Shown here: positions 1-64,000 of the stretch, piece by piece
How positions within the stretch are numbered: position 1 is the stretch's first letter
Layout of the letters: every line of letters begins with the position of its first letter
Notes under the pieces: generated by a model
Told to the model about the DNA's origin: nothing
Seen by the model: the letters and a program-made list of their open reading frames with translations, nothing else
Databases searched by the model: none
NCBI GenBank assembly: GCA_965112735.1
Contig: OZ218953.1
Location: forward strand, 62,001-126,000
Source: Phaeosaccion multiseriatum
Taxonomy: Eukaryota > Protista > Ochrophyta, other classes
Length of the DNA: 64,000 nucleotides
Reading direction: 5' to 3'
Translations under genes and position numbers: made by a program

Positions 1-184
1 ACTCTCCTCCGTGCGCGTCGTCGTCAGCTGACGGCACAAGGCCAACAGAGGCAGCAGGCAGCAGCAGCAGCAGGCAGCGGCAGCAGGCAGAGCAGTACTT
101 TCACTTGCGCTCTCAGCTCGTTTATCTATAGTACTTGTCTATTATATATACACAATGCCGACAGAGGCTCTTCTTTTGTTCTCT

Positions 185-1058
185 CTATGCCGTCGCCGCT
201 CTCTCTTGGTGTTGGCCCCCATCCTCCAAAGCCGCCACTCGCTTCTCCAGCGCTGCGATGGTCACCTGAGTTTGAGGGGGGCAGAGGGAGCCAGGGGCGG
301 ACTAAATGAAATTCGTGGGACGGAAACAAAGGAGGGGGGGGGGAGGAACGCACCTGCTGCTCCTTGACGGCCTCGACGAGCAGGCTTGTCAGCGTCGCGT
401 ACTGCACGCCGAGATGCCCCTGCAGGCAGGCGGAGGGGAAAGGAGGAAAGGCCTGTGAGTCTTCGTCTAGTCAAGAGGGGAATGCAGCCACAGCGCACAC
501 GCGCTATTGCCACTTGCCTCGTCGTCTACCTCCGCCACAAGCTCGGGCACGACTTGCTGGACCTCCTGGGCAATGAGGCCGTACTTTAGCGCAGTGCTGG
601 AGGAGGGCGCGTCGGAGTTCCACAGGTACGTCACCCCTCGAAGGGCACACACCTTCTCCAGGGCCCCCTCCACGGCCTTCACGTCCTTCTTCCACCTCGA
701 GTCCGAGTAAGTAAAAACAGAATCGGCCAAGTACCCAGCGCCTGTGTGGAGAGGGGGGAGGGGGGATGTTAGGGTCAAACAAGCGAGACAAGCGACACTG
801 GACTGGCTAAGCCTGGTCCGGCAGAAGGGACTCACCAGCTGAGCTTATCGTGAACATAGCCGTATCCCCTGTGTCCACGAGGCTCAACAGATTGGCAGAT
901 TGGGTTGCGTGTCCTTTGATGTAGAGCGGAATATCGGTGGCTGCGCTGGGCTCGATGGCAATCGTGCCATGGCTCACCACAGTCCCAACCGCTGCTTCAG
1001 AGCCATGTTGTAGCAAACAAGCCACCAGCAGGCAGAGTGTCAATGGTGCGAGCCACAT
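185..1058 (-). CDS. Secreted protein with peptidase S74 / intramolecular chaperone auto-processing (ICA) domain and C-terminal coiled coil (~197 aa, 4 exons)
   Basis: Exons 1058-836, 741-518, 419-354, 265-185 splice in frame (594 nt; GT-AG, GC-AG, GT-AG). Signal-peptide-like MWLAPLTLCLLVACLLQHGSEA; S74 hallmarks YSDSRWKKDV..ALEKVCALRGVTYLW..YGLIAQEVQQVVPELV..GVQYATLTSLLVEAVKEQQ..IAALEKRVAALE. Confidence 0.85.
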
Positions 1059-2550
1059 GTCAACCTTTTCCTTCTTTCGCGGAAAGGATATCTTGCTCGA
1101 ACGTTACATTAGTTGCCCTTCCTGAAACTTCAAACTCTCGCCAAGGCTCCTCTGCCCGACATGTCGGACATGTCGAGGCGACATGCCTATGAGCTGCCCG
1201 TCCGCCGTCACTACTCTGGCCACTGCGCGATCTCCCCTGTACGCCACGGGCCGTTGCGGCAGCGAGGTCCTTGGGCGCCATCGTGTTCATAGGGCTGAGG
1301 TAGAGAGAGAGAGAGAGAGAGAGAGGGCGGGGAGGAAGCGCTTGTCCGACGACCGCACGACACCGAACAGCCGAGGACAGTCTCCTCCTCCGCCTCCATT
1401 GGGCGGCATGAAAGGAGCTTTCCATGCTCTCTGTGCGGCCGGTGTTCCAGCCGCTGCTCAGCCGCTGCTCTTTCCGCTGAAGGAACTCCACACACGCCAT
1501 TCCCCTCGCATCCGCCTCTCCCACAATGAAGTCCATGTGACGCCGGCATCGGCCAACGCAACACAGCACAACTGCTCCAAATTCTCGTCTTCCGCGTCTT
1601 CCCACCGCGGAGCCCCTCCTCCTCCGTCCTACAGCCCGAGAGGCCACACACCGCCAAGTCTTGGCATTCTTACAAATGCGCCGTTGGCATGGACCCACCG
1701 CGTCATCTCCTCAAACACGCTGCACGCGATATCCAATTGTCGACCACCTGCCGCATACTCTCTCGTGGCCATCTCTGGACACGCCCTCTTGTCTCACGCA
1801 CAACCCACCCCTCTTCTGACAGCAACCCCTGCAACAATACAGGCAGGCAGGCTCATGCCATCTTCCACCGCCCAATCTGCACATTGGCATGCCGCCCCCT
1901 CAAAGCGACAGCTGAGAGGAACAGCGGCGGCGTACCAAGCACGCTTTCTTCATGGTACGAAGTGCCCCTTCCCCACGAAGACGAAAGCCGACTGCTGGCT
2001 CCTGCCTCGCGTTTCTCCTCCTCCTCCTGAGCTGCTCCTTCCCCCTTTCTGCTTGGAATGCTGCCCGACCCGCTCACTGCGGCGGGGAGTGGAAGCGGGG
2101 GGGGGTCCTCTCCGAGCTACCGACAAGCACCTGTAAGCACCCCTTCAACGAGAAGAGTGCGGCCCCTCCCTGTGAGCTTTGCGTTTGCCCATATCCATGG
2201 ACAGCGCCGCTCGAAGTGCCGCCCACCCAATAATGACGCCCTTTGCGTCTGCTCTCTCTCCTCAGACGCCATCTGCAGTGCACAGGCCGATGCTGGGGTG
2301 GGGTGGGGTGGGGCTGATTCGTCTCGCACCCTACTACCAGGCGAGAAGAGGCGTCGGCTCCTTTCCTCTCGCTCAGCCCGCACGAGTCTGAGTGACGAGT
2401 ATCCGTCCACAGGGGCCCAGCCGGTGAGCCCAGCCGGTGAGCCAGTAGGAGGAGTTGATCATCAGCCGGTGAGCCAGTAGGAGGAGTTGATCATCAGGGG
2501 TTGGTGGGCACGAGCAGCCTTCCAGGGCCTTCCAGTGCCGTTCAGTGCCG

Positions 2551-3375
2551 TCAGCGCAGAGCCGCCTGCAGGTCGGGTACGAGGCGCTTCCAAAGCTGTA
2601 AATAGAGCAGGTCCACCACCTCCTCCTTGGCAGCGACCAGCCCCTGCCCGTCAGCCTCGCCTTCCCCGTCTGCTGCCTCTTGCTCCTCTTCATGGCCCCT
2701 GCTCCTGCTGCGCTTGCTGCTCCTGCTGCTCCTGCTGCTCCTGCTGCTCCTGCCCGTGCGGTCCAGCGCTAAGAACTCCTCCACAATGCCGTCCGAAGTG
2801 ATGACGTGCTCTGCCTCCCCCCTCCCCTCCGAGAGAAATTCCGTCGCGGGAGTCACGGGGGGGGGTTGGACAGCCACGCCCACCACCCTCAAGTCAGGAC
2901 CCCCCTCCCCTTCCTTCTCCTCCTCCTCTGCTCCTTGCGCGTCACCCATCGAGACATTCTCTTTAGCACTGGCGTCCTTCAAGAAGGGAATAAAGCTAAC
3001 CCCACTCTCGGCACATAGCAGGCTCGGTGCTGGCGCCTCTCTGGCGGCCTGCAGCGCCTCGGCAGGGGCCTCCCCTCTGGCGCACAAAAAGGTGAAGTGC
3101 TTCTTCCACTCCTCCACGTCAGGCTTCTCGTTGGCGAAAGGGTCGCCAGCCACGAAGCGGTGCCGTGGGATAGTGGTTCTATACTCTCCGTCGTCCTCGT
3201 CTGCTCCCCCCGCCCCCTTTCCCTGCCTCTCCCCGTCCGGTTGCCACAAGTCCTCGTCGTTGGCCAGCAAAGCCAGTCGAGTCTCCCCGGTGGCTCGCTG
3301 CTCGAAGTCCTCCAGCGCGCCCCACCTAGTACACGCGGAGCTGGAAGGGGAAGAAACAGGGCTTCGGTACGCCAT
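2551..3375 (-). CDS. FAM149-like (DUF3719) protein
   Basis: Single ORF from MAYRSP (ATG 3375); motifs EEWKKHFTFLCARG, PDLRVVG, VITSDGIVEEFLALD and KEEVVDLLYLQLW resemble FAM149/DUF3719 conserved blocks. Confidence 0.55.
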   Translation of the reverse strand: MAYRSPVSSPSSSACTRWGALEDFEQRATGETRLALLANDEDLWQPDGERQGKGAGGADEDDGEYRTTIPRHRFVAGDPFANEKPDVEEWKKHFTFLCARGEAPAEALQAAREAPAPSLLCAESGVSFIPFLKDASAKENVSMGDAQGAEEEEKEGEGGPDLRVVGVAVQPPPVTPATEFLSEGRGEAEHVITSDGIVEEFLALDRTGRSSRSSRSSRSSKRSRSRGHEEEQEAADGEGEADGQGLVAAKEEVVDLLYLQLWKRLVPDLQAALR

Positions 3376-3513
3376 TCTCTTGTCGTGGCGAAAACAAAGA
3401 TATCGCACACAGAGGAAAAAGAGAAAAAAGGAGACGCGTTGGTTCTCCACCATGAACTGCTTCGCCCTTCTTTCAATTCTCTCTCGTCCCTTGTCTCGCA
3501 TCTCCCTCTCCAA

Positions 3514-3570
3514 TCTAGAAAGTGGGGGGGGGGGCGAGCCTCAAGTCTAGAAAGTGGGGGGGGGGGGCTC
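3514..3570. repeat. Direct duplication of TCTAGAAAGTG(G)n between two head-to-head genes
   Basis: Two copies of tctagaaagtggggggggggg(g)c in the ~195-bp gap between ATG 3375(-) and ATG 3571(+). Confidence 0.8.
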
Positions 3571-4256
3571 ATGGCAGACCCGCCCGAATCGACTCCTCTC
3601 GATGGCGGTAACGAAGGCGAACCAGCCCTCACAGAAGCAGACCCCTTCCAGGCCTTCCAGGTGAGCAGCAGCAGACAGTTTTCCAGCGTGTATTGCGTCG
3701 AAATGGTAGAATGTGTATGACGCAGCTGCTGCTACTGCTACAGCTGCTGCTGCTGTTGCCTGCCTGCTGTTTGCTCGCCGCCCACCTGCCTGCCCGCCTC
3801 TCCCCAATCAGACGGCCGCCGTCCCCACCGGCGCCCTGGCGAAAGGTGACAACGAGCGGTATCTGCAGGCCCACCCCGAGCTCAAGGTCATGGTGTCCGC
3901 CTTCATGAAGCAAGGTACGGCACGGAACGCCTCTTTCATCCCTCCCTCCTTGCACCCCGGCTCCATACAGGCAGCGCTTAACACACTCTTGCTGCTGCCG
4001 CCTGCCGCTGCCGCTGCTCGAGGTAGCCTTAACGCTTAGGCCCGAGGACACGCGAGCCTTCGCCACGGAGTTTTTCACCTCTCCCACGCTGGAGGCTGAC
4101 GTGAGGCAGCAAATGGCGGAGAGGGGGATGGGAGTGACGAATGACTGGGGAGAGGCGCCGCATGAGCAGCGGGAACGACATGACCCGGGGGGGGAGGCAG
4201 CTGCAGCAGCCGCGGAGGGCTCCGAAAGGGGAGGGAAGCCGAGGAAGCACCATTAA
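3571..4256 (+). CDS. RIIa dimerisation/docking-domain protein, RIIAD1-like (3 exons)
   Basis: Exons 3571-3660, 3812-3914, 4027-4256 join to ..NERYLQAHPELKVMVSAFMKQALTLRPEDTRAFATEFFTSPTL.., matching the RIIAD1-type NExYLxxHPE..F..RPxx..FA.xF pattern. Confidence 0.7.
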
Positions 4257-4484
4257 GCGCTTTGCCAGAGACAGAGTGGACGGAGTGGGGTTAGTGCCTC
4301 TGCCCGTCCCGAGCAAGCAGCGAGCCTCCCTCTGCCCCCTTGTCTGTCCGTCTAGCAGTGAAGATGCGAGCCTCCCTCTGCCCCCTGCTTGCCTACTGAC
4401 AGTTGACAGTTGACAAGTCTCCCCGCAAGGGAGGAGTGCCCGACTCGGACCCCTTGCCGTACAGCCCGTCCCCGCACCGACCCG

Positions 4485-4613
4485 ACCCACCCACACCCAC
4501 CCACACCCACCCACACCCACCCACACCCACCCACACCCACCCACACCCAGGTGCCGGGCAGCAGCGGTAGCAGAGCAGCAGTGGTGGGGGGGGGGAGGGG
4601 CCCTTTCCATGAA

Positions 4614-4648
<35 letters not shown>
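4485..4648. repeat. (CCACACCCAC)n minisatellite and (CT)n microsatellite
   Basis: Tandem 10-mers at ~4485-4548 and a CT run at ~4619-4647, between convergent genes. Confidence 0.9.
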
Positions 4649-4650
<2 letters not shown>

Positions 4651-4928
4651 CTGTGTGAGCGCGTCGCTATTTCTGCTTCTGCCACTGCTGCTGCTGGTGG
4701 TGGTGGGGTTGGAGGGTATGTGGAGCAGTTGTAGGCCGAGGGAGGCCGAGGGAGAACGAGCGCCGATAGAGAAGCCCGCTTTGCTGCCCCATGGAAGGCA
4801 GAGGAGAACGATAACCCATTGTATGTTATAAAGCATCATGTATGTATATCCTATTGTAGTCCTAAGTGTTGTATCCTTCTCTAAGTTCTAACTCTAACCC
4901 TATCTGCTAAGCAAGCTTCACCTAAGCT

Positions 4929-7062
4929 TCACCTCAAGCTCGCCCCCACCTCAGCCAGGCCCCACCCCTCCGCCTCCCCCTCTGTTAGCTTGAAGTCCGC
5001 GTCCATCTCGATGCAGTTGTACATGGCGTAGCGGAGCCGCTCTGCCATGACCGCGTCGCTCGAATAGCGTGGAAGGTTGATGGAGAAGAAGCACGTGTGC
5101 GCCTTGGGCAGCAAGTGGTCTTCGTGAGGGGGGGAGCCTCCGTGCGCCGCTGAGGAGCCCGCCTCGCCCCCTCCCGCCTCTCCCCCCATGGCCATGGCCT
5201 GTATCTTGAAGCGCTGCGCAAAGTCTCTACTGTGCATGGGCAGTCTGCACCGGGCCCACACGAAGCGAAGGAACTGCGCCCTATCGCGGCTCCCGAAGGC
5301 CTTGAGCACCCGCCACAGCGACTGCACGTGTTGGTCCTGCGGGCTGAGGCCGTCGTCGTACTCTGTGTGGGCCTGCAGCAGCTCAAGGTCAATGCCTGGC
5401 CTGCCGCACACCTCGAGCTGCAGCTCCTGCCAAGTGAAGAGGGGCAGCACCGCGAGGGGCACCACCGATGCCAGTCCGTCCCGCACGGCAAAGGCGGCGC
5501 TGTCGCTCTCGTGCAGGCGTGTGTGGAGCAGCGCCGACAGGAAGGACGGCACCTCCGCAGCCGTCACCTGGCGCCGCGCCCCCCCGGGGCACAGCTCCAC
5601 GACCGCTCCGCCGGACAGAGTTGCCGTCCAGCACAGCCCAGACAGGGCCTCGGAGAGCTCCTCCTCCCGCCGTCTGCTGCCATCGCTGCTGCTGCTCTGC
5701 TTCTCCGCCTCGGCGGCCTGCCAGAGGCGCCTGAGCTGTCTGACCACCCCCAGGGTGCCCTCGTCGAAGGAGCCCAAGTCCTTGTCCTCCAGCGCCTCCC
5801 CCACAAGCCCCTTCCACACGATGAGGGGCAGCGGCCATTCCGTCATGACCTTGGTGCGCAGCCCCATGCCCAACACCCGCCCCAGGAAGTTGAACATGTC
5901 CAGACGCAGAGGGCTGTGCCCCCCGGGAGACAGGACGAACATTGCGCTTTGCTCGTCGCCCACACCCTCCACGTAGTTGGGCGTCGGGGTGAGGAGAGGT
6001 AGCACGCAGGCGGCGGGCCTCTTACCCCCGTCCCCGCCCTCCTCCTCCTCATCCTCACCCTCCCCCTCCCCCTCTTCCCATCCCTCCTCCCCCCCCGGGC
6101 CGCCACTTTCAAAGACCCTCTGTGTGGCGGCGAGCTCCACGGCAAGCTGCGTGAACATCTCCCTGTACGGCCCTCCGTAGTCGTCCACGCCCTCCCCGTT
6201 GAACTTGACTTTGAAGGTCCGCCTTTGACCGTCGTCCATGGGGTGCGTGTAGCCGAGGCGCAGCAGGGACGGCGGCAAGTGCTGCAAGCTGTCGTGCAGC
6301 TGTCCGAACAGGGACAGTTGAAGCCTGTCGTCTGCCCTCCTCAGGCCCGTGGCCACCGCCGCCTTGGGCCTGTTGAGCAGCACGTGCGGCAGATCCTCGG
6401 GGTAGTCGTAGTCGTCCTCGGCCTTCTTGGCGTGTGTGGTGGTGGCCCTCACAGCGTGGCGCAGGAGGCGCTGTTTGCTCACGAAAAAGACGCTCCCTCT
6501 TAGCCTGGCGAGCAGCGGCCCCAGACCCGTGTCTGGAGAGTGCCCGTGCAGGGGCGCCCCAGCTGCCACCACGAGCCCTCTTGAAGAGGAAGAGGAAGAG
6601 GAAGAGGAAGAGGAACATGATAAGGAGGAGGGGTGCGCCTCTCCCCAGCCCCATCGGCTTGGCCTGCGGCACACTTGTCCCGACAGCTGCACGCCCTCGG
6701 ACAGGTCGATGAAGGGCAGGATGCTGGCAAGTTGGTGATTCAGCGCCTTGAGCACCGTCACGCGGGCCAGGCACGCCGCCAAGGAGGGCAGAGGCAGTGG
6801 CGCGGGGTCTGAGTCGTCGCTGCTCTCGCCACAGGCCACTGCCAGGGCCGCTTTGACGTGCTGCTGCCTCAAGAGGGCCCGGGCCGTGCGGGGCGAGATG
6901 TTCCACGGACTGACCTGCTGCACGTCGGCATGCTCGTTCAGAGCAGAGACGAGCACGGCGTCCATCTTGGCCGTCCACAGGGGGCAGTCCGCCAGCAGCC
7001 CGAAGGCCACGCCCGCCGCCGCTCGGTCCTCACGCTCCGACGAGGCGGGGGCAGGGGCAGTG

Positions 7063-7107
<45 letters not shown>

Positions 7108-10100
7108 ATCACCAACTGCTGCGGCTGAGGCTCTCCAGCGCTGCTGGTGAAGAGCCCCACGGCCCGACCCTCGCAAATGTCCTGCCAGGGGAAGAACCAC
7201 GCCCCCAGCGACCCGTCCACCGACAACCACAGAGCCCCGTCGAACACGCCCACCACGGACGCGTTGCCCCGGGGGGTGCGCACTCGTGCACCCGCCCGCA
7301 GCCCAAAGGTGCGCTCGCACGCGGCCGCACTCGTGTCGAACTGCAACTCGTAGCCCGAGCACGTCATGGCCCGCACCGTGCGCCCCTCCCTCCACGCCGA
7401 GGCCTCCTCCGCCAGGCCCTCGAGCACCCCGGGGGGCAGCGGAGAGCGCCGTACCATGGCCCGCATCAAGGCAGCGCAGCAAGTGAGGTCCGAAGCGGTG
7501 GTCGAGGAGGGGCTGCCCGACACACACACACCCGCACCGGGGCACGCGAAGGCGCCCCGCACCAGCGAAACGCGCTGTCCCTGGTTGTAAAAAGCCACCG
7601 CGGGGTAGAGCTCGCCGGCCAGCCCCTCGAATGCCACGCCCATGTCAAGCCCGTTCCTGGAGAAGGAGAGCGTGCCTCTGTCCATGTCCAGCGTGAGACC
7701 GATGGTGTCCCCCTGCCCGAAGCGCTCTCCGTAGGACCGCAGCTTGGTGCGCTTGTGGTACAGTGCCCGGTCTCCAATGTAGCCCCAGCCCCACTCATCG
7801 CCCCCCAGGAAGGTGGCGAGGTCGGCTCCCTTGGCCGCCACCCCGAGGAAGAGGTACGCCGTGGGGGATTTGTCCAAGTGCACCTCCCAGTAGTTGCGCC
7901 CCGTCAGGAAGGGCAGGCTGCCCAGCACCGTGCTCCACGCCTCGTTGCTGCCGTACGACGCACTGAGTCCGTCGTGGCTTGACACGAGTACCGAGGGGCC
8001 CGCGTTGAAGGCATCCAGCGTGAACACCACGCCGGCTTCCGTGCGCATAGACACAGTTGGCGACCACTCCGAGTGGCCGGAGGGGCTGAAGGAGGGGTGC
8101 ACGCAGCGCAGTCTGAAGCGGTACGTGTGTAGCGGCACCAGGGACTCGGTCTTGCAGCGCAGCCGCTTGCCTGAGTACACCAGTAGGAAGGAGGCGCCGG
8201 GAGTGCTCGAGGGGGGCGCGCCGGAGGCCTCTCCGAGCTGCTGCACGGCCATCTCCACTTCGTACAGCACCCTCGACGACGCCAACTGTTGCTGCTGCTG
8301 CTGCTGCTGCTCAGCAGGGGCGGCAGGCGGCAGCGTGACCGGCGCCCACGTGAGCGCCAGGGTGCTGTCGGTGGCATACAAGAGCTCCGGGGCAGAGGGC
8401 ACCAAGGAAGACAGGGGCACCACGGAAGCAAGGGGCGTCACCAGCGGAGGCTCCGAGGAAGAGAGGTCCCCTTCCACAGAGGAGAAAGAGTCCCCTCGTG
8501 ACGCCACGCCCCGGCCATTGGCGGTGCGCCAGTCTGTGAGTGCCCCTTGGAGGCGCCCCATGCCCTCGAAGAGCTCCGCCAGCGCCTGGGCGTAGCTCGA
8601 CAGGAACACCACCGAATTCGAGGCCTGGCGACGCTCCAGCACAACGCGCTTGGTCAGGGCAGATCGCAGTAGAGGCACCACGCTGTGCCGCTGAAAGGTC
8701 TCCTCCATCGCGTGCGGAGAGGGCATGCCGGGGGTGATGGTACCGCTGCCCTTCTCCACTAGTTGGTGATTCAGCAGGTGCGCACTCCACTCCGCAGCCA
8801 CGCGACTCAGCAGCCGCATGGATGCCTCTCTAACGAGGGGGTTGGAACCCTTCAGGCAGTGGCATAGGCGGGAGAAGGTGGTTTCCGAGAACATGCTGCC
8901 CGACGCGAGCACCCCCCGGGGGCCGCTGTCGGGCTTGAGCTTCGCTGCGCAGCTCACGAGCAGGTCCATGCCCCACTCCGCCAGGGCCACGTCTTCCTCC
9001 TCCCCTCGTCCAGAGCTTCCAGAGCTTCCGGAACGAGGCAGGGGCAGGGGCAGGCCGGTCGAGGCTCCGGCAGCTTTGTCCAGAGAGTCCAGGCACGCCT
9101 TCGCCAGCGCCGCCGACAGGCACGACTCGTCCTTGTCCTCAACCTCGTGCTGGTCCTCGTGTTGGTGATCCGCCCCCTCCTCCAGCAGCAACATATGGCG
9201 CAGCACGGGTCGCATGACCGCCGCCGCGTCAGGAGGGGCCGCCCCACAAGGCAGCACAGTCACAGCCGTCGCCGCAGAGGGGATGGAGGACCAACTGCTT
9301 GAGCTTCCCCGCAGGGGAGCCACAGGCACGTGCCCGCCTTTAGAGACGAGCACTTTGAGCAGACGCACCATCAAGTTGGCTGTACAGCCGTCGCCAGACC
9401 CCGCCCCTCCCTCCGCCTCGAAGGCCTGTAGGCTCAGGGCCGGAAAGGCAACGTCCGACAGCGGAAGGCCCTTTGAAGGGGGGAGCTCTCCCTCCCGTCC
9501 CTCTCCCCCTCCCTCAGAGGAATCGCACTGCTTGTGCCTGGGCCAGCGCAGGAAGAGGTTGAGTAGCGCGGCACGGCAGTACAGCGTGACGAGGCTCGCC
9601 TCCGTGGCCAGCCACAAGTCGACCACCTGCCCCACACACAGTCCCGACACCTCCGCGCTCACGGCAGACGCTGAGAGCCCCCGGGGTGGCAGTGGAAGGC
9701 CCTCGTAGGCCGCTCGAGGCCCCGCGCCCCGGTGAGAGGGAGAGGGAGAAAGGCCGCCCCCCTTGGGGCAGCCCCCTTCGGCGCAGCCCCCCTCGGGGCA
9801 GTCCCCCTCGGGGCAGGGCGCGGCCGCAGGGGCGTGGCGGGCATGCTCCACCTCCATTGGGAAGAAGTGCTCTGTCACACGGTCACTGCCGCTGCCGCCC
9901 GCCGCCAGTCCTTCGGCCAATATGTTGGTCTCTCTCTGAGGGGTGGAAGAAGAGCAGAGGATGGCGCAGGAGCCACGCATTCATCGTTAGGGAATCGTCA
10001 ACAGGCGACAGACACAGTGTGAGTTTGAGTGTGAGTGTGACCATGTCCACCTCTCTCTCTTACGTGCGGGAAGAACATGTCCGGAGCGGATCCCTGCGTC

Positions 10101-13100
10101 ACAGATGGCGACATTGAGCCCAGTCGTGCCGCCCCCTGTCCTGACAGGCTCTGCCTCTCTTGCAGCATGGCGCCTCCTCCTCCTCCTCCTCCTCCTCCTC
10201 CTTGCCCCTCGCCGCTTCTCCCCCTGCGCTGCTCGTACTCCTCGTCGCAGTCTTCGTCCTCCTCCTCTCCGTAATCGCACTCTTCCTCCTCCTCCTCGTC
10301 GTCATCCTCCTCGTCCTCCTCTTCCTCCTCCTCGTCCTCCTCGTCCTCCTCCTCGTCCTCCGCTCTCGGCCCACTTCTACCCCCCCCCTCCACTCCTCCC
10401 CCCTCCTCTGCCTCCTCTCCCCCCAGCAGCTCCTCCCCCATGCCGCTGAGCATATCGAGGTTATCGACAATCCAAGTCGAGGCGCTGACAACGTCAAAGT
10501 CGTTGGCTCTGAGAGCCATTGCGCACCACGTCTTGGGGAAGCCGATGACCATGAGCTGCTCCACAAGCTGCCCGGGGATGCTGTCCGCCCCCTGCCCCTG
10601 CTGCCCGGTCCGCTGCCCGGTCCGGCCGTCTCTACTGCTTCTGCTGCTGCTCCGGCTGCTCCTGCTACTGCTGAGGCCGTATCGCAGTCTGTCTTGCTCT
10701 CTTGCTCGCCCTCTCCGTCCCGCGCCGTCGACTTGCTGCTGCTGCTGCTGTCTCGCCGCGAGGATGCTGTCGAAGTGCAGTAAGTCCACGTGAGTGGGCA
10801 GATCGTGTCTTGTGGCGTCCCCGTGACTCGCCACACAGAGGGGGCAGGCCACCTTTTGGCCCGTCACGTCAGGGCCAGTGCCAGTGCCAGTGCCAGAGCC
10901 AGCGCCAGAGCCAGCGCCAGAGCCAGCGCCAGAGCCAGCGACAGAGCCAGCGCCAGAGCCAGCGCCAGGGCTGTGAGCGTTGTGCACGTGCAAGGCCAAG
11001 GCGTCGCTTGGAGAGGGAGAGGCACCAGAGAAAGAGCGAAACTCTTTGCCGCACAGGGGGCACGACATGGCTTCGGCCGTACGACCAACTGCTGGGGCTG
11101 TGGCGAGGTCCCCTTCGGCGGCGCTCCGTGCAAGGCCCTTCTCGTCCTCCCCCACAGCCTCCGCCACACTTGCTCTGCCGAAGAAGGCCATCGACCCCAG
11201 CTTGGAGCCCTTTGTATAGCCTGTATTGCTTGGGTCAAGGCCAGCAGCGGCAGATGCAGCGGCGGCGGCTCGAGCGACGCGCTTTGTGAGCACCTCCTTG
11301 GCCTTTGCTTGCTTGGCTTGGGGGCGTGCAAGCAGCAGCGACAGCCGCGAGTGAAGCACGCAGGCCAGCAGCTCCGTCTCTTCCAGGGAGGCCAGGCGTC
11401 GCACGGCCCCGTCCGTCTGCACCGCGTTGAGCAAGAGCTGCCGCAGCAGTCCGGGCTCGCTCAGCACCTGAACCACAGCAGACGGGGAGGCGATGGCAGC
11501 CGATGGGGACACCACCACGTCCTCCAGAGACAGGCGGAACACAGCCTTGGCGAGGCGGGCTCGGCTCTGGGCAAGCAGCGCCAGGGACATGGCAGAAGAG
11601 GGCGTCAGGGCCGGGGCTTGGCCCCCTTCCTCCTCCCCCTCCTCTTCCGACCCTTCCGACTCCTCCGCCGGCGGCGGCAGCTGCGGAAGGTCCATCTGCA
11701 GGCAGCGCACGGCCATGCCTAGCAGAGGGCCCAGCGGAGGGGAGCAAGGCAGAGGAGGGGGCGGCAGCGGCAGCGGCAGAGTCACCTCGGAGGGCGCCAC
11801 GCGTCGCAGCCCCAGCGCCGCCCCGTCCCCGTCCCCTTCCCCTTCCCCTTGCGCCTCATTTTCTTCTGTTGAGTGCAGCGGAAGGAGGGGGAGGAGCAGC
11901 AGAGGAGAGCTGCAGGGGAAAGCGTCGGAGTCCAGCTCGGCGACGAGGGCCCTCCCCGAGGGGCGCTGCACCACCCTTCCCGCCAAAAGAGCGGACAGCT
12001 GCCCGCCCTGCACCTGGATGGCAGCCAACGCCTCCGCCGTCCCGAGTGGCCCGAGCTGCTCGAGCATGCCCAGGGGGGACGACGTCTCCATTGCCTCGCC
12101 TGTTGCAAGCAGCGAGCAGAGCAGCGGGGGAGGGGGGCATGAAGGGAGACCGTGAGGGCGGAAGGGGCCTTTCACATCTCCCTTGCCTCCTTTCCACACT
12201 CCCTGACACTCCCTGACACTCCCTGGCACCTCTTTTCCTTACTCCCTCCCCTCTCTCACCTTCTCTTGGCTGCGCAACGAAGGGCGCCAATCCGCACAGG
12301 GCCCTCGGTAGGGCAGTGCTCAGCGCCTTCCGCCAGAGGGGCCCTCCTTGCCTGCCCAGAGCGTCAAGCAGACCCACCAGCAGCATAGACAGTGAGCTCA
12401 ATGAGTTGACGCTCTCTGCGCTGAAGAGGCACGCGTGGTGCGAGGAGTGCTCCCCCTCCCCCTCCCCCTCCCCCACGCTGCGCGCGAACACGCCTGGCAG
12501 CAGTAGGTGCATTTCAGAGGGCCGCCGTAGCAGGGACCCCAGCGTCCGCCTCCCCGAGGGGGGCGAGGCGCCTTCGGAGCCGCCGTCGGAGAGTTTTGAG
12601 AGCTTGAGGACGGACTCGATGCCGCCCCTCCCCCCCCACATGCTCAAGCCCACGAGGCGCAGCAAGAAGCGTACGAACACCTCCTGTGAGCCCTCCCCCT
12701 CCCCCTCGTCCTCGTCCTCCTCCTCGTCCTTGCTATCCTCCTCCATCTCCTTCTCCTCCTCCTTCTCCTCCTCCTTCTCCTCCTCCTTCTCCTCCTTCTC
12801 CTCCTTCTCCTCGTCCTTCTCCTCGTCCTTCTCCTCGGAGGCCCGCTTCTTGCGCCTCCCCCCCGCTACTCGTGCGGCAGCGCCACTCGAAGAGGAAGGG
12901 CAGGTAATGAGCACCTTCGCCATTCGAACAGGACTCACAGCGCCGCGTGCCACCACCTGCTGCAGCAACATCACGGCGCAGTGCTGCAACCGAGGCGTGC
13001 CGCTGAGCAAGGCCCTGAGTAGAAGCTCTAACCAGGGGCCTGACGCGAGGTGCCATCTGCACAGCCTGCTCCGCTTCGCCGCCCCCACCAGCGCGAGCAG

Positions 13101-16100
13101 CACGTGGAAGCAGCGGCCGTCCCTTAGGTGCTCGCTCTCGGAGGGCAGGCAGGAGGGGCCGGGGTCGCAGATGATGCGCACATGGATGGGCGACAGCGCC
13201 CGCGTGTAGTAGCGGAGGTTGGCCACGCTGCCCTCGAGTCCGCCCCGCACTCCGTCCAGCAGAGAGCCCAGTGAGGCAGAGGAGCACACCTTGCCCACAT
13301 AGAGCGGGTGATTGGCGCAGTGCCCCCCGGGGTAGCCGTGCCCCCTGGAGTAGCCGTGCCCCCCGGGGTAGTTGTCGTATCCGCTGCCGTGGTGGTGGCT
13401 GCCAGAGGTGTTGGAGCGCTGGCAGTCTAAGGCCCCATTGAAGTACAGTTTGAGTTTGCTGCCCTCACTCACCAAGCTGATGTGCACCCACTCATTCAAG
13501 CGCACTTGCTCCTTGCTGGTGAGGCGCTCGCTCAGTGTGTGTCCCCCTCCCCTCCCTCCCCCCCCCCCTCCGTGACACACCTCAAGACGTCTGTCAGTGT
13601 CGCGCAGCAGCAGCACGGGCCAGCAGCAGCCCCCCTCCCCCCTGCACAACACCGTGCGGTAGTGACCGGTCCAGTCCTGCTCGAGCCTCAGCCACAGCGT
13701 GATGGAGAAGTCCGAACTATCTCTATTGGGGTTGTGCAGGAGCTGCTCCGGCGTGAAGACCAGCCCGTCCTCCATGTTCATGAGTCTCCTCGGCAGGGTG
13801 ATGAGTTCTTGACAGCGCCTCTTGTGCCCGCCAGAGCCCGATGATCGTGCCGCCGCGGCTTCTCCTCCTCCGCCACTGCTCGTGCCGCTGCTGCTGCCGC
13901 TGCTGCCGCTGCTGGTACTGCTGCTATTGCTGTTGGTGCTGCCGCTTCTGCCGCTGCCGCTCCCTCTTCGCTCTTGACGCGGCTGGGCGGGTGCCTCCCC
14001 TGCCTCCCCTCCCTCTGACTCTGTCGGGACTGCAGTGGCGGCAGAGGTGCCCGCACTCTCGTGGGTCTTCCCCTCAGCAGCCGTGTTGGTGAGGGCTCTC
14101 GTTGGGGAGCCCCCACCCTTTTCAGCCCCGCCCCCCCCGCCGCGGAGGAGGAGAGTGCTCTTGCCCCTGGCCCGGAGGCGCAGCGCTGAGAGCGCACACA
14201 GCGCAGACAGAGACGCATCCGCCTCACTATACAGAGCAGAGAACACAGAGGGCAGCGCCCAGCCCGACCCGAGGGGGGACGCGCCGTGGCCCGCCTCTGC
14301 CAGCTGCATGGCAAGCACTCGCACCAGCGCCAAGGCGGCGAAGCTCAGGCTGCTGTCCTCTTGCGGGCAGTGGGCCAAAGCACCCCCTCCTCCTCCTCCT
14401 CCTCCTGCCTGTCCTCCCCCTCCCGCCAGGCGCCGGCCTCGCCCCGTCCCGCCCCCCCCTGCCAGGGCCGAGGTGTCCGGAGCGCTATGAGGGGTGTGCG
14501 GGGTGTCAGGACTGCGGCTTGCGAGCTGCAGGGCCGTGTGCATCACTCCGCATTGCTCGAGCCTGGGCCAGTCCTCGCCGCCCACCCGCATGCCCAGCGC
14601 GTCAAGCAGCAGCAGCACCGAATGCGAGTCGAGAGCTCCTGCTGCTGCTGATGATGATGATGATGATGATGATGACGAGAGAGCATCTGCCTCCCCCTCC
14701 CCCTCCCCTGCCGTGCTGTGCGGAGGGAGGGGGAGGCGGGCCCTCTCCCTGAGGGCGTGTAAGAGCCCCTCGAAGCACTTCCAGTAGGCTTCTCTCACCT
14801 CCTCCCTGGCCTCTCTGCACACCCCACCAAGCAGCGTCAGGCTCTTGCCCTGCAGGCAGGAGGGATGGCGCATGGTGAATGCATAGGTGGCGAGGCAATC
14901 CCCGAGCAGGGAGGGCAATCTCCACGACCGCCTCGCCAAGCTAGAGAAGCCACGCAGCCCAGAGGCGCGGAAGGCGGCGCGGCGGTGTGAGTCGGCCACG
15001 AGCAGCAGCAGGCACACAGGGGAAGCCACGCGGTAGACAGAGCGCCTCCGCTTCCCTCCTCTCGGAGTGTGTAACGCCTCCTGGAGCATGTCCTTGACGA
15101 AGTTTGACGGGCCCAACGCCTCCCTGGACACGTCCCTGGCAGTGTTCTTGTCAGAGGCCCCTGCCCTCGCCACTCGCCTCCACCGCAGGCCCGCCCTTGT
15201 GAGCAGCAGCGCTCTCCGCCACAGAGCATGGGCCCGCCCAGAGCTTGACCCAGACACTCCTTCTGATCTTTCTGATCCGGACACCGGCGAGGGCAGCGGC
15301 AGCAGAGTGGGCAGCACGCGAAGCAGCCCTGCAGAGGCGGGCAGGGAGGGAGGATACACTAATACTTTGCCGAGCACGCCACAGCACACCACTTCGGCCT
15401 GCCTCAGCAGAGCATCCACAGAGGACGGGGGGGCGTCGTTGGCGCGGAGCTCACTTCTCGCCTGCCACAGCCACTTGGACACGTCCGCCACCGCCGCCCA
15501 CACGCGCTGCAGCAGCGGGGCAGGCGGGGCTGTATCACCAACTGCTGTATTGGCCGCGAGGGCCGCGAAGGCTGTGAGGCCTCTGTACTGGAGCAGGGCG
15601 CTGCATAAGCCCCTCTCCACCGCACAGAGCCGCGCCCACTCGGTGCTCCTCTGTTTGGCAGAGGCCCCCTCCCCCTCCTCTCTTTGGCCCCCTTGGCTCT
15701 GCTCTTGTTTGGCTCTGTGGGCGGCGCTTCTCTCTGCCTGCAGCAGCACTGCTCTGTACGCGGCGTCTCTCCTCGAGTGCGTTGTGCGCAACCTCTGCAG
15801 CAGGGCCGCAAAAGGGCACTTGGCCGGGGGCTTGGGGGGGCACAGGAGGGCCTCCGTCAACAGCCTGGCAGAGGCGCTCAGGCTGGCCACAGTCACAGTC
15901 ACAGTGCCGACTGTCACAGTGCCGACCTCACCGCTGGGTGGGGCCGCCACTGCTGTCGTGCGCTTCGCCTTGCGGGCCTTGCCTCCTCTCGCGGTAGCAG
16001 GAGGAGGAGGAGCGGCAGCAGTAGTAGCAGTAGGGTCCGCGTTCCCCCCGGGGAGCCCAAGCCGGTTCCGCCGGCCCTGCCATCCTTCGGGCTGCAGCTG

Positions 16101-19100
16101 CCTCAGCCCCCCCTGGAGCAGCTCCGAGGCCAGCCACTTGCGGTAACACGCCCTCTCTGAGCGGTGCAGGGGCCGCAGCAGCAGAGACGCCGGCCCGTCG
16201 CCAACTGTGAGGGCAGAGCACAGCCGCCCCACAAGCAGCGCAGTGCTCTTGGCCAGGCCCAGCAGCCACGGCAGAGCCCCGGGGGGAGGCTGGGAAGGCG
16301 ATGGGGCAGACGCCTCCGCTCCTCCCACCCCTCCACTGCCATTCCCGTGTCCGCTGCGGGCTAGCACGTACTGCTTGTCTGCCCTGGCGATCGTCCCCCC
16401 TCCTCCTTCTTCTGCTGCCACCTCGTCGAGGGCAGGCAGCAGGAGGAGGAGGGGGGGCACCAGACGAGAGGCGAAGAAGCTGTTGGAGGAGAAGGCAAGC
16501 AGACTCTGCACCACCGACGGCAGCACGAGCCCCACACACGTCGATGAGAGCCGCTCCTGGGCCGACGCCGTATCACCAACTGCCGCATCACAAGGCCGCG
16601 TCCTCTCCTTGTCCACGAGCGAGGTGCAGACCGCCAGCACGGCTTCGGAGTACGCCACAAGGCACCCCCACGCCCCCGCCTCCCCTTCCTCCCCGTGCAG
16701 GCCCCGCAGCAGAGCGATGGCCCTCTCCAGGGGGGGCAGCGCCGCCAGCGCCAGCCTCTCCTCTTTGTCTCTGTGTCCGTCTCCTTCGCCGTTCCTCTCC
16801 AAGAAGAGATACTTATCTGCCCACAGATGGAGTTTCACGTGTGCCCTGTCGGAACTTGCTGCCCAGTGCAGCAGCGGAGGATGCAGCGCCAGGACCAAGC
16901 GGACCATCGCCGCCCTGACGTTCCGCTGCTGTACCACCAAATGCTGCACCACCCCCTGCTGCTCTGGCAAGGCGGGCTCCTCCGCACCGAGCTTGTCCAC
17001 GAGCAGGCACAGGAGCCGCAGCAGAGGAGCGCCGTTGGTGGTACAGCTGTTGGTGGTACAGCCTGTGAGGGGCTGGGGGGGCTGCTTCAAGACGGGGCGC
17101 GGGACAGCTTCTGCCTCCTCCGCCTCCCCGGGGGGCGCGAATGGCACCAGACGCGCCGCCAGGACGTCGTCGGAGAGTCTGCCCAGCAGCGGCAGAAGGA
17201 GCGACAGCCTGGCCCGGCACGCCGCAGGAGCCGAGAGGAGGCCCACAAGCAGCGCGCACTGCTGCTCCGGACTGGCGTAGAACAGCTCCACCCCCAGCAC
17301 GATGGTCTTGGCCGCCTCCAGCCGCACCGCCAGCGCCGCCTGAGAAGGCAGCAGCGTCTGCTCCCCAGAGGGCTGGGTCCCCTCCCCCTCTCCTTGTTGG
17401 ATGCCCTCCCCCTCCCCCTCCCCCTCCCCTGTGAGGTGCAACAACTGGAGCAGCCCCCCCAAGAGCCCGTGCAGCGCTTTAGCCATGCGCCAAAGCTCCC
17501 CCTGCTCCTCCCCCTGCTCCTCCCCCTGCTCCTGTGAGGGAGGCGGAGGCAGGAGGGTCTCAGTGGCTTCCCCCCTCGGGCCGACCTTGCTGACCAGGAG
17601 CGAGTCTCTGAGGACCGACCCGAGGGGGCTGCGCAGGAGCTGCGCCACGTTGGCTCTGAGCACGCGTAGGCAGGCCAGCAGCGCATATGGCAGCCAGGCA
17701 AGGGGGATGGCAGTGGAGGGGGAGGAGGCGCGTCCCTTTGCCCCAGCCCCCCGGGGTGTTTTGGCTTGTTGGTGCAGGTACGTGAGCGTCTCGAGGGCCC
17801 GCTCGAACATGTCGGGCCCGAGCTCCACCGCGTAGGCCTCCCCGTCCGCTGCCATCCCCTCGCGCCGCCCGTCCGCAGCAGCCCCTCCACTGCCATCTCC
17901 ACGCGCTGCTCGAGCGGCTACCGCTGCCGCTTCCGCTTCTAGCGCCAGCGCCCGTGCGTTGCGCTCCCCCGGGGGGGGCAGCAGCAGCGGTTCCTCCTCC
18001 CTCTTGGGCAGGAAGGGCCGAGACAGCCGCGCCATGTGCAGCAGGATGCTCACCGCGGCCTTGGAGCACGGCAGAGAGGTCAGCGCGGTGTCAGGACTTG
18101 GTCTTTGCTCTTGCCGCGCCCTCCGCCGCCGCCCCCGCCCCTTGTGGCCTCCCCCCCCTTGGCCTTGGCCTGGCCCCTCTCCGTCACATCCACGGCCAAC
18201 AAGGCCAACCAGGGCGGAGACAGGGCTGTCTGCCGTGCGCTCTGCCTTGCCTGCTCGTGATGGCCCGTCGAGGGAGAAGGCGAAGTCGGGCGTGGCCAGG
18301 AGGGTGGAGGCCAGATACAAACCCTTCTCCTCTCTCTCGCTGCCTTTGCTGCTTTTCTTGCCGCCCCTGCCTTTGCCGCTGTCCTTCCTTCTGCTGCCTC
18401 TGCTTCCCGACCCCTCCCTCACGGCTCCTCCTTCTCCTCCTTCTCCTCCTTCTCCTCCTCCTCCTCCGTATCCGTCTCCATCTACATCTTCCTCCCCATC
18501 ATCATCGGATTCGTCGCTTCGTCCGTCGCCGTCGCTATCCCTGTCCAAAGGCTCCCCGGACCCCTGCGGCCGCCCATATGCCTGGCCATAGGCCTGCCCA
18601 TATGCCTGTCCCCATGTGTGGCGAGGGCCCTCCTCCGCCGCCATGCCGGTCTTGCCCCTTGCCCCGGTGAGCACAATGGTGTGGTAAAAACCACATGCCA
18701 CTTTCACCACTCTGCATGTGAGAGAGGGGAGGAGTCAGGGGAGGGGAGAGAGGGGACGAGACGGGTAGGGACGCGTGAGAAGCGCCGAGCTGCTGGGGAG
18801 CGCCTGCTGCTTCCATTCACAAAGCTGAATTAAAGCTGAATTAAAGCTGAATTAAGGCTGAATTAAAGCTGAAGGTCCCATCACACGCACCTCCGCCCCA
18901 CGAAGGTCTCTACAGGCCTTGGTGAGTGTCTCTCTGTGGTGTCCCCCGTGCCGAGCTGCCCGTGATTGTTGCGCCCGAACACGAGCAACAGGCCCGAGCC
19001 GCACACCAGTACGGTGTGGTAGCAGCCCGCCGCGATGCGCACCACGCCCTTGGCCTCCATGCCCTCCAGCATCTGCAGCGGTTGGTGATACGGCATGGGG

Positions 19101-20068
19101 GTCAGAGGAGAGGTGGCACAGAGGGACAGAACGCGTGGAGGGACTCTGCTGCTCTGCCTCTCTGCTTCTCTCCTGTGCCTGGTGCCTGCTCTACCCTGCT
19201 CTGCTCTGCTTCTCTCCTATGCCCTGCCCTGCCCTGCCCTGCTCTGCTGCGCACCTGCGGGCCGTACACTCGTTGTGTGATGTGCCCTAGCCCGAGCTGT
19301 CCGTAGTCGTTGCGGCCGAAGCCGAACACCCGGCCGCTCTTGCACAGCACCATGGTGTGGTAGTAGCCGCACCTGACACACAGCAAAACAAGGCAAGGCG
19401 AGAGAAGGAGGGGAGCCCCCGGGGGGTTGGTGACGTGAGGTCCTTTCCAAAGCCCCTTTGCTGCTACAAGCAAGCAAGTTGCAGCAAGGGAGGCAGGGCA
19501 AAGAAAGCCCAAGCCCAGCCGCACCTGATACTGACGCTTTGCTCCTCCTCGAGGGGGCCCTGCAGGCGCGTGAGTTTCTTCCTCGCCTCCTGCCCCTCCA
19601 GGCCGAGCTGTCCGTAGTCGTTCTTGCCGCAGCCCCAGGCCTGCCCCCCGCAGGCCACCACCGTGTGGTACTGTCCACAGGCGAGGGTGTCCACCTGCGC
19701 GGGATACACAGCCGCCGCAGCGCCCCCCTCCCCTCCGCTCAGCGGCTCGAGTCGAAAGGGCGTCTTACGGTCCTTGACATCTCCCGTGCCGAGTTGCCCG
19801 AAGTCGTTGCGGCCGAAGCTGAAGATGAGCCCCCCTTCGCACGCCACCACCGAGTGGTAGTACGAGCACGACACTTTTGTGACGCGCAGCCCCTCCAGGC
19901 CGAGCACCCTGCGGGGAAGAGTCTCGCTGGCGGTGGTGCTGTGGCCGAGCTGCCCGCGGTAGTTGTACCCGAAGGAGAGCAGCTGTCCGCAGGCTGAGGG
20001 GGGGTGAGGGGGGGGAGGGGGGGGAGGGGGGAGGGGGGAGGGGCGTTGGGTTAGGTAGACTTTCTGTG

Positions 20069-20101
<33 letters not shown>

Positions 20102-23100
20102 CCTACTCACTGGTGACGACGAGGGTGTGCTCGCAGCCGTTGTAGGCGTGCACCTGCGCGGGCGTGAGTCCCTCGAGCGAGGCGGGGTCCACTTCAGTGA
20201 GCCTGCTCACGCGCTGAGTGTTGCCCTGCCCGCACTGGCCGTTGTCGTTGTAGCCCGCCGTGAGCAGCCGGCCCGAGCGGCACAGCAGCACCGTGTGCTC
20301 GTTGCCTGCCGCTACGTCCACCACAAACAATGGGGCGGATGTATTACTGACTAAAGCTGGTGCTGCCGCCCGTTCTGCTGCTGTCCCTGCTGATACTGTC
20401 CCTGCTGCTCCCGGGGTGGCGGCGGCAGCGGTGGTGGTGGTGGTGGTGGTGGTGGTGGTGGTGGTGGTGGTGGTGGCGCCAGTGAGGCTGCCGGTCATGG
20501 TGGTGATAGTGGCGGTGGGCGGTGATGGCCCTCGGGCGGGGTCCGGTGCGGGCTCCAGACAGATGCGAATGTGCTCCCTGCGAGACACCGTGTCCCCGTG
20601 CGCGAGCTCTCCATAGGTGTTCTGTCCGCAAGTCCAGATCTCCCTGGAGTGCTGGCTGGGCCGTCTGTGCCCCTTCGCCCCCACCTCCGCGCCCCCCGCC
20701 GCCCCCTCCACGTCCAGGCGAGAGCGCCGCCGCAGAGAAGCGCTCTTCTGTGGGCGGGCGTCCCGAAGTTGCGACACAAGTCCAAGCGCCGGAAGGAACT
20801 CCAAGCCCCTCCTGTCCTCTTGATCAGTGTCGTCGTCGCTACCGCCGCTGCTGCTGCTGCTTCCGCTACCTCCGCTGATGTTGCTACCGCTGCTGCCGCT
20901 GCTGCTACTGCCGCTGCCGCTGCTGCTGCCACCGCTTCGACTGCGCTTGCGCGATGTCTTCCGCCGCCCTTGCTCTGCGCGCCTGGCCCTTTGCTCGAGC
21001 TTGAGCCGCTTCCTCTCCCTGAGCTGCTGTTTGTCCCTCGGCGGCTCCTGCGGCTCGGGCTGAAGGAAGGCCTTGCTGGACTTGCTGGCCTTGCTGCGGG
21101 CAGAGTCCTTGTCCCTCGTGCTGAGCTTGCGAGTCTCGCCTCGAGAGGACTCCCCCCCCTTGACTGGACCCCACGTGTACTCCCCCTTCCCCGCCGAGGT
21201 GTCGAGTGTGGGCAGCACCCCTCTTGCCCTCGACATGGGCATCGACATCGATAACTGCAGTCGCTCCTCCTCCTCCTCGTCGTCGCCCCCAGGATGTGCG
21301 CTGTCGTCCCTTCCTTCGCCTCCCCCCACGGCCACAGTGGCCATGGCGGGATCAATGGGCTTCTTGTAGCTGCTGGCGTAGACTGCCTTCTTCTGCAGCT
21401 TGGCGTTGGTGCTCACAGCCGCGGCGGACACCGACGCTACAGCGGTGGCTGTGCCGTCAGCGGTGACGGCAGCAGCGGCAGCATTGGCAGCGGCATCGGC
21501 AGTAGCGGCGGTAGCAGCAGGTGCTAGGGCCGTGGCCGCTCCCCCCCCCCCCCCTCTGCTGCCGCTCCGACTGTGACAGCTTCGACTGTGAGCGCGGCCC
21601 GATCTGCCAGAGAGGAGTGGCGGAGCAGGGGCTGCCTCTAGCTCTCTACCGCCGCACCCCCCTACCCCCCCTGCGTGCCCTCCTGCCAGGCCGTCGACGT
21701 CCGCTCCTCCCTCCCTCGTCTCCCTCGCCCTTCGCTCAGGGGCGCTGAGCCGCGTCCTCTTGGCTCCGGGCGGCGTGCTCTCCTCGCGGTGAGCGTGTGG
21801 CGGGGGAAGGCCGACGCCGAGCATGACTTTGACGACAAGCAGCAAGTCACTCCCTCTCCCTGTGGACGCAGCGAGGTGCAGCAAAGCCGTGGCCGCAAGC
21901 GCTCGCTGCCTTGCCTCCTCGGCGAGGGCGCGTGCGCGCTGTCGGCGGAGCTCCCTTCTCCGCTCCCTCCCCTCCCTGGGACTCCGCAATTGCTGCTGCT
22001 GTTGCTGCTGCTGTTGCTGCTGTTGCTGCTGCTGTTGCTGTTGTTCTTGTTGTCTCCGCTCAAAGGCCTTGTCGTCGGTGTTGCGAAAGGCAAAGTGGTG
22101 CTCGTCGTAGGAGCGGTTCGTCGGAGAGAGACTCGCCTCCTCCGGGCCTCGGTGCTGCTGCGGCTCCTCCTCCGCCTCATCTTGCTGTTGCTGCTGTATC
22201 ACCAACTGCTGCTGTCGTCGGTGGCGGCGCCTCCGCTTTCTGACTCGGGGGAAGGCGTCGTCAAGCGTCGTACTGGGCAAGCTCGCAGACAAGAGGAAGT
22301 GGCGCAGCTCAGAGATCACTCGCTCCTCCTCTGCGGCTGCTGCAGGGGGCAGTAATGCACCCGACGACATGCGCAGAATCCTGCTGTGCACGCTTGCGTC
22401 GGTGAGCAGGCACAGCGGCGGCAAGGCAGACAGGACAGGGGCAATCTCTGTGAGGAAGTCGATGCGCTGTCCCGGGCCACAGCTCTCGTGCCGCGCAAAG
22501 TCGAGCAGTGTGTGAAAGAGACGCAGGCCGAGCACGACACTCTGATCCTTGGGCGTCTGTTGTGTCGCTTCTGCAGAGACTGCAGCGAGTACCGTGCCCG
22601 CCTTGAGAGCCGCCGCAGCGCTGCTTCTCTCCCTCTCCCGCGTCCGGCCCAGCGCGGCGTGTACGCTGTGCATGGCGTGCAGGCGCTGGCTCACCCCTCT
22701 GGGGAAGGTGTCTCTGCCTCTCGTGGCGCTGCAGAGGTGCTTGAGATGTGTGACTGCTCGACCACACGCCGCGGCCTGCACGGCTCGCTCTTGCCCAGCG
22801 CTCAGCTCGTCCGACGAAATCGCCAGCGCCGCACTGCTCAAGTCTCCAAGATCCCAGCCGCCCCACCCGCCTGAGCTATCCCCTGCTGCAATCCCCAGGG
22901 CCTTGGCCGAGCCCGCTCCTCCCGCAACCCCTCCTGCTGCCAACAGAGCTGGCGCCGCGGCCGCTATTGACGAGCCGCTGACGGCGCCACCGCTGCCGTG
23001 CCCTCTACTCGCCGCCCCCCTCGCGTTACCGCCACTCACACCTTCGGCCGGGGCAGCTGCTGCAGCCCGCAGCTGTATGCAGTCCGGACATGTGCCATTT

Positions 23101-23462
23101 TTCCCATCTGCGAGTGCCCCTGGCACTGTTGCCATCGGCCCAGCCGATGCTGCCGCCCCTCCAATGGCAGTGAGTCCGCTCAAGTCAGGTCCGGATGGGG
23201 TAAGCTTCGGACCGCAATCGCCAGCGAGGATGGCCGCTGAGGGCACTTGAGCCCAGGCTGCGTCGTGCCGAGGATGAGGGAGGGGCCAGCGAGGCTCCAG
23301 CAAGTCCTTCCCGTCCTGGAGGGGGCAGCAGCTGCATCCTCGGCCACTGGTGCTACTGGCGCAGAAAGAGGGTGAAGCTCTTCCGGAGGTGCTCTTGCGT
23401 GCCTCGTGGTGGGCTCGTATACACTCCTGCGCGCCGCCGCCGCCGCTCCCTGCATTACCCAT
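4929..23462 (-). CDS. Giant HERC-like HECT E3 ubiquitin ligase (RCC1 repeats, LamG/ConA-like domain, 2 Zn fingers, UBA, FN3, SPRY, HECT), ~5,800 aa, multi-exon
   Basis: RCC1 repeats (WTCGQNTYGELAHG, VAAGNEHT..GYNDNGQCGQG, FGRNDFGQLGTG, ACGFYHT) at ~20630-18670; LamG-like (FSITLWL..NEWVHISLV..LYFNG..LRYYTRALS) at ~13720-13190; CPLC..H..H fingers at ~11065-10775; UBA (EQLMVIGFPKTWCAMALRAN) at ~10560-10440; FN3+SPRY at ~8390-7570; HECT (FKVKFNGEGVDDYGGPYRE..LPKAHTCFFSINLPRY) at ~6220-4990. Long ORFs are linked by GT-AG introns (e.g. 10063-9936 and ~12259-12101); junctions in the RCC1 region are only approximate. Confidence 0.88.
18821..18872. repeat. Intronic tandem repeat (AAAGCTGAATT)x~4.5
   Basis: Directly visible 11-bp tandem units inside a HERC intron. 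Confidence 0.9.
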
Positions 23463-23782
23463 TTTTTCAGACCCGCTCCCAAACCCCTCTAATTCTCTCT
23501 CCTTCCCCTACTGACTGCTACAGCTACTGCTACTCCTGCTGCTACCGCTGCTCCTACTTTACGTCTCCTCTCTCTGTTGTCTCGCGGGGCAGCGCATCGT
23601 TAAGCGCATAGCGCTAGGTGGGTACGCGCAAATCTGGCGGAGAGAGAAAGGAAACGCCATTCGGCGTCATTGACATATGATAGATTGGCTTTAATTGGGT
23701 ACCCAACCACGGTTAGCTATTTTGGGCCTCCCTTGGCGCCACGAGTTTCCAAACACTCTTTCCACTTCCTCCCTCCATAACA

Positions 23783-25447
23783 ATGTGGACAAGGCGGGGG
23801 AGGAGTAGGAAAAGGGCCAGGAGCTTGCCGGCCGCAGATTTTGCGGGCGAGACAGTAGCAGCAGTGGCAGCCTCGGCGACGCAAAGACCTTCAGGCATCA
23901 GACCCTGGTCTCGGCTCAGGGTGGTGGGGTACGTCTCCGCCCTTCTGGTCTATTCCGTGGCGTCCGGACAGGCGGCATCAGCAGCAGTACTTGGGATAGC
24001 TGGAACCACCCACTCGATTAGCGAGGGCAGGGGTGGGAGCCTGCGATGGAACAGTGACAGTCCGAGGAGGAAACGCGGGGTGGTGGTTGAGGTGGCGGCG
24101 GCGGCCTCGGCATCGGCCCCAAAACAAAGCCAGGAGGCACATCTGGGCCAGTACCTTAGCAGAGGCGTGAACGCAATACGGGGCTCCGTGCAGAAGAGTC
24201 TCAGGGGGTCGAAGGGGCTTTTTGTCGACAAGGTGAGGGCGGGTGTGGTGGTCGGGAGGGAGCTTGGCTGCTGCTTGACTGCTGCTTTGCCTCTTTCCTT
24301 TCCCGGAATAAACGAGTTTCGTAATGTGTCCTTCTTCGAGCAGGAGGCGAATCGCAGAGAAGTGCACAAGGCCAAGACGCTGGGTCTGCGGCCGGACTAC
24401 AAGCTCACCTTCTGGGGCCACATGGCGGCCGGCGCGGTGAGCAGGAGCGTGGCGCAGACGGCGCTGCACCCCGCCAACGTGCTCAAGACGTTGCTGCAGA
24501 CCAAGGGCTCCTTCCAAGCCGTCTTGCCGCTGTCGGTGAACGACCTGATGCGGGGCGCTGGCGCACAGTTCCTGCTGTCGCTCCCCAACGGCGCGCTCCA
24601 CTTTGCAGTGCTGGAGAACACCAAGGCGAGCGTGGCAAAAGCCTTTCCCGGCTCCGAGAAGAAAATGTCGGCCCTCATGGACTTCGCCGCGTCTTGCGCG
24701 GCCACCACCATCTGCTCCATCACCAGCACGCCGCAGATGGTGCTGACCAACCGCATTATGGCGGGCGTGTACCCCAACCTTGCCAAGGGCGTGCGCAGCG
24801 TGGCCAGGGAGGGCGGGATCAAGGGCTTCTATGCGGGATGGCTGCCGGGCCTCGTGCAGAAGATCCCCTCGTACGGGCTGACGTGGGTGTTCTACCAGCA
24901 GGTCAAGGACGTGCACTACAAGGTCACCAAGCGCCTGCCCACAGACCAGGAGAACTTCTGGCTGGGCAGTCTGGCCGCCGCCGGATCCGTCACAGTCATG
25001 ATCCCGATGGACGCGGTCAAGACGCGGCTCGTCACCCAGGTGGCGGGCGATCCAAGGCAGTACAAGGGCATCATCGACTGCTTCGCTCGTATGGTGAAGG
25101 AGGAGGGCGTGGGTAGCTTGTACAATTCGCTCATGCCCCGCCTGCTGTCCGTCGTGCCCATGATAGGTGAGTTGTGCTGCGGTGTGGTGTGTGGCGCCCC
25201 TCATCCCCTCCATCACTTACGTGCAATCTCTCTCCCGCAAGTGCCGGACTCACCCTCCCACTCTTTTTTGGCCTTCGTTCCCACCTCCCTCCCCTCCATC
25301 CTGCCTCTCTGTCCACCTGTGCTGTGCTGAATGAATGGCACAGGGCTTCAATACGGCACGTATGAGTTCATGAAGCGGCTGCTGGCAGAGGATGGGCTGG
25401 AGGAGGGCATCATTGAGGCCGCCTCCGTGGTGGACCAGCAGGAGTAG
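23783..25447 (+). CDS. Mitochondrial carrier family (SLC25) protein, SAM-carrier-like, with long N-terminal extension
   Basis: Three carrier repeats (AGAVSRSVAQTALHP..; GGIKGFYAGWLPGLVQKIP; IPMDAVKTRL..YKGIIDCFARMVKEEGVGSLY..PRLLSVVP); probable intron from 24233; last exon from ~25344 GLQYGTYEFMKRLL..QQE* (TAG 25445-25447). Start codon uncertain. Confidence 0.85.
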
Positions 25448-25644
25448 AGCAGGAGTAGAGCAGGAGTAGCTAGGGCCGTTGGGCCGTGGGGCCGTAGAGG
25501 GTGGGGCTGCCTTTGGGGTAGCTGCTGGCTTGGGCCCGAGGCGTGGGGGACCATCTCCGTGTCGGAGGGGGAAACGAGGGACAGGCTCTATCGTCCATAC
25601 ATACAGAGATTTCTAGACGATAGACTCCTTTTGGAATAGACCAA

Positions 25645-25740
25645 CTCCACTAGTCCTCTAGGCTCTTCTCAAGGCGCTGCTACCCCTTGGTCTATTCCAC
25701 TAGTCCTCTAGACTCTTCTCTCAAGGCGCCGCTACCCCTT
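25645..25740. repeat. ~50-bp imperfect tandem duplication (intergenic)
   Basis: tccactagtcctctag(g/a)ctcttctc..aaggcgc(t/c)gctacccctt occurs twice. Confidence 0.85.
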
Positions 25741-26041
25741 TTTGCGTTGCCGTTGCCTCTCTTTGGGTTTCGTTTTCGTTCAAGCAGAGGCATACGGATA
25801 CGGGCGGTTGGGCAGTTGACATTTCACATAAACTGAAACTGAGAACTGAACACCATCGATAGAGAGAGAGCTCCCTTCCCCACCCAAAGGGTATTCCTGC
25901 AAGGAGAGGATGGGTGTGATGTCACTTTACAGAGGGGCCTAAGAGGAATTAAAGGGCTGGCCTTGGCCATGAAGAGATCAAGAATGTCGTGATCATCACT
26001 GGCCTGTAGCAAATTGACCAAGACGCAAAAACCAAGACGCG

Positions 26042-26969
26042 ATGGAGGAACTCGATGAGCTCATCCCCCATCCCGACGTCGAGGGGAGGCTGGACGTGAC
26101 CCACCGCGCGTGGGTGGAGCTGGACAATGTGCTGTGGACCTTTGGCAGGGAACTCAAGTACCTCAACGCGTCGTTCAATAACATCGAGTTCCTCCCGCCA
26201 GAGGTCGGCGACTTGATGCTGCTCGTGGAGCTGGACGTGTCTTGCAACAAGCTGTCAGAATTGCCTCCAGAGATCGGCAAGTTGACGCGGTTGAAAAAGA
26301 TCAAGGCGAACGGCAACTACATTAGGCACGTGCCCGCAGAGCTGGGGAGCTGCTTGATGCTCGAGGAAGTGTACTTGTCGGAGAACAAGCTCGAGGAGCT
26401 GCCCATGTCTCTCTCCAAGCTGCAGGTGGGTGGAGTGCTGCTTTCCCCCTCTGCCGCGGCAGTCAGCAGCAGCAGACAACTAATCCCTGCCTACGCCCTC
26501 TCGTCGCTCAGGGGTTGAGGGTCCTGTCCCTCCAGAACAACAACTTGCTAACCTTGCCGTGTGAGTTGGGGGTGATGCCCACCATCTCAGTACTGGACTG
26601 CACGGGGAACAACAACTTGGAAATGATTCCACCGAGTCTCCGAGGAGACACCAAGATGGTGGTATGGATCTGCCATCTGCACAAAGGCGAGTACGGGGAG
26701 TCGGAGGGGAGGGGGTGTCAGCAGTGGTGCTGACTAGTGTTTGCGTCTTCCCCGCAGAGTACCGCGACGAAATCGCCATGCTTGAGAGGCTCAATACCGC
26801 CCTGGAGGGCAAGACGCAGCGAGTGGAGGAGCAGCGGCTGCGGCTCAAGGAGGAGATGGAGCACCTCGAGTTCGAGAAGCGTCGCCTGCTCAAGGAGAGG
26901 CCCGCTGCCTACCTCGCCGCCAAGCGCAAGGTCGTGCACGCCGCGGGAAGCTGCTGCGTGTTGTGCTGA
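26042..26969 (+). CDS. Leucine-rich-repeat protein with C-terminal coiled coil and CaaX-type end (3 exons)
   Basis: Typical LRRs (LxxLxxSxNxLxxLPxEIG); GT intron from 26426, GC-AG intron 26687-26757; coiled coil ending AAGSCCVLC*. Confidence 0.85.
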
Positions 26970-26996
26970 ACACTTAGTATTGAAATAATTCAGTAA

Positions 26997-28993
26997 TTAC
27001 ACACTTGTCTCGTTCAGTGAAACGTCTTTTCCAAGGGCGTTTTGCCTGGCGGCGTCCCTGACGCGCTGCAGCGGCACTCCAAGGAGCAGCGCCACCGCCC
27101 TGCAGTCCTCAAACTCCGCCTTCGCCTTGACCACCTTCCCGTCCAACACGCCCAGCTTCACGGAGATGACGGGCACAGGGCTCTGGTAGGCAGGGCTCGG
27201 CTGCAGCAGGTCACTGGCGCGCAGCTGCACAGCGACTGTCCTCCTCTCCAAGGCGCATCTTCCCACCCGCCTGACGCGAACACCGAGCGTGGGGCTCTCT
27301 TCAAAGAGGAGGCGCAGAAGAGCGCTCTTGTCCTCTTGGCGATTGCGATGCAACACGTGGAGCGTCATCGCAGGCCTGCCCTTCTTCATCACGATGGGGG
27401 ACGTCCAGCAGTCCAGCGCTCCCTTTGCCAGAGCTTGCTCAACAAGCCAGGCCGCCGCCTCCCCAGTCATGTCATCAACGTTAGCCTCCAGCACCGAGAG
27501 CTCCTCCTCCTCCTCCCACTCGCTGGCACCAGCAGCAAAAGCAGGTGTAGTGCCAATGGTAGTTTTCGTCGTGGTCGTAGTCGTGGTCGTAGCAGCAGCA
27601 GCAGCGCCCTCCGCGGTGTCTCCAATGACGACCCGAAGGATGTTGGGGTGTTTTGCAAAGTCCTTGGTGCCCGCCCCGACGCCAACGGCTGCCGGGGTGA
27701 AGCAAGGCGACCGACCAAACTGGTCCTGGCATAGGACCTTGACAAGGGCGGCTCCTGTGGGGGTGACGAGCTCGCCAGACGCGCTCTTGGGACCAGGGCA
27801 CACGGGAATGCCCACAAGCAGGCGGAGGGTCGCAGGGGCTGGGACGGGCTGCGGGGAACACAAGGGCAGAGAGCAACATCAGGGTTAAGAGCAACAGCAG
27901 TGTGAGGCTGTGCGAGGGGCCTTGGGAAGGCATCACTCGAAGGAATCACTCGCGGTTGTTCCACCCACCATAATCCCGTGTGCACCAAAGACAGTCCCAC
28001 TGCTCATGGGCAGCGGCGAGCAGTGCAGCTGTTCCACCCCCAGCAGGTGCAAGGCGAGCACGCAGCCTGTCACGTCGACGATGCTGTCCACCGCTCCCAC
28101 CTCGTGGAAGTGCACTGAGTGAAGGAGAGGGAGGGAGGGAGGGAGGGAGGGAGGGAGGGAGGGGGTTAGTGAGTGAGTCAGTGAGTGAGTCAGTGAGTGA
28201 GACAGACAGGGGGAGAGTGAGTGAGTGAGTGAGTGAGTGAGTGAGTAAGTACATGGCTCGAGGTAGGGCTGGGAGACTGTCACTGCCGTAACTGCCCAGT
28301 CTTCTTACCCGCGCTCAGCGTGGTCCCGTGCGTTTCAGCTTCGGCTTGCCCCAGGGCCGTGAAGACGTCAATGGCCCTCTCCTTGACCACCTCCGGCAGC
28401 TTGGACTCTCTCAACAGCTCGCAAATTGAGTCCAAGTTCCGCAGAGGCTCCGAAAGCTTGCTTGTGGCTGGGGCTGGTGGTGGGTGGGGGGGCAGGGATG
28501 TGCTGTTCTTTTCCTCCTCTCCGACGGCAGACAAGTCGCTGTTCAAGCTTCGCGCCACTTGCCCCAGGCCCGTGGGCAAGGACTCTTCCTCCTTCTCGCC
28601 ATGGTGCTCCGGTCCAGCAGCAGCAGCAGGCGCTCCACTTTCCTCTTCCCCCTCGATGGCATGACTGTGGCTGTGACTGTGGTTATGGCTGTGGCTATGG
28701 CTGTGGCCGTGGTCATGGCTATGGTCGTGGCTATGCTGATGGTCATCTTCGTCCGAAGGCACTGGCGCTGGTTGATGATTGTATCTGCTCTTTACAATTA
28801 CTGACAAGGCTGCTATCCTGCCCATACTCTTGTGCACCCGGCGAACCTCCAAGCTGAACTCGTCCTTGATGGGCAGAGTCTTAAGCCCCTCTAACACATC
28901 GGCTAGCAGCCCTTCTCCGCCTACGTCAAGCAAACCGCCGAGCAGCATGTCCCCGGCCACACCACTGAAGGCATCAACGAAGGCGATCCTCAT
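26997..28993 (-). CDS. larC: LarC nickel-pincer nucleotide (NPN) cofactor nickel insertase (DUF111), spliced, 3 exons
   Basis: Exons 28993-28309, 28114-27969, 27848-26997 with GT-AG borders give [23 protein letters not shown], His-rich tract, [92 protein letters not shown], i.e. the recognisable LarC blocks. Confidence 0.93.
28125..28246. repeat. (GGGA)n/(GAGT)n microsatellites in larC intron 1
   Basis: Tetranucleotide tandem runs visible in the sequence. Confidence 0.85.
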
Positions 28994-30958
28994 CGTCCCA
29001 CACCCAAGAGCAGCAGCAGCAGCAGTAGGAGAGACTGTACGGTGAGGAGAGCAACAGAAGGGAATTACATCCCGCGTAATGATGAGAAAACCAGAGGAGA
29101 GGAGAGGAGAGGAAGGAAGGGCGGCAAGGGGAAGGGGAGGGAGGGCAAGAGCAGAGAGCACAGAGTGTCAGACTCTCCACCGCCGGGCGCGAGATTGACC
29201 CGCTTGAACGACCTCCAGCCTTCCCCAAAAGTTGCACACTTCGAGAGACCCTCCAAGACAATCTTCGCACACGTCCGCTGACGCCAATCCTCACACGCGG
29301 GTTGCTGCGGTGCCGGCAAAGAGCCCCTCGCTCGGAGGCTCTTGCCACACCTTCCCCACGCAGCACGTTGAGCTGAGCCCTTTTCGCCCTGCTGTGGAGC
29401 CGGTTTCCAACTTGCATCTCCGAACAACATCCCAAAGGCATTGTGGAACCCAGCACATGCCCGCCCCGACGTGAAACCCCTCTCCTAGAGCACCATGGCA
29501 AGAGGCCAAAAGCCAAAGCCCGGTTATCGGGAAAATGCCCCTTCTTGGCGAGGTGAGTAGAGCACGTACATGCCTGCCGTTGGGCAACTTTCTATGCTTA
29601 ACCTACTCCTTCAGGTGGCTCGTCCCCCCAATTTGGCCCATGGGCCTGCCGCGGGGGGCCCAAAGCAGATATCCACCCTCGCCTCCGATCTCTCTTGAGC
29701 AAACGAAAGTGTACACCAGGGAAGCACCTTTCCGTCGTCAAGCGCAGTCCCCAACTGACCTTTATGGGGGTAGATTGCACTCCAGCAGCTTCGGTGTCCC
29801 TGCGCGGTCTGGGCGTATATGGCGCCGTCCCGAAGGCCCCTCCTGATGCTGGGAAACGGGAAAAAGAGGTCAAAAAAATAAAAAAATAAATGAGTCATTT
29901 TCGTCCACCGTCTCCCCCCTCAGGCAACATCTACACCAGCCTCCCTCAGCAGTACCCAGGCTTCACCCCCCCCAACGGTCAGGCTGTGCGACCGTAGCCG
30001 CCGAGGAGGCCTAGCAGGCTTCACATGCCCCAACAAAGGCCCTGCACGGCCCCCTCTCCAAATCCACCCCACCTGCTCCCTTTTCCGCCGATTTCTCCAG
30101 AAGCTTGCTTTCCTCCGACACGGAAAGCTGCAGTACCCCGAGAAACAGGTCTACTAGGCGCCCGGAGGTTCTTATCTCGCCGTTTATTTCGTCTTTTTTC
30201 TCCCCTTCCAGCCCTTCAAGAGATCTGTGATTTGGATAACCAACCGTCTCACCAAGGGCTACGTCCTTGCCCAGCCTCCGGCGCCTTATTTAAACGCACA
30301 CACACACACGACATACACACGACACAATTACGTAATGCGTAGGTTGATTCCCGTAAGCAAATGCATTTCTCTCCCCTCTCCCCTCTGATCCCCATCTCTC
30401 TCGTCTACAGCATAAGTGCGGCCAGACACTGCTAGAGGCTGCTAGAGACTATCGGATTCTTACTATTGTGAGCCCTGGAGCGATCGATCGGTCCAACGTC
30501 ATAAACTGGAACTGAAACGCACCATCATCCCCCCTCTGCAGACAAGACGGCCCATGCATAGTCTGTGTCGGGGCGGTGGGGCATGGCCCCACTTCACAGC
30601 CTGATATACATTTATCTATGCTTTTAATAACATGTCAGCGATGAACTCGATCAAGAGTACGGAAGAAAGTGCGGAAAGGCCCGTGGCCCACCGTGGCTTC
30701 AGTGGCTGGCCTGTGAGAGTATTCAATGCACGCTTTGGCCTGTCAGTCCCTCTGGGGGAGAGGGGCAGCTGTCCAACAGCATCGAAACAGCAGCCAGGTG
30801 AGAGGTGAGCTGTCCAACAACAGCCAGGTCAGAGGTGACGGGCCGCTCAGCCCGCAGTCGCCATCTTTGGGAAGACGGGGGGTGCTGACTGCCTTGAGAT
30901 GGAGACGGGCATGAGCCATTGCCGCACTCAGTCCTCTGACGAAGAAGGGGTGCTCGGC

Positions 30959-31729
30959 TCATTTTCCTCGCCGGGCGCTTTGGCGAGCTTCATCTCTCAT
31001 CATCAGCATGAACACTGTTGGAGAAGAGATCGGGAGGGGGTACGAAGCGGTCGGGTAAGTCGTGCCTTGCTTTGTAACCATAACCAGTCCGCCAAGTGCG
31101 TGGCGTGCACCACTGGCCTGCAACAGCAAAGCCCAGATCCAAATCTCACCGTCAAAATCCGCGGTGGCCGACATGATTTGCCCGAAAATGGCCTGTGATG
31201 GGAGGTGGGAGGTGGGAGGGGGGGGGGTGAGAGGGGTGAGATGGCCCTTTGCCATCACGGTAACGTGTAAGGTAGGGGGAGAGAGATTGAGCAGAGGGGG
31301 GATGAGGCTCCGCACCTTCTCGTCCATGGGGTCCCGGTCCGCCGCCTCTCGGATCTCGTCGTAGAAGTCGTGTACGGTGGCTCCCTGCTCCTCTATGAAG
31401 GCGGTGAGCTCCTGCTCCATGAGGTCCTGGTACTGCTTGTGGAGCTGTGTGTAAACAAGTTTGTTCTCACCATCTTCATCCTCTGTGGACACTTGGTGCA
31501 CATGCCTTTGGACGAAGTCCTCGAACAAGCCAAAGAACTCTTCGTTCTCGTAGAAAAACTCTTGTACCTGTGAGGGGTGGAGGTAGGGTTGGAGGTAAGG
31601 TTGAGATTGGTTGCGAATCCTCTTTCTGCTCCTGCGCAGCCAATCCTTTTTCTCTCGTACCTTCTTTACGAGTCCCTCCCTCCCCTGCTGCTTACTCTCC
31701 CCTTCTTTACCTTCCCCTTTCTCTTCCAT
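30959..31729 (-). CDS. BART-domain protein (ARL2BP/CFAP36-like), multi-exon
   Basis: FEDFVQRH..GENKLVYTQLHKQYQDLMEQELTAFIEEQG..DFY..QIMSATADFD|VFMLMMR matches the BART domain pattern (ExKLxYTxLHxxYxxLxE, DFxxFxxMM). Confidence 0.8.
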   Translation of the reverse strand: MEEKGEGKEGESKQQGREGLVKKVREKKDWLRRSRKRIRNQSQPYLQPYLHPSQVQEFFYENEEFFGLFEDFVQRHVHQVSTEDEDGENKLVYTQLHKQYQDLMEQELTAFIEEQGATVHDFYDEIREAADRDPMDEKVRSLIPPLLNLSPPTLHVTVMAKGHLTPLTPPPPTSHLPSQAIFGQIMSATADFDGEIWIWALLLQASGARHALGGLVMVTKQGTTYPTASYPLPISSPTVFMLMMRDEARQSARRGK

Positions 31730-31937
31730 TTGTCTTTTTCTCCCCTCCCCTCCAACACCAGCGGCAGCAGATGCGTTGGTGATCCAAGTATTGTTCACAG
31801 TGGGCGTAACGGTTTAGATTTTTTCTTTTTTTTTCTGTTCTTTTTTTGAATTGTAAACTAAAATAATACACGTAAAGGGTAATATGAGAAGAGGACGAAA
31901 AGAGGAGGGGTAGAGCCATGTCCTTATCCCCTTTGTG

Positions 31938-34471
31938 TTATTTGCAATCGAAGCTTGTGAGTGTGATGGCGAAGGCTTGGAGCGGTGTGAGGGGGTGGCA
32001 GAAGTCCATTGTGAACGAGTCCGCCTGGCAAGGAGTGAGTGGGGGGGGGGGGGTTGTGAGTGGAGCGCTCAACGCGTACGTCTAAGGGGGGGCTTGAACT
32101 CACGTCTATCTTGCCGAACTGCAGCATGATCTTCTCGTCCGAGTCATTCTGATCCACGAGCTGGAAGTTCTTCACCGAGGGCTGAGGGCGGGGGGGGGGG
32201 GGGGCACCAGGCATATGGGCAGACACACGGTCAGGCATAAGGGTAGACAGGCAGGCAGGCAGGCAGACAGCGTGTGGAGCTGTGCTGCGCGGCCAATTCC
32301 CCTCACGAGAGGCGGGAAGGAAGGAAGGCGGAGCTCCTCACCTGCGTCACGCGCCCGTGGAAGTTCAGCACGAAGGCCTCCACCTTGGGGTTCCAGCGCG
32401 GCTTGCGGTTCACGAGACGTACATACTCGCCTGTCAGACTACCACGCTTCAGCCGAGACAAGAGGGACGCCTAACAGGGTAAGGGAGGGGAGGGGAGGGG
32501 AGGGGAGGGGAGGGGAGGGGAGGGGCGGGGAGGGGAGGGGAGGGGAGGAGGGCGTGCAGCGACGGACTCGGCATCAGGCCTCGCTAATTTGGCGCAGGGG
32601 GGGGGGAGCTCCTTCTCAAGAAACTCTCAATCCCCACCCTCAACTCCACCCTTCTCTCTCCCCTCGTTTTTCTCTCTTTCTCTCTCCTCCCCTCTCTCTC
32701 CTTCCCTCTTTCTCTCTCTCCCTCTGCGTCTTTCTCCCTCTTCATCCCTGTCTGTCTTCTGTCTCTCTCTCTGTATCTATCTCTCTGTCCTCTCCTTCAC
32801 TCTCTCACCTGCTCTTGCGCCGGCTGCTCGCACAAACGATGTCGAACCGAACACGCAGAGAGAGGGGGCGGGCGGGGGGGGGGGGGTCAGGACTTTGCCG
32901 CAGTAGAGAGAGAAGGGAGTCAGAACTCAGAGAGGGGGGGGGGGAGAGAGTCAGGACTCATGGAAGGGGAGGGGGGGAGAGGGTCAGTCCTCCGCCACAA
33001 GCGCCTTGCCCCGTGGGCGGGCAATGCGTAAAGACTCCTCATCACCAGCCCCCCTCACCAGCTTGTTGAGCGGGTCTGCGAGGCAAGCCCTCATGCATCG
33101 CGGCGAGTCCTCATCAGCCGACCGCTCCGGGGCATAGTACACGGCACAAAGCTCTCTGCGCACAGAGGGGGTCGCTGGGTTGGAGAAGGCACGGAACTCC
33201 GACCGCTTCTTGTCCACGCTGCGCAGCTCACCCACGGAGGCTAAGGGGAAGCCGAGCGGGGGACAGCGGGGGACAGAGGAGCGGGCGGACTCGTTGAGCT
33301 TAGGGTTAGGGAAGTGGGGTGCAAACAAGACAGGGCACGGCAGCTGTGAGCAACAAGAGCGAAACTCACTTGCGCTGTCTTCGTCCATGTCCCCCTCGGC
33401 CTGAGTGATGCAATACGCGGAGGCGGAGACCTTGCCCTTGCCCTTGCCGTCCTTCTTCTTGGCGAAGAGCATTTTGCGGTCAGGGTCCTGCCCCTTACCC
33501 TCCAGAAACAAAGTGTAACCCACACCCGCTCCCCCGCGCAGCCTGGACATGGTGGATTTCCTTCTTCGGATGAAGCACTTGACGGTGCCCGCCTGCCTGG
33601 CCACGGGCAAGGCAAGGAAGGACGGCATGTCCGCGTCCATCAAAGGGTACAGCACCTAGAGAGGAGTTGGTGATACAGAGCATAAGCACAGCACAGCACA
33701 GCAGAGGAGGGACAACCGGGGGGAGACACCCGAGGGGGGGTCAGGCGCTGGCCCACGGGTACATTACCGCCAGCAGGCAGCAGCAGCAGCAGTTGGTGAT
33801 ACAGCACTTGGTGGTACAGCACGGCCCGTCTCACCTGAGGGTCGTAGGCGAGGAAGCTGTTCCTCCTCCGCTGGCGGGGACTGCCGAGCTTGCTCCGCTT
33901 GTCCTCTCTCTGTCCCGAGGGATTGCCTCCCCCACCCTGCCCGTCACCCTGCCCGTCCGCTCTGTGGCCCGCCGCCTTGCCCCCCCCTTCCCCTTCCCCT
34001 TCCCCTCCCCCCCCTCCGCCCATGTCAGCGCTTTGGCCGTACCCAACGCGGAGGTGCGTCTGGTGTGCGCGTGTGTCACTGCGAGCGTGTCCCACGCCCC
34101 TCTCCTTCCTCTCCTCCTCCTCCTCCTCCTCCTCCTCCTCTCCGTCCTCTCTATCAAAGTCAAACTCGTCTGAGTCGTCCTCGAACACGGTCTCTCTGAC
34201 GGAGGCGCGGAGCTCCCCCTCCCCCCCTGGGTTCCCCTGTCGCAACTCGTTGCCAACGGACGGAGAGTGAAACTGAGACGGAGGGGATGGAGATGGCGTT
34301 GGGTCTCGGCTGTCGATGAGCACGGCGCTCTTGCCGAAGGGGCTAGTGTTCTCTCTTCGCTCCTGCTCCTGCTTGAGGGCGTCCTCCCCCGCGGACTCGC
34401 TGAACAGAAAAGCCTCTTCCGCCTCCGCGGCCATCGCTAGTGACGCTCGCTCTTCCTTCAGTCTCTGCTCC

Positions 34472-34507
<36 letters not shown>

Positions 34508-37500
34508 ACTGCTTGCTCTTCCCTCTGTCTCTCCGCCTCCGCCGCTATCCTCCTCTCCTCCTCCGCCGCCGCTCTTCTTCTCTCCTCCTCCTCCTCGTCA
34601 CGCCGCCTCTTGTCCTCTCTCCTCCTCGCCACCTCCCGCCGGGCTGCAAACGATCTCACGAGCACCTGCGGCAACAATGCGAGGGGAAGCACAAACATGA
34701 GGGGGGGTGGGGCTTTCCCCGGGGTTCCCGAGGAACGAAGGGCGTCATGGGCGTGATGGGCAAGACGAATGAATCACCTGCATGGCGAGGGCAGCTCTCT
34801 TCATCCTTCCCATGCGGTGCCGCCCCTGCACAGCCCGAGTCAGCGCCTGCAGAGACGAGAGGCACGACACAGAGAGGCACGAGCAGGGGGTTAAGACAGA
34901 CAAGGCTCAGGCCGAAGGGCGGACAAGCACAACACACGCACACACACCTGGATTCGCACGACGGCCTCTTTCTTTCTCTTGAAGAGCTGCCTTGCCAAGT
35001 GGCCCTGCAGCACCTTCTGCACGAGCCTGGCCTTGCTAGCGAGGAGCTGCCCTCTCCGCTCCTCCAGGCTCTCTAGCACGCCGCCTCGGAAATACACCCT
35101 CGACGTGCCGACGCACACGTCAGACCCCGCGCCCTTGCCGGAGCCCTTGGCAGTGCTGAGCAAGCGCTGGAGGATGGCCTGGCACTCCTTGGGCCCGGCA
35201 CCGCTGGAGGGCCTCTTGCCGGCCTGCCCCGCTTCATGCCCCGCTTCATGCCCCGCTTCATGGGCGAGGGCGTGGAAGCGAAACACAAAGACGTCGAAGG
35301 GTAAACGGTTGGGGAACGCCGCGCGGGAGATGCGGATGGCTTCGATGACTCCCGCACACCGCAGCTGCTCCACCATCATCGGGTTGTCCATCAGTGCGCT
35401 GCTCTTGCAAGAGTTGGGCTTGAGGCAGCGCACGTACTGCACCTCCGTCTGCTGCACAGCTGCCATGAGGGCCGACAGCTGCCTCTTGAACTTGCTTGAC
35501 ACGCTCTCCTGCACCAGAGACTTGCCCCGCCCCCGGGGGGAAGGACCAGCTCCTCCTCCTCCTCCTCCGCCCGCCGCCGCCGCCGCTGTTGCTGCTGCTG
35601 CTGAGCCCCCTCCAAAGAAGGCCTTTCTTCCGCTCCCACCTGCTGTCGGCACGAGCGTGCGTCACTGTCAGTGTCTGAACCTTACCCTCACCCTCACGCT
35701 GCCCCTGACTCTCTGACCCTCTGACCTTCACCCTCACGCCCCTCGCCGCGCGCACTCACCCATGGCGAGCACTTTCGGCGTCTGATTGATGCCGTGCGGC
35801 TCCGACGTTTTGCAGAAGATGCGCTGGACGAGGGGCCTCGTGCTTCCCTCGAGCAGGCCCGTGAGGTCGGCGTACAACGTGTCTTTGTTCTTCTCCAAGA
35901 AGCCCGAGCTGTCGTACGTCACCACGCCCTGGAGGGTGGGGAAGGAGGACATATCCGTCGAGTGAGGACATGTGGCAATAAGGCAACAACATATCTCCCT
36001 CCACTCCTCTCTCCCTCCACTCCTCTCTCACTCCTCTTCCCTCTCCCTCCACACCCCTCTCCCTCCACTCCTCTCTCCCTCCACTCCTCTCTCCCTCCAC
36101 TTCTGCCCCCTCACACTGCACACACCGCGTAATGCTTGATGGCAAAGACGGTGCCGCCCCCCCCCCCCGACGAGCGCTTGTCGGCCACGAAATACGAATT
36201 AGTGCCGTGCGCTTTGTGCAGCTTGGAGGTGAAGCTCTCGTCGGAGGAGCGCGGCAACATGCCCTGCTCGTTGAGGATTGCGAGCACCCCGGTGTGGCTG
36301 AGGAGGGGTGGCGGGGAGGGGCAAGGCAAGCGGGCGGGGAGGGGCGGGCGGTGGAGGAAGGGTTGTTACCTTTCTGTGCAAGCGTGCGCACGAGGCGACA
36401 CAAGCGACGACTAAGGCTTTGCTGACATACGACTAAGGCTTTGCTGACATGTGGCTCTGGCCAGACCACTCACTTGGCCTCGATGAGCAGGAGGATGTCG
36501 GCGTTGTCTTTGAAGTCAATGTCTGCCCACGCCAGGCCCTCGGAGCGGTACTCCTCTTGGACAGACGAGAAAGTGTCCGAGCAGAACTTCTGCTGCAGCT
36601 TCTCGTTGGCGTAGTTGATGCACAGCTGAGGGGGGAGGCAGTCAGCACTTGGGCTCAGGAGATTCCGCGACAGAAGGCAAGGCAATAGCCGTGGGGGGGG
36701 GGGGGGGGGGGGGCAGTCGACGCACGTACTCGAAGAAGCTATTGAAGAAGAAGCTAGTGGTGAGAAGGGTACACATACACGCACGCACGCACGCACACAC
36801 ACAACTTGACTGCCTTACTGCCTTGTGTCTTACCTGCTCGAAGCTGTTGGTGAGGAAGCTCTCGAAGCCGAAGATGTCGAGCAAGCTGATGGTGCCGTGC
36901 ACGTCGCTCTGAGTCCCGTGCGCCGTGCTCTCATTGATCCTGTCCACGAGCCAGCTGAACAGGCGGAAGTAAAGCTCCTTGGCCAGCCCGTCCCGTCCGT
37001 TGATCGCCACGTGCGGGGCCAGCGGCACGGAGAAGGTCTCGTGCTGAGTGGCCATGCTGCGGTGGCACAGCGCCTTGCGGAGAGCGTCCTCTCCGATGCC
37101 CAGCACCTGCACACGTGCATGCAGCGGAGGAGCGTCAAGGTGCGTCCATTGAATTCATTCCAAATCTCTCTCTGTCCATTGAATTGATTCCAAATCTCTC
37201 TCTGTCACTCTCTGCCACTCTCTGCCACCCACGCACCTGGGCCGGCTTGACCAGCGCCGCTCCGTCCTGTACCCTGGAGCCCTCTTGCCCGCCCTCCGCC
37301 TCGGCCGCCTCAAGCCCCACCGTCCCGAGCAGGAGCACCCCCGCCAGGCCCAGGAACATGTCCTCCACAGTGCCGCAGTCAAGCCCGATGGAGTACAGCG
37401 CAGATAGCGTCAGCTGCGGGAGGTTTCGATGGAGTTGGGGGCGGGGGTCAGGGAGGCGACATTGTTTTGTGTTGGTCCAATGCCCATGCCCATATGCCCT

Positions 37501-38193
37501 GCTGCTGCTTCTCACCTGAAACCTCTCGGCGTCACTCTTTCCTTCGATGACATACGTCTCGTCCCCGCCCACCCCTGTGGCGGCGAAGTCCGTCCGAGTC
37601 TTACCGCCCACCCCCCAGCGCTCCTTCTCCTTGTCGGGGGCGGCGAGGAGCTGAGTAGGGCGAGGGCGAGCCGCAGAACAGAGGCGCAGCAGTGAATGAG
37701 GGGGATGAGTGGGGGAGCGAGGGGGAAGCGAAGAGCGGCCGAAGGTTGCGGTTGAGCTTGAAGGGGTTGGTTGGGCAAGGAGGCATAGACCCGGCAAGCA
37801 GCCCTCTTTATCATTTCTTCTCTCCTCCTCTCCTTCCGTCCTCCCTCCCCCTTCCTTCCTTCCTCCCTCCCTCACCTGGTAGAATATGTGGTATCCTCTC
37901 TCGCCCGGGCTGTGCGTCGCCACGCGCACCTTCTCGAGCAGGTAGGTGTTGATTGTGGAGCCGAGCAGCTTGCCCGTGCCTGGCATGCACAGAGGGGAAG
38001 GGGGGAGGGGAGGGAGGAGGGAGGGTTGCCATTAGGCCGAAGTTGCTTCTTGCGGCCTCAATGGCGTGCCCTCTCTCACCGCTGAACTGCAACTCCGTGA
38101 ACTTCCCAAAGCGCGAGCTGTTGTCATTCCTCACTGTCTTGGCGTTTCCAAATGCCTCGAGCAGCGGGTGCGTGATAACCACCCTTTCGGTCA

Positions 38194-38227
<34 letters not shown>

Positions 38228-39413
38228 ACTTTTCTCTTCTTCCGTCCCTCTCCTGCGCTCCGTTTGCGCGGCAATGAAGGCCAGGTGGTTGAGTAGAATT
38301 TTCACCTTTTGTAGAGATTAATAGCGGCGAGATTGAATGGGTTGATGAAGAAAGAGTGAGATTGAATGGGTTGATGAAGAAAGAGTGGCTACGACAATCA
38401 CAGAGGAGGGAGGAGGGGCGTTCAGCGGCTTCGGAGAAGGAGAGGGCAGGCTCACCGTCTCCGTCTTTCCAGCACCGCTCTCTCCAGAAACGAGGATGCT
38501 CTGATTGCTGCCTCGCTCCCTGAGGCCTCTAAAGGCCGCCGCGGATATCTCAAACACGTGGGCAGGGAGGTCACGGCTGGCGACGGCCTCTGCGTAAGAC
38601 CTGCGCAGGTCATCGCTGTAGATGTCAAGCCACTGGAAAGGATTCACCGCTATACAAATGTCCCCCGTCTGGGGCAGTTGAGGAAGGGAGGAAGAAGGAG
38701 GAAAGGAGGGAAGGAGGAAGAGACAAGGAGAGAGGGAGAAAGAGACTGGGTTACTTTTTGCAGTAGCACAAAGATCTTACGTTGCCACTTGGGAGCGAAA
38801 GCAGTCTACAGGAGAGAGGGAAGGATGAAAGGAAGGGGGAAGGGAGGGAGGGAGGGAGCGAGGGAGGGAGGAAGGAAGGGAAGGAGCGAGGGAGAGAGGG
38901 CGGGAGGGAGGGAGGGAGGGAGAGAGGGAGGGAGGGAGGGAGGGAGGGGGGGAGGGGGGGGGGGATGAAGGATACTGACCCGAGTATACGGCATGTTGGC
39001 GAAGAATCTCGCTCGTAAGTTCCATAAGATAGCCGGCTCGTGGAGATAGCTGAGGGAGCACATGTCCTCGGTTCCACAAGGGGACAAGGTGTTCTGGTGG
39101 GGGGTCGGGGGGGGGGGGGGGCAGTCAGGGCGGTCGAGAGACAGAAAAGGTGTGCCAGGGGCGTTCATCTCTGGCGCTTGGGCCTCACCTGAAGCGGCAA
39201 GGAAGTCAGGCCAACGCTCGAAAAGGCCTCGTCTCGTAGGTCCACCTCCACCTCTCCGGCCTGCTCCGGCATGCACCTCCCATCCCCTCTCTCAACTCTG
39301 ACGCCAAATCGAAAACCATCGCCGAAGGACTTGGTCACGGTTCCTCTCGCCCAGGCGACAACCGGATCGGGAATAAAAACCTGCTGCCCCTTGAGCTCGC
39401 CCCCGTCTTGCAT
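31938..39413 (-). CDS. Myosin heavy chain with motor domain, IQ motifs, ER/K helix and C-terminal Tubby domain, multi-exon
   Basis: Motor motifs: [110 protein letters not shown]-like exons at ~35020-34630; charged helix; Tubby motifs [79 protein letters not shown] (TAA 31940-31938). Confidence 0.88.
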
Positions 39414-39612
39414 GATGAGGATGAGCTGCTCGGAAGCTCAATTATATGGTATATATCCACCCTCCCCTCGCCTACAATGTAAGTTGCAACGGTTTTGTCC
39501 GGCGGCAGGATTATCGCGGCAGGGCCGGTTGGTTCTCGCGCCAAATCCAGCGTTAAACACTTCCAATAAAGATTAAAAGACGAGAGAAGACAAGATATAA
39601 AGGAACAGCAAC

Positions 39613-40508
39613 ATGCCGTCGCACAAGTTAATTTATGTAAGAGGGAGACTGAAAGAAGAGGGAGTATAGAGGAGGAAGGAGGATGAGGGGGATAAAACGG
39701 GGCAAAATAATCTTTCGTCCCGCCTGTTCCTCTGCCTAAATACCTCCTGCCGCTGTTCCAACCCTAACCCTTCCTCTAACCTCCGTGCTCTTCCTTCCAT
39801 ACTTCCCGATCAATGGCATGGATCTAGCTACCCGCCCAACCCTAAGTCTAAAATTGCTTCTCGTGGCACCAGTTCCCTATCAATGGTAGGGGCCTACCCG
39901 TCCGCTTGTTGGCGCACGTGGCCGGTATTGAGCTGAAGAACGACATCGTCGGACCTGCCGACTTTGGCAAAGCCAGGACGACCTATCCGTACGGACAACT
40001 CCCCCTACTCGACGTGACAGCGGAGGACGGCACCACCACCCAGATCGCCCAGACCTCAACGATTCTTCGCTACATCGCCCGCAAGGCCGGATCCCCCACG
40101 TACCCTACGGACTTGGTTGCGGCCGCCAAGGTCGATGAGCTCTTGCAGGCTTTGGACGAACCTCTTGCAGGACTGTCAGCCACTTGTGGTGGAACGCACA
40201 TGAACGAAGAGGAAAAGAAGGCGGCCCGTGAGGCCATTTTGGCGGGGCCTTTCGCGAAGTGGATGCCGGCCATTGAGAAGCGCATCGCGTCCTATGGAGG
40301 GCCATACGCATGTGGAGAACAAGTAACGCTGGTCGACTTCAACATCGAGATGTTTATCCGCAACCTGCAGGATGGGACCATCGACCATGTCCCCGCGTCG
40401 ATCCTGGAGCCTTTCGAGAACATCCTCGCCTCCAACAAGGCCTTCCGAGCGGTGCCCGCCGTGGCCCAGTACCTGAAGGAGCTCGCAGACGCGACACGCA
40501 AGATCTGA
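39613..40508 (+). CDS. Glutathione S-transferase (sigma-like, Tyr-type), copy A
   Basis: Exon 1 39613-39636 (MPSHKLIY), GT-AG intron, exon 2 FPINGRG..RLL..PYGQLPLL..IAQT..ILRYIAR..GEQVTLVD (N-capping box). Confidence 0.9.
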
Positions 40509-40725
40509 TTCCACATGCGACTAAAGAGCGTTTTATAGATAGCAACTTACTCAATTAGGAAAAAAATGAGAAGAGATCAACATGGATACAGAGAGCGACG
40601 GACCTTCCCCCCAAAGGAAGGCATGTGTTGATGGGCTGCTGTTTGGGGCTCGTTGGTCTCCACTGTGGAGCGAGTATTGTAACGGTCGAGTTTGGCTCCA
40701 AGTGGACCAAAAGCCTAGGCCTAGG

Positions 40726-43700
40726 CTAGAGGGGACGCACGCCGCCCGGCCGTGCAGCTCTGGGCCCTGAGCTAGGGCCTCTCCCTCTGTGCGCCCCCCC
40801 CTCCTGGCGACTGCTCAGCACGTAGGACACTCGCGCAAGCGCGGGGGCTGCCCCGGACACGGAACTGAAGCCCAAACTGTCAGTACAGGAGGAGGCCGGG
40901 GGCGCCTCCTGAAACGCCCCCGGCCCAGCCTCCAGCAAGACGCCTCCCTGCCCGTGGCCCTGCCCCTGCCTGTATGCCTGCAAATGGACGCCGTTCTTGC
41001 TCTGCGCAGGGAGGGAGGAGAGCCACGTCTTGTCCGGCGGCGGCGTCTGCGTGGCGGTGGAGGCCTTCGAGGCCTTTGCACATGGCAGTGGATGCAGCGC
41101 GGCGGTCGCTGCCGTTCGTGCGTCCTCGTCTCCATCATCTTCCTCTTCGTCTTCGTCGTCGTCCTCCTTCTCCTCCTCCTCTCCCTCTTCGGCGTCCTCC
41201 TGCTCCTTCTCCTTCTTGCCCTTGCCCTTGCCTCCGTTGCTACAACTCTTTTGGTCCCTCACTCGTCGGAGGTCCTTCCCCCCCGGGCCGGCGAGCAGCC
41301 TGGCCTGCCCCTCCTGCCAGCGGCGCACCCCCCTGGCCAGCCTCGTGCACATCGCCCTCCTGAGCTTGGCCGCCCTCTGTATCCGCTCCAATGTGTGGTC
41401 CTGCCGCAGCATGTCCACAGCCTCAGCGGACGCCTCGTCTCCGCCCTCCTCTCCCCCCTCGGAGTCGTCGTCCTCCCCCTTGGGAGCTCCTTCCTCCTCT
41501 CCGACGTCCTGCCCGCTCCTCCCTCTCCGCCGTTCAAGGTCCTGACACCGCCCATCGCTGGTCCCTTTGGCGCCCTCTGACCTGCCTGTCCCGCCGCACG
41601 CTCCGTTCTCTCCATCTTGCCCCCCGCCCTCCCCCTCCCACAGTATCTGCGGTGCTCCCTGCCCCTTCCCCTGCTGACGTATGCCCAATACGCGCACGTT
41701 GGTCTGCTCGTCGCGCACCATGCTGAGCACCTCGCTCACGAGGCCCGCCACGAGCTTGTTCTTCCTCTGCGAGGCCTCCGTGAGCCTCCTCAGTCCCTCC
41801 CCCCTGGCCTGACATACCGCCCCCCTCCTGGCTGCCTCCCTGTGCAGCGCCGCCCGTGCCCTTCGCAGCTCTTCAACCGCGCGGCGCAGAGCCGCCAGGG
41901 ACTCAAAGGAGAGCGCGTCACGCCCTAGCAGCGCACTGGCACTCACACTGGACGTCATCTCCGACCCCGCGAGGGAGCAGTCACCCCCTGCCTCCCCTCC
42001 TTCCCCTGCGCTGGCCGCACCCCTTCCCCAGACACCCCCCCCTGTTGCTACCCCCTTCCGTGCCCCTGCCCATGCCATGTCCTCAGCGAGAGGGTCGGAC
42101 GACGCTCCCTCCCCCCCCGCGCTCTCCCCCTCTCCGCCTCCGCCGCCGTGCCTCCCCACCGCCGCCACCGCTGCCGCCTCAATCTCCTGTGCGAGGGCCT
42201 CCCCCAGTGCGGCGAGTGTAGAGGCCTCCCGAGTGGCGGAGGCCTCCGAGCGGCTCAGCTCCTCGCTCAGGCCCACGCTGGTCTGGCGGTAGTCCTGGAT
42301 GCGCTTGGTCAAGCTCTGCTCCAGCACATCGGAGATGCCGAGCTCGTGCCGTAGGAGGGCGTTCGATTCCGTGAGGCGCTCCACCTGCCGCATGAGGGAC
42401 ATGGCTTTCTTGCTCGTCTTTCCAACGGCAGCGTGCAGCTTGAGGTTGGCCTCGGCGGTCCGTTTGGTTGTGTTCATGAGCTCGCCCTGGGCAAAGGGGC
42501 CGACAGGAGGCGAATGACGGAAGGGGCGACAGGGAAGAGGGACAGCAAGGGCTTAGGAGGGAGAGGACCAAAGAGAGGATCAAATGCAAGTCAACACGAT
42601 GGGCGAGGAGGGCGAGGGGGGAGGAGGACGGGCACAGAGGGAAGGGGGAAGGGGGAAGGGGAGGGAGGAACGTCCACGAGAGAGCCCTCGTGGCCGGTCC
42701 GTGTCGGCAGCCAAAGCTTCAGCTCCTCCAGGCCCGTCTTCACGGAATTCCCCATATTATCCAGCGAGGGAAGCCTCCTCTGCATTCATTCTGTATCCCC
42801 TCCAGCCCCACCCACTACTCTCTCCCCCTCACCTCCTCCAGCGAGAGCATCTTCCTCTGCATATCCTCGAGGTTCTCCTCAAGCCTCTCCCGCAGCAGCG
42901 TCTTCTCCTTGACCTTCCTGCGCTGGTCTGCGAGCATCTCCTCGTGAAAGGCCGCCTCCCTCTTGGCCAGCAAGCTGGTGAGGCGTGCCGTTTCGGAGTC
43001 CACCTCGTGCTTGCGCTCCCCAATGTCCTTGTGCGCCTTGACCCACTCCTTCAGCTCCTGCCCGTCAGTCAGGGCAGTGGCCACAGGGAGAGACAGGCAA
43101 GACAGGACAGGGGGCTAAGTCAGCCTTGCAGCGGAGAGAGACAAGCATAACGAGAGTCACGGAGAGGGCCGCTCACGTATGACACGCCCCTGCCAGTGCC
43201 TTGGTCGGAATGATGCGGCCTCAGCCCCACGCACCTCTATGCGGGCCAGGAGGGGCTCGCTCTCGCGCTGCCGCCCCTCCTCCATCTCCTCCAGAACTTC
43301 TTCGTACATCTACCGCCACCACCAGGAGGGAGGGAGCACAAAAGGGGGCGGGTCGGGCACGTCAGAGGAGAGACACTTTTGGCGAGGAGGGAACACGAGG
43401 CCGGCTCAGGCATCGTCTCCCTCTCTTGTGCCCTCGACAGCCTCTACCCTCTTCCCCACTGACCTTGACCATCCTATCGGTATCTGTGGCCTCCGCCATG
43501 TCCTGCCTCTCCAGTTCGGAGATGACGTCGTAGTTGTCGTCCAGCTTCTTCTGCAGGTAGTAGTACACGTCGCCCTGGTCTGCCTTTTTGCCCTCCACGG
43601 CCTTCTCGAACAAGGCCGTTCTCTGGTTAATTTCCCGCACCGACGTCTCGGTCCTGTCCAAGTGTTCTTGCAGCTCCTCCTTGCTGCACGTTGTCAAGTC

Positions 43701-43883
43701 CACCCCCCTCCACTCCTCCTCCTCGTCGATTTCGTCGCCATCCTCCCCACCGTCTTCCTCGTCTCCCCCCCCCCGCCCCCTCCGCTCTCCCCGCAGCACG
43801 TCGTCCAGGTGCTTGTCTCGCTCTCGGGTCGCTCCCCTTCTCGGCCTCCAGAACTCCAGTTGAGGGTGCTCTGTGCATTCCAT
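40726..43883 (-). CDS. Coiled-coil protein, CFAP157-like, multi-exon
   Basis: DQGDVYYYLQKKLDDNYDVISELE, long coiled coils, KVKEKTLLRERL and LMNTTKRTAEANLKL..L.ESNALLRHELGIS..LEQSLTKR resemble CFAP157-family blocks. Confidence 0.6.
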
Positions 43884-44054
43884 GCTATCTAGTGTGTTTT
43901 TTGCGGGAAGGGCCGGGCCAAAAAGAAGAAAAAAATGTAACTGTATTCGGGTGCCATCTCAATGATCATCAATGTTCCTCACCTTCCCTCACAACAACAA
44001 AGACACACAGAGAATAAAAAATATCGACGAAGACAAGACAAAAGGAGCAGCACC

Positions 44055-44860
44055 ATGACTTCGCACAAGCTGACTTATGTAAGAGACAGGGAGACATATT
44101 GTGACAGCGAAGAGGAAGCACGGGGATGAAAACGGGACAAAATAATCATTCGTCCCGCCTGTTCCTCCGCCTGTCTCCTGCCGCCGTTCCCACCCTAACC
44201 CGATCCCTCAACCCCTTGCTCTTCCGCCTGTAGTTCCCTATCAATGGCAGGGGCCTCCCTGTCCGCCTTTTAGCCCATGTGGCTGGCCTGGAGCTGGAGA
44301 ACGACACCGTCGCATTTCAAGACTTCCCCGAGGCGAGGAAGAGCTACCCGTACGGACAACTCCCCCTACTCGACGTGACAGCGGAGGACGGCACCACCAC
44401 CCAGATCGCCCAGACCTCAACGATTCTTCGCTACATCGCCCGCAAGGCCGGATCCTCCACATACCCTGCGGACTTGGTTGAGGCGGCCAAGGTCGATGAG
44501 CTCTTGCAGGCTCTGGAGGAGCCTTTCGCGGGCCTCGGACAGACGTCGAGCTTGGGGGAAGAGGAAAAGAAGGCGGCCCGTGAGGCCATTTTGGCGGGGC
44601 CTTTCGCGAGGTGGATGCCGGCCATTGAGGAGCGCGTCGCGTCCTATGGAGGGCCCTATGCTTGTGGAGAACAAGTGACACTGGCAGATTTCAGCATCGA
44701 GATGTTTGTCCGAAACGTGGAGAGTGGGAACCTCGACCATATCCCCGCGTCGGTCCTGGAGCCTTTCGAGAACATCCTCGCCTCCAACAAGGCCTTCCGA
44801 GCGGTGCCCGCCGTGGCCCAGTACCTGAAGGAGCTTGCAGACGGGACACGCAAGATCTGA
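44055..44860 (+). CDS. Glutathione S-transferase (sigma-like), copy B
   Basis: Exon 1 44055-44078 (MTSHKLTY), intron to 44233, exon 2 highly similar to copy A. Confidence 0.9.
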
Positions 44861-46473
44861 TTCCACATGCGACTAAATAGCGTTGTATAGATAGCACCGT
44901 ATCTAGCGTTATAAATAGAAGATGTACCTATACAAGACAGGACATAGACAGCTTCTGCGGTGACCAGACCTCCCCCAAGGGAAAGGCGCCGCCGCAGTCC
45001 GACCCCGAGGGAGCATAGAGCCCCTGCCTCCGCATCCATCGCTCACTGCCTCTCCTCGTAGGCCCCTGTAGGCCCCTGTAGGCCCCTGCCATCGGAACTT
45101 GCGAGGGTACGCTTTGGGATCTGAAAACTGAGACTGAAACTGCGGCAGACTCATTAGCGATCCGGGCGCTCGAGGTCTAACACGGTGCAGCGTGAGTCCA
45201 TCTCCCCCTATCCTCCCCAGGGGCTGGAACCCGTCCAAACGTACGGAAGGCAACCCCTCAACCCCTTCCTCCACCGCTTGGGTCGAGCAGAGAGTCCAGC
45301 ACGTGCACGCGCACCACCCGTTGTTACCACGAGTGGGGAGGAGCGATGAGGGGGGGGCAACTCCTTCGCGCTGCACGAGCTGCATGCCCACCACCCACCT
45401 GTCCGATGCACAGCGGGACGGTCACATCGCCATCTGCGTCGCTCATCTCGTATTGATGCGCCAACTGCTGGGGTAAAGCAAGGCGCCAGGCACATTGGAA
45501 ACAAGCAAACATCCAGGCAGTATATGGATATTCTGACGCACACGGGTAAAGGGCAAAGCGCACCTAGCACTCTAAACTGACTGCCGCTTCCTTCCTTCCT
45601 TCCTTCCTTCCTTTTGGTAAGTCACATCGTCGCTCCTTAGTGCACAGACCTCACTCTGGTCCCTCACTCTGTTCCCTCACCCTCTTCCCTCGCCCTGTGT
45701 CGTCAATCTTCTTCAAGGTGTCCTTTTCCCCCCGCGATTACTGCAACTCGAGACCCCCAGAGTCATGGGTTTATGCCCAAACAGCCCGAAGTATGAGGAA
45801 GGGGCCAGGCTGTGCTTCTGCGCGTTGCTATCACTGTACTGCCTCCCAGCACGGTCGAGACAAATGTTATTGGCCTGGGAACGACTGCAGGGCGAGATTC
45901 GTCAGCGAAGGGCGAGGAATTGGGACCAAGGGCACAGGTATTTAGATTGCTCACAACTGGGAACAGAGGATGATAAGAGACAAGTTAGGTTTAGGCTGCG
46001 GTGCACAACCCTTCCCTTCATCCAGTCTGGAGTTGGGAGTCTCTGTTATGTTTTCTCTCTATCTCGGGCCAGAGCGTAGCCGAGACTAAGTACTGCCATA
46101 AGCCCAAACGCTATTGCTGAGTCTCTCATTGGAGAGTGTGTCAGAGGCACGAAGAGAAAGAGGAGAAAAGACGAGGAGGATATAGAATGGGGATAGAGGA
46201 GACAAGAGACAGGATAGAGCAGACAGGAGAGAGGAGGAGCAAGAAGAGAGGGAGAGGAGGGAGGAGAGACAGAAGAGAAAGAGGAGAGGGAGAGAAAGGG
46301 CGATCAATAATAAAAACAGGAGGGGACGAGAAAGTTTGAGGGAAAAGTAAAAAGTGAGCCAACAACTCGTCGCGGAAACTCTCTGCCGTTTCAGTTTGGT
46401 TGACGACTTTCGGCCGGCTTCAAAGGCAGGCACGATGCTGCCTCGGTAGCAAAGGAAGAAGCCGGGGTGCGTC

Positions 46474-48483
46474 ATGGAGGGGGGGGTGAGACGGAGGAGA
46501 CCAAGTGGAGACTTACTGCCAAGCGAGAACAAAAGTAGGAGTGGTAAGAGAAGTCTAATGACGAGCAGCAGCGTGGTGAAAAGGGGGCCGTCAGAAGCAG
46601 CAGCAGCAGCAGCAGCAGCAGCATCAGGCCCGGCTGCTCAGCCTCCTGTAGCGACAGCCATGCTGGCCTTCGGGGAGTCCCTCTCCCGGTCTTCCTCGAA
46701 CAAGACGCTGTCGGATAGAGGAGGAGCAGCTGCAAGAGGAGTAGGCCACAACAAGTCCATAGAAAGTTGCAGTGATGAAGAAGACCACACAGAGGTGGGG
46801 GGCTATCGGGAGGGTGACACGTATGAGCGGCAGCGGGGGGAAGAGGACACATGGTCGGGAGACATGTCAGAAGGAAGCTCTGGGGAGGGAGATGGTGGTG
46901 CCGACAGCTTGAGCGAGGAAGCCGAAATGTTCGATTCGGAAACTGGGCAGGCGGCAGACCGTACGCGTGCTGCTCCTCCAGGCTCTTTCCCCGAGCCTAG
47001 GCGGAAGGATGAGAATGGAGTGGGGCGGGGGACGAGCGGCAGACGGAGACGGGCCGGAGGTGGACAGCAGGCCTCCCTGCGTAGACAAAGAGACTCTTCG
47101 AGGGGATTCAAGCAGGGTAGAGGGCAGGACCAGCACGGATGGCAAGTAAAGAAGCGAGAGCAAGAGCGACAGAGCCTTCCTCGCCGTTTCGGCGTCCGGC
47201 GGAGACAGCGCTCCGTGGTCCGACCTGGGGCGGATACATCTCAGGAACAGGAGGAGGAGGAGGAGGAGGAGGAGCAGGAGGAGCAGGGGGAGGGGCAGCA
47301 GGAGGAGGAGGATCAAGATTACAAGCAAGAGGAGCGGGGGGAGGAGGAGGAGCAGGAGGAGCAGGAGGAGCAGGAGGAGCAGGAGGAGCAGGAGCAGGAG
47401 CAGGAGCAGGAGGAGGAGGAGGAGGAGGCGGCGGAGGAGGAGGAAAGGGAGGAGGAAGAGCAGGAAGAGCTGGAAGAGCAGGAAGAGGATGAGATGGAAG
47501 GGGGGGGTGTAGGGGGGAGGAGGCAATTTGCCTCCAACTCCTCCTCTTGCTCGTCGTCACGCAGCAGAAGTAGTAGCAGCAGGCAAGAGCTCCAGCGGCG
47601 AGAAGAAGAGCTTCAGGTGAGCGGTGTGGGTGTAGTTTTGTCGATGCTTGTGTATGTGTGTGTGTATGTATGCTGCAAAGAAAGGACACATTTCTCTTAG
47701 AGTGCTTGTCTGCCCCTCCGCCAGGCCACGCAGCGAGAGGTGCAGGCCCAGATGGAGGAGCTGCGGCAGATGCACAAGCGCTTCATGGGGGAGGCAAGGC
47801 AAGACAGCCTCACCAGCGACTGGGACCATCCGGCGGTGAATGGAGCCCTTGCCAGTGCTCCCCTCTTCGATGTCCCCTCCCCCTCGCCTGAGAGTTGCCC
47901 CGCTCCGTGCGAACAGAGCACGTACGCCAGTGCGAATAGCGTTAAGATTAGCGTGCCCAGGCTGCTGGCAGAAGGGGCCTTTCTTCGCAAAATCCCGTTC
48001 CACCAGGCGGGCCGACCAAAGCGCCGATGGTTCATGCTCAAGCCGCTGCAAGCGTTGGGCACAGACAGCAAGGGGCGTCTCGCGCGGCGGGCGGAGAGCA
48101 GCAATAGCAGAGCAGTAGCGAGCAAGGGGGGCGGGCAGCAGCAGCGGGAGCAGCAGCAGCATGTCCTCATGGAGGCTTCCATGCCCCTGACACTTCTGTG
48201 GCTTGACCCCGAGAGGAGCCTGCGCCGCAGCCCCCCGAGAGAACTCCCCTTGTCGGAGGTGTCGCAAGTGCTCGCGGGGCACAAGACGGCGGCCTTCTGG
48301 AAGCAGGCGGGGGCGGGCGGGGGGGCGGCCGTCCTTCCTCCTGCGGTGCTTTGCTTCAGCCTCGTGGCCGGGGAGCGCACGCTTGATCTTGCCGCCGACA
48401 GCGACTTGTCCAGCGCCACGTGGCTTGAGGCGCTGCGGGCCTTGGTGTCCTTCGAGCACACGGGTGAAATAGCGCGGCTCCAC

Positions 48484-48518
<35 letters not shown>

Positions 48519-50847
48519 GCGGCGACGGCAGCAGTTAGTGATACAGAAGCAGCAGTGCATCGGAAAGGTCCGTCCATCGAGCTCGGGGGGACTCCCAAAG
48601 GCCCGTCAGCAGCAGCAGCAGCAGCCCGAGGTGTGGCGCCAGCAGCTCTTCATGTCGGTCCGTCAGGGCTCCCTCCCCGCACTGCAGCGGCTGTTGGCCT
48701 CGGGCTGCCCCATCGACCTCATGGAAGCAGGCACTGGCGACACGGCCCTCCTCGCTGCCTGCCGCCAGGGACACGCCAAGCTTGTGCAGCTCTGCCTCGA
48801 GGCGGGGGCAAAGAACGACCCCCACCCACACTTCGGACAGACAGCGCTACAGGTGGCGGTGGCGGCCAATCAGCTCCACTGCACGCGCATCCTGCTCGAG
48901 ACGGCGGCACCCTCCAAGGCCGACGGTGTCATTGCCAACCACGAGGATCCCAACAAGGAGGCGCCCCTGCACACCGCCGCCAGGAAGGGCTACAGGGACA
49001 TTGTGGAGCTGCTGCTCAAGCACGGGGCCAACATGCACCTGCTCGACAAGCACGGACACACGTGCCTACACGCCGCCAGCAAGGCCGGTGAGTACGGCTG
49101 TGGAGAGGATTCAGTTTATATCTATTAGGAGGACAGCAACACTTACACTACACACGCACGTTTCTTGACCCCCCTCCTGTTGCCCAGGCCACCGCCCCAT
49201 CCTGGCCTTCCTGCTGGACGCGGGCGGCGACGTGTTGCTCGAGGAGGCGGACAACTTGGGCAACAGGCCCCTCCACCACGCCGTGAGGGCAGGCCACAGA
49301 GACGCAGCGCGCTTCCTTCTGGAGACCGCAGCCAAGCCCGACGCCGCCAACTACGAGGGGGATACTCCCTACTCGCTCGCCCTCAAGAGCAAGGCGTGTC
49401 AGGGGAGCGAGGGTCAGGCCATGCTCCAGGCCATGCTGCAGCTCATTCTCGAGTACGACCCTCATGCCGAGGCCAACGCGACCAAGGCAGCGCTAGCGGC
49501 CAGAGGTCAAGGGGGCGGCAGAAGGGGCAGCAGCGGCGGCGGCGGCGGGGGGGGCGAGGGGGGCGAGGGGGGCGGGGGGGGCAATAGCGGGGGGCTGCTC
49601 CTGCCCCGACCCAAACACGCTCCTTCACCGTGCGCGTCGCCGCTGAGCCGCAGCAGCAGCAGCAGCAGCGGGGGGGCGGCAAGCGCAAGTGGGGGGGCTG
49701 CACGCCTCGAGGGGCACGACGGGCGACAGTGGAGCACAACCAGGGACTTGGGCAGGGGCAGGGACAGAGACCACACGTCTCTTTCCATAGGCCTCAGAGG
49801 CCTCAGGGGCACTCCAACTGCTCCTCCCTGCTCGGGCGGTAGCGGGGGCAGCCACACCGCGCGCTCGTCCTCCTCCTCGTCCTCTTCCTCTTCCTCCTCC
49901 TCCTTCTTTTCCCCGCAGCAGGAACGGTATCAACAGCAGCAGCAGTTGGTGATACAGCAGCAGCAGCAGTCGAGTCTCTTTGACGGCCTCGATGTGTACG
50001 TGGTCGGGGGCCGGCAGCCCTTGGGCAGTGGCGGGGGGCAGGGCAGGGCAGCCAAGGGACGCGACCTCGCCCACGAGTACGACACCACTGACACCACGTG
50101 CTCGGCCACAGACAGTGGCAGCCTCACGGACAGAACGGACAGAACGGACAGCCTCACACCCGACGACAGCGACTCAAGGGCAAGGGGGGGCTTCTTCCAC
50201 TCCCTCCCTCTCCCCCTCCCCAGCGCCAGGGACCAGGCCAGAATGATGCACTTCCCCACCTACCCCACAGAGGAGTACCCCGCAGAGGAGGCAGGGAAGG
50301 GGGCGGTGTCGCCTGCCGGAGGAGGGGGACGAGTGGAGGCGTGGGGTAGCTCCAGCCTCGAGGGGCTCGAGCACGCCAAGCTGGAAACACAGGGCCCGCA
50401 CGAGGAGGAGGAGGAGGAGGAGGAGGAGGAGGAGGAGCCCCAGACCTTCCTTTGGCCCCGCCACGAAGGGGCAGAGCCCTCGCTGTGGTACATTTGCTTC
50501 GACGGAGAGGGCTACCCGTACTACCTGTGCTACCAACACGAGGGGCACGACTCACAGGTGGCGCACTCGCAGTGGGAGGACCCCAGGGAGGACCCCGACG
50601 AGTACGATGAACACGGCTATCGAAGGCACCGGGATAGCTCTCAGCAGATACAGCAGGGGGGGGGGAAGGAGGAGAAGGAGGAGGAGCAGGGGGAGGGGGG
50701 ATGGCGAGAGGGGGAGCAGGAGGAGCAAGAGGAGCAAGAGGAACAGGAAGCAAGCAGCAGTTTGAGGTTTACTCCGACGGCCGTGCCGATCGCCATCAAG
50801 GTCCACAAACTCGAAGTAGCGGCCCCTTGTAGCGGCGGTTCCACCGT

Positions 50848-50886
<39 letters not shown>

Positions 50887-50923
50887 GACCTCCAAGCCCC
50901 CGCCGCCGCATTGTAAGGCCTAA
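46474..50923 (+). CDS. PH-domain, ankyrin-repeat and WW-like domain protein with acidic low-complexity N-terminus, multi-exon
   Basis: PLC-type PH (GAFLRKIP..KRRWF..LSEVSQVLAGHKT..CFSLV..RTLDL..WLEALRAL); ankyrin repeats (GDTALLAAC, GQTALQVA, EAPLHTAARKG, GHTCLHAA, GNRPLHHAVRAG); WW-like WYICFDGEGYPYYL..SQWEDPR; introns from 47637 and ~49088. Start uncertain (46474 or 46558). Confidence 0.78.
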
Positions 50924-51051
50924 GGAGAGGCCCCTTGTCGCGGCGTCCGCTCCCGAGAGCTCAACAGCGGTCAGAGGGCAAGAGCAGAGCCAAGCCTTGG
51001 CCTGAAGCTACAGACGCACGCACACCCTTTCATTTTAAAATTAGAAATGAC

Positions 51052-53618
51052 TCATGACTCACTTTTGTCACTCCTCAGGCACTTGGTATTGTCGCTGTCC
51101 CACTCTTCCATCAGCGCCTTGGTGCTGTACCTCCTCTCCTTGTAAGCCGCGTCTGCACCAACGCGCCTCGCCACGAACTCCGCCCTGGACTTGGAGCGGT
51201 AGTGCCGTACATACACCGAAGACTCGCTGCGCCACGGGTACGGACACGCCAGGTTGTGACTGGCAGGGGCAGGGAGGGGCAGGGAGGGGCAGGGAGGGGC
51301 AAAGCACCACAGACCTTGTCAGCTTCGTCAGTTTCGTCAGTTTCGTCAGTTTCGTCAGCTTCGTCAGCCGCCACCTCGGAGGCAGGAGGAGTAGCAACAC
51401 GTGTGCAGTCAGTCCGCCTCTTGCAAGAGAGGGGCCCTCCGTCTCACCTCACCTGTACTGCACAGCGAGGTCTTGGTGATTGAAGAGGAGGAAGTGCGGC
51501 CCGATCTTGCGCAGCGTCACCGCCACTTGCGGCCGGAAGAGCGGCTTCTGCATGTGGATCCGCTCGGGGCCCATGTCTACCCTATCCAGGTATGTGTCCC
51601 GCACGGAGTAGCCGGGGGGGGGCGCAGAGAAGAGGTCCCTCTTGCAGAAGCCCACCCACCTCAAGCAGTGCACGGGGCGAGAGGCCATGGAGCTGGAGGA
51701 GCCCCCTTCGGCCTCGCCCCTGCCCGCCACCAGCAGGGCCCGCAGGAGGGGGGGGGGGGGCAGCTCTCGCTCCTGCTCCTCCTCCTGCGCGGTGAAGATG
51801 TACTCGTCGACATCGATGAATCCGATCCACTCCGCCAAGTGTCTGTGGCGCTGCAGGCAGTCGTTCAGCGCCTGTGTCTGCGCACCGGCATGGGGCCAAG
51901 GCACCACCGTCACGGCCCCAAGGGCACGAAACTCGGCAAGGACCGCGGCCGCCAGCTGTGAATCGGAGTCAGAGGCGCCGCCGTTGTCGTACACAAAGAA
52001 GTGCCCCACTCCGAGCTTGAGGTGGTGCTCAAGCCACTCACGCAGGTACGGCCCCTCGTGACGGACCATAGTGCAAAAGGCCACGGAGTGAGGGGGGAGG
52101 CGCAGCAGCGGAGAAAGCGCCGCAGAGGGACCCCAGGGGGGCGGGGGGGGCGGTGCTTCGAAGCGTGCCATCATCACGCTCAGGAAGTGCACCGCCCGCG
52201 GGGCTGCGGGGAAATATCTAAAGTCAATGAAATCGCCCGACACTCTCTGCCCGCCCGACGAGAGAGACAGCGTGCCTTGCGCCCCCGGGGGGACGCCTTG
52301 CATGGCGCACAGGGCCATACTCCACGACAGCCAGTAGCCCGGCCTCGACAAGGTGGAGGGGGAGGAGGGGGAAGGGGCGTAGTCGAAGTGGCACCTTAGC
52401 GGGGCATTGCTCTTGTTCGTCTGAGGCGTGCCCAGCCCCGAGCTGATGACAACAACGAAGGGCGGCACAGAGGGCACGGAGGGGGGGAGCGCCCCGGAGT
52501 CAAGCACGAGCTGCGGCGTGAGCACACTGGTAATGATGGGCCCCGCTCCCCCCCTGCCCGTTTGCTGCCCCCCTTGCTGCCCCCCTTGCTGCCCCTCTTC
52601 GAGCAGCGCCAGGGGCTCCGCCATGGCCGGCGTGATGGGCCACTGCGTCAAGCCCTCCGCCCGCAGAAGCTCCAGCCACACCGCGGAAGAAGAAGCCGCC
52701 ACCCCCCTCCAAGACGCCCCCCAGTCTTCGGTGCGGAGACGAGTCTGCTCCTCCGCGTCCGCGGTGCGCAGCAGCAGCAGCAGCTCGTCCCCCCCTCGCC
52801 CCGATGTCCTCCACGAGCCGAGGAGGGGAGGGCGGTTCCCCTGCTGTCCTCTCCCCGGCCCCGCCTCGACAAGCCCCCCTTGGTGTTCAAGCGCCCCTGG
52901 GTGTTCAAGAATCACGTCCACCTCCCCTTGCGCTAAGTGCAGCCGATACACGCACCCAGGAAACGCAAATCCCAGGGGGTCCCGCGCAAACAAGATCTCT
53001 TGGGGGCCCCCCGCGAGGGAGTGTTCGCTGACCAGTTTCAGTGTAGCGGCATCTGCATTTGCCGTGCCTCTCCACCCTGCGCACCCTGCCGCTCCTTCCA
53101 CGAAGGACGAGAAAATCAAACTGCTGCTCGTCCTGGTGCCACTACCCTCTTGCCCTTGCCCCTCGGTGCTCCACACACAGCGCTCCGAGGCCGGCGACTC
53201 CTCCAGCTCCGACTCGAGCTCGGACAAAGCCCCCAACCCCAACACCCGCACCACCCCGTCCTCTCGCAGATGCAAGAGGCCCGTCGGAAGAGGGTGCTGC
53301 TGCGGCAGGTGCTGCTGCTCGCCCCGCTCCTGGGCTGTGACGCTGTGCACATATACCCCTGCTGCTGTCCTGCTGTTGCTGCTGGGGGGTCGAGCGAACA
53401 AGCCATCACCTTTGGCAGATTTCGAGGAGGAAGCAGCAGGCTTGAGAAGGGGCAAAATACGCGGGAGAGTGGGGCGGACACCTCTAACCTGCTGCCCTTG
53501 GAGCTGTAGGCGACGGTCTTGGCGCGGACACCACTTGCGTGAGAGCGTGCCAGTTAAGAAGGGCTAAGCCGACGGCAAGCACCAGCACCGCGCAAAAACT
53601 CCGCGCCAGCAGTGGCAT
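51052..53618 (-). CDS. Membrane-anchored/secreted protein with C-terminal GT92/GT-A-like glycosyltransferase domain
   Basis: N-terminal hydrophobic segment MPLLARSFCAVLVLAVGLALL; CTMVRHEGPYLREWLEHHLKLGVGHFFVYDNG..QTQALNDC..WIGFIDVDEYI (DxD); last exon VRHYRSKSRAEFVARR..ES* (TGA 51054-51052). Confidence 0.8.
51318..51367. repeat. Intronic (GTCAGTTTC)n 9-mer tandem repeat
   Basis: Five to six visible units. Confidence 0.85.
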
Positions 53619-53985
53619 TGGAGTGCCTAAGCCGCGCCCAAGCAGGAGGAGAGAAGCACCAGAAGTTTGAGAAGGGAAAGGCCCCTGACCCAACCTTCCC
53701 ACACACCCCTCATGGAGGCAGGGGATGGCAGGGAGTGGGTGAGACCGAAAGGGGACATACCATTTGTGAATGATACTACCAACAGCGAAGGCACGGAATG
53801 CCCCTGACACTGTGTAGTGTCCAGAAGGCACGGAATGTCTTGCCCCTGGGCGCTACAGTCTACGAGGGAAAGCAAGGACGATGGTCAGCAGTAGCCTGGT
53901 CGAGACAGTCGTCGCAGCGAGGAAATCCAAAGGCGATACGATCGTATCAATAGCAACATCACGGATCGGTGGAATCTAGAGAAGG

Positions 53986-54212
53986 ATGGAAGCACCATCG
54001 CCTTGCTCTTCTGCTTTACGCCATGACATATTTTTGGCCGCGGAGGTCAGTGGCGACAGCTCCGCGTCAAACTCGCCAGCAGGGCCCGACCGGCACTTTC
54101 GTGACTGGGATGCAGCCCAACCCCATGGAGGGCCAGGTGCGTCTTTTCCAGCCAGACTTTCCCTCACCACTCCTCCTGCTGCTGCTCCTCCTCGTTCTGC
54201 TGCTGCTGCTGC

Positions 54213-54246
<34 letters not shown>

Positions 54247-55013
54247 ACTTCGTCTGCTGCTCCCTAACTACTGTTCTTTTCCTCTCGCCCCCTCGTCGCT
54301 CCCCTCCTCCTCCTCCTCCTTTCCCCCGTGTTCTATACTGACTCTCCCCTTCTCCTTTTCCCCGTGTTCTGTACTTACTCTCCCCTTCTCCTTTCCCCCG
54401 TGTTCTATCCTGACTCTCCCCTCCTCCTTCTCCACACCGTCGCCACATCAGGTGGGTTCAGGCAATCGCCTCTGAGCATCGCAGCAGCAGAGAAAGATGT
54501 GGAGAAGGCCAAGCGGGAGCGGCAGCTGTTGCGCGAAGAGGAGAACAACAGACGCGCGGGGCAGCGACCGCTGTGCTTCGGCCACCACGGCCTGCCCACA
54601 GACGTGTGCGCACTTGCTTACGAAGAGGAGCACGGCCTTGTGGCAGTGGCGAGCAGCGCAGGTACAGTACGTTCACATGTCTTTGATTTGGCTGTGCCCC
54701 TCCCCACCCACACCACCTTTCGCCCCTCCCCACCCCCCGTCACCGCCTCAAGGCCTTGTCAAAGTCTTCGGGGGGCCCGGCGTGGAGGTGGTGCTCCAGA
54801 GAGGCTCTTCTGCTGCCGCCAACGAGGCGCTGCTTGTGTGCAACAAGGGCCGCTACGCCTCTGCCCAAGGGGGCTCTCCACACGGCGCCCCCTTCTTCCT
54901 TAGCTTTGCCTGTGGTGGGACTGTGCTGGTGGGGGCATCCAGAGAGGGGACAGTGTGGGTTTGGGATCTCGTCAGCCGGAAGCTCAAGGGATTTGTTCAA
55001 GGCACGGTTTGGG

Positions 55014-55049
<36 letters not shown>

Positions 55050-55575
55050 AACACGATGGCGACGACAATGAGGAAGAGGAAGAGGAGGAGGAGGAGGAGG
55101 AGGAGGAGGAGCAGGAGGAGGAGGGGGCTCCGCAGTTCACTGCAGCGGCACTGCCCTCTCAAGGGGACGGAAACCACTTGTACCTCGGGGGCAGGGACGG
55201 GGGCGTCAAGGTGGTGAGGGTACGTGTCAAGAGCGGCTTGTCAAGAGGAAGTCCTCTTTCGCCCAACGCATACTAAACGTGCACCACCCCCGCCCCGTAC
55301 CCCCCTACCACACTCCACCCCACCACGGAACAATGGCAACACCTTTGAAGGTGCTCCCTCCGGAGATGTGCAGCGCTCGAGGATACACAGTCACTCAAGA
55401 GCAGGTGCTGGGGGCAGGGGGGCAGGGAGGGGGGCGGGGCAAGGCCACCGACAAGCACACACACACACACACAAACACCGGCGATGACGGAACTGAAACT
55501 GAAACTGGGCTCTTGAGGTCGTGCAGACAGATCAGCGCCATGGCTATGCGGCCCTGCAGCGGTACAGTGGCGGCC

Positions 55576-55610
<35 letters not shown>

Positions 55611-57307
55611 AAGAGGAGGAGCAGGAGCAGGAGCAGCAGGGGGAGGAGCGGGAGGAGCAGGAGGAGGAGGAAGAAGGGGGGGGGGGGAGATTATCATCTC
55701 CTCATTGGATACGCAGACGGGAGAATCGGACTGTGGGACGTGGCCAAGAGGTGCAGGAAGGGGGGCCTTGACGCAAGCAAGGCGCTGCAGGTGCGTGGCG
55801 TCGAGAGGGGGGGAGGGGGGGGGGCATGTGTGCTTGCTTCGCTTCTTACCATCGGCGGTTCTCGTCTTTCCTCCAGAGCTTGACGCAGAATGGACAAGCT
55901 CACTCAAGCCCAAGCTCAAGCAAAAGACTCAACTGCCTGGCCTGGCACCCCGATGGGGACTTTTTCGCGGCAGGCTTTGAGAGCGGAGCCGTGGCGCTGT
56001 TCAGCTTAGCCGACGTATTGCAGGTCAAGTCCAAAGGGAGAGGAAAGCAGAGGAGGAGAGAGGAGGGGAAAGGAAGGAGAGAGTGGAGGGGAGAGGAGAG
56101 GAGAGGCACCTGGTCGCCTGCCACGCCCGCCCGGGCCTTTGCATGACAATCCGCTCTTTTCCGACCTCTCTCGTTGCAGGGCTCCTCTGCTAAGGCCGCC
56201 CCCCGAGCTACAGCCTCAGCCTCCCCAGCCTGTGTCAAATGGATCCCCTGCGCTGACCCCTCCGTGCAGCCCGACAGCGACGAGTGCATCATTCGGACGC
56301 CGGTGACTGCCGTGGAGTGGGTGAGTCGGCAGCTGACGCCTCCCTCCCATCAGCCCCTGGGGGGGGGCGTACGGGTGTGCTTGCTTGTGGTCATGGGGGG
56401 GGCGCTCATCGACGAGACGGAGGGCAAAGATTCCCTCAGCATGTTCGTGCACCCCGCGGTCAAGGGCCGCCCCGCTGCGGAGGGCAGACCAGTCTCAGGG
56501 CCAGCCTCAGGGCCAGCCTCAGGGTCAGGGTCAGGGCATATGGACATGACCTTCGTGGCAAGCTCGGCAGGAATCGCCAAGCCCCCCTCGGAGGCGGCAA
56601 CGGGCATCATGGCGGCGGTGGGCTGCAGAGGGGTGGGGGGTGGGGTCCACAGGGGGCTGGACCTTAGCCATGAGGGGGACAACGCACTGCTCCAAGCCCT
56701 GTCCGTCACGGCCCTGGCAGTGGTGCGAGGGGGCCTTCGACTCGGAGGGGGGCAAGAGGCACGCTCAACAGTGCACTCGACAGTGCTGGCCGTGGACATG
56801 AGGCCATCGTGGGGGCCCTTGTTTGAGCCCTGCTTGTCCTTGCCTCGTCCCTCCCCCCCCTTGGGCCTGCCCCACCACTTATCCTCCTTCGCGGGCATCA
56901 CTTGCGTGTGCAGCGCGGCGCCGCAGCCCTCCATCGCTGTCATGATGGCCGTCTCACAGGCACTGGCGTGCGGCCCGGGCAGCGACAAGTCCTACGATCA
57001 CATGGAGGGGGGGGGCGGCACAGCCAGCGGCAAGTGGTGCTCGGGAGGCTTCATGAGCTGGGATGAGGGGGTGCCCTTCAAGTACAGAGATGAGACGCAG
57101 TGCTCCAGCACACTCGTCGTCATGGGGCATTCCGACGGAAGGCTCACTTTCTGGGACGGGGCCGCCCCCACCACCGCACAGCAGGATGGAGCCGAGGAGG
57201 AGCAGGAGGTGAGGGGAGCACAGGAGGGGAGGGTGGGGCCAGGAAGGGCTTTACGTCACTCTCACACACTCACACACATGCTCCCTCAGGTGCAGGGGGA
57301 GGCACAT

Positions 57308-57339
<32 letters not shown>

Positions 57340-60300
57340 GGGGGGGGGGCGAGAGGGGGAGTCGAATGGCACGAAATGGGGGGATACTACTGGCACTCGC
57401 ACGGGGGAGGAGGAGGTGGAGCAATCGCAGTCGGGCTTGGTGCTGCTCGGCTCGCTGCCCGTGGGGGAGTGGGTGCAGAAGAAGAGGAGCCAGGGGGTCA
57501 GGAGCCCCGGGAGCGGCGGCAAAGCAGTCACGGCACTGAAAGTAGCCTTCACGGAGGAGCAGGCGGGGGCGGCAGGGGGGAGACGGGTGTGTTGGCTCGC
57601 GCTCGGCTTTGAGGAAGGGGAGGTACTGCTACTCAAGTTCGACGGGGGTTTCACACACTTCGTGGATGACAATGAGTACGTTCGAGTCATTGACGTTTCC
57701 TCTCCGTCAGGCGCGGAGGCGGGGGGGCGTGAAGGAGGGGTGGCCGAGGCCAAGGGCGGGGGCGAGCGGGTCATGGTCCAAGTGGTGGGGGGGGGAGGCG
57801 ACGACGATGACCTTGCCGCTGCCATCGCCGCCGCAGAGCTCGAGGTCATGCACATCAACGCCCGGCAGGGGCAGGGGGACGCGCTCGGCATTGACGCCGA
57901 CGATGAGTACGATTTTAGTGACGACTTGGAACACGAGGACGAGCCGCACTTGCTGGGGGGGGGGGAGGGAGGTGACAGGGGGTGGAGCGCAGACTCGCTC
58001 TCCCTGTCGCAACGAAAGGAACAGGAACACGAACAAGAACAAGAACAAGAAAGCGTTTCTGGAGAGGGTGCCGAGCGGGAGGGGGAGGGGGAGGGCATCC
58101 ATCATGCCGACGCGGAGCCCGACCCCCGCCCTTGTGCAGCCTCCTCTTCCCCTGTGCAGCTGTTCCTCGGCAAGGTGCACAGCGCACCCGTGTGTGAGCT
58201 TCAAGTGCTCTTCGAGGAGGGAGGGGAAGGAGGGGAAGGAGGGGAAGGAGGGGGCCCTGGCTGTGGCTGCGTTCGTTTATGCGCGGGGGACTCTTCAGGC
58301 TGCGTGAGCTTGTCCCGCCTCCGACTGTCCGACGGAGACGCCACAGTGCAGCTCGCAGACGTGCAGCAGCCCAAGCACAAGCACACACACAAGGTCAGAG
58401 AGGAGCAGAGAGAGGAGCTGCCTTGCTTCTGCTTGCTTCTGTCCTCGTCCGTGTCGGGCGTTTGTCGAACTCCTCACAACTCACAAGGCCTGCTCTGCTC
58501 TGCTCTGCCCATATGCCTCTGCTCTGCTGCTGTCCTCTGAGGTGCTCAGTCTGCGGGCGTGCCCTACTCGTCCCGTCCCGTGTTCGTTGCGTGTGTGCTG
58601 CTCATGGAAGACCTCACCTTCGACCCTTCGGACCACCCTAGTGCCGTATCACCAACTGCTGCATCACCAACTTCTGGATCACCAACTGCTGTATCGCCAA
58701 CTGCGGCAGCGGTGGAGGGGACAGGGGCCTCGAGAGCGAGGAGCTGTGCCCCCCGTTCCGTGCTGTACGTGTTCTGTAACGAGAGCCTCACCCTCGTGGA
58801 TGTCGCCTCCGCCGCCACTCTCGCATCGTGCGCCTTCCCGCCGCCTCAGCTCAGGCCAAGCCGCTGCAGGAGCAGGAGCAGCGGCAGTCAGCAGAGGGCA
58901 GGCCGCGGAGACAACGGCAGCGACAACGGCAGCCACAACGGCAGCGACAATAACGGCGTGTGGGCCTTTCACGTAGACGGAGAGCTCATGGCCACATCAT
59001 CATCAGGTAATGGAGGGATACTTGATTGACTCATCATCATCAGGTGGGGGGGGCAGGCAAATGGAGGCATACAGGCATACACACGGGAGGGAAAGGCAGG
59101 AGGATGCCGCCTCGTCTCTTCTCTCAAGGCTATCGTCAATTGCACCGACTTACTGACTTACTCGCCCCTCCTTTCAGCAGGCAGGAATATGGGCAGCGCC
59201 AAGCACAAGGGCACCTCGCTGCTGGTGACTTGCAATGATAAGGTATAGCACAAGGGTAGGCAGGTAGGCAGGCAGGCAGGCAGGCAGGCATTGGCTTTCT
59301 GTGGTGTTTGAGCCAGGCTGTCTGTGCCCCCCCCCCACTTTGTGCCCCCCTCAAGGTGGCCCTGCTGCAAGTCGACGTGGTAAGGAGGGTAAGGAGGGCA
59401 GCGCAGCCCAACAAGAGGGGCGGCCTGGGGCTGGCGGCCGTGATGGTCGACAAGCTCGCAGCGGCCATTATGGCGGACAAGCAAGACAAGGGGCCTCCCC
59501 CCTCCACAGGGGACGACGACCACTGCGCTGGAGGTGAGCAGCGAAGAGGGAGAGAGAGGAGAGAGAGAGGAGAGAGGAGAGAGGAGAGAGAGAGGAGAGA
59601 GAGAGAGGAGAGAGAGACAGAGAGGAGAGACAGAGAGGAGAGAGGACAGAGAGGAGAGAGGAGAGAGGAGAGAGAGAGAGAGTTGTGCTGTGTGCCGCCC
59701 CCCCTCCCCGTGTGCTGTGTGCTGACGCGTACTGCGCTGCGTGTCGCATCACCCCCCCCTTTCAGCGGAGCTCACCCTTGACGTCAGGGCCATGAATGCG
59801 CTCATCGCCGAGAGAGACCACGACGACGGCCTGGGGGTGGGGGGGGCTCAACAAGGGGGCGGGGTCAGGGCCCTGGGAGCAGCCTTCGTCCGCGCCGGGG
59901 CGGTGGGCGGGGAGACAGGGGGGGGCTCTTCCATGCCCCTGCTCGTCACGCTGGACGACACCAACCACTACACGGCCTACGCGCTGCCCAGGCTGGCCAC
60001 CATCGACAGGTGCAGCAGGGGAGGCGCTAGTCAGTCAGTCAGTCAGTCAGTCAGTCAGTCCTCAGTCAGTCAGTCAGTCAGTCAGTCAGTCAATCAGTCA
60101 GTCAGTCAGTCCTCAGTCAGTCAGTCCATCTGTCAGTCAGTCAGTCAGTCAGTCAGTCAGTCAGTCAGTCAGTCAGTGCTCAGTCAGTCAGTCCATCTTT
60201 CAGTCAGTCAGTCAGTCAGTCAGTCAGTCAGTCCATCTTTCAGTCAGTCAGTCAGTCAGTCCTCAGTCAGTCAGTCCATCTTTCAGTCAGTCAGTCAGTC

Positions 60301-61785
60301 AGTCAATCAGTCCTCAGTCAGTCAGTCCATCTGTCAGTCAGTCCATCTTTCAGTCAGTCAGTCAGTCAGTCAGTCAGTCAGTCAGTCAGTCCATCTGTCA
60401 GTCAGTCAGTCAGTCAGTCCTCAGTCAGTCAGTCCATCTTTCAGTCAGTCAGTCAGTCAGTCAATCAGTCCTCAGTCAGTCAGTCCATCTGTCAGTCAGT
60501 CAGTCAGTCAGTCAGTCAGTCAGTCAGTCAGTCAGTCCATCTGTCAGTCGGTCAGTCAGTCAGTCCTCAGTCAGTCAGTCCATCTTTCAGTCAGTCAGTC
60601 CATCTGTCTGTCCGTGCGCTTGTCCTAAGCTCGCTTCTCCCCCTTCCCCCCTCCCTCTTCCCGTCTGTACGCAGGGGAAGAGTCGGAGCAGGCCCAGACT
60701 CCGCTCGGCGCGTGAGGGAGGGGGGGGGGGGAGGAGCGGTGAGTGCTGAGTGTCGCTCCTTTCGATTGTTTGCAGCCTGTGGGGGGGGCTTTTATTCTCA
60801 TGCCCCTCCCCCTCCTGGCCGCTTCATTCCCATCCCCCATCTATCAGGGGCCCGAGGCAGTGGTGGATGCTCACTCGTGCTTCTTCAGCGACTCTTATGG
60901 GGAGATGATGTGGGCCGCCACTCCCAAGGAGCTCGTGCGCTGGTACCTCCCCTCCATAGCGCCCTTGAGGCCGTGGGAGAGGGACCCGGGGGGGGGCAGC
61001 CCCACAGAGGCAGACGGGAGCACAGAGGCGGTGGTGCGGCTGTGCAAGGTGCCTTTCCTTCACCACCCGAGAGAGAGAGTGGAGGGGCCGAGCCTCAGCC
61101 TCACGAGGGCTTCCTCGTCCGTATCGTCCATAGACACCGCCGACAGCGGCAGTGGGGACAGAGGGGAGGGGGGAGCGGTCAAGGCCAGCAAGCGGAGCAA
61201 GTTGAGGCTCGGAAGACTCACCAGCCTAGTCAGGACCACGTCCGGGGCCGAAGCGCTGGAGCGCGTGATGAGCGAAAGCGGAGAGTACAGAGCTACGGCA
61301 TGCAAGGAGGGGGGCGAGTCTCAGAGGGGCGAGCCGCAGAGGGGCAGGCTATGGAGCACGTCCAGCGCCAAGCCCTCCAAGCCCGACAGGCCCGACAGGC
61401 CCTTGGTCAAGGCCAGGCCTACCTCTACACTGGTACGTACGTACACACACGGCCTTGATGACCTTGATGACCTTGATGACCTTGATAGGGAAGGGGCTCT
61501 TTCCACAGCTTTGGGTCCGACGTGTCTGAAGCGCCTTCCTCGTGCCTTCCACGCCCCCTCCTTCCTACAAGTCAATAGATAATCACCCCCCCCCCCCCTC
61601 CCCCCCCCAAGGACGCCACTCTGGCGAACATGAGCGACGCCAAGCAAGCTGCGGAGCAAAACACAGACACGCTGCAGCGCATCGAGCACGACTCTGCCCT
61701 CCTCAGGGACAACGCAGCGGACTTCGGAAGGCAGGCCAAGCTTCTGAAGGCACACGCCAAGGGGGGAGAGTGCACAGTCAGCTGA
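53986..61785 (+). CDS. Tomosyn/Lgl/Sro7 (STXBP5-like) WD40 protein with C-terminal R-SNARE-like motif, multi-exon
   Basis: HHGLPTDVCALAYE..LVAVASSAG|LVKVFGGPGVE (Lgl/tomosyn N-terminus); IGYADGRIGLWD; LNCLAWHPDGDFFAAGFESG; VMGHSDGRLTFWD; last exon 61612-61785 AKQAAEQNTDTLQRIEHDSALLRDNAADFGRQAKLL..ECTVS*. Confidence 0.8.
54320..54432. repeat. Intronic 36-bp tandem repeat x3
   Basis: ccccgtgttct(a/g)ta(c/t)..actctcccctt/cctcc.. repeated three times in the first intron of the tomosyn-like gene. Confidence 0.8.
60029..60610. repeat. Long (CAGT)n microsatellite with periodic interruptions, intronic
   Basis: ~580 bp of CAGT units interrupted by CCT, CCATCT, CCATCTTT and CAAT variants, within intron ~60010-60674. 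Confidence 0.95.
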
Positions 61786-62424
61786 GAGAGAGAGCACAAA
61801 GGACAAGCTTCTGTCATTGCAGCAATAGCAATACTGGAGGGAGAAGGAGAGGACCAACCACTTCAAACCGTCTTGTTACATTTTTACATGGCAAATTATC
61901 ATACAAAGACAGAGACTAAAAGTGCTTTGGCAAAAGCACAATCGGAGCTTGAGAGCTTCACTTCACTCTGTGCTTCACTTCACTCTGTGGGCGTTGCAAG
62001 AGGAGGACACTTGAAATGGGGTCACCAAAACCCAAGTCCCGAATATCTGCAGCAGCAGCTACAAAACAAAGCCCCTGCCACGCGTCCTCCACAAGCACCC
62101 TCCACCCTCCTGTCACTCGCAGCGCCTTCCCTTCCCTTCCATCACACGCCGTCACCATGCTCTCCTTCAGCTCTCCCTCAGCACCGCCACCTCCCCCTCT
62201 CGCTTCTCGTCATCGTCCTTCTGACCGATAGCGGTGGTAGGCATGCCCGAAGCCTCTGGCCCCCCTCTTTGTGGGCAGCGCAGTGGGGCAGCAGCAGGAT
62301 CTTACTCCGCCGCGCATCCGCCACCACACCATTCGATAGCTCCCTGCCCCTCCCTGCCCCTCCCTATCCCATCGGCCGCAGCACAGCAGCGCAGGACCAT
62401 GCGGCAGCCTCACCGACAGCGTGT

Positions 62425-62521
62425 TCAAGCCCTCTCTCTCTCTCTCCACAGACCACAGGGCAGCCTCACCAACAGCGTTTTCAAGCCCTCTCTCTCTCTC
62501 TCCACAGACCACAGGGCAGCC
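62425..62521. repeat. ~56-bp-period tandem duplication (intergenic)
   Basis: tcaagccctctctctctctctccacagaccacagggcagcc present twice. Confidence 0.85.
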
Positions 62522-63134
62522 GAATCTCGTCCCCGACATGGAGCCCCAGCCCGAAAGCAAACCCACCCTACTCGCCCTATTCCATCCTCCACTGCTTCCT
62601 TCTCCTTGCAGTCCTCTGCCTCGGGTGGTGAGGGGGGAGCTGTGCCCTGTTACCCTGTCACCCTGTTACCCCCGCCCCCTTGCTTCCGTTCATGTCGTCA
62701 TGTCGGTCGCAGCTCGTCGCTTCTTGGGCACAGGTGGAGGCAGTGCAGTCTCCCCCGTTTGCTTCCCTCCGCTTGCACCCTTTTCATTCGAGATGCCTCC
62801 TGTACACCCTCGGCCTACTTGTCGGAAGCTCTTGAGCGAATCTCACACCCGTCTCGCTCTACACCTCTGGACCACGCAGCTCCGTTGTGCCGATTCAAAG
62901 TCCTCCTTGGATCTGCTTGCTTGCTTCTTATCGAGCCCATAAGCTCAAATACACATCTCGCGCCCTACCCCTACCGCCTCCACTAACCTCAGCCAAGCGC
63001 ACTAAAAACCAACAAAAAAAAGTTACAGCTCTATTTCACACCTCGCACCTCTTAGCAACACACGGCACCTCTTGACCACAGCTCCATGGCCAACGCACAG
63101 TCCTGATTCCTGATTCTTGTCGTACCCCTCAACC

Positions 63135-63815
63135 CTAACGGCGCCCCCGGGAGAAAAGAAGGGAGAGGCCCACCGCTACTGCTGTCGCTCCCACGGCCCC
63201 CAGGACAGCGTACCTCTCCCCCTTTTCCTGCCGACTCCGGCACAGATCGTGCAACACGAGGCCCGCCGGGTGTTCAGGCTCCATTCGCAGCAATTTCTCT
63301 ACATAGATCCGGCTTTGACTCCAATCCCCAGTGCCGTAGAAGGAGAGGGCCATACTGTAGTAGAGCTCCTCGGGGTGCGCATATCCGGAGTCCACAAACT
63401 TCATCAAAGACCTTCGGCCTTCTTCCCGCTCGTGCTTCTTCCCGCTCTTGCTCTGAGCTTGCAGGTTCGGGTTGAAGTTTGGGGTTAGAGTTATGTGAAA
63501 CTTGGATCAAACTTGTACCAATGCTGTACCAAGAGCCCACCGCACTCACCTTTACCATGGCTAACTGTACGTACAGCTGGCGCTGGACCTCTGCGAGGGA
63601 AGGGGGCATTTAAGAAGGCAACGCGGATATCATCACCCCCTTGTTACTACCAGCTGCCCCCGCCGCCACGTGCTGCCATCCCCCGAAGACACAGACTCAC
63701 CTTTGTTGTCACAGTTTTCGATCCGTCTGTGCAGCTCACTAATAAGCTCTGTCACCATACTCCGCTCCTGCTCCAGCTGAACATCAAGCTCGTTCTTCTC
63801 CCCGCCCAGCATCAT
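63135..63815 (-). CDS. FIS1: Fis1-like mitochondrial/peroxisomal fission protein (TPR + tail anchor), multi-exon
   Basis: EREEGRRSL..EELYYSMALSFYGTGDWSQSRIYVEKLLRMEPEHPAGLVLH (Fis1-type TPR2) followed by TM AVLGAVGATAVAVGLSLLF and basic tail SRGRR*. 5' exons and start are approximate. Confidence 0.75.
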
Positions 63816-63954
63816 CTTTGTACTGGTCACACCGCGAAAAGGGGGATGAAAGGGAGTAGAGATTAGAGAGAGAAAATGCTAAAGAGTTGGTGCTCCAATA
63901 GTCGACAGAGGGAGAGAGGGACAAGATTACAATTTTTTTTTTATAAAGAGAGAA

Positions 63955-64000
63955 ATGGCGGAGGAGCAGCAGCACGGCCGTGCTCAGCTCCCGCAGAACT
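63955..64000 (+). CDS. Possible 5' start of the next gene (MAEEQQHGRAQLPQN...), truncated by the window end
   Basis: ATG after an AT-rich tract, divergent from Fis1 at a spacing like other head-to-head pairs in the window; too short to identify. Confidence 0.3.
   Translation, partial: MAEEQQHGRAQLPQN

Follow-up and report, generated by a model that had tools for sequence, protein, structure and literature searches.

The minus strand of the window (the whole 64 kb stretch of DNA that was analysed) shows, at 1058..185, a predicted mini gene of four in-frame exons with 594 nt of coding sequence, equal to 197 codons plus the stop. The whole coding sequence reads as a miniature fibre C-terminus, since both its Peptidase_S74 domain and its N-terminal module are of bacterial or viral type. 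We consider it fairly probable that this GC-rich stramenopile alga here carries a true nuclear gene, present once, whose coding sequence goes back to a fibre gene of bacteria or phages and has since gained three spliceosomal introns, host-like codons and an ER signal peptide; the mini gene is real and probably functional. The observation that the first-pass annotation had made at 185-1058 is confirmed. The predicted product would contain, in this order, a signal peptide (residues 1-22), a fibre module (residues ~26-74), a linker strand, the S74 domain from S87 onwards and a short coiled coil (Table 1).

Table 1. Features of the predicted mini gene, in positions of the window.
Feature	Coordinates	Strand	Description
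Whole coding region	185..1058	-	4 exons and 3 introns, ends in TAG; one genome copy
Start codon ATG	1058-1056	-	read from sequence
Exon 1	1058..836	-	terminates in a phase-1 split Gly codon
Signal-peptide-like N-terminus	993..1058	-	residues 1-22; hydropathy scan, heuristic
Fibre module, single copy	837..983	-	residues 26-74; core PL-x-x-KG-x-A-x-QSANL ... SSA
Intron 1	742..835	-	94 nt, GTGAGT..CAG, phase 1, C-rich tract
Exon 2	518..741	-	strand preceding the cleavage site and Peptidase_S74 core
Predicted catalytic stretch S87-D-S-R90-W-K92	689..706	-	Ser-Lys dyad five residues apart, plus Arg
Intron 2	420..517	-	98 nt, GC donor (GAG/GCAAGT)..CAG, phase 0
Alternative intron 2	529..420	-	in-frame GT donor 12 nt upstream; loses 4 residues
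Exon 3	354..419	-	22 aa, extends the S74 helical region
Intron 3	266..353	-	88 nt, GTGCGT..CAG, phase 0
Exon 4	185..265	-	26 aa and TAG; short heptad helix (coiled-coil-like), C-terminal tail
In-frame TAA	1104..1106	-	48 nt upstream of ATG; limits the N-terminus; open frame 810..1103

A four-exon eukaryotic gene had been proposed, and the sequence argues for it: the exons are in frame and the exon 2/3 junction matches tail-fibre profiles. None of the three intron lengths is divisible by 3, and retention of any intron leads to a stop or a frameshift. Exon 3 alone matches three PHROG profiles (phrog_18186, phrog_8215 and phrog_11011), colinear with the match of exon 2; in phrog_8215, exon 2 occupies positions 898-964 and exon 3 positions 965-984, contiguous across the junction. 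Exon 3 starts at most one residue from the end of exon 2 in 89 of 113 S74 proteins (matches at E<0.05). The GC donor of intron 2 is favoured both by this homologue spacing, whose modal offset is -1, and by PHROG profile matches that extend to exon 2 residues 72-74. The open frame bearing S74 does not contain any ATG, so exon 1 is needed for its translation. The predicted splice model is supported by the homology across junction 2 together with frame logic. An introner origin of the introns was rejected because every one of the three occurs once in the genome.

The predicted leader shows hydrophobic residues from 2 to 16, followed by QHGSEA/A with small residues at -3 and -1 in the hydropathy scan. 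The residue after the predicted leader cleavage is Ala, and the plastid-type Phe motif is therefore absent. The signal peptide claimed earlier thus stands as a hydrophobic leader with small residues at -3/-1, a heuristic call; the product would be secreted and domesticated.

Four sequencing runs, all from one sample, carry the locus, in each case as unspliced DNA contigs. These contigs span 1-1289, show no differences and are colinear with the assembly. The nearest relatives of both halves of the protein belong to bacteria and uncultivated viruses, as would be expected of bacterial or phage contamination, of a misassembly, or of a gene of an integrated virus (polinton-like or giant virus). Such an origin is hardly credible: three spliceosomal-type introns break up the homology, the contigs of the four runs agree across the locus, and the codon composition is host-like. 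The GC3 of the mini gene is 0.72 and that of the neighbouring genes 0.73-0.83, with exon 1 (0.59) below the other exons; the three introns, of 88-98 nt and with C-rich acceptor tracts, resemble in style those of larC in the window. The next gene upstream encodes a eukaryotic HECT-SPRY ligase and ends at 4929, the other neighbours are ORFs without domains, and no viral hallmark genes are found near the mini gene. To judge from this context, the locus is a resident eukaryotic gene and neither contamination nor a viral island. It is single-copy, as the paralogue count suggested by the first-pass annotation shows, and its module is found nowhere else in the genome.

The 5' end of the mini gene is predicted from sequence alone and the 1.5 kb upstream, in GC-rich DNA, contains open frames, so the mini gene could form the 3' portion of a larger one with unseen upstream exons, in which the hydrophobic stretch would be internal to a bigger fibre or MYRF-like protein. 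This is very improbable. The TAA is in frame only 48 nt upstream, no pyrimidine-rich acceptor lies between it and the ATG, and the signal-like leader follows directly after the ATG. The upstream minus-strand ORFs up to 4928, at the edge of the HECT gene, do not show any Pfam domain, and the 64 kb window does not show any further fibre-module or S74 signal. In MYRF, moreover, the membrane segment sits after the intramolecular chaperone (ICA) domain and not before it. An upstream exon making this the tail of a larger protein, which the first-pass annotation had named as the finding that would speak against its reading, is not visible in the region with the in-frame TAA and the ORFs without Pfam matches.

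Exon 2 matches PF13884 with 63.2 bits (cut-off 22, E 2.7e-17) over profile positions 1-57 of 58, which bears out the full S74 domain claimed before, and the six-frame genome search agrees with 64.6 bits for PF13884. Exon 2 also matches 40 PHROG tail-fibre families and a solved tail-fibre chaperone, PDB 6f45_A (E 1.6e-5). The stretch Y-S-D-S-R-W-K-K, at 709..686, aligns to SDRRIKK of that chain, and the SD-x-R-x-K site described as intact is found as SDSRWK. The roles of the Ser-Lys dyad and of the Arg (oxyanion) in S74 domains have been described (PMC3742443). A cut between Y86 and S87 is expected, and the mini protein would accordingly cleave itself. The coiled coil claimed at the C-terminus is present as heptads and is short, with about three of them across exons 3 and 4; the part in exon 4 is less firm, as the matches of this exon to C-terminal S74 helices are short and weak.

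The ~50 residues after the leader, which could be taken for orphan sequence, are identified by profile comparison as a single copy of a bacterial/viral fibre module that has not been catalogued. The consensus core of this module is ..PL-x-V-KGAASQ[ST]ANL-x-E-W-Q-N-S-x-G-T..S-x-G. An HMM of 44 viral module copies gives exon 1 a score of 57.4 bits (E 2e-16, residues 26-74), a value somewhat inflated because the mini-gene sequence served as bait in both steps that gathered the copies, the pattern and the tblastn check; the best of 5000 shuffled sequences scores 11.7 bits. Exon 1 shows 51% identity over 39 aa to an ORF of a viral contig, including an identical 12-mer. Uncultivated viruses contribute at least 50 loci with the module, and the giant bacterial S74 protein P0010 contains two copies. 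Among the carriers are collagen-like tail-fibre ORFs as well as ORFs beside an endolysin gene and a tail-needle gene, and one viral carrier also bears S74. The spacing between module and S74 is ~85 residues in P0010 and ~500 in L044, and in no known candidate donor does the module directly abut S74. Exon 1 does not show significant matches in Pfam, PHROGs or NCBIfam, nor any match in GenBank phages, nor in bacterial genome contigs searched by pattern. The module itself has no match at E<=1e-3 among 50,697 GenBank phage records, and a longer module query against cultured phages finds Gordonia phages only, weakly (E 0.02). The ESM Atlas gives weak leads only with exon 1 (scores 0.85), all of them phage clusters. 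The matches of the module profile to solved structures were chance matches to the 'QSANLL' repeat of protein A and were rejected. The module lacks a Pfam family and could be catalogued, being conserved across many contigs of uncultivated viruses as well as among fibre proteins of bacteria. The virus- or bacterium-derived S74 module first proposed is hence extended to the N-terminal part of the protein.

A trimer model of the 52-residue mature exon 1 part, which is the only part it covers, reaches an ipSAE of 0.84 (0.75, 0.84 and 0.84 in the runs), a result to which the predictor's familiarity with solved fibre folds may have contributed; the best of three controls has an ipSAE of 0.00. In the calibration, done on two copies and not on three, 21 of 30 solved homo-pairs passed the mark, as did none of 23 single chains. 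The pLDDT of the trimer model is 82-90, and at least 90% of the contacts are common to the runs. The monomer model of the same part is an extended chain with one hairpin (pLDDT 75.5, pTM 0.29). The modelling supports an intertwined homotrimer of the mature N-terminal part, in line with the trimerisation suggested by the first-pass annotation; of the ~60 aa of beta-rich sequence that it described, the hairpin and the confident trimer model are consistent with beta structure, and the check is a partial one.

An exhaustive HMMER search of a library of 1.84 billion proteins with exon 2 yields 14,842 relatives, with at most 57% identity among the matches listed. A word search with the exon 2 frame finds only weak small S74 proteins (39-54% identical), and with the exon 1 frame it finds nothing. 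Among 156 proteins (the best 150 of the 14,842, with six more contributed by the word search), similarity to exon 1 is confined to the P0010 cluster. P0007 and P0010 lie in bacterial chromosomes, and P0001 is on an unclassified 65 kb contig. No orthologue of the mini gene was found in the word and HMMER searches, which is weak evidence because even larC, used as a control, has its nearest database relatives in brown algae at only 53-54% identity.

The genome also contains three giant S74 genes, on other contigs, with open frames of 2278, 2771 and 20530 aa that encode beta-repeat shafts terminating in S74. The S74 of the mini gene shows 42-43% identity to those of the giant genes; the S74 domains of the giant genes C11 and C13 score ~31 bits, which ranks under the best 150 of the 14,842 library matches, each of at least 52.7 bits. 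By these scores, the mini S74 is nearer to bacterial and phage domains than to those of the three giant genes, and the sequence comparison speaks against a recent origin of the mini gene from the giant fibre genes. The mini protein could be an accessory to the giant fibres, assembling together with them as a cap, an adaptor or a chaperone in trans, given that three such genes exist and that mini and giant proteins would both use the secretory pathway. We regard this as quite improbable: mixed trimers are unlikely because of the distance between the S74 domains, the fibre module is absent elsewhere in the genome, the giant genes are unlinked, and the known mode of action of S74 domains is in cis.

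An unused relic of horizontal transfer, which once worked long enough to gain introns and is now unexpressed or unneeded and still undecayed, is an unlikely alternative to a working gene with some claim to attention. The runs carrying the locus are all DNA and come from one sample, neither an orthologue nor a paralogue was found in the searches, the mature part lacks a receptor-binding or enzymatic head, and the GC3 of exon 1 is lower than that of the other exons. The four exon frames are nevertheless intact, as are the start context, all catalytic residues, the hydrophobic leader and the dinucleotides at the six splice sites, and a lesion would be expected somewhere in a neutral coding sequence of 594 nt with three introns. 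A silent gene would be no more than a well-preserved transfer relic.

For a functional mini gene, a mechanism can be proposed in which the family assignment and the trimer prediction come from tools, and the remaining steps we infer from the S74 family. The chain would enter the ER and lose its signal peptide. Three S74 domains and the C-terminal helices would then associate, aligning the N-terminal modules, which would fold as an intertwined trimer. This assembly would place S87, K92 and R90, and the chain would cut itself between Y86 and S87, releasing a trimer of ~64-residue chains (A23-Y86) and, separately, a chaperone trimer of 111-residue chains. Of the two, the small trimer would probably be the one that works, as a knob or joint piece that is secreted or sits at the surface and lacks a receptor-binding head of its own. 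The part in scales, mastigonemes or extrusomes, or the action in trans, that the first-pass annotation suggested would be speculative. That a eukaryote took over from bacteria or phages a complete minimal tail-fibre cassette, one joint module with its self-cleaving chaperone, and passes it through its own secretory pathway for a tiny extracellular trimer, acquired independently of the giant S74 fibres, is a tentative proposal, possible rather than probable.

If the mini gene is expressed and its product self-cleaving, this cargo would be, to our knowledge, the smallest natural one of any S74 chaperone. One algal genome would then have recruited the assembly chemistry of phage fibres a second time and independently, which would show that eukaryotic secretory biology readily takes up the trimerise-then-cut device. 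The maturation of a tiny extracellular trimer would, if true, be a new use of the ICA domain, next to the virion fibre, the giant hair fibre and the transcription factor. With ~200 residues, the protein would be a compact natural test case for the length of upstream fibre that an ICA domain needs for folding and cutting.

Compared with the phage S74/ICA proteins (the K1F endosialidase and the long tail fibre distal subunit 6f45), the mini protein has the same domain, with the Ser-x4-Lys dyad and the Arg, in the same C-terminal position right after a trimeric fibre segment, and with a helical and coiled-coil tail; the trimerise-then-cut mechanism would also apply here. The differences are a eukaryotic host, three introns, an ER-type leader, the lack of a virion to attach to, and a cargo of ~64 residues without an enzymatic or receptor-binding domain. 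MYRF of animals and MrfA of Dictyostelium are likewise eukaryotic nuclear genes with a phage-type S74/ICA domain whose proteins are made at the ER, and there the ICA domain releases membrane-tethered transcription factors. The mini protein, in contrast, has no NDT80/PhoG-type DNA-binding domain in exon 1 or in the upstream ORFs to 4928, and no transmembrane segment past the ICA domain: its only hydrophobic stretch is N-terminal, and exons 3 and 4 encode a polar helix followed by the stop. It is about one fifth of their size, is predicted to be lumenal or secreted, and bears a fibre module upstream instead of a transcription factor.

The first-pass annotation counted only MYRF and MrfA as characterised eukaryotic carriers, a view that is dated (PMC12220804; bioRxiv 10.1101/2025.09.30.679562). 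The ICA domain is predicted to be terminal in candidate glycofibril proteins of alveolates (bioRxiv 10.1101/2025.09.30.679562), and fibres ending in S74 are reported for polinton-like viruses of protists and reported missing in those of ochrophytes (PMC12220804). The fibres of polinton-like viruses are also phage-like genes with a terminal S74 inside protist genomes; they are large, modular and contained within viral elements, whereas the mini gene shows introns, host neighbours and no viral genes around it. The giant protist S74 fibres (the three of this alga and the TLP-12 glycofibril candidates of alveolates) are likewise secretory, with the ICA domain after a beta-fibre segment. They have thousands of residues in tandem repeats, while the mini protein has a single unrepeated module and, unlike them, no EGF or mastigoneme-type head. 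The bacterial chromosomal proteins of the P0010 and P0007 type, which are secreted and rank among the best S74 matches to the mini gene, are 3-8 times longer, are encoded by intronless prokaryotic genes and have a gap of tens of residues or more between module and S74. P0007 combines S74 with a type IX secretion tail, and P0010, a secreted protein of 1605 aa with two modules and two S74 domains, is made of the same two building blocks as the mini protein.

The mini gene is located on the minus strand of a eukaryotic, GC-rich contig (63%), in the window C4:62001-126000 of an assembly of 67 Mb in 22 contigs, and by codon count its four exons encode a product of 197 residues. The three introns measure 94, 98 and 88 nt, with ends GT..AG, GC..AG and GT..AG, respectively; all show a C-rich acceptor tract, none has a length divisible by three, and retention of any of them would lead to a stop or a frame shift. 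The larC gene of the same window has introns that resemble them, about 118 and 193 nt long, with GT..CAG ends and C-rich tracts. The runs covering the locus are DNA only and their contigs contain no joints; three indirect lines support the four-exon splice model. Searched individually, one exon at a time, exon 3 matches PHROG families already matched by exon 2, at directly following profile positions: 898-964 for exon 2 and 965-984 for exon 3 in phrog_8215, and 481-540 and 543-564 in phrog_18186. Exon 3 also matched 113 retrieved S74 proteins at E<0.05, in 89 of them at most one residue from the exon 2 end. Because of this spacing, and because profile matches extend to exon 2 residues 72-74, the GC donor of intron 2 is favoured over an in-frame GT donor 12 nt upstream, although either could serve. 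Inspection of the whole S74 open frame found no ATG, so in a eukaryote its translation would depend on an exon joined on from further upstream; an ATG, a donor and the correct phase are all available in exon 1.

Features of the mini gene and the next recognisable gene
Feature	Position in window	Strand	Remarks
Mini gene start codon ATG	1058	-	reverse-strand reading
Exon 1	1058..836	-	reverse-strand reading
Exon 2	741..518	-	reverse-strand reading
Exon 3	419..354	-	22 residues
Exon 4	265..185	-	reverse-strand reading
HECT ubiquitin ligase with SPRY domain	4929-9980	-	single ORF of 1683 residues; first recognisable gene on the upstream side

The contigs of four DNA runs from one sample are identical to the assembly over 1-1289, so the mini gene sequence is sound, and an artefact is highly improbable. 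At CAG/CTG and GA microsatellites (50-90, 1290-1339 and 2709-2761) the contigs of all runs break or vary in length, and a (GA)n tract (about 1305-1325) lies within the presumed promoter region of the mini gene. Contigs of three of the four runs contain, at full depth, an extra G after 3555, probably a one-base error of the assembly. Since this position is where the overlapping minus-strand ORFs 2551..3513 and 2979..3632 switch frame, both may be one gene. No domains were detected in the ORFs between the mini gene and the HECT-SPRY gene, and the neighbours are not viral. A TAA in frame with the mini gene ATG lies 48 nt upstream, and it is very unlikely that the four exons are part of a larger gene. 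The gene is not MYRF-like: a DNA-binding domain is absent, the ICA domain is not followed by a membrane segment, and the hydrophobic stretch sits at the N-terminus as a predicted leader.

The full S74 domain proposed at first pass was recovered by Pfam: exon 2 matches Peptidase_S74 (PF13884) with 63.2 bits (cut-off 22) over profile positions 1-57 of 58. Further matches of exon 2 are to 40 PHROG families (tail-fibre, baseplate and tail-spike) and to the solved long-tail-fibre chaperone 6f45_A, in which S-D-R-R-I-K-K aligns with Y-S-D-S-R-W-K-K, the SD-x-R-x-K site being intact as first read. In the S74 family, Ser and Lys form the catalytic dyad and Arg is the oxyanion residue (PMC3742443); by count these are S87, K92 and R90, and the cut is expected between Y86 and S87.

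The N-terminal part had been read as a short beta-rich stretch. The monomer model shows one hairpin. The stretch is not an orphan: it is a bacterial or viral fibre module, and this is what the analysis chiefly adds to the first reading. Exon 1 has no match in Pfam, PHROGs, NCBIfam or GenBank phages. A pattern scan of IMG/VR found a viral ORF sharing a 12-mer and 51% identity across 39 residues with exon 1, and the bacterial S74 protein P0010, of Gram-negative chromosomal context, contains the motif twice, at 380-430 and 758-810. A small alignment of exon 1, the viral ORF and the P0010 copies retrieved 50 viral loci (L031-L080), with a core of roughly PL-x-V-KGAASQ(S/T)ANL-QEWQNS-x-GT-x-LA-x-x-x-S-x-G. 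A profile of 44 distinct viral copies, excluding the mini gene and its closest match, gives 57.4 bits for residues 26-74 of exon 1 (E 2e-16; best of 5000 shuffles 11.7 bits), a value somewhat inflated because the copies were collected with the mini gene sequence as bait; conservation of the family from virus to virus is plain. The viral carriers are long ORFs (median open frame about 650 residues), some with collagen repeats matching tail-fibre PHROGs and some adjoining an endolysin or tail-needle-like gene; S74 also ends one of the 50. The module, of about 45 strongly conserved residues with the core KGAASQ[ST]ANLQEWQNS-x-GT, is thus shared by the giant bacterial S74 protein and at least 50 loci of uncultivated viruses. 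It has no Pfam family, matches no solved structure by sequence and, at E<=1e-3, finds nothing among 50,697 GenBank phage records; it may merit cataloguing as a domain.

Trimerisation, also proposed at first pass, is confidently predicted for this module. Modelled as three copies, the mature part of exon 1 (52 residues) reached ipSAE values of 0.75, 0.84 and 0.84 (best of three controls, 0.00). In the calibration of the tool, 21 of 30 solved homo-pairs and none of 23 single chains attained this mark; the calibration was on two copies and not three, and a pass may stem from memorised solved relatives. Partner pLDDT is 82-90, at least 90% of contacts are common to the runs, and residues ~21-26 of one chain contact residues 33-39 of a second one, the pattern of an intertwined fibre. 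AlphaFold models the single copy as an extended chain bearing one hairpin (pLDDT 75.5, pTM 0.29), as a lone fibre module would be expected to look.

Stramenopile plastid signals carry an aromatic residue after leader cleavage. Here the residue after the predicted cleavage is Ala, so a secretory route is more likely than a plastid one. Judged by its family, the product would enter the ER, its S74 domains would drive trimerisation, and the trimer would cleave itself at Y86|S87, releasing two products, a trimer of ~64-residue chains and, apart from it, a chaperone trimer with chains of 111 residues. Sequence comparison establishes the family membership of both halves and the intact catalytic residues, and the gene probably encodes a working, secreted, self-cleaving mini-fibre; an unused relic is rather unlikely. 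Its GC3 is host-like (0.72 vs 0.73-0.83) and its three introns are unique in the genome and non-repeated, which argues for long residence.

The gene is single-copy, with exon 1 and its module nowhere else in the genome, and no further fibre or S74 signal was found in the window. The genome holds three other S74 loci, with open frames of 2278, 2771 and 20530 residues, two of which terminate long tandem beta-repeat shafts. The match at C1:5242229-5242417 lies inside the uninterrupted 20,530-residue frame, with Gly/Ser/Thr-rich fibre-like sequence on both sides. The S74 domains on contigs C11 and C13 are 42-43% identical to that of the mini gene. In one uniform phmmer run, both score ~31 bits and the best 150 matches from a library of 1.84 billion proteins all reach at least 52.7 bits; the C1 copy is not among the matches listed. 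These best matches include P0010 and a secreted protein of Bacteroidota type that carries a type IX sorting tail, and this ranking suggests that the mini gene was acquired separately, from bacteria or phages, and did not arise by truncating a giant fibre gene. A role as accessory of the giant S74 fibres is very doubtful. Protein database searches found no orthologue; in a control, the closest relatives of the algal larC are brown algae with only 53-54% identity, so close kin are missing from the databases, and a secreted protein this short could easily escape detection.

P0001, a complete protein of 108 residues, is nearly all S74 domain and shares the F-T-Y-S-D-S-R stretch; its gene lies at 7881-8207 of the 65 kb metagenomic contig Ga0486075_000267, among mostly unannotated neighbours (thioredoxin, P11_C, DUF723). 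Mini S74 proteins that stand alone thus exist outside eukaryotes too. For most protist groups, though not for ochrophytes, polinton-like viruses with S74-ended fibres are reported (PMC12220804), and alveolate proteins proposed to form an environmental triple-beta-helix glycofibril are predicted to end in an ICA domain (bioRxiv 10.1101/2025.09.30.679562), so eukaryotic uses of S74 other than MYRF are not without precedent. New in the mini gene are its minimal size and its sole cargo, one non-repeated bacterial/viral module, and likely also its independent origin.

Follow-up and report, generated by a model that had tools for sequence, protein, structure and literature searches.

Does the nuclear genome of an alga carry a working gene for making a cofactor, nickel-pincer nucleotide (NPN), and if so, how long has the gene been there and which enzyme would it serve? 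The question is raised by a gene on the minus strand (28993..26997) of the window, by which we mean the whole 64,000-nucleotide stretch of Phaeosaccion multiseriatum DNA analyzed here. An earlier note on this DNA had read the gene as a full-length, intron-bearing nuclear larC, encoding both halves of a LarC nickel insertion protein, LarC1 and LarC2, in a single spliced frame.

Exhaustive enumeration of GT..AG, in-frame, stop-free combinations of exon ends, in the vicinity of those first proposed, left a single surviving model, with three exons and a 560-residue product (Table 1). The frame is intact across all 560 codons. The first in-frame ATG is at 28993; none was found further upstream that could have provided an N-terminal targeting extension, and the protein opens directly with the conserved LarC N-terminus, suggesting that it is cytosolic. 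Intron 1 carries a tetranucleotide microsatellite of 31 copies (28127-28250). Purine-rich arrays of this sort recur at other places in the window (for example at 38811-38965 and 32483-32548), in keeping with the earlier description of two GT-AG introns, one of them containing a microsatellite of host type.

Table 1. Positions of larC, its parts and the neighboring genes within the window.
Feature	Coordinates	Strand	Content or basis
5' UTR, minimum (at least 32 nt)	28994..29025	-	X5 contig record 23 extends to 29025
larC exon 1	28993..28309	-	ATG at 28993-28991; residues 1-228 and first base of codon 229; N-terminal part of LarC1 with SGVAGDM motif (D15), His-rich loop, R185, E218, H222
His-rich loop	28658..28753	-	residues 81-112 (32 residues); His alternating with Ser/Asp/Gly
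larC intron 1	28308..28115	-	194 nt, GT..AG, phase 1, directly before VHFHEVG
larC exon 2	28114..27969	-	residues 229-277; LarC1 core (13-residue stretch) with H230, H232, E233, D238, D242; also H274
larC intron 2	27968..27849	-	120 nt, GT..AG, phase 0, between HGIM and PVPAPAT
larC exon 3	27848..26997	-	residues 278-560 and stop TAA at 26997-26999; end of LarC1 (E303, H344), Thr/Ala-rich interdomain linker, whole LarC2 domain
LarC2 domain (predicted CTP-binding)	27099..27497	-	residues 395-527; NF052512 at residues 118-250 of the exon 3 piece
3' UTR, minimum (at least 30 nt)	26967..26996	-	X5 contig record 23 begins at 26967
LRRs (spliced gene)	26018-26515	+	ORF match
Mitochondrial carrier	23717-25327	+	ORF match
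RCC1 repeats	20106-23507	-	ORF match; part of giant RCC1 gene, 4932-23507, minus strand
ARL2-binding BART domain	30962-31813	-	ORF match

By sequence, the predicted protein qualifies as a LarC: a single polypeptide in which LarC1 precedes LarC2. Pfam and NCBIfam profiles were run on the three in-frame exon pieces separately, not on the whole spliced protein, and the Ni_insertion profile PF01969 (375 positions) matched exon 1 at 2-111 (E = 1.6e-18), exon 2 at 115-162 (E = 2.3e-16) and exon 3 at 163-374 (E = 9.9e-63). Since these matches are contiguous on the profile, no part of the family profile is missing, and the profile check proposed in the earlier note thus yields a full-length match. The NCBIfam LarC1 model (TIGR00299) spans all three exons, while LarC2 (NF052512, E = 1.1e-33) lies within exon 3, in a region that aligns to the LarC2 crystal chain 6bwo_A from Lactiplantibacillus plantarum with an E-value of 4.6e-15. 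Conserved LarC2 motifs include a 22-residue stretch and EFEDC, as well as EANxDDxTGE and MKKxRP. Against known structures, exon 2 aligns to chain residues 134-179 of PDB 12bi, and exon 3 aligns to both 12bi and 6bwo. Because LarC1 and LarC2 share one frame inside exon 3, no frameshift is required, as had been claimed, whereas the L. plantarum protein depends on a programmed frameshift between the two domains (PMC13510736).

Transcript evidence came from a second, multi-species study (run X5; 34 Mb of contigs). Record 23 of this run, a 1754-nt contig, maps to 26967-27848, 27969-28113 and 28309-29025, with both larC introns removed at the predicted junctions; the joint from 27848 to 27969 omits 120 nt whose ends read CT..AC on the plus strand, that is, GT..AG on the minus strand. 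The run is labeled 'DNA?', a label given by guess only, and we infer its RNA origin because the contigs of two adjacent genes, larC and the LRR gene, are spliced. Contig depth in X5 also varies between genes, and the run behaves like a transcriptome. The contigs of runs X1, X3 and X4, from one other sample, are continuous through intron 2 and are genomic. Relative to the window, the X5 larC allele shows two synonymous changes, four non-synonymous ones that are conservative, and a 3-nt indel that preserves the frame. Contigs were compared over 26400-29600, and none of the public runs on record is labeled as RNA. Altogether, these data confirm the window larC as a real, transcribed and spliced three-exon nuclear gene; the earlier note had named a lack of transcripts as grounds for refuting its reading, and a spliced transcript contig is present.

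We next consider where the gene came from. A word search with exon 3 returned Scytosiphon promiscuus as the best match (53% identity), followed by Thalassiosira. With the Scytosiphon LarC as query, LarC proteins were found in the brown algae Ectocarpus, Choristocarpus and Discosporangium, the xanthophycean Tribonema, the eustigmatophyte Nannochloropsis, the diatom Attheya, and a range of oomycetes (Phytophthora, Peronospora, Bremia, Aphanomyces, Albugo, Achlya, Globisporangium and others). UniRef already lists many of these, including the Ectocarpus and oomycete orthologues, under the name 'Nickel insertion protein'. Identity of the full spliced product to brown-algal LarCs is 46-55%, and to those of oomycetes 37-46%.

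In a phylogenetic tree the window protein falls in a clade labeled 98 together with Phaeophyceae and Tribonema. This clade is nested in a larger one (labeled 96) that comprises 46 rows. Every named member of the larger clade is a stramenopile, with eustigmatophytes, oomycetes and diatoms represented; the remaining 21 rows are unnamed metagenomic or transcriptome proteins. The bacterial rows are separated by a branch labeled 98, and the groups recovered agree with stramenopile taxonomy, in a tree of 94 rows that is unrooted, was built by an IQ-TREE quick search, and contains bacterial rows chosen as best matches to eukaryotic queries. The eukaryotic distribution and phylogeny called for earlier thus place the protein among stramenopiles.

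The introns carry more information about the age of the gene. Exon junctions were resolved exactly for six relatives, and five larC intron positions are common to brown algae and oomycetes (a slash marks the junction): IDA/G (phase 0), in Ectocarpus, where it is resolved, Nannochloropsis and three oomycetes, with Scytosiphon exon 1 ending at the same residue; PK/S (phase 2), in Scytosiphon, Ectocarpus and three oomycetes; V/GxGAGTK (phase 1) and VK/L (phase 0), both in Scytosiphon, Ectocarpus and Aphanomyces; and EDC[RK]/A (phase 0), in Scytosiphon, Ectocarpus and Globisporangium. These shared positions indicate that larC was a nuclear gene carrying introns by the time ochrophytes and oomycetes split. 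The window gene has none of the five, and by this comparison has lost them all. Its intron 1 lies one nucleotide away from the Scytosiphon and Ectocarpus intron before VHFHEVG (phase 1 versus phase 0), and its intron 2 occupies a position unseen in the six relatives examined.

The neighborhood agrees with a long residence. Over more than 1300 aa, the window's giant RCC1 gene has 42-44% identity to a likewise giant RCC1 gene next to larC in Scytosiphon, and by Pfam an RCC1-domain gene adjoins larC in Ectocarpus as well. The mitochondrial-carrier gene is 64-69% identical to one that adjoins the Tribonema larC, in the same convergent orientation. Taken together, the shared introns, the tree and the conserved neighbors indicate that larC is an old, vertically inherited nuclear gene of stramenopiles, neither a contaminant nor a recent transfer.

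To place the protein among known LarCs, we compared it with a set of stramenopile 'Nickel insertion proteins' (Ectocarpus siliculosus P0121, Scytosiphon promiscuus P0001, Choristocarpus P0124, Tribonema minus P0163, and those of Nannochloropsis, Phytophthora/Peronospora/Aphanomyces and Thalassiosira) and with the bacterial LarCs of Moorella thermoacetica (cryo-EM, PDB 12bi-12bl) and L. plantarum (LarC2 crystal structures 6bwo, 6bwq and 6bwr). With the stramenopile set it shares the LarC1-LarC2 architecture, an HSH-type His loop, the motif P[LIVM]RN, a CPGPKS insertion and a long interdomain linker, and it differs from the set in its introns (five gone, one offset by 1 nt, one unique) and in extra low-complexity inserts. 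The tree, the His loop and CPGPKS insertions and the gene neighbors all point to membership of the stramenopile nuclear orthologue group. The domains and their order are identical to those of bacterial LarC, and the LarC2 motifs are shared. Unlike bacterial larC, the window gene is nuclear, spliced and monocistronic, and its product is 560 aa long versus about 400 in bacteria.

Residues important for activity were compared with Moorella LarC in PDB 12bi (chain numbering is native plus 18) using pairwise HMMER alignments and MAFFT. Alanine substitution of D15, R71, E104, E119, D124, D128 or E187 markedly reduced the activity of the Moorella enzyme, in which the length and composition of the linker also matter (PMC13510736). 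All seven residues of this acidic pocket are kept in the window protein, as D15, R185, E218, E233, D238, D242 and E303, respectively. The histidine cluster is kept in part (five of the eight or nine): Moorella H108, H116, H118, H160 and H226 correspond to H222, H230, H232, H274 and H344, while H70 and H72 are replaced by L184 and N186, and H53 aligns with S56, with a histidine (H54) two residues earlier. The replacement of HRH by P[LIVM]RN was seen in every stramenopile LarC aligned, and some bacteria also do without one of H70 and H72. Brown algae, oomycetes, eustigmatophytes and diatoms have all retained the acidic-pocket residues and the LarC2 motifs, which is the pattern expected of retained catalytic function and not of a mere metal binder. 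We therefore consider the protein to be a probable enzyme, judging by its conserved residues.

The site of the short bacterial LarC His motif, directly upstream of P[LIVM]RN, is occupied in the window protein by the His-rich loop, which has about 30 residues versus a few in bacteria. In the alignment, expanded HSH-type loops of 30-120 residues are also found in brown algae, Tribonema, Nannochloropsis, oomycetes and Attheya. The loop may take over part of the nickel-binding surface and may substitute for the lost histidines. Low-complexity inserts particular to the window protein are found after the loop (about 65 aa), in the interdomain linker (a run of Thr) and in LarC2 (16 aa).

If the protein is an enzyme, partners should exist to supply its substrate and to use its product. 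No LarA, LarB or LarE was found in the 64-kb window by tblastn with bacterial queries (best E = 0.33), as the earlier note had stated. Nor was any found near larC, within at most 10 kb on each side (8 kb at one locus), at seven eukaryotic loci (Phytophthora citrophthora, Nannochloropsis salina, Aphanomyces invadans, Scytosiphon, Tribonema, Globisporangium and Ectocarpus). The queries, LarB (NF033503), LarE (TIGR00268) and a LarA homologue, were taken from bacterial lar loci found with the LarC of Fervidibacter. Pathway genes in eukaryotes are normally unlinked, and the absence of clustering therefore carries little weight. We suspect that LarB, LarE and LarA are encoded elsewhere in the genome, and by analogy with the eukaryotic genes described next, a complete nickel-pincer pathway in this alga is plausible.

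The identity of the client enzyme can be narrowed further. In Candidatus Fervidibacter sinensis a LarA homologue adjoins larC and matches the NCBIfam model LarAH14/15/16 (NF052592) with 700 bits; in a word search with this homologue, each of the 120 matches listed was bacterial by name or unnamed. Unicellular eukaryotes have been reported to possess NPN-biosynthesis genes as well as LarA homologues, and all eukaryotic LarA homologues to lie in the gluconate-epimerase branch (PMC11770544). One of them, LarAH15 from Phytophthora nicotianae, was reported in 2024 to be a D-gluconate 2-epimerase when given NPN (PMC11770544), and is the only eukaryotic enzyme whose NPN-dependent activity has been demonstrated. 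It belongs to the LarA family, not to LarC, and comes from a stramenopile lineage with an orthologous LarC. The LarAH14/15/16 gene beside the Fervidibacter larC and the placement of the eukaryotic homologues together make the LarAH14/15/16 (gluconate 2-epimerase) type the most likely client.

Our preferred reading, which we hold to be probable, is that the gene is a nuclear stramenopile larC orthologue in an alga related to brown algae (Phaeophyceae/Xanthophyceae clade), and that it encodes a cytosolic LarC1-LarC2 enzyme serving a LarA-family isomerase. By homology with bacterial LarC, the LarC2 domain would bind CTP and CMPylate pyridinium-3,5-bisthiocarboxylate mononucleotide, and the CMPylated intermediate would then move to the acidic pocket of LarC1. 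There, nickel held on the histidine surface, which the 32-residue loop would supplement in this protein, would be inserted to yield the nickel-pincer nucleotide cofactor. The cofactor would in turn serve a 2-hydroxyacid isomerase of the LarA family, most likely of the LarAH14/15/16 type found in oomycetes. Counting against this reading are the lack of a partner gene in the window, the replacement of H70 and H72, the long low-complexity insertions and the guessed type of run X5.

Several of these same points would suit an orphan or repurposed LarC, expressed in a lineage that lacks LarB, LarE and/or LarA and acting in the binding, storage or delivery of nickel or another metal, or in some other nucleotide-dependent metallation. 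Such a protein would explain why the window and the stretches up to 10 kb from larC at the seven loci yielded no partner gene, why the His loop is much larger than in bacteria and why H70 and H72 were not kept. It would leave unexplained the conservation of each tested acidic-pocket residue and of the LarC2 motifs from brown algae to oomycetes, eustigmatophytes and diatoms, and it fits poorly with the situation in oomycetes, where an orthologous LarC goes together with a LarA homologue whose activity with NPN has been shown (PMC11770544). We consider a repurposed protein unlikely, although it is the alternative to be taken most seriously.

The remaining alternatives concern origin. The family is overwhelmingly prokaryotic, and the window gene has just two introns, one at a position that none of the other genes examined shows, as might be expected had it been transferred recently from a bacterium into this alga and then gained introns fast. 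Yet its nearest relatives are brown-algal and Tribonema proteins in a gene tree that mirrors stramenopile groups, synteny is kept with Scytosiphon, Ectocarpus and Tribonema, five intron positions are common to brown algae and oomycetes, and the protein has the clade-specific His loop as well as the two-residue CPGPKS insertion in common with other stramenopile LarCs, all of which makes a recent transfer very improbable. That bacterial DNA contaminated the assembly, or that the gene is a dead pseudogene, has nothing more than the prokaryotic flavor of the family to recommend it. The spliceosomal introns are removed in the transcript contig, the 560-codon frame is intact with conserved catalytic motifs, and two independent studies contain the same sequence; the ordinary eukaryotic genes that flank larC on the same contig (carrier, RCC1, LRR and ARL2-BART), to which the earlier note had already pointed, exclude contamination. 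The chance that either accounts for the locus is negligible.

Returning to the reading of larC as an orthologue that serves a LarA-family isomerase, a bolder version of it can be proposed, tentatively and with rather less than even confidence: that stramenopiles had the NPN pathway ancestrally, as a nuclear trait. The larC gene, perhaps with a linked LarAH14/15/16-type isomerase as in Fervidibacter, would have entered before the divergence of ochrophytes and oomycetes, gained its introns then, and been kept since, even in multicellular brown algae and their relatives, with the expanded, lineage-specific His loop serving as a built-in nickel reservoir.

The window larC reveals no new kind of system. 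The earlier note had cautioned that eukaryotic lar homologues might have been noticed before, and this is so: as the UniRef names illustrate, public databases already include and name eukaryotic LarC, and lar genes of unicellular eukaryotes and an active LarA homologue are in the literature (PMC11770544, the one paper that turned up when we searched for such genes in diatoms, brown algae and oomycetes). New here are a transcript-verified larC model, intron and synteny evidence for an ancient stramenopile gene in the brown-alga lineage, and the clade-wide expansion of the His loop. The gene is old in stramenopiles and extends to the brown-alga lineage, while published accounts mention 'unicellular eukaryotes' only. 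If the partner genes are present, these algae would have a second role for nickel, via hydroxy-acid or gluconate epimerization, and the enlarged His loop would offer a naturally occurring variant in which to study nickel storage and delivery by LarC. If the pathway is indeed an ancestral trait, NPN chemistry would be a regular part of sugar-acid metabolism in algae and oomycetes, and not a curiosity of a few unicellular eukaryotes.

Beside larC in the window, four very long reading frames on the minus strand, measuring 1683, 746, 2292 and 1134 aa from stop to stop, appear to make up one giant RCC1-domain gene. The RCC1 gene adjoining larC in Scytosiphon encodes more than 4500 aa and shares 42-44% identity with it, and Pfam alone places an RCC1-domain gene at the matching place beside larC in Ectocarpus. 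This gene lies downstream of larC in the window, whereas it is upstream in the two relatives. The mitochondrial-carrier gene has a counterpart in Tribonema minus (L005 16262-21498; 64-69% identity), which occupies the same position relative to larC as in the window. The introns of the LRR gene have transcript support, since it is spliced in X5, a public run of inferred RNA origin (joints 26422->26509 and 26684->26756). Elsewhere in the window, an (AGTC)n microsatellite of 145 copies (60029-60600) overlaps a long open frame on the plus strand (60031-61455).

The deposited LarC model of Tribonema minus (P0163) looks mis-annotated. An odd insert interrupts the conserved AEAxTHG region, and the segment that the model lacks, after DSIVDT, is present in all other aligned full-length sequences.

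Features at larC loci, in the window and in other genomes
Feature	Locus	Position	Strand or orientation	Remark
RCC1-domain gene, giant	window	4932-23507	minus	very long open frames
Mitochondrial-carrier gene	window	23717-25327	+; convergent with larC	
LRR gene	window	26400-26861	+	downstream of larC; spliced in X5
LarC (P0163)	L005, Tribonema minus	10001-14396		odd insert, missing segment
adh_short	L004, Scytosiphon	22352-25760		
adh_short	L007, Ectocarpus	22459-25274		
adh_short, three in tandem	L006, Globisporangium	10115-13705		
adh_short	L003, Aphanomyces	1-761		
PF10282 lactonase	L001, Phytophthora citrophthora	8504-9661	divergent	adjoins larC
larC, then LarAH14/15/16-family gene	L013, Candidatus Fervidibacter sinensis	8001-11164	convergent	

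Scytosiphon, Ectocarpus, Globisporangium and Aphanomyces carry short-chain dehydrogenase (adh_short) genes no more than about 10 kb from larC; in the window, no such gene was noticed close to larC. Their proximity may be due to chance, which is possible because such dehydrogenases are common, or may hint at a linked sugar-acid pathway. The gene following larC in Candidatus Fervidibacter sinensis encodes 528 aa and belongs to the LarAH14/15/16 family, which includes the Phytophthora gluconate epimerase. The lactonase beside larC in Phytophthora citrophthora, an arrangement that none of the other examined loci shares, would fit gluconolactone/gluconate metabolism supplying a gluconate 2-epimerase.
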